DNA of 63,779 nucleotides, filler included, from Collodictyon triciliatum (taxonomy: Eukaryota), in the NCBI GenBank assembly GCA_043381765.1. It is 13 parts of 13 records of this genome, joined end to end, with 100 filler letters (N's around TTAATTAATTAA, not from the genome) between each part and the next. Parts side by side here need not be neighbours in the genome. Positions count along the whole stretch, not along the records: positions 1 to 4,953 come from JBHJMP010005614.1; 12 more parts are not named here. One strand, written 5' to 3'. The notes under the pieces were generated by a model. It had not been told where the DNA came from and searched no databases. It saw only the letters and a program-made list of their open reading frames with translations. This document shows, piece after piece, positions 1 through 63,779 of the stretch. The position numbers were made by a program, and so were the translations under genes. Every line of letters starts with the position of its first letter. Position 1 is the first letter of the stretch.

Positions 1-1386
1 AACAAAATAAAAGAGAATAACAAGAAGCGAGACGTGTGCAGCATTACACGCCGGCGCATTCGTCTCATTCACACAATATTTGATTTTTCCATCGAAAATA
101 GCGTAATTTTAGTAAGCATCTTCGTTTCCACCATCTGCCTAAGTTTTATGTTGTTCTGTTGACGAAACACATCCCCCACCAGCTGCGTCCGCTGCCGCGT
201 GTGTTGCGGAAAGCGCGAGATTCAGAGCCTCACTCCACCCTCCGATGCCCAAATCTGGACACAGCACAAGAACCCTGGTGCGCCCGGCGTCGACATCATG
301 TTCCCCAAAAAGGACATTTTTGGGAGGTCTAAACCCACAATGCTTATGACATGGAATACATTAGCACAGCGGACTAACCCCCGCCTCTCCTATGCTCCAC
401 GCTCTCGCCAAATACAAAAATTTTTCCTTCCAGGATGATTTCCTACTATGGTGAGTGTTTTGCACACTGGAGAACGCGGCCCCACAAAGATCAAATGCGG
501 GTTTAGTCAATGACAAGCCACAATGAAGCGAGTCCCAATCGAATCAGTAAAATGGAGCGTGTGTGTCGGCAAAGCAGTCTGCCGCGTGGCTCATCGGCCG
601 AGGAGCGAATTCTGCCCGAGCGCATGTTTTTGCGAGTGTGTTGGGCTCTGCATTTTGCTGGGACTGCGATCCCATGAAGGCCAAGAAACCTCTTCCATTT
701 CACTTTTTTCTTTTTCTTTTTCTTTTCTTTTTCTTTTTCTTTTTCTTTTTCTTTTTCTTTTTCTTTTTCTTTTTNNNNNNNNNNNNNNNNNNNNNNNNNN
801 NNNNNNNNNNNNNNNNNNNNNNNNNNNNNNNNNNNNNNNNNNNNNNNNNNNNNNNNNNNNNNNNNNNNNNNNNNNNNNNNNNNNNNNNNNNNNNNNNNNN
901 NNNNNNNNNNNNNNNNNNNNNNNNNNNNNNNNNNNNNNNNNNNNNNNNNNNNNNNNNNNNNNNNNNNNNNNNNNNNNNNNNNNNNNNNNNNNNNNNNNNN
1001 NNNNNNNNNNNNNNNNNNNNNNNNNNNNNNNNNNNNNNNNNNNNNNNNNNNNNNNNNNNNNNNNNNNNNNNNNNNNNNNNNNNNNNNNNNNNNNNNNNNN
1101 NNNNNNNNNNNNNNNNNNNNNNNNNNNNNNNNNNNNNNNNNNNNNNNNNNNNNNNNNNNNNNNNNNNNNNNNNNNNNNNNNNNNNNNNNNNNNNNNNNNN
1201 NNNNNNNNNNNNNNNNNNNNNNNNNNNNNNNNNNNNNNNNNNNNNNNNNNNNNNNNNNNNNNNNNNNNNNNNNNNNNNNNNNNNNNNNNNNNNNNNNNNN
1301 ATCAAATCATTCCCTCGTATAGTTTCCTTGTATCCGTCCGAATTTTAGGAAAATCGACCAATTAAATAAAAAAAAAAATACACCAG

Positions 1387-2568
1387 GTTTCAACGTCGAA
1401 ACGGTCGAATATCAGAATATCTCATTCACTGTGTGGGATGTTGGAGGTCAAGATAAGGTATAATATCTCAACTGACTAACTCATTCAGAATTCCATCAAA
1501 GCAGGCTTACAGCATAATAAATTTCATTATTTTTAGTCCAAATTTTACTTCTGTTTTGTTCTATTCTGTTTTCTTTTATTCTATTTTACTCTGTTTTGTT
1601 CTATTCTGTTTTGTTCTATTCTGTTTTGTTCTATTCTGTTTTGTTCTATTCTGTTTTGTTCTATTCTGTTTTGTTCTATTCTGTTTTGTTTTATTCTGTT
1701 TTGTTTTATTCTGTTTTGTTTTATTCTGTTTTGTTTTACTCTATATCATCGTAAATTATCTCAATCTATTGTGGTATCTAAACCATTGTGATTGTATTTC
1801 ATCAATTTGATACGTGTTGGAGTTGTTCAAAATCGTCCATATACAATTGATTCATTATAATCTTCTCTATTATATTCTTGGCTCAATTAATTGAAGTCGC
1901 TTTAACCTCCAATATCTTCCTTTACTCATATTTCTCTTATTTTTATTGCTGTGGCTTTTTTTCCTATACAATAAATGTTCTCCTCATGCTTCTCTGGCTG
2001 CAAAGATATAATTTCGTGTTTAAAACCTTGGCTGTTTTTTTTTTTAAAAAAAAAATAATTATTCATATACAGCTTCGCCCGCTGTGGAGACACTATTACA
2101 GTAATACCCAGGGAATTATCTTCGTCTTTGACAGTAACGACCGCGCAAGAGCACCAGAGGCCGCCAACGAATTGAAGAAGTTGATGGATGAAGAAGAGAT
2201 GAGAAATTCCATCCTCTTAGTGTTCGCAAACAAACAGGTTCCTCTTTACTTTTGTAATCGCACTTTGTTTTTGTTTTTTCCATGATTATGTGCAGCTTAT
2301 GTAAGGAGCACCCACCTCAAGGCAAACTAATTATCCCTATAGCATATTCTTCCCAGTTTCCCTCACACTTACACTCGTTTTTTTTTTCTCTTCCTTCGAT
2401 CAACAGGATTTACCAGATGCCATGAAGCTGGACGAAGTTGCACAGGCTCTGAAACTGGATGCTTACAAGGGGAGGAAGTGGTACATCCAGTCGACTTGTG
2501 CCTCGACCGGCGACGGGCTTTATGAAGGTCTCGATTGGCTCTCGGCAAACATCGGTGCGAAGAGCTGA
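1387..2568 (+). CDS. ARF: ADP-ribosylation factor (ARF-family small GTPase); 5' exons lost in the N gap
   Basis: GT-AG exons 1387-1457, 2073-2237 and 2407-2568 splice in frame to [48 protein letters not shown]...[14 protein letters not shown]...[22 protein letters not shown]. These carry the classic ARF motifs WDVGGQ and NKQD. Confidence 0.95.
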
Positions 2569-2797
2569 AAGCAACTGTGGTGGTTCTCTGTCGACATGCA
2601 AGAGAAGTTAGAGCATAAGAACACGTTGAATATGTCCAACTAATAAATACGGCTTTTAAAAGAAACAAACCGCGTGTTCCATGTATGGCGACATCCATGA
2701 GTTATTATACAAAGCAGTTATCTCATGAGGCTTTCTTCCGAAGTGTATCTTGTCTGGTTGTGTGTTGTGCTCTGGTGCTTCGGTCCTGGATTATCAT

Positions 2798-2858
2798 ATA
2801 TATCAACAATGATTTTTTTTTTCCTTTATTCGATTCAAGTGAACATATATCAACAATG
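2798..2858 (-). mobile_element. Ultra-short A-tailed insertion (CTTGAATCGAATAAAGG-An) with 14-bp direct repeat, downstream of ARF
   Basis: Core lies on the minus strand at 2812-2843. It is flanked by ATATATCAACAATG at 2798-2811 and 2845-2858. Confidence 0.75.
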
Positions 2859-3766
2859 GTACACATTGGCGCTTTCGGTGATGAACGAAATTCTGTTGGG
2901 TCTGATCGATCAAAATGTGTCAATGGGCTCCCTTTGGCTTTGGCAGCGGTTTCTGTTTTTTTCTCGGTGACTTGGTTGATTTTATTGTGCTAAACTAACC
3001 GAGCCTGGGAGCTTCTTAAACGTCGAGACACTGGATTCTGCCATTCTTTTGGCGATAACGCTCTCATGGGGCTTTTTTTTTGGTTTTTCATCCGAGGTTT
3101 TCTTTTCTTTATTTTCTTTATTTTCTTTATTTTCTTTATTTTCTTTATTTTCTTTATTTTCTTTATTTCATTTTCATTTTCATTTTTATCTTGTCTTTTC
3201 TTTCTTTCTTTCCTTACTTATTTTATTTATTTCCTTATTTCTTTATTTCCATCTTTTTTTATTTTATTTTATTTTATTTTATTTTATTTTATTTTATTTT
3301 ATTTTATTTTATTTTATTTTATTTTATTTTATTTTATTTTATTTTATTTTATTTTATGCATGAAGAAAAAATTCCTTCACGATTAGTGCTAGGAGAAAGG
3401 AACAACAGCCACCTTTGCAAGGAAATACTTGTTGAATGATGCAGTCACATCTGGTAAATAATCTTAACTGTCCTATGACCCGATCCTTGTCTTTCTTGAA
3501 AACTTTTTTCTCGATTAAAGCAAATTGCACTATATCGTTCAGATTTTTCTATATTAATATTTCCTCATAATCCGACGCTGGCTTGCATATTGAAGATTGT
3601 TTATCACTTTTCTACTTCTTTGTGAAGTCGGAAGAGTCTATTGTTAGAAATCTCACATGTGCATTCTTTTATTTATACGGAACACGTAAATTTGCCATTT
3701 CTTTTGTAGCTCTTTGCGAGTTCTTTGATAATCGAATACTATACATCTTTTGGTGTGATTATGTAG

Positions 3767-4809
3767 CTGAGACAAAAGTCATTTTTCCCGGAGGTCTATG
3801 AAACGCCAGATCCGACGCCATCAGAGACTAAGGTTAAGGCCTATGAGGCTACCTATCTATCTCGATATCTTCATACTGATTTCCGATATTTGTCCCTCGC
3901 GTAGGTTTTGTTCCCTGCAAATATATCGTCGAGTGGTGATGTCGATGAAAAAAGCGTGGATAGAAGAGAAGCCTTTCAGAGGTTTCTTGGCTCATCTCAT
4001 ACGCATAACCCACATGGTAGGCAGGATTTTTGGCATTAAGATATGATTTGTTTTATAGGAAAGGTACGTATCTATATCCCTTTACTATTTATATCTGGCC
4101 AAAATATCTTCATATTTTTAGCGTCTGCATATTTGAGAACAGGCGACAGCAAAAAAACGCTGGAATACTCAGTTCACAAGGGATCGCGTGCTAGGGTTCC
4201 AGAAGCGCCCTTAGAAAGATACAATCGTTTAAGAGCCGAAGTTTGCTTAGCACCTTAACATCATATTTTTTTAAAAAAAAATTGTACTATGTCATTAAAA
4301 TCCTCTGATTACACATTATATTAAGTATTATGCGTTAATCTTTGAATCGAATAAAGGGGTAAAAAGGATTATGCGTTAATATACGCATTTGTTTTTGATT
4401 AGGTCGATGATTTTATGAGGGACCTTCAACTTTTGCAATCCGTATTATTAAATTAAAAAAATGTCTTTTGAAATAAATATATACAATTTTGTGCTTTTTT
4501 TAAGAAAGAAAAGTACATAAAAACTACATTATTTTATTCGGAATATGGTTATAATTTAATTAAAACTCTTTTATAACTGACTGATTTCCTTAGGAAGCAA
4601 ATATCCAATCTGATAGTAGCATTCAAGCGAAGGAAATCTTGAAAAACATGCATGTTTTGCAAAGTGTGTATATTACATATCACATTTGAGTTCGTTCTAA
4701 GAGAAAAATACAGCTCCTCATAACGGCTTTTTCTTAACAGAGGACCTTGACGATTCTGTGAAGCATTTGCAAGGTGATGCAACATTGGGGGCATTTGAGA
4801 AGCATGCAA
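3767..4809 (+). CDS. Uncharacterised multi-exon gene fragment, 3'-truncated; last exon may begin a G-patch domain
   Basis: Several short AG...GT-bounded open segments (VLFPANISSSGDVDEKSVDRREAFQR; VDDFMRDLQLLQS; EDLDDSVKHLQGDATLGAFEKHA). GAFEKH resembles the start of G-patch regions. The exon chain was not fully verified. Confidence 0.3.
4327..4380 (+). mobile_element. Ultra-short A-tailed insertion with 13-bp target-site duplication
   Basis: ATTATGCGTTAAT (4327-4339) + CTTTGAATCGAATAAAGGGGTAAAAAGG + ATTATGCGTTAAT (4368-4380). Confidence 0.8.
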
Positions 4810-4953
4810 GTCAAATCCTTAATTTTTATTTCATATTTGTTTTAAATTTGTATTGTATTTGTATTGTATTTGTATTGTATTTGTATTGTATTTGTATTGT
4901 ATTTGTATTGTATTTGTATTGTATTTGTATTGTATTTGTATTGTATTTGTATT

Positions 4954-5053
4954 NNNNNNNNNNNNNNNNNNNNNNNNNNNNNNNNNNNNNNNNNNNNTTA
5001 ATTAATTAANNNNNNNNNNNNNNNNNNNNNNNNNNNNNNNNNNNNNNNNNNNN
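4954..5053. other. Artificial scaffold linker (N-run, TTAATTAATTAA, N-run). Same linker at ~10001, 15048, 20093, 25137, 30187, 35231, 40275, 45317, 50359, 55409 and 60458
   Basis: Identical 100-nt spacer carrying a six-frame stop palindrome, recurring every ~5.05 kb. Genes are cut at these points. Confidence 0.97.
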
Positions 5054-5250
<197 letters not shown>

Positions 5251-5389
5251 AATAAATAGTACATAATCCATAACCACGAGGCCTGCGATGTGATTACATC
5301 GAATCCATGATTTTTTCTTTATACAAATGATATTGCGAAGCATGTGCATAATTTTGTATTTGCCACTGAAATGACAATACCTATCTTAG

Positions 5390-5739
5390 GCTCTTCCTGG
5401 TCAGTTTAATGGAGTCAATGCGATACAACGTGCTTATGATGCATACCAAAAAGGAGAAGTTACAAAGACAGGTGTCATGGTAAGCACCCTCCTTTAATTG
5501 TAGATCTGCCATTCTAGTTGATGTAAAAACACGGTGCAAATCTATCTGTTATCAGATAACGACTGACACCTGGATATGACTAGATTCATTATGTCATTCC
5601 CGAGGTCGATATGGGCGAGCCCATTCTCGTACGCGAAGTGGAGTTACAGCAAGGCGAGTCTCTCGAAAGCTTCGAGACCCGCATGCACCAGAACGAGCAT
5701 GTGATTATAGTCGAAGCCATCACAAAGATTCTTGGATAA
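5390..5739 (+). CDS. purN: Phosphoribosylglycinamide formyltransferase (GAR transformylase), last two exons
   Basis: Exons 5390-5479 and 5584-5739 give ALPGQFNGVNAIQRAYDAYQKGEVTKTGVM/IHYVIPEVDMGEPILVREV...RMHQNEHVIIVEAITKILG*. This matches the GART pattern LPxFxG...TGxxxHxVxxxVDxG. Confidence 0.9.
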
Positions 5740-6004
5740 CTTACGCAGACATATTCGATGAAACAAACGATCAATATTAAATAAGAAAACAACTATAATA
5801 ACAATACAATCTATATTGAGGGGGAAGGCCAAGCAAAAATGACAATTTTTAATTTTTATCGTTTAGTTTTATCTCCAGAAAGAACACAACACCAGAATAC
5901 ATGAAAATACGCTTTTTTTTCGTAATCATAACAAGAACAGTAAATATAAATCCATATAGAGTTGGGTACATTCGTGCTTAGACAGTGTCTATGGGGTTAA
6001 GATT

Positions 6005-6104
6005 GTATGTATGTATGTATGTATGTATGTATGTATGTATGTATGTATGTATGTATGTATGTATGTATGTATGTATGTATGTATGTATGTATGTATGTAT
6101 GTAT
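6005..6104 (+). repeat. (TATG)n microsatellite
   Basis: Direct reading. Another (TATG)n tract at 14928-15047. Confidence 0.95.
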
Positions 6105-6334
6105 GGCCAGGGCACGCCCCTTATTCAAAGNNNNNNNNNNNNNNNNNNNNNNNNNNNNNNNNNNNNNNNNNNNNNNNNNNNNNNNNNNNNNNNNNNNNNN
6201 NNNNNNNNNNNNNNNNNNNNNNNNNNNNNNNNNNNNNNNNNNNNNNNNNNNNNNNNNNNNNNNNNNNNNNNNNNNNNNNNNNNNNNNNNNNNNNNNNNNN
6301 NNNNNNNNNNNNNNNNNNNNNNNNNNNNNNNNNN

Positions 6335-6409
<75 letters not shown>

Positions 6410-6759
6410 CGACAAAAGAAAAAAACAAAGAGCTATCTAAAGATGACTATAGAATGAAGGCCCAAAGGGCGTCAAAGACCAACCTTTTCCTCTTTGCTCC
6501 TGTGTTTCGAGTCTGGAGGCCTTGTTTCGCCTCCGCCAGATCTATCTTTACCACCAACCCTTTGGATATAACCGCAAAAACGCCCAGCCTGACCCTAACC
6601 CTGGTTGATCAGGCGTTTCCGCCCCCAACCAACAAAAGAGACCTGCCTAGTAAAAAAAAAAAATAGAAAAAAACTTGCCAGGGAAAGACGGAGCTAACAA
6701 GTCCCTGCGACAGTATAGAACAAACAAGAGCAGAAAAAATCACTACGCCCGTCTGCCTG

Positions 6760-9700
6760 ATGGAAAGCCCTTCTGTTGCCGCAAAGAAACCGTACCAAAG
6801 GCTATTCAGGATTCACAAGTCTGACTGCGGCGACGAACTGTGGCAAGTCTCCCTAAAGAACCCCGAGCTTTGGCCACACAAGAGACTTCCTGTCATAGCC
6901 TCTGCTCCTCTTTTGAAGAGGTATTCTCCGCCGCTTGAACCAGAGCCTGTTGATCCAGACCCAGACTCGGACATTGACTCAAACTCTGGCTCCAACACTT
7001 TGGCGGAATGCTTAGATATATCTGCAGATGTATTGGACTATCTTGTCTATGAAAAACAGGACCACGCTTCTACACAGCAGCGAGAAAAAGGCGATGACCA
7101 CAATGAAACCAAGAAGGCAAACGAGACAGGTACTCTGTAATCCTTCATTAATTTTCCGTATTCTTCTGTCTAGTTTTATACACTTTAGAAAGCAGGTTAC
7201 CTCCTTTTCCCTCTTCTTTTTTTTTTTTATTTAACACACATAAGTTCTATAGTTCAGTATCAGTTTCACTTTTGTCACCAATAATGGATTTTTATATCCA
7301 ATAAACTTGATTGATGACTATAATACTAGCAAAGTCTATATATTTTCATTTTATTCAAAAAGTGTTACTTCCTCTATTTTCTTTTTCTTTTTCTTTTCTT
7401 TCTAAAAAACTGAACATAACAAATATGGATCAGATGAGGAGTCCAAGAGAATTTCAAAGCATGGATTTCTTCCTGCTTTTTTGCATCGAGTAAACATATC
7501 CCAAGTTTATGAAAAAGAACGTATTTTTCGAAACGTTGAAAAGGTGATCGAAATCAGTCAGGCAATCCAAAGACAAACCCAAGCTTCTTGGGACTCACAC
7601 AGATACAAGGACGCAACTCTGATGGTGCAACTGGTTCCAGAAGATTGCCCCGTTGGTTATTCTTCACACCTAAGTATTATTACTGAGATGGTTGGTCACC
7701 CAACCCTTCGAAAGCTGTTCCTGACACCAGCTTACGAATGGAGACCAGGACTTGTCCTTCATTATTTAATTCAATATGCAGAATGTTTATCGTATGTTGA
7801 AAAAATGAGCCCTATAGACCGTGACCTGATGCCAATTTTGGCTTCAGCAGACACAGTAATGTGGGAAGGTGGTTTGCGCCTGTTCGTACTAGGATGTTTT
7901 GAGGAATCAGAAACAACGTTACCCTGGAAAGATTGCCTGAATGACACTAAAGCCGTCGAAAAAATATCTCCTCTTGTTGATATGGAATCTGTCCCAGTCC
8001 CAGAGTGGCTTCTCTCGGCTGAAATAGATGTTAAGGAAACCCACTTATTGTTTGTGAGATGGATGTTCAATCGGTTCTGTTCCTGGATGAGAAAGAAATT
8101 ATACTTATTTCATAACCAGTCTATCTTAGACTGGCGATTGGTTTCAGACATACTGGATCGTCTTCTCACACTGACATATTTTGAGCCAGCAAACTTGGCT
8201 TGCATCGATGAAATTATGAGCGGAGTTGTGAGCGATCTGAGATGTTTGCAAGTCAATCTCGCTGCCCTTGGTGCGCCCATCATTCATAATGAATGCAGTA
8301 AATTATTTTTTTTCCCACTAGAATCATCAGCAATCATTTCCTAACCGAGTTTTATCAATTTTTCTTTAAACAATATTTCCAAAAAGTATGTAGATAATAG
8401 TCATGCAAAAATTATTGATAATTGTTCTGCTTAGGGGATGTGGAATCTGAGCTTGGAAGCATTTTTGGGGCAGAGAAATTGCTATATGTCAAAAACTTTG
8501 TGGTGGCTACATTTGCCATACACAGAAAGGAATTTCGTCGAGCGCATGAATTAATCCACCAAGCACTGAAACAAAAATCCGATTTTGTTGTAGGAATTCT
8601 AGCCCTTCGTTTGCTATATCGCAGCTGCCCTCAGCTAGTCAACACTCCTCGTGATTTTGATGTGTATGATGAGGTCACTGAACAAGCCTCTAAGACGAGC
8701 CCAGAAGCCAAACAAGAGTCAAGAGAAATACTTGCTCGCCTACTGGACATGGGACTGTATTCAAACACTGATATCGGGGCTCTCTGGGTGTTTTTATATG
8801 GCTACTATATCGACATTCTTGATAGCAATTCTATCAATGCGCTTTGGTGCTATGAATTCGCATCAGGTCATAATGACACTTACGCCCAAAACAACCTTGG
8901 CTACTGCTATTATATAGGTCAAGGTACAAGCAGAAACTCAATACTTGCGGCAGAATACTACATGAGATCTGCCTTCAAGTCCAACCCAAACGCACAAAAC
9001 AACATCGGGCTTTGTTTTGAAAAAGGGGATGGCGTGGGCCAAGACTTTTCTGAGGCTCTTCGGTGGTTCCAGAAATCAGCCGAACAAAAGTATTCCAATG
9101 CACTAAACAATCTGGGATTATGTTATTACAACGGCCAAAGCGTGGATGTGGATATTCCGTTGGCGCTTCAATACTACCATCAGGCAGCAGAACAAGGAAA
9201 CCCAAATGCCCAAATCAACTTGGGCCTTAGCCACTTCCATGCAGACGGCGCAGAATACGACCCGGTCAAAGCTGTGCATTACTTCCAACTTGCAGCTAGT
9301 CAAAACTCATCAAGTGGCCAATTTAACTTAGGTATTTGCTACTATCACGGCGAGGGCGTTGAACAGAGCTTTGAAAATGCCATTTTCTGGTTTCGAAAAG
9401 CGTCAGACTCTGGAAACGGAGAGGCTAAAAATAATCTCGGACTTTGCTACTACCACGGTAATGGAGTTCCTGTGGATTTGACTGAAGCTGCGCGTTGGTA
9501 TCGAGAGGCCGTGCTTCATGATAATTTGGATGCCTTCTCAAACCTTGGAATATTGTATCTGAATGGAGAAGGTGTTGATCAGGACCTCTATGAAGCATCG
9601 CGCCTGTTTCACCAAGCTGCAGCGAAAGGCAGTGACATGGCATATCTTTGCCTTGCTTCATGCTATCAGCACGGATACTTTGGTGAAGAGAAGGATGTAA

Positions 9701-9882
9701 GGGAGGCGAGGAAGTGGTTTTTCACATTGCCTTTGCAGCCCTCCGAGGATGCTTTGGAGACACTCCTTTCCTTTATTCGCTCCGAGGATAGTGGTCCGTT
9801 TTTGGTGTGTGATGAAACCAGCCTCATCCTTGCCCATGAATCGGAGGAAATTGATGTGGATGAATTCATTCATGATTTTTGA
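6760..9882 (+). CDS. Sel1-like repeat (SLR) protein with uncharacterised N-terminal region; apparently complete, 3 exons
   Basis: Exons ~6760-7129, ~7435-8297 and ~8435-9882 join in frame. The C-terminal half has ~8 repeats of AQNNLGxCYxxGxGVxxDxxxAxxWFxKAAEQG. Confidence 0.88.
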
Positions 9883-9954
9883 TTGTGACTGGGTTCTCGC
9901 AAAATCCATAGCGACCGCCATAAATTAAGCAAAAAGAAATATGAAGAAGGTGAA

Positions 9955-9995
<41 letters not shown>

Positions 9996-10309
9996 ACACA
10001 NNNNNNNNNNNNNNNNNNNNNNNNNNNNNNNNNNNNNNNNNNNNTTAATTAATTAANNNNNNNNNNNNNNNNNNNNNNNNNNNNNNNNNNNNNNNNNNNN
10101 TTTTTTTTTTTTTTTTTTGTTTGTTTGTTTGTTTGTTTGTTTGTTTGTTTGATACGTGGAGAGTAGTGAATGGATAAATGAATGTATTAACCAAGAAATC
10201 AAGATAAATATATAATGCATAATAGTAGAATGGGCAAAAATTATTCAAATAAAGCGGCTGATGTTGATGAGAGGTTGTATATGTTTCGATGCCCTACTTG
10301 ACTTGGCTA

Positions 10310-10704
10310 TGAAGATGTGTCGGCACCAGCGACGGGCTTTGACGTCATTTGGTCGGTCGGTAGAACAAAACTGAGTTTGGAGACCGGTTGTAAGTAATTG
10401 TGGATGTTGGTGTCTATATCTCGAATCATATTTGCTGCTGCTCTCAGGTCTTCCAGCGCTGTTCCCTTGCTGATGATCATTTTGACGAATGTCTATAAGA
10501 GGACGTATTATGAATACCTCACATCAGACACCAAAACTTGGAGAGAATAAAAACGCTTCATGTTTATTTTCAATCATTCATTCTGTAATATGTATGCACA
10601 TAAAGTCTTTTTCGCGTGAAGACACATTTTCAGGAAAACTGAATGTGCTTTCCAGTTCGTTTCACCAGACACAGATGGCAGCTTGACGTCCATTCCAATC
10701 ATAT
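10310..10704 (-). CDS. Possible terminal exons of an unidentified gene
   Basis: Two AG-preceded open segments on the minus strand (MIGMDVKLPSVSGETNWKAHSVFLK; TFVKMIISKGTALEDLRAAANMIRDIDTNIHNYLQ...*). No family recognised. Confidence 0.25.
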
Positions 10705-10819
10705 CTATAAAGGGTAAAACCTACACAAGGGTCAATACTTGAAGCTCTTAACTATAAGGTCACTCCTCGGTGCTTATATTTTAATCAATCGCACATGTTC
10801 CAAAAGGTCAGGTCTATGG

Positions 10820-11100
10820 CCAGCAGTTTCCAAGTACACAGGTAACTCAACGCTTTTTCTAAGCTGTACAAATGTCTCTTAAAAACACATTTAACTGATA
10901 TCTATGAAAACATATGCAGCCCGCATGGGACAACGTCTGACCTGTGCGAATGTGGTTCGACCCCCACAGGGTGCGTGGTGTGTGTGTTTCCGACTCTGAA
11001 TCATGCATTTCTTGAGTCCTCAGATATATCCAATCCAGGGCAGAAGCGTGTGCTTCGCTGGATAACGGAGCACACCCCTCAACACCTCGGAGAATAAGGC
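10820..11100 (+). mobile_element. Possible decayed 3' end of a non-LTR retrotransposon ORF2
   Basis: Stop- and frameshift-interrupted translation FN*YL*KH...TSDLCECGSTPTGCVVCVFPTL...LRWI resembles the LNxYL...SxxCxCG zinc-knuckle region downstream of LINE RT. A C-rich tail follows. Confidence 0.3.
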
Positions 11101-11450
11101 GTCACCAACAAGGTGCTTCCCAAAAGTGGATGAAGATACCATATCTACGCCCAGCCTCGAACCCACAACACAACACCCTGACACAGTTGTCCCGCCTCCC
11201 ATCCATTCCTGCCCTCCTTGGAACATTTCCCATGCCCCGCACTCTTCTAGCCGCCAATGGTCTCTCACAAACCCCTTTGCAAGAACATCCCCTACCTTCG
11301 ACACGCGCCCTACCATCAGAGATGAATCCAGGGGTTTCGCTGATTTTTATTGCAAAGCTGCGTTATTATTTTTTTTGTTACCTTACGTACTTTTGTATAT
11401 TTGAAAATTTTTTCAGTCGCTTATTCACAAGGAATGGGGTGGCTTCTAGT

Positions 11451-14202
<2,752 letters not shown>

Positions 14203-15338
14203 GCCCTGTTTGCTTGCGTCAAAAGTTGGTTTAATGAACGAAGGACTTTTCGCGACTAGGTTGGCAATTTTTCGAGGAGCTCGGTGATGCTTGTTGTCTG
14301 TGTTGGGAGTGGCACTTGGTCTTACCACTGGTCTTTTTGAAGCGCCCACTCAGGTATGGCTGCGCTTCTTGGTGAACCCAGACAGCCGGTTCCTCAACCC
14401 CCTCCAAACGCGCCCGAATCACTTTCGGGATGAAGGAAACTCGCACACACCAAGGTATCATTTACCATTTATGGTTAAATCGCAATTGAATAATTTTAAT
14501 TCGGACAAACAAAAAAATATATTTGGAATATATGTTATTTTCCTTTTTTGGAATACCCACAATCACTTTTTGGGGATTTAAGCCGATTACACTCGCGCCC
14601 CCAGGTGAAAGGTCGGGAGCCAATCGGTTCCATGTTTGCTGCCTCAACCCGCTAGATTGCCATTCGCCAAGCGCCGTGGTCAATGAAAGAGTCTGGATGC
14701 CGCGAAGAAGCCATCCTTATGGTCCGCCGAATGTCCATATTCATGATTGAGCTTCAGCTGCATACACCAACCAAGGACTGTGCCATGAAAAAATAAAATG
14801 GAGCCTTTCCTGTCCCCTACAAAAAGGGGATATTCATTCCTGTTGAGCAGAGCTATGAATCAGAATGACTCAAACTATATACCTAACGCACATCCATCTT
14901 ATTCTGTGTCATAACCTATTTTTTCCCTGTATGTATGTATGTATGTATGTATGTATGTATGTATGTATGTATGTATGTATGTATGTATGTATGTATGTAT
15001 GTATGTATGTATGTATGTATGTATGTATGTATGTATGTATGTATGTANNNNNNNNNNNNNNNNNNNNNNNNNNNNNNNNNNNNNNNNNNNNTTAATTAAT
15101 TAANNNNNNNNNNNNNNNNNNNNNNNNNNNNNNNNNNNNNNNNNNNNGAAGAAAAAGAAGAAGAAAAAGAAGAAGAAAAAGAAGAAGAAAAAGAAGAAGA
15201 AAAAGAAGAAGAAAAAGAAGAAGAAAAAGAAGAAGAAAAAGAAGAAAAAGTAGAAGAAAAAGAAGAAGAAAAGAAGAAGAAAAAGAAGAAAAAGAAAAAG
15301 AAGAAAAAGAAAAAGAGCAGTAAGGACAAGGTACAAAC

Positions 15339-15560
15339 GAGGATCACGGCGATGACCAGAAAGTAAAAGTTTGCGATTCTCTGGAACTGCTCAAAGAGAT
15401 TCCTTGGCAGGAAGTCGTAAAAGTGGTATTTTGACGTAGTCACGTCGTTCTCAGCGTACAAATCCTGATCCACGCCAACGAGGATTTCGCGATGCGGCTG
15501 CGATTCTTCCTCGGTGTAAAGCCCACAGAAGCGAAGAAGTTTGCGCAGAAGTCGCGCCAT
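15339..15560 (-). CDS. P4-type ATPase (phospholipid flippase), first exon only
   Basis: MARLLRK...YAENDVTTSKYHFYDFLPRNLFEQFQRIANFYFLVIAVIL is the diagnostic P4-ATPase N-terminal motif (NxxxTxKY...FLPxNLFEQFxRxANxYFL). It is followed by a GT donor, then the scaffold end. Confidence 0.92.
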
Positions 15561-16343
15561 TCTCTCTCTCTCCCACGCGAGTCTGCTACAAAGTCGAACC
15601 TCGTGTTTGCGTTGAACGTGTCGTGCTTCATTCAAGTATGTATCATTATTGTTCAGGAAGGGTGTCTCTCGCACTTTGTTTGAGGCAGGATTTTTTTTAA
15701 CTTTGATAAACACTCTGCGCTGAGCGATCAAGAAAAGAAAAAACATAGAGAAAACAGCTTGGGAAGAGAGCCAAGCTCGGATCATGATTGAATTGTTTCT
15801 GATCGATTCTAACACTTTATTTGAACAGTTATTTATTTGTCCGTGGCTTCAATTATTTCTTTTGTTTTTCGTTCTATTCCTATTTGTTTTGTTTTTTTCT
15901 TCTTTACGATTGCCTTTTGTTATTTTTTTTTTAAGTTGACAATCGTCAGTGGTATTTCATTATTGGGATTCGGTACGGTTTCGTCAGCGTAGGTTTTAAG
16001 AGCGATACACAATCAACGAAGCTGCAATCACGCACTCATCTGGTATCAATTGCGGTTTTTTCGAGTCATAAACAATTTGTTTGTATGTTCCTTTTTGTTA
16101 TCATTTCCCCACTTTATTATTCCTTATTCGTTCCTAAGTGTTGCTTTTTCCCCAGCTCTGTTCTTTCACCCCACTTATACACGTAAACTAAAGCCTTGCA
16201 AAGATAAAGAAAAATATTGCCTCAACTGCTACGTCCTTTCTTTGCTTTATGTAGATGGCACCTAAGCCTATGTATACCAGAGTCGCGCTTCCCTACCTTC
16301 GTTTCTTGTTCTCTGACCTTTCGTCTCATCCTTCCACAGGTTG

Positions 16344-19300
16344 TCATTGGTCAAAACTCCAGCATTCCAAATGAATACAATCAAACTCTGAAGATGATGT
16401 CAGGCATCTGTTGTTGAATGTTTCGCTGTGGCCCGTGCTGCCGTGTTGAAAGTCGGAGTCAAGCCACAGTCCGAAATGATCCCTGGAGCATGAAGCAAGG
16501 GCGATTGTATTATGATGTTGTTAGAGAACTGATAGAAAAAAAATGTTTTTCCCCCTTCATTCGATTCAAAGTGAAGAGATAGAATATGAATAAATAAGAA
16601 GAAATCACACTATTTTGGTTTAAATGTTGCTAGGATAATGGCTGTTCTCATATAATGAATCTTATTTTATATTAAAAAAATTAAAGTATACAATCAAATA
16701 CAAAACAATAGTCAAAGTTCTTTCTCTACGATTGGGGTGAAAGAAAACAAAATACTCGTACCCGCCACCAAGAGCAATAGAATCAGCTTTTGCCATCATA
16801 AAGTAACTATTTTGATGAGTCCAGTGGTACACTTTAAATTCAGGATAAAAAGTAAACAAGAAACTCTCTCCAGTTCCAAAGTAGCGAGAGTGAATGCGCC
16901 AGGACTCCGTCGCAAAAGCACCAAAAATCTACATAAAGTTAATTTAGTCGATCGTTTATAAAAGATTAACTATTCACCATTTGCCTATCAGGCTAACATC
17001 AACCCTCCTTGTTTTCTTGTCGGTATGTTTCCTGGTTCTCTTATCATTCTTGTTGTTTGTTTGTTTGTTTGTTTGTTTGTTTGTTTGTTTGTTTGTTTGT
17101 TTGTTTGTTTGTTTGTTTGTTTGTTTGTTTGTTTGTTTGTTTACTAATCGTTATTTTATTTCCTTACGTTATGGTGTTGGTCCTGTACAACAAGCAGTGT
17201 GGCACCGCAGTTATATGTTTTTTCGTAAAATGTATTCAAACTGATTCCATCCCGAAGAGTACTGTAGACAAGTTTCCAAGGCCGACTTTCAAACCGAAAA
17301 GGAAGAGATGCCCTCAACTAATTTTCAAACCGTTATATCAAGAATCTAACGCGCTTAGGAAAATATATAAGAATTGTGACAAAATTTATTCCTCTGAAGA
17401 ACTCATCATTTTCATTTCTAAAGATACCTTTCTAAAATGTTCTGGACTCAGCATGGCGGATTGCTCGGTGTATTTTTTTAAAAGTTCATCAAATGAAAGT
17501 CCGTGATGTTTCTCTGATTTTTCGCCTGAAGGGGATATCGGTTGGGCTCCGTTCTCTGTAGTAGCTTTCATATGTAGCTTGGTTTCCAATCGAATTAATA
17601 GGTCACTGGTATATATTTAATCATCAAAACTTTGTCTCCAAGAAAAGAAGGAAAGAAGGAGAGAGAAAGATGAGGAAGAAAAAAGGAAAAAAGGAAAAAA
17701 AGGAAAAATTTCTCTTAAGTGGAAAGAGTACATGTAAAACACTACCTCGTTTCTAGAATCATTAAGTGTAATTCGCATCGTTTGGATATAATTCGAAGGT
17801 ATTTCATTCCACCAAATTGTCCCATCTTACGACCTGGAAAGGGCAAAATAGTGGGAGCCAAAAATCTTATCACGTCCGAGAATTCAATTGAAACCTAATG
17901 AAGCAGATTCAAAATCAAGTAAAATGGCCTGCAATATACGATGTGACTTTTTTTTTTATTCTTTTTTACTTTTATTCTTTTTTTTTTTTTATTATTATTT
18001 TATTACGTTTCCTCTGGAAGGAGACCCCTGATAGTCGTCATGTTCTGGCCAATAGCGGATGGTATGGTCATCAATCGATATTTCACCAGGTATCTGGTAA
18101 ATATCCGATGACAAATTTGGGGATAGGAAATCTTGGGAATTGTACATAAGCATTTAGTATATACAAGGATGGAATCTACTTACAACTTCGTCCTTTGTAA
18201 TTAATATAACATTTTCTCTCCAACTCATCGAACTAAGTTCTCTCATCGTCCTAGATTTTTCCATGAGAATATGAAGGAAAAAGGCATTACATTCACACTC
18301 TTGATGAAGAAAATAATTACAGGTGATATTTTATTCATCAAGCAATTTAAAGGAGTAGTTTCAGCTATATTAGGGGAATATATTTATGCGATAAAAAAAA
18401 GTGACTAACCCATCCATGGACAAGCGCTTTTGCTTCATCATGGGATGTTCGATTTCATCCACTTGGTATACAAACAAGGACTGTTCATGGGAGGTGCCAT
18501 GTATTTAGTATTTCATGCTGTATGAAAGCCAGACCTTTTTTTTTTAAAAAAAAAATAATAATAATAATAAATCAACGTTTCACACAGGTATCGTACTTTC
18601 TTTTCGGTTGACATTTGTTTCAGTTGATTGATTTCCATTAGATGAGAGACATCCATCCCGTATAGTAAAGCGACTGATTCTATTGTTTCACCAGGTTGCA
18701 AGTGATGTAAATGCACTTTTCCAGGGAGATCTTTGGTGATAGTAATTAATAAATACATTTTTGTTCTCAATTATCTTTGTATTTTGATAATGAGATATAT
18801 TGTCAATTGACAAATAAGAGGTTGCAAAAGTAGGCACCGTGAGCACCATCAAAAGACGATGAAAAAAATGAATAATATTTTAGTTTGCATAGCAGAAATT
18901 GCAAAAAGCAATGTGGTATATCGTTTGAGAAAATGATTTAGTGCGAATGTGTATAATTTCATAAATGATCCCTGAATATGTATACCTTTATGCTGTCTCA
19001 GTATTTCAAGACACTCATCACTACATTCATCGATATCGAGATGAGGGAATTCCTCGGCTACACAAGGGCCAATATTTATCCATACACGAATATTGTGTAC
19101 TCAAAAAAATGATGATAAGTAGCTTGAAAAATTTCAGAGACAAAAGGAAGCACATGTAAGACGAATATTGATATTCAGAATATGATAATGAATGTGCGGT
19201 TTAAGATGCTTATCGGGGTACCTTTTTTCAGCTGCTCGACAAAGTATTCTTTACTGATTGCAAGCTGCTTCGCGATGTTGGTCAACCATCCACCAACAGC

Positions 19301-19727
19301 TGGAAGGATCTTTTTTTTTTTTCACGATAGTCAAACATGATCTTATAAGCAGTTGAAAAGATGGCCAGCTTGTGGGATGTAGGATTAAAGAGCGAATGAA
19401 GAGATCAACACACAAAACCCACCGAAAAGACGGGACTGCCCAACGAAACGGATGTGTCTGCCTCTTTGGTTGGGGTGCGAACAGGAGGGTGCTTCAAAGC
19501 AGAGGCCGGCACGTTTGGTTGATCGTCCTTTGTAGCATTCGTGTCGATCCAGAATAGTTCTTCTGCCAGCCGCACAAAAGTTAACAGTCAGAACACAGAA
19601 CGAGGCAGACACAGTAAGGAGAATAGTGTTTCAAGAAGTAGAAGAAGAAAAGCTGCCCAATTGAAAAAGCTTTGCTGCCTGAGTAAATCAAAGGGGAGAT
19701 CAAGAGGAAGAACTCACCAGGCTCCAT
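16344..19727 (-). CDS. OXR1: LysM + TLDc domain protein (OXR1/NCOA7-like), multi-exon
   Basis: LysM exon HHLQPGETIESVALLYGMDVSHLMEINQL at ~18600-18720. TLDc exons: FVFTFYPEFKVYHWTHQNSYFMMAKADSIALGGG and DHFGLWLDSDFQHGSTGHSETFNNRCL...LECWSFDQ*. The start (ATGGAGCCTG/gtgagt) is tentative. Confidence 0.85.
16526..16584 (-). mobile_element. Ultra-short A-tailed insertion, intronic, imperfect 12-bp direct repeat
   Basis: Minus strand reads ACTTTGAATCGAATGAAGGGGGAAAAAC. Flanks are GAACTGATAGAA and GAAGAGATAGAA. Confidence 0.6.
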
Positions 19728-20202
19728 CTTATGTCTTGACAAGGAGTAGCCAGGAAAAAGAATAGAGCTTTTCTCTGAAGAATGAGGAGGAAGAAGAAGA
19801 AAAAAGGTGGCGGTGTGTTTCTCGGCTTCTAAACTGCTGGTGCCCTCTGGATAGAAGACGTGGTGGGTTTGTGTTTGGAAAGTTATTGGGACAGTTGCTT
19901 GGCGGAAGCTGGAAAACACTCTTTCAAGCACGATTGTTTTATGTAGTGCGCTGATAATCAATCCGAAAGCACTCATCCGTGGGTCTGAGAAAGAAAGAAA
20001 GAAAAGAAAGAAAAGAAAGAAAAGAAAGAAAAGAAAGAAAAGAAAGAAAAGAAAGAAAAGAAAGAAAAGAAAGAAAAGAAAGAAAAGAAAGANNNNNNNN
20101 NNNNNNNNNNNNNNNNNNNNNNNNNNNNNNNNNNNNTTAATTAATTAANNNNNNNNNNNNNNNNNNNNNNNNNNNNNNNNNNNNNNNNNNNNTGGTTTTT
20201 AG

Positions 20203-22606
20203 GTTGTTGTGAGCATGCTGGATGGCAACTATCGCTTCGAGTTTTATGAATGCTGGAGAGAGCTGAATAAGAACGGATATGACCACAAAGTTGTCTATCT
20301 TGAGTTGGCCAAGGTGATAAAACTCAATTATATATATATCAATAATGAATTTATTTTAATGATATGTACAACAGCAACTGAATCCTGCTGGCTCTGCGCT
20401 GGTCGATTATTTTCAACAAATTCAAGAGAATGCCTTTTTGATTCCGATTCTTGAGCACCGCATTTCTGTTGAGACGGATGAGGGTTAGGTCATATGATTT
20501 CGATTTTTGTGAGTGTTGCTGATTTTTGGTTTGCTTTTATTAGGTTCTAATGGTAGAATTCTGAATTTTCTGGGTATCGTTTACAATAACCTTGGAAAGT
20601 ATGTTTTATTCGATTATGTATATATATTTATCATTAATTGGCTTATTATTTAATAGACATGAGACAGCCCTGGAGTACTACCACAAATCATTGGAAATCC
20701 GACTGAAAGTGTTTGGAGAAGTGCACACTGATGTTGCCGCTTTATATAATAATATTGGAATCGTTTACGATAACCTCGGAAAGTATCTTTTATTCGATGA
20801 TGTATTTATATTTATCATTCATTAACTTATTATTTAATAGACATGACAAAGCACTGGAGTACCACCACAAATCATTGGAAATTACTCTGAAAGTGTTTGG
20901 AGAAGTGCACTCTGATGTCGCCGCTTCATATGGGAATATTGGAAACGTTTACAAGAATCTTGGAAAGTATCTTTTATTTGACTACGTATTTATATTTATC
21001 CTTCATTCATTATTATTTGATAGGAATGACAAAGCCCTGGAATACTATCACAAATCAGTGGAAATTCAACTGAAAGTGTTTGGAGAAGTCCACCCTGACG
21101 TTGCCACCACATATAATAATATTGGACTGGTTTACTATAACCTTGGAAAGTATCTTTATTTGACTACGTATATATGTTTATCCTTTCATTAACTTATTTA
21201 ATAGGAATGATAAAGCTCTGGAGTACTATCACAAATCACTGGAAATTCGACTGAAAGTGTTTGGAGAAGTCCACCCTGATGTCGCCGCTTCATATGGGAA
21301 TATTGGAAGCGTTTACAATGACCTTGGAAAGTATTTTTTATTTGATTTTATTTATGCTTATCTTTTCATTAACTTATCATTTAATAGGTATGACAAAGCT
21401 CTGGATTACTTAAACAAATCATTGGAAATTAAGCTGAAAGTATATGGAAAGAATCACCCTGATGTCGCCGCTACATATAATAATATTGGAGAATCATTTC
21501 GTCGACTTGGAAAGTATATTTTATTTGATAATGTATATTTTATTTGATAATGTATATATTTTTTATCCTTTCATTAACTTATTATTTAATAGGAATGATA
21601 AAGCTCTGGAGTACTACCACAAATCATTGGAAATCCGACTTAAAGTGTTTGGAGAAGTCCACCCTGATGTCGCCACTTCATATAATAATATTGGGATGGT
21701 TTACGATGACCTTGGAAAGTATCTTTTATTTGACTATATATGTTTAAGTTAAACCTTTCATTAACTTATCATTTAATAGGTATGAGAAAGCTCTGGAATA
21801 CTTTCACAAATCAGTGGAAATTCAACTTAAAGTGTTTGGAGAAGTCCACCCTGATGTCGCCGCTTCATATAATAATATTGGGAATGTTTACAATGACCTT
21901 GGAAAGTATCTTTTATTTTATTTGATTGTCTTTATGTTTATCCTTTCGTTAACTTATTATTTAATAGGAATGACAAAGCTCTAGAGTACTACCACAAAGA
22001 CCTTGATATTACGATGAAAGTATATGGAGAGAATCACCCTGATGTCGCCGCTTCATATAATAATATTGGAGCCGTATACAAGAAACTCGGAAAGTATCTT
22101 TTATTTGATTATGTTTATGTGTATCCTTTCGTTAACTTATTATTTAATAGAAATGATAAAGCTCTGGAATACTTTCACAAATCAGTGGAAATTCAACTGA
22201 AAGTATATGGAGAGAATCACCCTGATGTCGCCGCTTTATATAATAATATTGGGATAGTTTACAAGAACCTTGGAAAGTATGTTTTATTTGATTATGTGTT
22301 AATGTTTATCCTTTCGTTAAATCATTATTTGATAGGAATGACAAAGCTCTGGAGTACTACCAAAAATCACTTGAGATTAAGCTGAAGGTGTTTGGAGAAG
22401 TCCACCCTGATGTTGCGATGTCATATGGGAATATTGGTAGCCTACTCATGAACCAGAAGAAATACCAAGAGGCTGTCGACATGTATCAAAAAGCCAACAC
22501 GATATTCAAGACTGTGTATGGCGCAGACCATCCTCATACAAAGCTTTCAGAAAAGCAAATGATGAATGCAATTATGATGGGCGTGCAGATGATGCTGACT
22601 CAATAA
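20203..22606 (+). CDS. NLR-like NACHT-TPR protein, copy A (C-terminal part): nine 126-nt single-TPR exons plus terminal exon
   Basis: Exons at 20657-20782, 20841-20966, 21024-21149, 21205-21330, 21388-21513, 21593-21718, 21780-21905, 21968-22093, 22151-22276 and 22336-22606. Each encodes a 42-aa kinesin-light-chain-type TPR unit (KALEYYHKSLEIxLKVFGEVHPDVAxxYNNIGxVYxxLG). Upstream exons are near-identical to copy B. Confidence 0.92.
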
Positions 22607-23270
22607 GTGGCTCGTCTGTTACCCACCCCATATAAACAACCCATTCATCCACCCATACACCACCCTTTCCACAAAAACAAGTACAAGTGAGTACTATCCC
22701 GATGACGGCCAAACTGAACGAGTGCAGACGACTGCTAGCTTGTTTGCAGGGGCTGGATGAAAAGAATAAAAAAAAACTCAACCAACGTAACCTTTCCAGC
22801 AGTTGCCGATAAACGTGACACATCTCCTGTTTGTTTGATAATCGACCTTGAGTATGTATCACAGGCTAAAAGAATGATTATGTGTTGGTTATCATTGCGC
22901 TACTGAGGCTGTTTGCTTTCATTTGATTCATTCACATTATTTTTTTTTTTCGCTTGGTTAAATCTCGCAATGTCAGCTTCATGGACACAATCTTTTCTTT
23001 TTCTTTTTGCGCCCATGATGATGGTTGGCTGTAATGATACATGCACTCGCTTTGTGTGCCTTTATTCTGTCTTATATTTTATTCGTCGACTTACTTGAAG
23101 GCTGTCGGTATCCTTGACTGACTGCACTGTTGTCTGATGCATATGCAGTTTGATTATTCGCCGAAGTGTTTTGTTGTTTGTTTTGTAAAAGTTTATTGGC
23201 TCCACAGTGCGATTAGTCTCGGTTTTTACATTGACATTCACCTGCTCACTACATTTCTTTTCGTTTACTT
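22607..23270 (+). repeat. 3' flank shared with the second NLR-like gene (reverse complement of ~35690-36336)
   Basis: Long near-identical non-coding sequence, e.g. AGTACAAGTGAGTACTATCCCGATGAC and GGCTCCACAGTGCGATTAG occur in both. Confidence 0.9.
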
Positions 23271-23378
23271 CTTGTTTTCTTCTCTTTTTTTTTCTGTTTC
23301 CTTCTGCTTCTACTTTCTTTCTTCTGTTTTCTTCTCTTTTTTTTGTTTTGTTTTCTTCTCTTCTCTTCTCTTCTCTTT

Positions 23379-23438
<60 letters not shown>

Positions 23439-24986
23439 TTTTATTTCTTTTCTTCTGTTTTTTTTCTGTTTTCTTCTTTCATTATAATCCTTTCAATTTG
23501 CGCAACATAGTGAAGGACTTGGCTTGGATTGCTAACCATCGATTGCATGGACTCTGCTAGGTTGCTATTTGGCCGGTGAAGCAAACTGTAGTCAACAATT
23601 GTTTTATGTGCGTCGGCCTGTAGGCTGATTCTTGTGCTTGCATGAGAGAGGCAAGGTCTATTCTCATTCCTGGTTTTTATTTTGTATAGATTATTCAATA
23701 CCAGGTGTCTACATATGCTTCGCTTCACGTGTATGTATCCCTGGGGGAATAAGCATGCTTGATTAATATCAGTTTGTATATATATCCCTACTAAATCTCA
23801 GTGTGTAGTCTATGGCCAGCTTTGTATCCTTCACTAGGGATAGGCGATCACTGATGCATTATATCCAACAGCGTGCATATAGTGATATGTTTCATAAAGA
23901 GGCACACCGGTTCATTTGTTTAAAATTATTTACATTCCTGTGTATGTCTTTCTCTGTCTTTTATAAGATTACTTTCTTTTCTCTGTATGTCATTCTTGCT
24001 GATTTTATTTTATTGACTTTTTTTCTTTTTTTCCACTCTTTTTTCTTTATTACGAATCACAATATCTACACTCACAAAAGCAAAGTTGTTTCCTCATTAT
24101 CTTTGATATCCCACAAATTTGTTTCCTCATAAGCCTCTTCCAAAAAAAAACTAACGTACTATGCTTAAGTCTCTCAGAATAATAAATCATTTGAAATATC
24201 TTATTGGAGTATGAATACTATTTTGGTAATGCATAGATAACAAATTGGTTTTGTTGCACATGCCCTTGATGCTTAAAGATTATTAGTTGTGTATTGGTCT
24301 TGCTGCTTCATTTGAACGGTACATATCAAGGTTGTCCTCTATCCATTTGCTACTTTTATTTATTTATTTATTTTTTTTTTGCTTACAATAGTAACAGGAT
24401 ATGTTTTTATTCAATCAGAGCAAGCGTCGCTTTCCTACCTGATAATCTTGTAGTAATATGAGCTGTAAAGTGGATCGTATCCCCAGAGAAAGAGACCCAC
24501 ACTATTATTCGTGTAAAGTGTCCTTAACGATTGCACATAAAGCACAATTTTTTTCATAATCAAATTTCTGCTTTCTTTAATGTCGTGTGCTTATATCTTC
24601 ATGGTATGCATATTTTATTGCACTATCGTGTTTTCCCTTTTTTACAACAATATGTATTGTGCACTCAGCCTTGTTTGTTCCATTACGCTGTCTTCAACTT
24701 CATTACGCTTTCTTGAATTGCTTCTGGTCAGTCGATCTCGTTTCCTGATTGTTACCTTGATCTGATGACCTTCTTTTATCGCCTTCCATCGTGCTTTGGC
24801 TCCAATTGTTTCTCATTCAATCTTTCTTACCCTTGTTAAAACACGACCTTCTATAATAAAAAAAAATCAAACAAAATCGATGTATAGACCTTTTCTATAA
24901 CAAAAACTGCGAATGATTTCCTGTCATGAATGACAATCACTACGCCTTTCTTGTCCTTCTCTTTTTTATAAAAAAAAAATGCAGAC

Positions 24987-25037
<51 letters not shown>

Positions 25038-25400
25038 GGGGATAGGTATGATTTTCAAAATATTTCAGTCCTTATTTTCATTTATAATATAATTATGCAT
25101 TCACGATTTTATATATGAATGAATTAAGTAAATTTTNNNNNNNNNNNNNNNNNNNNNNNNNNNNNNNNNNNNNNNNNNNNTTAATTAATTAANNNNNNNN
25201 NNNNNNNNNNNNNNNNNNNNNNNNNNNNNNNNNNNNAAAAAAAAAAAAAAAATTAAAAAAACCCCCCCCCCCCCCCCCCCCCCCCTACATAGATACATTT
25301 TTCTGATTTTTTTATCAGTATCGCCTTATTAAAATCAAGAACTCACTATTTTATTATCATTTTTTTTTATTATATATCAAATACCAAATAAACTTGATAG

Positions 25401-25593
25401 AGAGACATCCCGTAACTCAAGCCGCACAAAAAGTTCGACGCCAACAAAATCACGTACTGCACATAGTCATATCAGTGCATCTTCATCAACTTCATCCTCG
25501 GCAGCCCACTCACAAATCCTCGCCTCTGATGGGTCTGTATTTATCGGAGAACACGAGGAGGACGAAGACGTTATAGTCCGAATCGAAAAGTAA
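25401..25593 (+). CDS. Probable terminal exon of an unidentified Ser-rich protein
   Basis: AG acceptor, then the open frame ETSRNSSRTKSSTPTKSRTAHSHISASSSTSSS...EHEEDEDVIVRIEK*. Confidence 0.35.
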
Positions 25594-26401
25594 GCAAATG
25601 AGTCTTTTTTTTTTTTTTTTTTTTGTTTGCTTTGTATTAGGTAGAAATATACTCTACGTCTCTGCCTCAATTCCTTAGAGATAATCGCAGAAAAGGAAAC
25701 CAGAAAATAATCCAACAAAGCAAAATACAAATACATATCAACTGGTTGGTTAGAATATCAGGCCTTTGGTCATCTATCCAGATTATGGTAGTGGATTAAT
25801 ATTATATTATTACAAACAAAAGGGCAATGCTAACCAACAAAGACCGAGCGAGTAAATCAGGTCGACTTCGGTGGGGCCCTGCAGCGGGTTTGTCTTAAAG
25901 CATATCCATAGACTTTTCACAGTTTGGTTATGCTGTTATGTGAGTTGGTACTATTCTGTGTTGAATTTTAATGCAAAAATTCTTTTCATTATACATGTTT
26001 TTTTTTTTAATTTTTATTCTATTATGCGCAGGTAATTAGATTTCACTCTGGTTATATATGATGGTCATTCCATAGAACCATAGTGAAGACGATGAGTAAA
26101 GACAGTCACCATATTTCGTATTTTTCTTTTCTTTTTTTCTTTCTTTGTCAATTTACACATACACATTCACTCCAGTTCCGAAAAACAAAGCAAAACACAT
26201 CATCTGAGTTTGGTTCTGTGCATAAATATAAAAAAAACCATGAGAGTGAGAGGAAAGCCTCATGCTTGTTTATTGGTGATAAAAGATAAGCAGAGATATA
26301 CAGAGGTGTATATCTAGCTTGAGGAAATGGCGTGTAGGCAATTAAACCAGCGTAACAATCAGAACCGTTGAAAAGAATGTATATAGATACGTATGTAATT
26401 T

Positions 26402-29250
<2,849 letters not shown>

Positions 29251-30286
29251 GCTATGTTATTTTCCAGACCAGTTGCTACAGAGCAAACAGCGCCCTTAAT
29301 CGCCCCACACAGCAAACACCCACAGATCTGCTTCAAAAACAATGATACGCACTTTTATCCACGAAAAAAAAAAAAAGAAGTTTTCAAGGAGAGCGACGAA
29401 AGAAAAAAAGAAAAAAGAAAAAAGAAAAAAGAAAAAAGAAAAAAGAAAAAAGAAAAAAGAACAGAAAAAGAAGATAAAAGAAAAAGAAAGATAATAATGG
29501 TGTTTATATCTCAATTATAGAACTGATCCCCCTTTGCCCTTGCTCGCAGATGGACTAAACAAGAGCCCCTGCTCAAACACGCTGCAGAACAAGACACGCC
29601 CGATCCGCTCGCAATGACACAGATTTGCGCGAAAGAGTCACGACAAATTCCGCATCAGGATTTTGGTTATCATACCAAATTTAGGGATGGAATCTCGTGT
29701 AATGATACCAAAAATGAATTTCTGCTTTAAAAATACGTATGATTGTACAAAAATAAATTGATTGATATTATATTTATCTAACCATATAGAATAGGATATC
29801 ATAAATAAATAAATAAAATATTAAAGAAGGAGAGAAGCTTCATCACCCATATATATGATGCTGCAGTGGCTTTCCAGTCGAAAATAAACATTGAATGAAA
29901 ACATTTTCTAAATGGTTTCGTTTCTTTCATTTCTACGATATTGTTTTCTTTTCTTTTGCCCGAAAGAAGCATTCAGTAAATCTTGCATATTTCAAAGTAA
30001 GCGATGCAGAAAACCGTGGTGTGGCGAGAATAATAGAGAGACATAAAGGAGTTGAGACACGAAGGCATCAGGATGTGAAGAAAATGGGACTCTGCTAGGT
30101 GGTAAGTCACATCAATAGTAGCTCCACTCCTCCGGCGGGTAAGGCCCAACTTCTTTCAATATTCTACACAAGTCGCGCAGGTAAAGNNNNNNNNNNNNNN
30201 NNNNNNNNNNNNNNNNNNNNNNNNNNNNNNTTAATTAATTAANNNNNNNNNNNNNNNNNNNNNNNNNNNNNNNNNNNNNNNNNNNN

Positions 30287-30334
<48 letters not shown>

Positions 30335-30352
30335 TTTTGTTTTTGTTGTTGT

Positions 30353-30393
<41 letters not shown>

Positions 30394-30467
30394 GTCCTCT
30401 TCACCACAAAGTATAAAGGCCTAGTCTTTTGGCTATTTAATTAATTGTTTTTAATTTAAAAAGAACC

Positions 30468-33400
30468 TTTCATTATTCACACCACTGGGGAATTCCACCC
30501 AATCAGGGTGCCCAAACTCGTTACCCTTTAAAAAATATTGATTTATAAATAAGTCACGAAGATTACGAAAACTTCTATCATCATGCTCAAATTGAAAGGA
30601 AGAATAAATAAATAAGTCCCAAGGATTATGAACGAGCGACCACAATTGAAAGTTAAAAAAAAAATGTAAATACATACCATGAAGTTCAGATACCCATTCG
30701 ATGCCACGGTAAACGTAAGAAGCCTGTCAGAGCAGGAACGATTTAAGCAACTCCTCCAGTAAACAAACATCATATCAAGAAATACACACCTTGTTATCTT
30801 GAGCAGAGCGATGCCTCGATCGCAGACAGACGTTTCTCGTGAAAAGCGGCTCATCCCCTGGTTCATGGACATTCCCATTAGTCGGTGCGCAAGTGGCCGC
30901 TCGTCTCCCAGGGACTGGTCATGACATTCGACGTAATTTATCGTCTTTTCCTGCATATTGATTTGATCAGCTGTGGATTGGATATTATTATCACATACTA
31001 GTTACTGTATTTTACCTTCAATTATATTTTTCAAAGAAAAAAGAAAGAAAAAGGTAGCTATGAAAGAATTCAGAATAAAATTGAATAGTTTATACGTCTA
31101 TTCTGCGATTGCTCAAATGATTCATAATGTCTTGAATGCTCCACTCGCGTTCCTATACATATAATTTAGATAAGGATTTCTTAAAATAAAGAAGCTAAGT
31201 CCAGTGTAACAAAAAAGAAAGATTAATCAAAATTGATATATCGTAATTGATTTTTTGCTTGACTTACATCAACAGTTTCAATCAAAGACACCCACATATC
31301 TGGAATCGACATTGATAATCTGTAGTCAAATCCTATGCCGCCCAAGTGGACAGGACGACAAAGTGTTGGAAATCCGGATACATCTATTGGGATTGAGCAT
31401 TCGGGATATGATGATTTGATCTATTAGAAGGGCTAGCATGATTTTTACTTATTCACCAATTCACTTTATGTATTCTTTTCACTTGATTATTTTGTTTGTT
31501 TGTTTGTTTGTTTTTTTAAAAAAAAAAGCTATGCGTGTAGAGTTATAAGTACTCATGCAAATAGAAACACGAAACCAACCTTCCGCGATGGTAATTATGT
31601 TCGAATCGATAGAATGAAGCATAGTATTTGCCTAATGTGTGATGCTATCATTCAGAAGACTCTTGGTATGCTAAATATATGGACTGTTGTCTCTTTTTTC
31701 CCTCTTTATACGATTCAAAATGGTATATTGTTGTGTTTTAAAAGTTTTTTTTTTACCAGCATCAGGTATATTATTGCGTTTTCATCAAGTCGTTTTGCTT
31801 CATAATCGGAGTAGTTTCCAGAAAAATCTAAGTCAAGTCCATGCTCTTTATATATCATCGATGTAATGCTATCAAAGCGAAAGCCATCAAAATGGTATTC
31901 CTCATAGTAGAATCTTAAATTTGACAACAGAAATCTGATGACCTCGATGTCGCCGTAATTAAAAAGACGGCTAGAAGACGCGTAATTATACATATATGAG
32001 ATTAAAATTTTAGGAATATATACATATATTGCAATTGCCTTCTACGAATAGGTTTTTTTTTTATTCTTCCTTTCAATTTTGTGCATCCTTCTACGAATAG
32101 GTTATTAAATTGGTTACACTCTATAATGAAAGCATGTATATCAAGTGGGGGTGGAGAAAAGCACCTTTTCCAATTTGGATGTATCCCTCGATTTCCTGGA
32201 ATAAAATATCCACTGTCTGTCCCATCCATCATGTTAAGGCCATCTATGGAGTTGCTACTTGCGTGACTGTGTACAACGTCAAGTATCACTGCGAGTCCCA
32301 TACCATGAGCCTCGTCAATAAGGTCTTTCAAATCTTCTGGTGTTCCTGAAAGTAGAAAACAGTCAGATAGTAAATGAATAAAGAATATATATATAAAAAA
32401 AACAGAAAAACAGAAAAATTACCGAATCTGCTGGAGATAGAAAAAAAATTGGTCACTAAGTAGCCATAGCTTGCGTAGTAACTGTGTTCCATAACACCCA
32501 TTAGTTGGACGCAGTTGTATCCCCCTTTCTATATTGGTTATGGAATAAGCACGAGAATGATGCATAATGAGATAACTCTAATTACCTTCCGAATCTATTT
32601 TTTGTTGCTATTGTTTTTGGTATTTGATGTAAAATGATAAACAATTACCTTAATTCTTGGGAGGACATTCCTAGTAAAGTATTTAAAAGTGGCAACTTTA
32701 GGCTCGTTCGACGACATTCCGACTAATCAATCAAATATTATTAGGGGAAAATGGTACCGCCTCTACTGTGATTATTATACTTCTTTCTGTATTATCTCCT
32801 TAGAAGATAAAAATCAAGGCTATTGAGAGCTCTTTATGTCTAAAAATGAGTTCTAATATTGAAAGATTTATGAAAATTACTATGGGCCTCATATATCCGT
32901 GGTGCTGTGTTCCTTTGAGGGCGAGCATATCTCCAAGCATATGCATTGGGGGGATTCCACATGACACCTAAAATGAATGAACAAAGTTGGCTATCGGGTT
33001 CTATGTTTATTCTTAAGAAAATGTTGGAATAATAAAGCGTTGTGGGTGTTTAAAGGCGAGAGATAAGCGCTATAAATACCCTCGAGGTATGGTTTCCCAA
33101 TATCCTGGGTGGTCATCCTAATCCAAGCGGGTATTCTATCAAACACCTTGCCATTAATGTCTTTGATGGTTAGCTTGACCTAAGTTAATTTTCAAAAGAT
33201 TAATACAAGACTAATGGTCGAAAAGTTGGAATCCAATAACGAGATATAAAATCTTTGGAATGAATAAATAAGATGAATTTTAAACATATATTCTGATTAA
33301 TGTTCTATATTTTTATTAGGATTATACACGTCTACATAACTATTGTGACCTTTGAATCGAATAAAGGGAAAAAAAATATAATTATTGTGACGTAGAGAAA

Positions 33401-34324
33401 TTAGACCTACCTTGCTTCTGTGTGGAATCATCGGGCTACCATCTGCGTTATCAGGAAGGAATATTGAAAATATACCGTTGGTTGTATAGTTAAGTTTGTG
33501 ACTAGCCCGGTTCCAATTATCTATGTTTTTTCTTCAATTAGATATAAAATACTTGATGGTATACAAGCTTCTGGATACTATTGTGATGAAAGAGATAAAT
33601 CACCCATAAAATTTGATATTGTTTATTATTTGCTATTAATGTAGTTGTGTGTCCTTTAGCGATAATTATCTATTAACATGATATTACTGAATTCCCCGGT
33701 GAGAAATGCATTCATCGCTTGCGGGAGCCATTCACGATATATAAACCCGCCTTCCACACGATTAAATCCAAACCGACGATATCCAAGGGAAAATTTCTGG
33801 TAGCAGGCAACATAATGTGAATCGAAACAATAAAGGCCAAAAATATGGATAACCTTCTCTGAGAAGCAGAAAAAAATAATTGTTATATGGGGATTATAAG
33901 ACATTTCAGGTTTTAGGATTCACTGACGGGTAAACTCCCTTCCATAAGTTCGATTCCAGCCTTTACTGAATAATATTTGCGATATCTGTATGGAGAAGGA
34001 AATGAGAGATAGTATTTTCAATAATTATATGACATGAGAAAATATCGACCTTTCAAGGACTTCCGCAGCAAGCGGTTCAAGAAAAGGATCCTCTGCAACG
34101 ACAGGCAGTAAACCGCGGTCAGAGCACGAAGGGCTTGCTTGTCTTGGTGGGGGCGATGGAATCGGACAGGGTGAACCGCAATCTCTCTGTGAGTCGTTTT
34201 CATTGGCATCGTGTCGGTGCTGCTGCTTGCATATTGGGGTCAGCGCAGATAGCTTCTCGTGGGAACGTGGGCGGGCGAGAAAGCGGCCGGTGGGTGTACG
34301 CGGTCGTCGGAGAAGTCGGGTCAT
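30468..34324 (-). CDS. GBE1: 1,4-alpha-glucan (glycogen) branching enzyme, GH13; 3'-truncated
   Basis: Exons encode [105 protein letters not shown]. Confidence 0.95.
31685..31735 (-). mobile_element. Degenerate copy of the ultra-short A-tailed insertion (GBE1 intron)
   Basis: Minus strand reads ATTTTGAATCGTATAAAGAGGGAAAAAAG, with a weak flanking repeat (ACAACA). Confidence 0.45.
33341..33391 (+). mobile_element. Ultra-short A-tailed insertion with target-site duplication (GBE1 intron)
   Basis: TATTGTGAC (33341-33349) + CTTTGAATCGAATAAAGGGAAAAAAAA + TATAAT + TATTGTGAC (33383-33391). The repeat extends to ATAAyTATTGTGAC. Confidence 0.8.
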
Positions 34325-35192
34325 TGCTTGCTGCTGTGTGTGTGGGGGGAAATCGGTTGGTTCTGAAACGTGATGTCGATTTGTATTATGTTGGGTGCTT
34401 TCGTGTCATGGATAATTCTGCTGAAGATTATGCGTGTTTGTTTATTTATTGGTTGTTTGTTTTGTTTATTTGTTTATTGTTTATTTGCTGCTTCTGTTAA
34501 CTTGTGTAAAGTGGGGGATTTGGCCTTGGCTTGCAACCCCTTCAAGATCTCACATGCGTTGTTTTTTGTTTTTTGTTTTTGCTCTTTCTTTTAGGCTGAA
34601 TATAGGTGATGAAACGGGATAGGCGGTGCTTTGTTGCTAAGGTTGAGTCACGATTATGTTTGTGAGAAATGATGGGCTTTTTCGACATATGTGCAAGTCT
34701 CTTCTTAGAATGATGTGTTTAAGCCAGAGGAGAACGACGATGTGTTAGACATAAAAATGAAAAAGAACAAGTGGGCGTAGAGAGGGAAGAAAAATAAAAG
34801 GGAGGCAATTGATCTGTACGTGAAAGAGTAAAGACTCGTATTTGATTCAATGTAAGGCTTTTTAGACGAGATGAAGGAAGAAAAAAAAAGGTTGAGTAAA
34901 ATAAAAAGTAATATTTTGTGTGAGGATACGACTGATATACGCCAGGCAACGCCATGAAGATCATATGCTTGGCCAAACGAACAAGTATAAATTTGAGTTT
35001 CTTTACAGAAAGATACCCCCGTCCTGAGTGGTTTTTGGGAAGTTTCGTTTTTTTGAGTTGACTCGCCCACCTGACGCAGCAAACTAGGTATTGGAAATCC
35101 TTCCCCGTGGGTGTATTGTATTGTTTTTTTTTTGTTTTTTGTTTTTTTGTTTTTTTGTTTTTTTTGTTTTTTTTGTTTTTTTTGTTTTTTTT

Positions 35193-35230
<38 letters not shown>

Positions 35231-35346
35231 NNNNNNNNNNNNNNNNNNNNNNNNNNNNNNNNNNNNNNNNNNNNTTAATTAATTAANNNNNNNNNNNNNN
35301 NNNNNNNNNNNNNNNNNNNNNNNNNNNNNNAATAGAAGAAAAAAAG

Positions 35347-35405
<59 letters not shown>

Positions 35406-36369
35406 AGAAGAAAACAAAACAAAAAAAAAAGAGAAAAGAAATGTAGTGAGCAGGTGAATGTCAAAGAAAAAAGAAGAAAACAGAAAACAGAAAAAAAAAC
35501 AAAACAGAAACAGAAGAAAACAAAACAAAACAGAAGAAAACGTAAGAAAACATAAGAAAACATAAGAAAACATAAGAAAAAATAAGAAAACATAAGAAAA
35601 CAGAAAAAAGAAAAGAAAAGAGAAGAGAAGAAAACAGAAGAAAACAGAAGAAAACAGAAGAAAACAGAAGAAAACAGAATAAAAGAGAAAAAGTAAACGA
35701 AAAGAAATGTGGTGAGCAGGTGAATGTCAAAGAAAAAACCGAGGCTAATCGCACTGTGGAGCCAATAAACACAACAAAACACTTCGCCGAATAATCAAAC
35801 AACTGCTTATGCAACAGACAACAGTGCAGTCAGTCAAGATACCGAGAGCCTTCAAGTAAGTCGATGAATATAATATAAAACAGAATAAAGGCACACAAAG
35901 CGAGTGCATGTATCGCTACAGCCCACCATCATCATGGGCGCAAGAAACAGAAAAGATTGTGTCCATGAAGCTGACATTGCAACATTTAACCAAGCGAAAA
36001 ATAAAAAATAATGTGAATGAATCAAATGAAAGCATACACCTCAGTAGCACAATGATAACCAACACATAATCATTCTTTTAGCCTGAGACACATACTCAAG
36101 GTCTATTATCAAACAAACAGGAGACGTGTCACGTTTATCGGCAACTGCTGGAAAGGTTACGTTGGTTTTTTTATTATTCTTTTCATCCAGCCTTTGCAAA
36201 CAAGCTGGCAGTCGTCTGCACTCACTCAGTTTGGCGGTCATCGGGATAGTACTCACTTGTACTTGTTTTTGTGGAAAGAGTGGTGTATGGGTGGATGAAT
36301 GGGTTGTTTAGATGGGGTGGGTGGCAGACGAGCCACTCATTGGGTCAGCATCTTCTGTGCATTCATCAT

Positions 36370-39300
36370 TCACTTTTCTGCATCTTTCGTCTCGGAATGG
36401 TCTGCACCATACACATGCTCATACACCTTCTTGGCTTTTTGATACATGTCGGCAGCCTCTTGGTATTTCTCCTGGTTCATAAGTAGGCTACCAATATTGT
36501 AGTATGTATCCCCAACACCAGGGTGATTCTCTCCATATACTTTCAGAGTAATTTCAAGGTCTTTGTGATAGTACTCCAGAGTTTTGTCATTCCTATTAAA
36601 TAATGAGTTAAAGAAAGGATAAACATAAATTTATAATAATAAAAGATACTTTCCAAGGTCATCGTAAACGTTTCCAATATTATTATATGAAGCGGCAACA
36701 TCAGGGTGGGTCTCTCCATATACTTTCAGTCGAATTTCCAGTGATTTGTGGTAGTACTCCAGAGCTTTATCATGTCTATTAAATTGTAAGTTAATGAAGA
36801 ATAACCATTAACAGATAATCAAATGAACATACTCTCCGAGGTTATAGTAAACGCTTCCAATATTATTATATGAAGTGGCAACACCAGGGTGGACTTCTCC
36901 AAACACTTTCAGTGTAATTTCAAGGTCTTTGTGATAGTATTCCAGAGCTTTGTCATGTCTAATAAATAATAAGTTAATGAAGGATACATATAAATACTCA
37001 TAATCAAATAAAACATACTTTCCAAGGTTATCGTAAACCAGTCCCATGTTATTATATGAAGCGGCAACATCAGGGTGGATTTCTCCATACACTTTCAGTG
37101 TAATATCAAGGTCTTTGTGATAGTATTCCAGAGCCTTGTCATGTCTATTCAATAATAAGTTATTGAAAGGATAAACATATATACATAGTCGAATAAAACA
37201 TACTTTCCAAGTTGACCATAAACTACCCCAATATTATTGTATGAATTGGCAACATCAGTGTGCACTTCTCCAAACACTTTCTGTCGGATTTCCAATGATT
37301 TGTGATAGTATTCCAGTGCTTTTTCATTACTATTAAATAATAAGTCAATTAAACGATAAATAAACATGTATATAATCAAATAAATCATACTTTCCAAGTT
37401 GACGATAAACTATTCCCAGAAAATTCAGATTTTTGCTGTTCGAACCTAATACAAATGAACAAAAGTTAGCAACACACCCATAAAATCCAAATCAAATGAC
37501 CAAACCCTCATCCGCCTCAACAGAAATGCGGTGCTCAAGAATCGGAATCAAAAAGGCATTCTCTTGAATTTGCTGAAAATATTCAACCAACGCAGAGCCA
37601 GCAGGATTCAGTTGCTGTTGTACATACCCATTATAATAAATTCAATATTGACATATGTAATTGAGTTTTATCACCTTGGCCAACTCACGATAGACAACTT
37701 TGTGGTCATATCCGTTCTTATTCAGCACTCTCCAACATTCATAAAACTCGAAGCGATAGTTGCCATTCAGCATGCTCACAACAACCTAAAGACTACATTA
37801 CAACAGATGTCACAGTAATAAAAAAAATCCACAATTTAACCTTTTCACTCTTCATAAAGTCCACCAGTTTATCATATTCGCTCGAAATCCTCAGATTATA
37901 ACATATTTCGGCAACAACACTCTTGTCTTCTGCGCCAGAGCCGTATTCACCCAGCAGCCACAATCCATATTCACGCGCTTCACTTGTTGTGTATGCTTCA
38001 TCATCAAAGTATCGCTCTTTGATGGATTGTGTCAGCAGCTGATGAGAGAATGCGTATCTAAGATAAGATATTGTGATTAGTAATTACGACCATTAAGAAA
38101 CATATGAATACCTGTATCACCTCCCGTTCCTCACAAAGAGCGAATCCAGCAAGACAAAAAGAAATGATTTCCTAAAATAAAAAATACAATTTATCAAAAG
38201 TGAGAAGTATGAATCATATGACAGGACACGATATACCAGGTTGCATGGTTGATTTGCATATGCATTTGGTTAAGTCGATGCTCCATGTATTTGTCCAGCT
38301 CGTTTTCATCAAGACCGATGCGCGACACATAAAGGACACCGATGGACAGACGAACAATATCTTTTCCTAAAATAACACATAAATCAATAAAATCATATTT
38401 TAAACTACTATTTCATATGGATCACAAAACCATATTTCTTTTCCCAGCGACTCATCACAAGGTCGAACAAATTGACAACTCCCTTTGTCTCCAGCATTTC
38501 ATGAAGCTCGGTGTCTACTCTTTCGTACACTCCAAACACACGAAGATCATCCAGCACAATGCGCAGGTAGAGTGGATGACCTGTTCTCGTATTCACAATT
38601 AAAAAAATATGTGTCCTAACAGTAAAATATAAAAATATTCGAATTATTAGCTATAATCACCAGTATCATCACGGTCACTCAGTATCATTTCCATCTGTTT
38701 CTCGTTCAAGGTCTTGTTGTAGCGCTTGAAGAACGAGGTGGCTGCTTGTCTGATTCCGACATCGTCAAGCTTCGATACAGGAATGACATCTAGCCCTGCT
38801 GACCTGGCAACCTATTCAAAAGCTATTGGTTTAATCCAAATGTATTATATCCTCAAAAAAATTAACAAACATCGCATGATTCGTGGGTGTCGATGGTTGA
38901 TGTGACGATGGAAGTGTTCTTTGGTGTCTTTTTGGGAAGCCATTCAAGGCGGTGGACGTGCTTGTTTTGCTCTGAATTGACCAACTGGTTGTATGCATCG
39001 ATGACCAAGACAACCTGCTTTTTTCTGTATTGATGGCTTGTCAGATATTATATTTATTTTAATTGAAACAGATTATTAAAATCGACTCATTTCTTGATGC
39101 AAGCTTGAGTATGTAGTCTAGTCCCTTCTTCAAATCTTCCTTCCCTACAACAAAGGCATAAAACCAAAATGAGTGCTCATTTAAATTATTGAATTAAAAA
39201 TAAAAAAGAAATAAAAATTAATTATCATTTGACATGTGAACCTTCTTCGGAGTCAAGGTTCAGTTCGATTGCTTCATTTTCAACAAGAATGCGAGCTACA

Positions 39301-40274
39301 CGCTCCACCAAACTATAACGAATGGTGATTAATACTTATATGACCAATTAACATATTTTAACTTACTATAGTATTCGATTATTCTTACTTTTCAACATAG
39401 TTACTCAGGTTTGAGCATCCGACAAAGTGGTAGATGACTACTATATTCGACTTTTTGCCCGCATTCAGTTCACGAACCAGCCCGCTCATAATCGTCGATT
39501 TGCCAATACCAGACTCTGCTCCAACAACGGTAATATTAGAACCGTCAGTATCGAGCTGCAGTATCGCTTTCTCCTTCAAAATGGCCAAAATGTTGTCTCT
39601 TCCTTCCAATCCAATCAGTCGATGTCGCATAAACTGCTCATGCGCCATGTCCTCAGGATGCTTATGCTGCAAGGTTTTGATATTATAATGAGGGCGCCAA
39701 AAATATCCTTAAAGTTAACTTAATATTGATTATACTAAAAAAATTGCTTTGAAAACAAACCTCTTGGTCGGGAAAATCCTTGTCAATTGCTTCCATCAAA
39801 TCATCAACCATCATCGAGACAAGCTGCTGGGGTGTCTTGTATGGCTTGACTTCAAACACATTTCCAATCTTTTCTTTCAATCCATCCTGGTTTTCTCTCT
39901 GAAATTAAGGCTTCATATGAGTTTTTAAATTATTGAACCATTATAAAGAGAAACAGTCCAAAGTTCTTTCTGCTTACGTCCTTTTCATTGACTGGGCGAT
40001 ATAATGCACGCTCTGCATCGGTTTCAGCAACGTGGTTGACTGCATGTTCTTCGTCGCGGGAATAGAAGAGTGCACGTCGGGCAACAGGATTTGCTTTCAG
40101 AGCACCGTGAACAATCTATTTGATATCATCGATGTTAGAGACTGATAGTGATAAATACAAATATTTGACTATAAGTGGATATACAGTATAAATGAACCTC
40201 GTAGTCAGTCACACTGAGACCCCTAATCTCCTTGAGGTATGGAAACTTCAAGTCCGTGTCTGGATGCCATTCAG
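36370..40274 (-). CDS. NLR-like DUF4062-type/NACHT(STAND)-TPR protein, copy B (NPHP3/TEP1-like architecture), 5'-truncated
   Basis: In order: SVTDYE/IVHGAL...ALFYSRD (DUF4062-type end), Walker A GAESGIGKST, YHFVG, Walker B VVLVIDAYNQL, LEWLP, G/HPLYL (GxP). Then 126-nt TPR exons 37204-37329, 37019-37144, 36833-36958 and 36650-36775, and terminal exon 36370-36592. Confidence 0.9.
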
Positions 40275-40574
40275 NNNNNNNNNNNNNNNNNNNNNNNNNN
40301 NNNNNNNNNNNNNNNNNNTTAATTAATTAANNNNNNNNNNNNNNNNNNNNNNNNNNNNNNNNNNNNNNNNNNNNAAAAAAAAAAAACAAAAAACAAAAAA
40401 AAAAAAAAAAAAAAAAAAACAAAAAAACAAAAAAACAAAAAAACAAAAAAACAAAAAAACAAAAAAACAAAAAAACAAAATAAACAAAAAAATAAACAAA
40501 ATAAACAAAAAAAAACACCCACACACAAAATCACAACCTCCACTGCAAACGCGCAGAGCAACACGCAGCCACGA

Positions 40575-42921
40575 ATGAGCCACGAGGGCGGACTCCTTGC
40601 CGAGGGGAAGACCAAGAGCGTGCACGAATGGACAGAGTCGCCCGACCTCGCCCTGCTGCGCAACAAAAGCCAGATCACCGCACACGACGACCCGTCCTTC
40701 ACGCGGCAGTTCCTGAGCAAAGCTGTCCACGCAACAAACACCACGTGCGCCGTCTTTGAGCTCCTCAAGAACTCGGGGATCCCCGTCTCGTATGTGCGCC
40801 AACACTCAGAGACAGAGTTCATCGCCTTCCGCTCGCAGATGCTGCCTCTCGAAATCGTTGCCCGCCGCTATGCTGTGGGTTCCTACCTCAAGCGCCACCC
40901 GCATGCTCAGCCCGCCGATCCCAAGAAGCCTCTGCGCTTCCACACCCTCGAGACAGAGTTTTTCCTCAAGACCGTCGGATCTCTCTTCAACGGCCAAAAG
41001 TACCCCACAGACGATCCCATGCTCCGCTTCCCTGCCAGCAAGGTTCTTCTTTTCGCCTCCATTGGCTTTTGCATGCGTCATGTGTCGTGCGTTGTTTACT
41101 TGCAAGCCTTTCTGAATCTACAAAGCCTTTTTTTTTTCTTACGTGCATTTGTGGGTCAATGAGCTTATATGTATATAACCTGGGGAAAAAAAAAAAGAGA
41201 GGGTTCATACAAGTTATATGGCATATTCTCCAAAATCAATGCATTTTCATTTGAACACTCTGGTCGCATTTCAATAGTTTTTGAACTGATGTATATATAT
41301 CAGACACCTTCTGTTGACGGGCAGGAGACAGAAGAATTGTGGGACATCGTCCATCCTAAGATTCCAGCATGGGAAAGTGGTGCTGTGTTCGGTCAGGTAA
41401 AATCCTTCGATGTTCTAATCCCAGGAATCCAGTCGTCACAAGAAGTGCGCATTGCCAAAGTAAAGGTACGTGGCAGAATATTATTTGACCTCACAGCTGA
41501 TGCCTCACAAGATTTTTAGATTGCAGGTCATTACTCTAGTTAGTGTGATATGCTTTGCAAAGACCGGCTTTTAAAATGTTTGTTTTATATATTTGTTCCC
41601 AGGCAAATATCGCATATCTGGATGACCTTGTTCGCCGTGTTTTTTTGGTACTGGAAAAGGCTTGGAACAATCTCGGATTTACTCTGATTGACATGAAAAT
41701 TGAAGTAGATTCAGAGGGGCGTGTATGTATCCCCATATACCACGTCCTCTAAATAAAATTGCATAATTTTATTGGACACACTTTGAATCGAATATAGGAA
41801 AAAAATTTTTTATTGGACACTAATTTAGATGTCCTTCTCCCATCTATTTTATCCTCCATCGAAGTTAATATTTGAATTTCGTATAAACTGAGTACTTTGA
41901 AATTAAACGAAGGTGGCAGATGTGATTGATAGCGACAGCTGGAGATTATGGAAGAATGGGGAGGCTTTTGACAAGCAAGTTTTCCGTGACGGAGGAGAAG
42001 CTGTTCTTGGTGAGGTGGAGCGGAAATACGGCTTCATTGCAAACATGGCCAAGAGACTGCAAGTACCAGCTCAGGTACTTTCGGTAAAATGAAAGATAAT
42101 CAGGAAAGGAATTACAAATGTCTTTCATTCGTTTTTAGTCTCTATATATAATCTTGTTGAATGGCATCTGTAATTATCTATGAACCCTGGATACTTCAGG
42201 CTATCTTCTATTGGGACACAACTGCGGAAAGGTTTTTATTCATACATGCACATGAGAAATTCACAGGGCAGCCGAATGACATTTTAATTGTTATGACCTC
42301 CAATCATATTAAGCAATAATACATGCCCCACAGCAATGCGAGTGCAAATGATTTGCCTTCCATTCTTTCCACGAAGGAACTTCCTGGTGTCGAAACAGTG
42401 GTATGGAAAAGAGCCTTCAAACTGGGCGATTCTCAGGTTTGTTGCCCTTTGCAAGCTTAAATCTCACTATTTGTACCGCTTATATTATGCAGATCTTCGA
42501 CTCGTATAAACGTGCCTGCTTGCAATCATCTAACCCTTGTGCATTTGCATTAGATTATGACGGATATCAACGACGTCTTTTATCGCTTCCCACAAGGCGG
42601 AGTCGTTATCATCAAAGAAGATAATACCACCGTATCTGACTTAATTGCCCAATACAGCCCATTCCCTGGTATGGAGCGAGCGAATCTTGTTAATGCCGCC
42701 TCACCCTTCTAGTTCTGCATAGAGCCACTGCCCATATTGCTTTGAAAGCTCCCTGATAACTCCATACTTCCAAAACAGTCATTTCGCTCAACAGCCGCGC
42801 AAGCGAAGCAGTGCCGAACACATCTGCTCTAGTGGCCCGAGACACGCCGTTTGCCATCCGCCAAGCCCTACACTTCCTGTCGCAGACAAACCCGGCCATC
42901 TACGCCCGAGTCGCTTCTTAA
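40575..42921 (+). CDS. purC: SAICAR synthetase fused to a degenerate PurE-like C-terminal domain (PAICS-like architecture), ~8 exons
   Basis: LAEGKTK, MLPLEIVARRYAVGSYLKRHP, EFFLK, LIDMKIE and VADVIDSDSWRLW...DKQVFRD are PurC motifs. The C-terminal exons give FPQGGVVII...SPFP/VISL...LSQTNPAIYARVAS* (stop 42919-42921). Confidence 0.9.
41767..41820 (+). mobile_element. Ultra-short A-tailed insertion with 13-bp target-site duplication (purC intron)
   Basis: TTTTATTGGACAC (41767-41779) + ACTTTGAATCGAATATAGGAAAAAAA + TT + TTTTATTGGACAC (41808-41820). Confidence 0.8.
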
Positions 42922-43361
42922 GTCCCGTCTCCCCGCGTTAACCAAACAAACCCACACTTAAGCCTTGGTGTTGCCGTTAAAAAAGAAAAAGAAAGGGAGA
43001 TAGAGCATCATTTCGATTAAATAGCAAGAGCCCAACAAACCAACCCATGTTACCACCGTTGCCAGAAATTGTATAAATTATGCCCAGCCATGATATATCA
43101 TCTGTATTTTGGATAAAGGATAAGGGACTCAAAAGGATGCTTCCGGACACCAATGAATTCTGCGAGCGCATGTGGCGAGTTGCCAATGACACAAAAGCAT
43201 GCCCCAAGGGTGAGAAGAGTGAGGAAGGAATATTTGAAATCATGGTGATAGTAGACAGGGAAGAAACAGTGTGCACTCTGAGAACCGAAAAAAAAAAAAA
43301 GAAGAAAGCAATGACAACAAGCGTGTGTAAGGTTACTTTACTCGAGGCGTGGATGGGGACG

Positions 43362-45250
43362 TTACTCGGAAGATGTAACATGCCGTGTGGCAGACCCACG
43401 ATTAACCTGCCTTGCTCGTTGACCGAAATACTGTAGCAGAGTGAGTTTTCGTTTGTTGACATGATGTATTGAGTATTCATTAAATTAATACGGATGATTG
43501 GATGTGCCTGAAAACTGATATTTACAATTTTTTTTGTATCAGTTATGACATTTGCAAAAGGGAAATATAAGATTTTATTGTTTTTTCTGAGGAATTTTTT
43601 AATCAATTATAATTATTCCAGCTTTTGTTATAATATTGTTTATTTTCAGTGCTTAAATACACATAGGATAGAGCACACTTCATACCAGAGTGTGGGTTGT
43701 CTCGGAACTAAATCGCGCACTTGGAGCGATGTTAAGAATCATCGTCATCTTTGCATCCCCGCCTGTGTTTTCGAAAAAAAAAGCGTTGTCAGGTGATGAA
43801 CCATTTAAGTTTTTTTTCTTTTTTTCAGCAAGAAGGCTTGATAAATACCTAAAGAATCCTGCAAAAAATGAGTAAGCTTTGAATTTCTGTATGGAATATG
43901 TTGATTCTTCTTGGAAATAGCGTCCAGCACGTCAGCCAGAGCACTCAGGCTCTTATTAATGTGTGAGGTTTCTCGTAAAGCGTCCCCTGGAGTCATGAAG
44001 GAAAAATAATTAGTTCAGCCCTACGGAGGGAATATAAAACATGAGATGAAGATAACGCCGGAGAAAACAAGAAATTCATCATTATATTTAATCGTTATTA
44101 TGACATGTAGCCTTGGCTTTTGTGTATGAATTTTAGGGGGTTTTTTTTATTTGTCTGAAGTCTGAGATAAATTTCAATATCGGACTGGGATACTTTGCAT
44201 CGACACATCCAACTCAGAAAAAAAAGAATTGCAGAGCACTTACCTGTTACATGAGACTGCCCAACACACTCACTTCCAGCGAGGTCGGCCAGGGAAAGCT
44301 TGGCAACTGTTTTTGTTCCACTCACAAGACTCTGACTCTTGACATACAGAGTGACGATGCTTTTGGGAAAAAGGAGGGGGGGGGGGGGGGGGGGGGCGGC
44401 GAGAAATAAAAAAAGGTGAAAATTTGCTTCATAGAAAGCAGTTGCAACACTAGCACATAATTTTCGTGCCCTTCTTCATCGTGACACGAATGCATCGAAA
44501 TAAACCATTTTAACAGACTTCACGAAACCGTTGAAGTTTAGGCTATATTCATTGAGAAAACTAATACCACGTACCAATGCGAGCGACTGCTGTGCTCGTT
44601 TAGCGAAGTACATCCTTCTGCACGTCGCACAGATGCAGTATTGATAAGTGCTTGTACGTCTCGAGCTGAGTTCACTTTAATCTGAGTTGCGCTTGGAGCA
44701 GTTAATCCAGACTGATTACTACGTAAATCGCACCTATTATGTTTGAGGATAGTTAGTTTGGTTATTCAGGTATATTTGAAAGGAAAAGGAATCTGGCTGA
44801 TTTTAATCCCGATATAATAGCTGTATGATTACTCATGGTAATAAATGAAACTAAAAAGTGGGTACTGTCATAAAATGTTGTAATATATTTGATATTTGAC
44901 TTGCTTCGTCTCTATCGCAGATTTCTGCGCCAGCAAATCCCGAATCTCATTATTGTAAATTTCGAGAACAGAAAGCTGAAAACCAGTAGTATGTTAAATA
45001 TAACATAGAAAATAAATAGTGGATTGTAAAACAAAAATTGAAAATAAAAATAAAAAAGAGCATTTTCGAAAGAAAGAAAGGTGAGAAAAATGTTATTGAA
45101 AAAATGGTTTTTCTCTTCTATATAAAAAAGTCCTCGTATTGATCAACTACCTCTATATCATAAGAATAATGCTTGCTATTTAAATCGACAAGGTTGAACA
45201 GTTCGTCTAGAACTCTAGGGATAATACCGGGGTTTGTTGGTGTTCCTTGC
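43362..45250 (-). CDS. Kinesin-14 family C-terminal motor (KIF25-like), 5'-truncated
   Basis: [52 protein letters not shown]...[37 protein letters not shown]...*. The motor sits at the extreme C-terminus. Confidence 0.92.
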
Positions 45251-45584
45251 TGTGGAAAAGGAATAAATGGAAAAGAATCGTGTAATTTAGATAGCCATCC
45301 AGTAAAACTAACAGCGNNNNNNNNNNNNNNNNNNNNNNNNNNNNNNNNNNNNNNNNNNNNTTAATTAATTAANNNNNNNNNNNNNNNNNNNNNNNNNNNN
45401 NNNNNNNNNNNNNNNNTTTTTTTTTTTTTTTTATTTTTTTTTTCTTTTTTCCTCTTCTTTTTTTTTTTTTTTTTTTTTTATTTTCTTTCTTTTTTTTTCG
45501 ATAGTGCATGTAAAACATGGATATGTTGAATATGTTCGAATTGATAAAAAAAAAAAAAAATTAACAAAGGGGTCATTACTGAGG

Positions 45585-47257
45585 GAATTCAATCTCGGTA
45601 GTCGCATTTCCAAGAGGAGGCAGAGAAGCCTGATAACAGAAATAAAATAATTAGAGTGGGCGAAGGTGCAACTTTTCTGAGATGGTGAATTATGAATTTG
45701 TGTACATATCGCTCATGGTAGGTTCCTCTCCTTTTTTTTTTTTTATGTGGCACTATTTTCTGTCAATTTTTCTCAAGAATTATTATTACGGATAGTGACT
45801 CTAGTTCTCCAATAATCTCTGTGTCGGTTTCTACTAGCTTCGGATAGCGGATAAAGTATGAAAGGATACACAGCAGATTCCTGGAAATGGATGCATGGAG
45901 TAAAGCCACATAACTATTTCTGATCAAAGTAAACTTATTTGAATTCACAATATACCTGACAAGGTCTGCATTCGTCCCGCATACAATAATTCTAACAATT
46001 TTATCATCTGAACCCCCAAACATGTGATACAGCTGGAGATGTGGAGATGCAAGAGGCTTGAAAGAGAAATACATTCGGTTTACAACGGTGATTGAATGTC
46101 CGACAATCCCGTAATGGTGATATTGGATGTGCTCACTAAGTTTCCTTTCTTACCTCATGCCTTAAGTGCTCTGGACAACAAGGAGCGGGTAGTGTAGAAA
46201 TCCAACCAGTATGATGAGTGAGGATTCTACAGTGTTATATCGAAATGTGAGTCAACTGCCTTTTTTTTTCAGTTGTTTCTCTTTGGAATGAATAAAGAGG
46301 ATACATATTTTTCTATAGCTCTTTCATCAGAATACAATTATGTAAAATCATACGCAGTTAAAACCGATGATATAATGCTATTTCGACCAGAAACAATGTA
46401 AGTGAAATTTTCATATTTAGCGCAAGAATAAGTAGAGGCATGCATTAGTAAATTCACGAAAATAGAAGCATATATTTATGGTTTATTAACATGTAAATGA
46501 CGCTTAATTGTAACATTACTATAGGCTTTTTCGAGTGTCATAGTTTTCAGTCATGTTGGCCAAGGCCGAGATGATTGAGGATGATAAATATTGTCTCCTT
46601 TCAGGATATGAAATCATATGATGCCATATAGGGTCCTTTTTATTCCATAAAAATTGATAAAGATCAACAATTGTGAATTTCAACTTAGAGTTGAAATGGT
46701 ATATATTCAGTAAAAGCAGTTTAATATTTTACGGGGAGCCTAGGTGCTGCCACGAAGGAACGTATACTGCGGTTGAACTCTGTAATCACTTGGTTAATTA
46801 CAGAAGAATTTTGTAAAAGATTTGAAGGAAAATGAAGTCTTCCAGATTTCTGTTTAATAATTGGGTTTAGTATGACCCAAAGTAGATCAAATAAGATGAA
46901 CAAGGACAATTTATGTATTAACTCCACAGCAATGACATCATACGTGATACCGAGAAAATTTGTTGAAGGCTCTGCAATAGTTAAAACGGTATTGGTATGA
47001 TATTATTTCACTTTTCTGTTGCTATATATTATTTATCATGGTATCCTCTAATACGAATACATGACATATTTATAATAAAGATGAAAGAAAATACTTGTCT
47101 GCGTATGGTTGAAGCTGCTGAGTAACGCAGTCTACAAGGGAGTGTATTCTTGCCTCGAATAACGGGTAATGATGGAATAAAAATGTTTGCAGTTCTCGGG
47201 AATGACGATGGGTGAATACAACAGCCAAACCAATTGGATGGAATGTAACTTGTGGAG

Positions 47258-47345
<88 letters not shown>

Positions 47346-47678
47346 GAGTCAAATAAATGAGATGAAATACAAATAAATCATATCGACATAAATTGTTGTT
47401 GAGTTACAGTATCCATAATATTTTTTTTTGAAAAAAATCTGCCAAACTAGAATACCTGTTCAGGGTCAGGATTTGGGTCCGCACTGAACTTCGACATTCC
47501 ACTAAAACTACATAATTTTGAGGGACATAAATGGAGTGTACAAAATAAAATCTTGAAAGTATAACAATAACAAAACACAAGGATATATATTTATATGCAT
47601 GACGGCAACTAAGGAGTGAATGTTCTAATATAATTAAAAATACAACAAACAGCTACAATATCTAAAGTGACAAACAAA

Positions 47679-47746
<68 letters not shown>

Positions 47747-49271
47747 AAAGAAAAGAAAAGAAAAGAAAAGAAAAGAAAAGAAAAGAAAAGAAAAGAAAAG
47801 AAAAGAAAAGAAAAAAGGAAAAGGATGGTGACATTAAATTACGTTGAATCTGATCTTTGCCGAGTAGCTCTACCTAGTACAGGTTGTTCCTAATGTTAAT
47901 TGTAAATATGTTTAAGTCAGAGTATCTTTCGATGAACCTGATCGTACGATATATATGTCAAGATATTTGAGAGACTATAGCGTTGTGCCTGGCTTATACA
48001 AAGCTATGTTTTATTTAGAGTGTGAAAACAACAAATTCCTGGATTAAGAATATATATTTTTACCTGTTCATCAGTGGCATCTGATGTCTCTCTATTTCTG
48101 CCAAGAACTTCACTGAATTCGTTCTCAGATGAAACAGATGAAGGGTCATTTTTTAAGTTCCTCTGGTTGGATTCTTCGGGACTGGTTCCACTAAGTGTTC
48201 GAGGGCGTTGAGACCCAGTGAATCGGGGGCTCATAAGATCGATACGATATTGATCTATATCCTGGTTCATCGAAAGGTAGGATGATACATTTTCATATTG
48301 GTCCCCGATATCGTGTACCTGCTTTTAAAAATAATTAGACTGTTTTGGTTCCATTTTTTTGTGACGGTCATAAATACGCCAATGATGCAATACTGCTGTA
48401 CACAATCTCTAGGACTCGAGCAAGATAAGAGTTCTCTTAATATGTGTCCTTGCAGGGTTACGAAAGTGGAGTAATAATACCTGTGGTATTGATACAGTTC
48501 CGGTAATCCATGATGGTATGGATGATTTGATAATGGGGGACCGATTATCCCCATTTCCAGAATCAGGAATACTGTTTCAGTTATTTAAAGATGTGGGAGG
48601 GTTAGGATAAAAAAATAATCGGATAAGGTCATTATTAAAGGTAATAATTATCATCCAAGCAAGAAATATTGCCTTATAGGTTGCGGTATAATTGGAGAGT
48701 CGGTTCGATCCTGAAATGACACGGATATCAGAATATGAGCACTAGATGGGATGAATAGTAAAAGTGAAGTGTTCTTTATTGTAGTAAACGATTTATTTTA
48801 ATGGACACCTGGTGTGGGTTGGCAGTGCCTTTCACGAGAAAGATTTTTGAAAACATCAAGAGATGAAGCGAAGGTATGACATGAACCTATTGCCAAAATG
48901 TATTAGTGTGAATCATAAATAATATGAGCGGTATGTGTGAAATAAAAATCGTGCTATTCGGAGTAGACACTCCCATTTTTCTTGAAAAAATTTATTTTCT
49001 AATAAACCTTCGTTGTCATATCTTGAATACGAAAGGGGGCTGAACCAAACATATTTTCTCCCAATAAATGCGGGCTACATGGTTTTCTTCCTTGCTGCAG
49101 ATTAAGAAGACAAAAAAATAGGAGGCTGAGCGTTTATTACTTTTGGTTCTAAAAAAAATATACATTCGTACCACTTCTTCACTCCTGAGAGAGTCAAATA
49201 GGACCGAGTCGTTTTTTCGTTCGATGTCTTGCATCACCTGGACGAGGAAAGTTGTGAGCCAGCGATTGTTA

Positions 49272-49365
<94 letters not shown>

Positions 49366-49931
49366 GTCATTATTAAACACGAAAGAGAACTGGCATATTG
49401 TGAGCAGTGATAGCATAAGGCGAGTATAACTGAAAATGTCATCGCGTAGTGAAATCCAGAACTCACGAAAGTACATAGTCGTACCACAAAGAAAATACAC
49501 TTACAACAACTCGCAATTGGCCGGGGTCCAATATGTATGTTGCCACTGCGGAATCCACACTGAGGAGTGGTCATGAGATTATAATAAATACGTTTTATGT
49601 GCTCTTCATAGTAAGTATAGTAATAATAATAATTCTTATGCTAATGATATACATAAAGCTGTATTATATAGGGTATTCGAGAACGAGAATGATTCAAAAT
49701 GGACCAAATGGACCAAATGGATGTACGATAGAAAAGATTATATGAAGCCCTGCAATAAAAAAAACTGCAAAAGAACCGACGATACTTCACGAATAATAAA
49801 AAATAAAACAAAAATAAAAATAAAAATAAATTAAGAATAAACAAAAACAAGAAAACAAGAAAACAAAGTTGCTCAAGAAAGGCGTTTGAAAATATGTATT
49901 GAATGAATGGAAACCCGGCCAGAGGATCCAT
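45585..49931 (-). CDS. Folliculin-interacting protein (FNIP/Lst4)-like, multi-exon, 3'-truncated
   Basis: PGQLRVV/..MQDIERKNDSVLFDS (cf. FNIP [21 protein letters not shown]), HVIPSLHLLMFSKIF, and KIVRIIVCGTNADLVR/NLLCILSYFIR (cf. RTVVVG...LLYFLTYFIR). The start is tentative. Confidence 0.72.
47260..47344 (+). repeat. (GT)n microsatellite
   Basis: Direct reading. Confidence 0.95.
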
Positions 49932-50299
49932 CAGAGGAAAGTGCAAAAGATCGGCTGCAGACGAAGCGTGTCCCGAACGGTAACGATCCCACCACTCGGT
50001 CCAGTCGAGCACAAAGGAGAACCAATCGCGAACGTCGTCTATTTTTCCCCTTTTGATTGAGAGCCGAGTGTGAGTTACACTCGTGGGGGTCTTTGTTTCA
50101 GCCACAAGACAAAAGAACGAGCGCAAAAGGTTGAAAAAAGAAGAAAGAAAAAGACTCCAGGAAGTAAATGTCCGAGGTGATATAGGTGATAAAGCAACCG
50201 GGATCTGGGGCTTGTATGCTCCTTGTGCAATGCCAGGTACAAGAGAAAAAAAAAGAGGGGGTAATTGGCCAAACAAAGGAGCTGTTTTTTTTTTTTTTT

Positions 50300-50358
<59 letters not shown>

Positions 50359-50461
50359 NNNNNNNNNNNNNNNNNNNNNNNNNNNNNNNNNNNNNNNNNN
50401 NNTTAATTAATTAANNNNNNNNNNNNNNNNNNNNNNNNNNNNNNNNNNNNNNNNNNNNCAG

Positions 50462-52861
50462 ACAATATATACCTTATCTACAAAGGAGCTTGCAGAATAA
50501 TATTCCAAGCCGAGCTGGAGAACGACCGAAACTCCACAGTAATTTTCCCTTTTGCACATCTGTTTGATTGCTAATTGTAATTTTTTCTATCAAAACTTAC
50601 AATTTTGCTTTGCTCTACTTTGGAGTCCATTTATGTTTTTATTTATGTGTAAAGTTCCCATGGCTTTTGATGGAAGACAGCAGCGTCTTTTTCAAGAATC
50701 TGAGCGCAAACTACACACCAACTCCATACTCGCTGGTCTCTGATACTTCTCTAGAATCTTAGTTTCAAACCATTATTACTGCATTATCAGAACTACGAGG
50801 CCCTTCACTTTTCTTCCTCTCTTTATTTTTTCTTATATACGATTTTAATATTTTATTCTTTAGATGGCCCCACAAAAGCGTAAAGTGAGATTGGAATTGG
50901 CTGTCTTGGGTCCTGGGGAAATGTTTGGGGAAGGAGGCGTGATTGCCAGTTTCCCGCAGCTGGGAATGGTGATTGCAGAAAATGACACAGAACTCCTGAT
51001 TGTGAATAAAAGCGACTTTATAAAGAGTAAACTTGTTAATTTCATTCGCTCGTTCAAAATCTACAAATACAAGAATATCTTTTCTACTGGTATATGATTA
51101 TGCATAAATATAGTTTGTGTTTATCTCGCATCATGCTGATCAAAGAATTTCAATCAGGAATGGATGAGCCTTCCAAGCAAATCGTTCGCAAAATATGGGA
51201 GATGAAAAATACCTGGCTGGAAAATAGACTACAGGATATCATAAAACTTAAAGTTCAAAGGTACCGAATCCGTTTTTTCCCTTCTTTTTCAATCTCCTCT
51301 GTTCTTTGTTCTCTCCGCTTCCCCTTCTTGTGTCACATCCTTATTATTAAATGAGGAGATGGCGTGACTTCTGGTTGTTGAATTTTGTTCTTCATATAAA
51401 AAAGGGTGAAAAATAAAAAGGAAGGCTTTGCTTTTTTCCATTAACATTCCTTCAAAACAGCCGACCCACGGATATATTCACAAATGCGCACCAGGGAATC
51501 GTAACACCGAGGTTTTCTCGTCTTTATAATTTTCTCCTTCGTTAAACAAAGTTCATCGATTTTTATCCCGTTGAGTTGTCCTTTTTCCTTTGTTCTTTTA
51601 TAACCCTCAGAACCCAATGCAGAGAGCCGCCAACCACAAATCTACCGATTCACGAATCATTCGGCAATTCAAGTCCGCCTCTTCGGAGACCCCATCCACC
51701 TGACCCTGAACGAATGAAATCTTTGGTACGAAAAAAAAATCCCAATCTCAAAAAGCTAAATATTTCATCAAAAACATGATAAAAAACTTGATTAAAAATA
51801 AGATAAAAATATGATAAAAAACATGATAAAAAACATGATAAAAAACATGATAAAAACATGATAAAAAACATGATAAAAAACATGATAAAAAACATGATAA
51901 AAAACATGATAAAAAACATGATAAAAAACATGATAAAAAACATGATAAAAAACATGATAAAAACATGATAAAACATGATAAAAACATGATAAAAACATGA
52001 TAAAAACATGATAAAAAACATGATAAAAAACATGATAAAAAACATGATAAAAAACATGAAAAAAACATGATAAAAAACATGATAAAAACATCAACCGAAA
52101 TCTGCTCTTTAGGCTACACCGAGAAACCCACGGCCTCCTGCGAGAAACCGGCGGCGACTTCTCGAGCTCCTGCAGCAGAAGCTGAAGTCGAGCAACGAAG
52201 CGGGAAGTGACAGTCACGAAAACGAAGGCGTTCCTTTATCCACCAACGAGAATCTACCCGAAGTGAGCCACCCATCTACCGGGAATCTTCAAACGCCGCG
52301 CGGAAAGAGTCATCTGCCGCTTGTGTCTCCGCGTACGCCGTCATCGGGACTGCCTTCTGCGCGCCGCGATTATGTCAAGGTAAGTGTTTCTTGTCTATTG
52401 TCTTTCTTTTTTCTTGTGGACACATCTCTCTCTCTCTCTCTCTCTTTTTTTTATTATATTTTTTACATATAAAGCTCACATGTTCATTATAATTCCTGGG
52501 TTTCAAAATTACGTGCTAATTGCCTGTGCGATTGCACACACAAGGGGTTGGAAACACAGAGAATGCCTCGTATTGAAAGGAGTCCGCGTTTTGTAGAGAC
52601 GATGCAGTACACAATGCGAGGGTTGGTCTTTTCATACTGTTATCCGTTTTTCGTTTTTCCATTTTTTCTATTTTTTTTGTGACTGTTTTCAATATTCTAA
52701 AACATACAAAGATTTAATGGCGATGCAGGTAAACGCCTCCTTTTTTTAACATAGTTTTTGCAATCATGAAGTTTTCATGTATGGGTTATCACTTGATTTC
52801 TGTGTAGGATTTCGTGACCGAGCATCGCGGCTTTGTAACACGTCTGGGAAAGAAAAGATAA
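50462..52861 (+). CDS. Cyclic nucleotide-binding-domain protein, 5'-truncated, multi-exon
   Basis: DNIYLIYKGACRI and LAVLGPGEMFGEGGVI...VIAENDTELLIVNKSDF fit the CNB fold (YxIxxG...GxxFGE...A). Ser/Pro-rich exons follow. The 3' end is approximate. Confidence 0.75.
51770..52090 (+). repeat. Intronic minisatellite, ~11-12-nt unit AAAAA(A)CATGAT
   Basis: About 25 tandem units read directly. Confidence 0.95.
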
Positions 52862-53435
52862 GAAAAGGAACAGAGACTGTCAAAGAATCACACAGCCACT
52901 TCGTTTTGCAACTCTTGTTGATACTTTTCATCACGCTGCTTTTCTATACGCGACTTGTTTTATTCTGCGAGGCATTGCGTCAAATGTATTTATGCTATGT
53001 TATGTTTTGTTTTGTTTTGTTTTGTTTTGTTTTGTTTTGTTTTGTTTTGTTTTGTTTTGTTTTGTTTTGTTTTGTTTTGTTTTGTTTTGTTTTATTTTGT
53101 TTTGTTTTATTTTGTTATGTTATGTTATGTTATGTTTTGTTTTGTTTTGGTTTCTTTCCAGGAAGCAAACCACCTCAGAAACAAATAAACAAACAAGCAA
53201 ACAGAAGAACGGAATACTGATAAACACAATAGTCTTTCTGCTGAAAACCCAGGATGTAAAACCAAAAGGAAACACGAATCATCGCGAAAACACAAAATGA
53301 AAGAAACGTAAAACCAGAACGAAAAAAAATAAAATAAAAAAAAAATACAATGAATGAAACAAAACATAAAAAAGAAAAACAACAACATGTATTGAAAATG
53401 ATGGATGGCAAGCTCGCAGGGAAGATCTTGGAAAG

Positions 53436-55279
53436 ATGTCGGACATGGAAGAGGACTACGGCTTTGAATACTCTGAGGAAGAAGACGATCAGCCCGACAT
53501 CGACATCGAAAATCAGTACTACAACTCAAAAGGTAGGATCTCGTTCACTTTTCCTTCTTTCTTCCTTATTCTCCTTTTTCTTCTCCTTCTTCTTCTCCTT
53601 CTTCTCTTAATAAACATACCCACGTTCATTTGCATCGTGCCTTTTTTCTTTCATTCCTTCTTTCACTCTTGATTTAAATATTCATCTTTTTATTACTTTA
53701 CATACATATATTTTCATAATTCTATTTACTTATTAATGTATCCTCCAAACGCTTCTGACCCGCTCCTTTGCAGCGCTGATCGACTCTGAGCCGCAGGAGG
53801 CTTTGGAGGGTTTCCGCGCCGTCATTGACATGGAGGCCGAAAAGGGAGAATGGTCTCATATTGCATGCATATTATCCTTTGACTTTCACTAACACGCCGT
53901 TTATCCTACCTTGTTCTGCTGCTCTCGCAACAGAGATACGCATCACTTTGTGCCTCCCACAAGCATTGCGCTCTTTGTCGGGCTATGGGCACTTACGAGG
54001 TTGTTATTTATAGGGGCTTCAAAGCTCACAAGCAGATTGTGAAGCTTCTTTTCAAGAAAGGTAAATACGAGGACATGATGAAGACGTATCGCCAGCAATT
54101 GACGTATATCAAATCTGCTGTGACAAGAAACTTCAGGTAAACATTCCAACTTCCGATGAACGATATCCTTTTTATACTCTTCATCATTTTGCACTGTAAA
54201 TGATTCTTGAAAGCTGTTCTAAAGTGCCATTCCCCTCCTTTTTCTCCTTTTTCTTATTCATCTTCTCTTTCTCCCATATCGCTGCCAAGTGAGAAGCGCA
54301 TCAACAGCATCCTTGATTTTGTTTCATCATCACAGCAGACAGAGCTTCTGCAAAACTTTTACCAGGTCATTTTCTTTGAATATTGACATGATATCAAGCA
54401 GTGTGTCACGAGCTTTTATGGGTACTTAACTCATATTTATGTGATAATTGAATATAACTTTGTCAACCCGTCGCCTTTTTACTTTTGTCTTGTTTTGTTC
54501 ATAAAATAACTCACTAAAATCTCCGTGCAGACCACCTTGGATGCTCTTGTAGAGTCGAAAAACGACGTATTTTTTTTACTCTGAAATCAACATTTACCTT
54601 TGACACAATATTGTGGAGTGTTTTTGATTCATAATCATTTATGTCCACGGCAAAACGAAAATACCATATGGCAGAAATGATTCTACCAACGCCACTTTGC
54701 GTTCTCACTCACCATCATAATTTTTCTTTTTCTTTGTAACATCATTAGAGACTTTGGTTCAAAACTCAGTTGAAGCTTGGGAAGCTCCTTTTTGACCGCG
54801 AAGAATATCCGAAGCTTGGAAGAGTCTGCCATCTTTTTTCGTTCTGTTCATTTGTTTCCCTTCGTTCCCAAAAGAATATTCAATACACTTCGAATGCCCG
54901 CTTTTTGTCTGGATTGTAATAATGAATTACGCCGCTCATTCTGTCTTCAATAGCACACCTTGGATCAAAGCTATCTTACCGACTTCCTTTCCATTTTCCA
55001 CTCTTTTTCTTTTTGTTCATTAGCTAATCAAAGAGCTTCACAAAAGTTGCCAGAACGAGGACGGAACAGACGACCACAAGAAAGGCACTCAGGTTTTTCG
55101 AAGCACATGCACACGTTAATTATTTGTTGGCTATCACCTTCCTCTGTGAATATCATATCAAAATACGTATTATCTTGATGGATAAAAAAGGTTTGCACTA
55201 ACCACTATCTTAGTTGTTGGAAATATATGCCTTGGAGATTCAGCTCTACACAGAGACGAAGAATAACAAAAAGCTTAAG
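53436..55279 (+). CDS. COPS2: COP9 signalosome subunit 2, first ~8 exons; 3'-truncated
   Basis: MSDMEEDYGFEYS...DIENQYYNSK/...EKGEW/GFKAHKQIVKL...YIKSAVTRNFS/EKRINSILD...KND/RLWFKTQLKLGKL...DDHKKGTQ/LLEIYALEIQLYTETKNNKKLK. Confidence 0.97.
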
Positions 55280-56035
55280 GTGTCGATAGCCATCATTATA
55301 CAGATGTTTTTCCTCTATCCTTTCGATGTTGGATTTATCTTTTACATCGACAAAAAAACAAAACAAAAAAAACAAAAAAAACAAAAAAAAACAAAACAAC
55401 AGCAAAAANNNNNNNNNNNNNNNNNNNNNNNNNNNNNNNNNNNNNNNNNNNNTTAATTAATTAANNNNNNNNNNNNNNNNNNNNNNNNNNNNNNNNNNNN
55501 NNNNNNNNTTTTCTTTTTCTTTTTCTTTTTCTTTTTCTTTTTCTTTTTCTTTTTCTTTTTCTTTTTCTTTTTCTTTTTCTTTTTCTTTTTCTTTTTCTTT
55601 TCTTTTCCTTTTTCTTGTCCTTTTTCTTTTTCTTTTTCTTTTTCTTTTCTTTTCTTTTCTTTTCCTTTTTCTTTTCTTTTCTTTTCTGTTTCTGTTTGTT
55701 TCTTTTGCGCGTTTGATGACTTTTGCTCCGAGACTCATCCGTTCCGGCGAAGAAAAGTTATAACCGTAAAGCAGAAGCCAGTAAATAAAACATTCAATGA
55801 ATCCATCCTCAATCATATGCCGTTAAATCTCCACATTTGTACGAGAAAACGCTGCGAGAAAGAACAACGCCAGAAAAGGGCAAAAAGCAAAGTCTTGAGT
55901 CTTGATTCGCTCGCAAGTCCCAGCAAGTCGAATCAGCAAAAGCGCACGGAATCGGCCGGGCGAATCACAGCGAGTCAAAGTTTAGGAGCAGAAAGACACG
56001 TTGCACAAATAGCGCAATCGATAAGGACAAAAACA

Positions 56036-59000
56036 ATGACCGAAGCAACTGGGAAGGGAAAAGGCCTTGGCACCGCTGTGGATGCAGAAGTAAAATATGT
56101 TTTCTCAAAGTTTTTTTTTCAAGAATGCCATCACTGCTTACTTTCACTTATTTTTTTCTATTTATTATAATCAGTTTGGGTTATCACCGCCGCTTTCGTT
56201 TTCAATGTTTATTATTTTTATTTTCCGTTTTCTTTTTTTCTTTTTCTTTTTCTTTTTCTTTTTCTTTTTCTTTTTCTTTTTGTTTTTCTTTTTCTTTTTC
56301 TTTTTCTTTTTGTTTTTTGTTTTTATTTTCCGTATTCTTTTTTTGTTTTTGTTTTTGTTTTTGTTTTTTGTTTTTGTTTTTTGTTTTAGGTCTTTTTTCT
56401 TTTTTTCTTTTTTTTGTTTTTGTTTTTGTTTTTGTTTTTGTTTTTGTTTTTGTTTTTGTTTTTGTTTTTTTCTTTTTGTTTTTGTTTTTGTTTTTGTTCA
56501 CATTATTGATATTTACGCGCCATCCTTCTCATTTCTTCACTTACGTCTTTCTTCACTTTCGCTTTGTCTAAAGGTTGGCAGGAGGCAATACGAAATGAAA
56601 ATTAAAGCACTGGAAAACTCCTACAACGCTCTCCAGGTAATTACAGCTTCCATGACTCTTTGCCGCCAGTTTCTTTATTCCGGGCAACTTTTGCAATGCT
56701 GAGTGCAACATTTTATGTTCTGGTTTACATTATATTTTATTTTCACCAGCGCCGTATAAACATAGCACTTTTTTCCTTTCCTTTTCCTTTTCTTTTTCTT
56801 TTCTTTTTCTTTTCTTTTTCTTTTCTTTTTCTTTTCTTTTTCTTTTTCTTTATCTTTATCTTTTTCTTTATCTTTATCTTTATCTTTATCTTTATCTTTA
56901 TCTTTATCTTTATCTTTATCTTTATCTTTATCTTTATCTTTATCTTTATCTTTATCTTTATCTGCTTGTGTAGGAGGTATTAAAGCAGCGAATCACAACG
57001 TCCTCTAAAGAAAAGGCCTCATTGGAAAAGAAAATCAGAGACCTAGAAGACAAATGCGAGGAAAAAGATTACTTGATCCAGTCGATGTACTTTTTCGATT
57101 TATCAATGTCCCGCATCACGACTTTCACAATTTGGACTTTGCTGCCTAATCTCGAGCCATGTCTTTTGCACACAGAACCTCACCCCTCAATTATAACAGG
57201 AGACATGATTTACAAAGAATGAGTGAAGAATATGAGATCCGCTTTGCCTCCTCCCGCAGTGATTGTGAAAGAGTCAGATTGGAGGAGACTGCGAAGGTTT
57301 TTTCAATATGATTTAATAATGTGGTTACTCTTGCAGTTAGAGTCGCTATCACTCTATATTATCCTATTGCTGTTTTTTAAAATTGTCCTTCAATTAAATT
57401 GGACCAACATACCACTATCATTTTCACCTTTTGAAATATGGAAACGAAGAAGTTTAATACGAGCAATCCTCACTTTTCTACGTAAAAGATTCCTATTCAC
57501 CAGAATGTCGATTTGGTCCCGGAGCTTCTTCGTGCTGAGAGGAAAATTAGTGAGTTACAAGAAGCCTTGTCCAAAGGAGAACACTCTCACCAAACTCATA
57601 TGAAAGAATTGCAAGAAAAGGTTGATTGTATGAATGAATCATACGGCATGAATCTCGCAGAAAATGTAAGCTTCAACAAATGAAAAGATAATTATTTGAC
57701 TTGTCACATCTAGATATACATTAAATATAAGGCCATGGTCTTTGTGTTGCCTACATTTTCTTTTTCTTTTTTTAAAAATTTTCCTGTATAAAACATAGGA
57801 CCACACTGTTGAAGAATTGAGGTCTACCAAGAACAAACTTATGGCTGAACTTACCCAAATGAGAGAAGAATTGCGAAAACGAGACCAAACTCATGAAAGT
57901 ATCATATCAGATTACAAAGAAAGGGTAAATTTATTGATATATTTTTTTCATTCTAGAGGGTTGCTGAGAGAAGAAAAAAAAGGGATAATCTTCCTTTAGT
58001 GTGCACTATGTTAATGTATTTTATTACCAATATTATTGTAAACATTATTGATATTATGATAATCATCATCAATCTGATTATTATATTGTTATTTTTCAAC
58101 TACTTACAAATTCAAATTAGGTATCAAAAAATGCGCATGTGCTTGAGGTATTCGCTCCAAAGATGGATGATTTTTTCGAACACGTGTTTTGTTTATAGCT
58201 CACTTGCTGATTTGTGCAATATGAACTGTCGACCTTAACTACAATTTCCACTAGGAACTTAGGTCGAATTATGAAAGAAAAATTTCTTTGCTCAAAGCTG
58301 AGACAGAGCAACTTCAATCCACAAACGACCAATTAAGAAAAGAACGTGACAGTCTTCGTGATTTAATTCGGCTGCAAATAGGCAACGAAAAAGTAGTACT
58401 CCTCCATTAGAAATTTTATTGAACGATTCTTACTTTTATGTTTCCTACTTCTTCTCTTTTTTTTTAAGAAATAATTAGAAAATAGTAGAGAAGATGAGAC
58501 AGTAGCATATGAAAAGTTCTTGCCTAAAAACGATTCCCCATCAAAGCCGTATGTTTAATATATAGCATACTTACTACCCGAGTTTTATTGAAAGGGTTCG
58601 TCTCGAAATCCCGATGACTTTTCGTCTCTGTCCATCACTCGAATCCTCAATTCACCAAGAGATACCATCACCAATGCCTCGAACCTAAATCCTGCATCAA
58701 AATCTCGATCACTTGCTGATGGCAAACCTGCTTTTATGGTAGAGTATCATCTGACCTAATTTTACCTACATTCTCAGGCTCTTGAATGTCGTTTCTTAAT
58801 CTCTCTTTCTGTCACATCCGTGCGAATCGATAAATGAATTGTTGAAAAAGATCACCCCAATAACCCTCCAGACGACCGCACAAAACGAGCCACCAACCAA
58901 TGTAAAGCACAATCACACAAAAGATGAAACGAAATCCGAGGAGAATGCGAGCTCAAGTAGAAAAACATCTCAGGAATGGCTAATGGATGATGCCGAGCGT

Positions 59001-60265
59001 CTTAGGGACAGTCGTTCATTGGCTGGACTCTCCAGCCTCGGTCATGATTCCTCATCAGAACCTACGAGAAACCGAGAGAACGACGAGACACCAAAGAAGG
59101 CAACATCCACTCATAATCAACCAGAAACACCGCAAATGGCACCCTCATACCAATCAACAGCATCCGACCAGCAAAACACAGGGCAGCAGAAACTGGTTAC
59201 CTACTTCGAGCCCATGAACCATGTCTCTGTGGCTTCTATCATAACGTCGTCGCGATACCGGTCCTCTGCAGCAGACTACCCCCCACCAACAGGATTTGTT
59301 CATCCTCTTCACCAAAACAGCCACCCAGTCTCAAGTTTGTACCACTCGCCATCAATGATTCAAGTGAGGTCTTCATCGGCATCATCGACACAAAACCCAG
59401 AAACTCCCCAGCATCAGGGCCATCGCACAACAAATCAGGTCTCTGTGGGGGAGACAACGCCACGGTTCGCACACATCAACACTACAGCGGCTCATTCTTC
59501 TGCTCATCACTCGTCACCAAGACAACAACAAGCACAGCATTCGCAAACCCTGCAAGGCTATGACGAGATGAATGCAGGACACGCAACACCAAGGTTGGCG
59601 ACCTTTCAATCTCCTTTCTTAATCCCTCCATCAAAGAAAAATGAACAATTAATCAATGCTGACATTTGATGCAGGGTGAGAATATGGGAGTTTTGAATGA
59701 TAGGGCATCACCAAAGCACATGCGCCATCATGGTCGTACTTTAGACTAACAAAAAGCACTCCTTTCTCCCCCTGTCAGGAATCATCCTGGGGCACTCATC
59801 CAGCTTTCAAACGACCCCAGTCAGAGAAACATGTCAGTCCCTCTTCGAAAGACACGCTCTTATGAAGCTGCCCGCACTATCACTTCGCATGTGACAAACT
59901 CCATCATGAACCAGCCCCGACCGGCGATGCCTCCATCTTCTCTCTCTGCAGAGAAATCCCAAACGCAATCACAATCACAATCACAATCACAATCACAATC
60001 ACAATCACAATCACAAGGGCATAGCGCAGAGCAAAGGCCAAAGCCGATGCCAACAACTCCAAGGCACTTGTCAAGCCCCCCGCCGCAGCCCATCAATCCT
60101 GCTTTCTTGTCTGCATCATCGAGCAGGCTGCAGCCTTTGCCTGTTGCGAGCGGCAGTCAGATGCTGCCTCCTCAGGTCCCCGCGCACCCATCATTCTCGT
60201 CAATGGCCGCCATGCCTTTGTCGCCCCGCCCAAACAGCTTCTACATACTCAACTCCAGGTCGTGA
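56036..60265 (+). CDS. Uncharacterised protein: N-terminal coiled coil, long S/T/P/Q-rich disordered C-terminus; multi-exon
   Basis: Heptad-rich exons (YEMKIKALENSYNALQ/EVLKQRI...LEKKIRDLEDKCEEKD; KLMAELTQMREELRKRD). Long open exons at ~58850-59590 and ~59780-60265 include a (TCACAA)n-encoded SQ run. Confidence 0.65.
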
Positions 60266-60350
60266 CTACGCGGCTTCTCTTGCTCCTTACCCACGGCAGA
60301 GTAGTGCGTTGCACCGTATAAAGAAACTCACAATTGGACTCTACAGCGCG

Positions 60351-60402
<52 letters not shown>

Positions 60403-60422
60403 TTCTTTTTTTTTTTTTTGTT

Positions 60423-60457
<35 letters not shown>

Positions 60458-60754
60458 NNNNNNNNNNNNNNNNNNNNNNNNNNNNNNNNNNNNNNNNNNN
60501 NTTAATTAATTAANNNNNNNNNNNNNNNNNNNNNNNNNNNNNNNNNNNNNNNNNNNNAAAAAGAAGAAAAAAAAAAGAAGAAAAAAGAAAAAAGAAAAAA
60601 GAAAAAAGAAAAAAGAAAAAAGAAAAAAGAAAAAGAAAAAAGAAAAAAGAAAAAAGAAAAAAGAAGAAAGAAGAAAGAAGAAAAAGAAAAAAAAAAAGAA
60701 AAAGAAACAGTCGACAAACAGGCCACCTAACAACTCCACCTTGTGGCCTCCCAG

Positions 60755-61552
60755 GTCAACCCCGGCGTGTACAAAGGAATGTTCGACGGCTTCCGCCAGA
60801 TCGTGGCCAAGGAAGGAGCCGCGGCGCTGATGTCCGGGTGGGCGCCGACGCTGATCGGGTACTCGCTGCAGGGCGCAAACAAGTTTGGGTTCTACGAGTT
60901 CTTCAAGAAGTTCTACGCAGACCTGCTGGGCGAGGAGGCGGCGGTGCAGAACCGCACGCTGGTGTACCTTGCGGGGTCTGCGACGGCGGAGGTGATTGCG
61001 GACGCGTTCCTGTGCCCGTTCGAGGCGGTCAAGGTGCGGATCCAGACGCAGCCGGCCTTTGGGACGACGCTGCGCACGGTGCTGCCCAGGCTGTACGCGC
61101 AGGAGGGCGCGCAGGGGCTGTTCAAGGGCCTTGTGCCCCTGTGGCTGCGCCAGATCCCCTACACCATGGTCAAGTTTGCCTGCTTCGAGCGCACCGTGGA
61201 GCTGATCTACTCGCTGCTGCCCAAGGAGAAGCACGAGTACGGCAAGGGCGCGCAGCTCTCGGTCACGTTTGCCTCCGGATACATCGCCGGCGTCTTCTGC
61301 GCCATCGTCTCCCACCCCGCAGACACCGTCGTCTCCAAGCTCAACCAGACAAAGACCGACGGCGGCACGGGCGCGGCCATCGCAAAGATCCTCTCCGACC
61401 TCGGCTTCGCAAAGATCTGGACCGGCCTCGGCATCCGCGTCCTCATGATCGGCACACTCACCGGCCTCCAGTGGTTCATCTACGACTCCTTCAAGGCCTT
61501 CGTCGGCCTCCCGACCAGCGGCGGGCCCCAGAAGAAGCCGGCCCAGAAGTAG
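60755..61552 (+). CDS. SLC25A3: Mitochondrial phosphate carrier (SLC25A3/MIR1/PIC2), final exon; 5'-truncated
   Basis: GWAPTLIGYSLQGANKFGFYEFFK, ADAFLCPFEAVKVRIQT, LWLRQIPYTMVKF, AIVSHPADTVVSKLN, RVLMIGTLTGLQWFIYD. Acceptor CCCAG at 60750-60754. Confidence 0.97.
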   Translation, partial: VNPGVYKGMFDGFRQIVAKEGAAALMSGWAPTLIGYSLQGANKFGFYEFFKKFYADLLGEEAAVQNRTLVYLAGSATAEVIADAFLCPFEAVKVRIQTQPAFGTTLRTVLPRLYAQEGAQGLFKGLVPLWLRQIPYTMVKFACFERTVELIYSLLPKEKHEYGKGAQLSVTFASGYIAGVFCAIVSHPADTVVSKLNQTKTDGGTGAAIAKILSDLGFAKIWTGLGIRVLMIGTLTGLQWFIYDSFKAFVGLPTSGGPQKKPAQK

Positions 61553-62616
61553 CCGCCAACCCTCTTATCCCGCTCTACCCTCACCCTTAAACACACCACA
61601 AACACACACACATGTTTTCCTCCTCTTTCTTTCTTTCTTTCTTTCTTTCTCTCTCTCTCGGTCTCACTCTCTCTCGGTCCCTGTCTCGGTGTCTTTATTT
61701 TCCATTGCCTATCTCTATATCGGTCACACCAGCCGGCTTTGCCATGCAGTATGCTGAGATTGTTTGTGCGTGGGTAAGAAGGCATCCAAAGGAGGCGTAG
61801 GGGCGATGGAGAGACACTCGTGATTTTTTCTCTCTTTTCTGTCATCTTATCAAATTCAGACTTAGATGGGCTTATTATTGTCGAGCGTGGAGCAACAGAA
61901 ACACGTGACTGACTCCAAGGCATTGGAGAAAAGGCGGGGTGAGGTTGTGGAGGACAAAAACGCGGTGGTGTGGGAACCTTCTGTGTACAGAACAAAAGCA
62001 AATAACAAATAAGGATGTCTGCACGCAAACAAACAAACGGTGCTAATTCATTAGTACAGAAATAAATGAATAATAATTGCTCGTTCTCGCCAGATTCGAC
62101 CGGCCCGTCCTATTGTGCCATCAACCGATGTAAAAAAGTTTTAATTTCCACTTTAGAAATATCAATCGCAGTTGCAGTTGTGGTAATTCTCAGTTGAAAT
62201 TAATTCAAAGAATATGTACATATTAGTGATTATTCCACTTAATCTGCACACCCACACAGGCCTGTATTCTATATGAATTTTTTTTTTATCTTTGTGCAAC
62301 TTTTTTTTCTTTACAAATTTTTTGTATTCCAAAGGCACAACCAACACACCGAACGCACATAGTTACGCACCCCCAAGTATCACGTGTCCAACGGGCTTGT
62401 CCATTCCCCAAGTACCAAAGAGTCTACATGTTAGAATAGTCTGAGGGGCATACAAATGCCGAGTGTCTTGGAGAGAATCCTCATTGTCCACTCCCTCTTC
62501 TTTCGTGATTCTCATTACATAGCAACGAGGTTGCCGTGGGCAGATGGAAAGGCAAGGAGTGGAGTTGATCGCCTTCCAACACTCTTCTACATTTCCATAC
62601 TCCTCATCCGTTTCTT

Positions 62617-62770
62617 CAAATAAGAAAATAAGAAAATAAGAAAATAAGAAAATAAGAAAATAAGAAAATAANNNNNNNNNNNNNNNNNNNNNNNNNNNNN
62701 NNNNNNNNNNNNNNNNNNNNNAAATAAGAAAATAAGAAAATAAGAAAATAAGAAAATAAGAAAATAAGAA
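62617..62770 (+). repeat. (AAATAAGA)n tandem repeat spanning an N gap
   Basis: Direct reading. Confidence 0.9.
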
Positions 62771-62823
62771 AATAAATAAAAATAATTAAAAATCTCATCG
62801 CATATTCTTTTTCCTGTGTGTAG

Positions 62824-63691
62824 TTTCTTCTTCTGCGAGAGCTTTACCCCAACCCATTTGTTTCGATAAGGAAAACCATTTTTTTTTTAATACGTATAGA
62901 CACAAGTGAGCAGCTGTGCATTATGACTCGGTTCTACTTTCAACTCGGATCAGCAGCCCTCATTTTTTTGCTTGTGCAGGTTTCCATCCAAATACCAAAA
63001 ACCCTTATCGCTTTGCAAGTATGAGAAAGTGTTATGCTAAAGAAATTCCCTTTCCTTTTTTTTTTTTTAAAAAATTATTTAATCTTTTTTTATTCCATGT
63101 TTATTCATTTTCCAATGACTATTTTCTAAAAAAAAATAAATGATACGACAGGTATCTTCATGCACGAAGCAAAGTAAATCGAACCCGATGGGACCATCTA
63201 TGCACTTTCGTGGGGGAGAGTTTGGAGACCGTATCGAAATACAGGAAGTCGCAAACACATACGGGCAGGGATTTACATTTGAATCATGGGTGAAGGTAAG
63301 TTCAGCGCAGTCTGGGATGGGAACAATCTTGTCAGGAAACACAGAAAAGCAGGCTACGAAGACATTTAAAGCTGTCTTGTCTCAAAGTCTAATCGGTTGC
63401 GATGACCACTTTGTTGATAGTAGTTTCCCAAACAAATATGTAATTTTTATTAATCAATTTTATTCATTTTTTTCCCCCTTCCTTCATTCGATCCAAATTT
63501 TCATATTGCTCTGGAAAATATTTAAATTTGCTATGAAATAAAAAGCGTATTGCGCAAAATTGCAATAAGTTCTGATATTATGCGGAATACCCAGACGCTG
63601 ACAAGTCCTACACATCTCGCAATTACATTTGAAAAAATCGCACCCACGCACAACCTTGTCCAGCTGTATGTGAATGGTTCCTTGTCTACAG
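62824..63691 (+). CDS. LamG/concanavalin-like jellyroll domain protein, partial
   Basis: SMHFRGGEFGDRIEI...FTFESWVK...TILS and THLAITF...QLYVNG match the Laminin_G_3 pattern (F.G...FTxxxWVK...HxAxT...LYVNG). Confidence 0.65.
63465..63505 (-). mobile_element. Degenerate copy of the ultra-short A-tailed insertion (intronic)
   Basis: Minus strand reads ATTTGGATCGAATGAAGGAAGGGGGAAAAAAA. Confidence 0.35.
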
Positions 63692-63779
63692 GTTGCCTTA
63701 TTTTTTTTTTTTTTTTGGTTTTTCTTGTTTTTTTTTGATTTTTTTTTTTTTTGCCCAATTTTTTTTTTTTTTTTTTTTT

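Follow-up and report, generated by a model that had tools for sequence, protein, structure and literature searches.

The window analysed here, a 63,779-nucleotide stretch of DNA from Collodictyon triciliatum, consists of 13 scaffolds of ~4.95 kb each with N-padded spacers in between; 61,799 bases were scanned. Its gene content is eukaryotic, spliced and rich in microsatellites. Two gene copies with 85% identity lie on two scaffolds (20195-21331 and 36649-37793) and contain tandem repeats that we take to be TPR-like, each of which seems to include its own intron. A 31-nt repeat in inverted orientation (23223-23253 and 35442-35472, 94%) adjoins low-complexity tracts on two scaffolds. For the mitochondrial phosphate carrier (60731-61549), identity with a Diphylleia rotans protein reaches 92%, the other named matches listed being at or below 66%; judged by this single protein, the host would be a collodictyonid (Diphyllatea, CRuMs) and probably a species other than D. 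rotans. Among the genes lies a family of very short tailed insertions (family A). With up to 3 mismatches allowed, the 16-mer of its core matched the window 11 times against 1.74 expected, at least 11 matches being reached in 0 of 100 shuffles; three extra matches (9770, 47150 and 47344) were left out of the copy count. The first-pass annotation had placed eight copies on six scaffolds, and every place and strand was confirmed (scaffold numbers 1, 1, 3, 4, 7, 7, 9 and 13). Its claim that the copies always occupy non-coding sequence agrees with our gene reading by eye. All eight have a G/A-rich 3' tail and keep 16-21 nt of a sequence identified below as the tip of a LINE, and the inserts flanked by target-site duplications (TSDs) span 24-33 nt in total.

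TSDs were found on five of the eight copies, at 13-17 bp with 0-2 mismatches allowed. Copy 1 (2798..2858, minus strand) has an exact 14-bp TSD (2845-2858, 2798-2811) round a 33-nt insert (2812-2844) made up of 6 nt partly matching the LINE, a 16-nt LINE tip and an A tail, and lies downstream of an Arf gene, ~230 nt past the stop codon. Copy 2 (4327..4380, plus strand) has an exact 13-bp TSD (4327-4339, 4368-4380) round a 28-nt insert (4340-4367), in which an 18-nt LINE tip is followed by a G/A-rich tail. Copy 3 (13354..13411, plus strand) carries an 18-nt tip and A6 in a 24-nt insert (13371-13394) between 17-bp TSDs with 2 mismatches (13354-13370, 13395-13411), and copy 6 (33336..33391, plus strand) an 18-nt tip and tail in a 28-nt insert (33350-33377) between 14-bp TSDs with 1 mismatch (33336-33349, 33378-33391). 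Copy 7 (41767..41820, plus strand) has an exact 13-bp TSD (41767-41779, 41808-41820) round a 28-nt insert (41780-41807) with a 19-nt tip, or 21 nt counting a 2-nt microhomology, plus tail. The remaining three are all on the minus strand: copy 4 (16546..16573), a 20-nt tip with a G/A tail, which we infer to be an older copy; copy 5 (31691..31719), a 17-nt tip with 2 changes and a G/A tail; and copy 8 (63468..63497), likewise a 17-nt tip with 2 changes and a G/A tail. At these three (16554, 31703 and 63481) no TSD exceeded the background, the exact repeats measuring 7, 6 and 0 bp. Read by eye, copies 5 and 6 both lie in introns of the same alpha-amylase-family gene, copy 6 in antisense orientation. 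Copies 4 and 8 share an A-to-G core change that keeps a U-G pair in a possible stem, and in both a long G run precedes the A tail (run lengths among the copies are 2 to 5); the change and the long G runs together may mark a subfamily.

The duplications stand well above the background. Exact flanking repeats of at least 9 bp were present at 5/8 copies, compared with 2/600 random sites (Fisher p = 2e-9) and 2/404 sites anchored at A-tracts (p = 1e-8), one of the A-tract controls being a real insertion of a second family (family B, below). Two of the repeat lengths read earlier are corrected: the TSD at 13371 measures 17 bp and includes 2 mismatches, and the one at 33350 measures 14 bp and includes 1, so that both inserts begin CTTTG right after the TSD. 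The copies at 4340, 13371 and 33350 then begin at the same C, and that at 41781 one base earlier. Counting family B, 5 of 6 clear TSDs open with A or with a T-run ambiguity beside the tail, which fits priming on T. At 9741-9789, the copies of a 10-bp direct repeat stand on either side of 29 nt, among them the final 10 nt of the core; this feature, 39 nt in all, lies in frame inside a Sel1-repeat gene, the A tail is absent, and the repeat is probably due to chance.

Family B comprises two copies, one on each strand. The first (32038..32103, minus strand) has an exact 17-bp TSD round a 32-nt A-tailed insert whose sequence is unlike that of family A, and the second (30583..30615, plus strand) starts at approximately the same 5' point and has a (TAAA)-type tail, a clear TSD being absent. 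TTGAA...GAATAAA is common to both families, and the simplest guess is that the parent of family B is a second LINE, of which the insert is the tip.

For family A, an exact scan with the 17-mer core gave 121 matches (117 metagenome and 4 viral stretches). None of these metagenome and viral matches had a TSD of at least 9 bp, and in a single one, on metagenome contig L020, was the core followed by G and a 10-A run; the other 120 were discarded as unrelated chance matches. The search proposed by the first-pass annotation, for a longer element ending in the core, was thus successful: on the minus strand of L020 the end of a long ORF is followed by a stop codon, ~75 nt, the core and A10, and the ORF bears a zf-RVT domain (E 1.5e-7, over the curated cut-off). 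This domain is the zinc knuckle of L1-type ORF2 proteins. Copies in the window are identical to L020 over 26/26, 27/28 and 24/25 nt. The ORF has a one-base break that is absent from contigs of the public runs X1-X3. Its C-terminal end (L020 205-240, minus strand) reads QLAITDFF, with QTAITDFF and QSVITNFF in the relatives P0127 and P0132, an ending that fits the PCNA-binding PIP-box pattern.

A phmmer search of the full library returned 14 matches to the L020 ORF, consisting of close fragments of 59-98% identity and four long proteins (1226-1275 aa) whose identity, within the region matched, is no more than 29-38%. All four long relatives have endonuclease and RVT_1 domains, and for none was an RNase H family listed. 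The sole long relative tested, P0134, has human L1 ORF2p as its best solved relative (E 3e-57), with R2 proteins at 1e-23 or weaker, and a fragment from a sister family aligns with the post-RT region of P0134 (E 6e-23). Further searches, including viral contigs and prokaryote genomes, recovered no full-length ORF2 or RT domain of the L020 family itself, and where they gave 0 matches this is weak evidence. By architecture, and not by an RT tree, the L020 element would belong to the L1 group, endonuclease and RT being seen in its relatives.

Contigs of four public runs (X1-X4), which may not be of the window's species, were aligned to L020 at 80% likeness, and 306 (X1), 91 (X2) and 119 (X3) contigs matched; the one from X4 was unrelated. 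In X1-X3 the contigs begin at the A-run, extend over the rest of L020 and leave the 3' flank uncovered. The loose ends at L020 102-105 have mixed 3' flanks, with a consensus agreement of 0.51-0.64, which is the pattern that numerous insertion sites would give, and several contigs span both the tip and the 3' UTR. Judged by these alignments, the family A core is the LINE's real end and no passenger. Among 20 of 159 loose ends, 5' ends lie 28, 38, 41, 158, 398, 426, 855 and 1043 nt from the tip; the shortest match among the run contigs listed is ~38 nt, above the 18-nt tip class. In X1-X3 the summed contig depth declines from the tip towards the 5' side, depth here being no copy number. Within the LINE 3' UTR (L020 165-197) the X1-X3 contigs show several substitutions as well as small indels, and so represent more than one subfamily. 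Words of the window stretch were shared with the runs at 0.19 (X1) and 0.12-0.14 (X2-X4), with no run reaching half, and such small shares are no evidence that X1-X4 contain the host species.

With the parent at hand, an origin by target-primed reverse transcription (TPRT), as first proposed, is upheld by the LINE 3' end, the A-rich tails and the TSDs. Very probably, each family A insert consists of the last 16-21 nt of an L1-group LINE of the APE-endonuclease type, with the tail, and was made by TPRT; we are still more confident in attributing the inserts to the enzyme of that LINE, acting in this host. That they are not retrotransposed at all, being chance motifs or repair patches, agrees with the missing clear TSD at 3/8 copies; motif and TSD are both enriched, however, and the sequence is identical to the LINE end, so that this explanation is refuted for the five clear copies and its overall probability is close to nil.

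The lengths are more difficult to account for. The claim that no longer version exists held within the window, where neither blastn (7-nt words) nor tblastn found a LINE body or longer piece, and failed outside it, since L020 and the public-run contigs carry longer pieces. It had also been argued that 5' lengths extending up the LINE would reduce the copies to ordinary truncated ends; breaks of 28-1043 nt do occur among the public-run ends listed, but the lengths in the window cluster at 16-21 nt. Truncation could be broad in the ordinary way and the cluster a matter of ascertainment, with short copies missed and long ones purged or breaking the assembly, which fits the sample of only 8 copies, scaffolds of ~5 kb and longer copies in the run contigs. 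Copies below ~13 nt were invisible to the core search, short copies of some age are easily overlooked, and ascertainment may explain part of the clustering. Yet copies of 25-300 nt would assemble and the window has none, and neither a TSD-first scan (exact repeats of at least 10 bp, which recovered 3/5 clear copies) nor two tail-first scans (each missing some known copies) detected a TSD-flanked copy of 7-15 nt, and the 61.8 kb likewise yielded none of more than 24 nt. With six geometric models of length, the probability that all 8 copies fall in 16-24 nt is at most 1.2e-4, for a range picked post hoc, and the same figure for the five clear copies is ~0.004. Broad truncation as the whole explanation is regarded as unlikely.

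The first-pass annotation had put first a micro-SINE copied from a defined tiny RNA template. On this reading, such an RNA would be transcribed from a start of its own, either at a source locus or inside the LINE 3' UTR, and would be mobilised in trans. The clustering of 5' ends, the full-size TSDs and the scarce microhomology do resemble full-length or in-trans copies (in the accessible text of PMC2912911), and one copy has an extra G-led segment at its start. Against it, the insert holds the LINE tip alone, with no head sequence and no match to a Pol III gene (0 Rfam matches at gathering score and 0 tRNAs in the window), longer truncated LINE copies exist in the run contigs, and 18 nt is too short for an internal promoter, as judged from the SINE anatomy given in the accessible part of PMC3747384. 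A micro-SINE of this kind is thus quite improbable, and it was the other option offered at first, stereotyped abortive insertions of a non-LTR element, that was supported, the core being the exact LINE 3' end. A spliced-leader exon, an snRNA 5' retrocopy and a tRNA fragment were also considered as sources and dropped because the core is the LINE end (Rfam 0, ARAGORN 0).

There are two main readings of the nearly fixed 5' end of the copies. In TPRT, the target is nicked by ORF2p, which uses the A tail for priming, and a TSD results. For family A, the LINE ORF2 protein would nick A/T-rich DNA, reverse transcription would be primed on the A tail of the LINE RNA, copying would end after only ~24-33 nt, as we infer, and the site would be sealed with a 13-17-bp TSD, the resulting copies presumably being dead on arrival. 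The shared 5' end may be the usual end of the template, a clipped 3' fragment of LINE RNA that is held by ORF2p, copied through and joined without microhomology; we give this reading a little less than an even chance. Alternatively, the same parent LINE could supply full-length RNA, with copying stalled or cut at an early checkpoint (after ~25-30 nt of cDNA, or on reaching the foot of a 5-bp terminal hairpin) and the junction sealed by host repair. This, too, is a serious possibility, and the clipped template is placed slightly ahead of it because of the fixed start and the absent microhomology.

An early stall would account for insert totals of 24-33 nt in families A and B alike despite their different sequences, and for 5' breaks that go on upward at 28, 38 and 41 nt among the run-contig ends listed. 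It would also agree with the folding of the tip, where the usual start point coincides with the 5' base of a possible stem of 5 bp. Across 9 sequences, 88.9% of the cells of this stem are paired and compensatory pairs number 0, a conserved stem-loop with compensatory changes being the mark of a stringent-type LINE/SINE 3' end. The stem is marginal, however (0 to -0.8 kcal/mol where formed), and the structure of the 3' UTR upstream of the tip is not above shuffles (z 0.33 to -1.11). Moreover, microhomology to the upstream LINE sequence, a typical trait of cis truncation, is lacking at 3/4 clean junctions: according to the accessible text of PMC2912911, junction microhomology occurs in nearly 80% of the human L1 copies that are truncated, and full-length ones are at chance levels. 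Against this human L1 benchmark the microhomology deficit has a p value of ~0.03 with n=4.

Compared with known systems, family A resembles human L1 copies 5'-truncated during TPRT (PMC2912911, as accessible) in its LINE 3' end, A-rich tail and variable TSD, and L1-type LINEs in the C-terminal zf-RVT of the parent ORF2 and in relatives with endonuclease and RT that resemble L1 ORF2p. It differs from human L1 truncation in the clustering of 5' ends and in the junctions without microhomology (three of four), and its 16-21 nt contrast with the 100-1,000 bp of usual LINE truncations (accessible part of PMC3747384). The human L1 survey took only insertions of at least 50 bp, so far as the accessible text of PMC2912911 goes, and is silent on such stubs in human. 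With SINEs that have the tail of a partner LINE (PMC3747384, in part) it shares a LINE-derived 3' end, an A tail, a TSD, a near-fixed 5' end and the absence of coding capacity; unlike them, it is without a tRNA, 5S or 7SL head or a promoter, the whole insert being LINE tail. Among the SINEs listed in the literature covered, the shortest is Platy-1, at ~100 bp (PMC4864456). Tailless retropseudogenes and small-RNA retrocopies (PMC2912911 and PMC3747384, both in part) are likewise very short, TSD-flanked and made by LINE machinery from an RNA fragment, but tailless retropseudogenes derive from tRNA or snRNA, are truncated at the 3' end and have no A tail, whereas family A consists of A-tailed LINE tips; no Rfam match supports a structural-RNA origin of family A. 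In the literature covered, which was incomplete, neither LINE tips of fixed length and comparable size nor transposons of Diphyllatea were found described. Enzyme, pathway and element type are already known, the product being extreme and possibly stereotyped.

Family A occurs at one copy per 7.7 kb of window. Two Diphyllatea assemblies measure 72.8-90.9 Mb (accessible part of bioRxiv 10.64898/2026.06.11.730069), and if the window is typical and the genome falls in this range, extrapolation gives ~9,400-11,800 family A copies genome-wide (Poisson limits 4,100-23,000). An insertion class of this size escapes size-filtered surveys, and in a lineage that branches deeply the stubs would be useful presence/absence markers. 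The origin of LINE 5' truncation has long been debated (PMC2912911, accessible text); where a family usually yields 18-nt tips flanked by full TSDs, the question would become testable by counting junctions. Tentatively, and with somewhat less confidence than in either reading of the shared 5' end, the dominant product of this LINE family may be a fixed-length retro-copy of a defined RNA of 18-21 nt plus A tail, protected by ORF2p or left by a host nuclease. If so, the ORF2p-RNA initiation complex would have left some ten thousand natural footprints in the genome, belonging to two families or more and unseen by normal repeat annotation, and these footprints would possibly record a host defence that clips LINE RNA.
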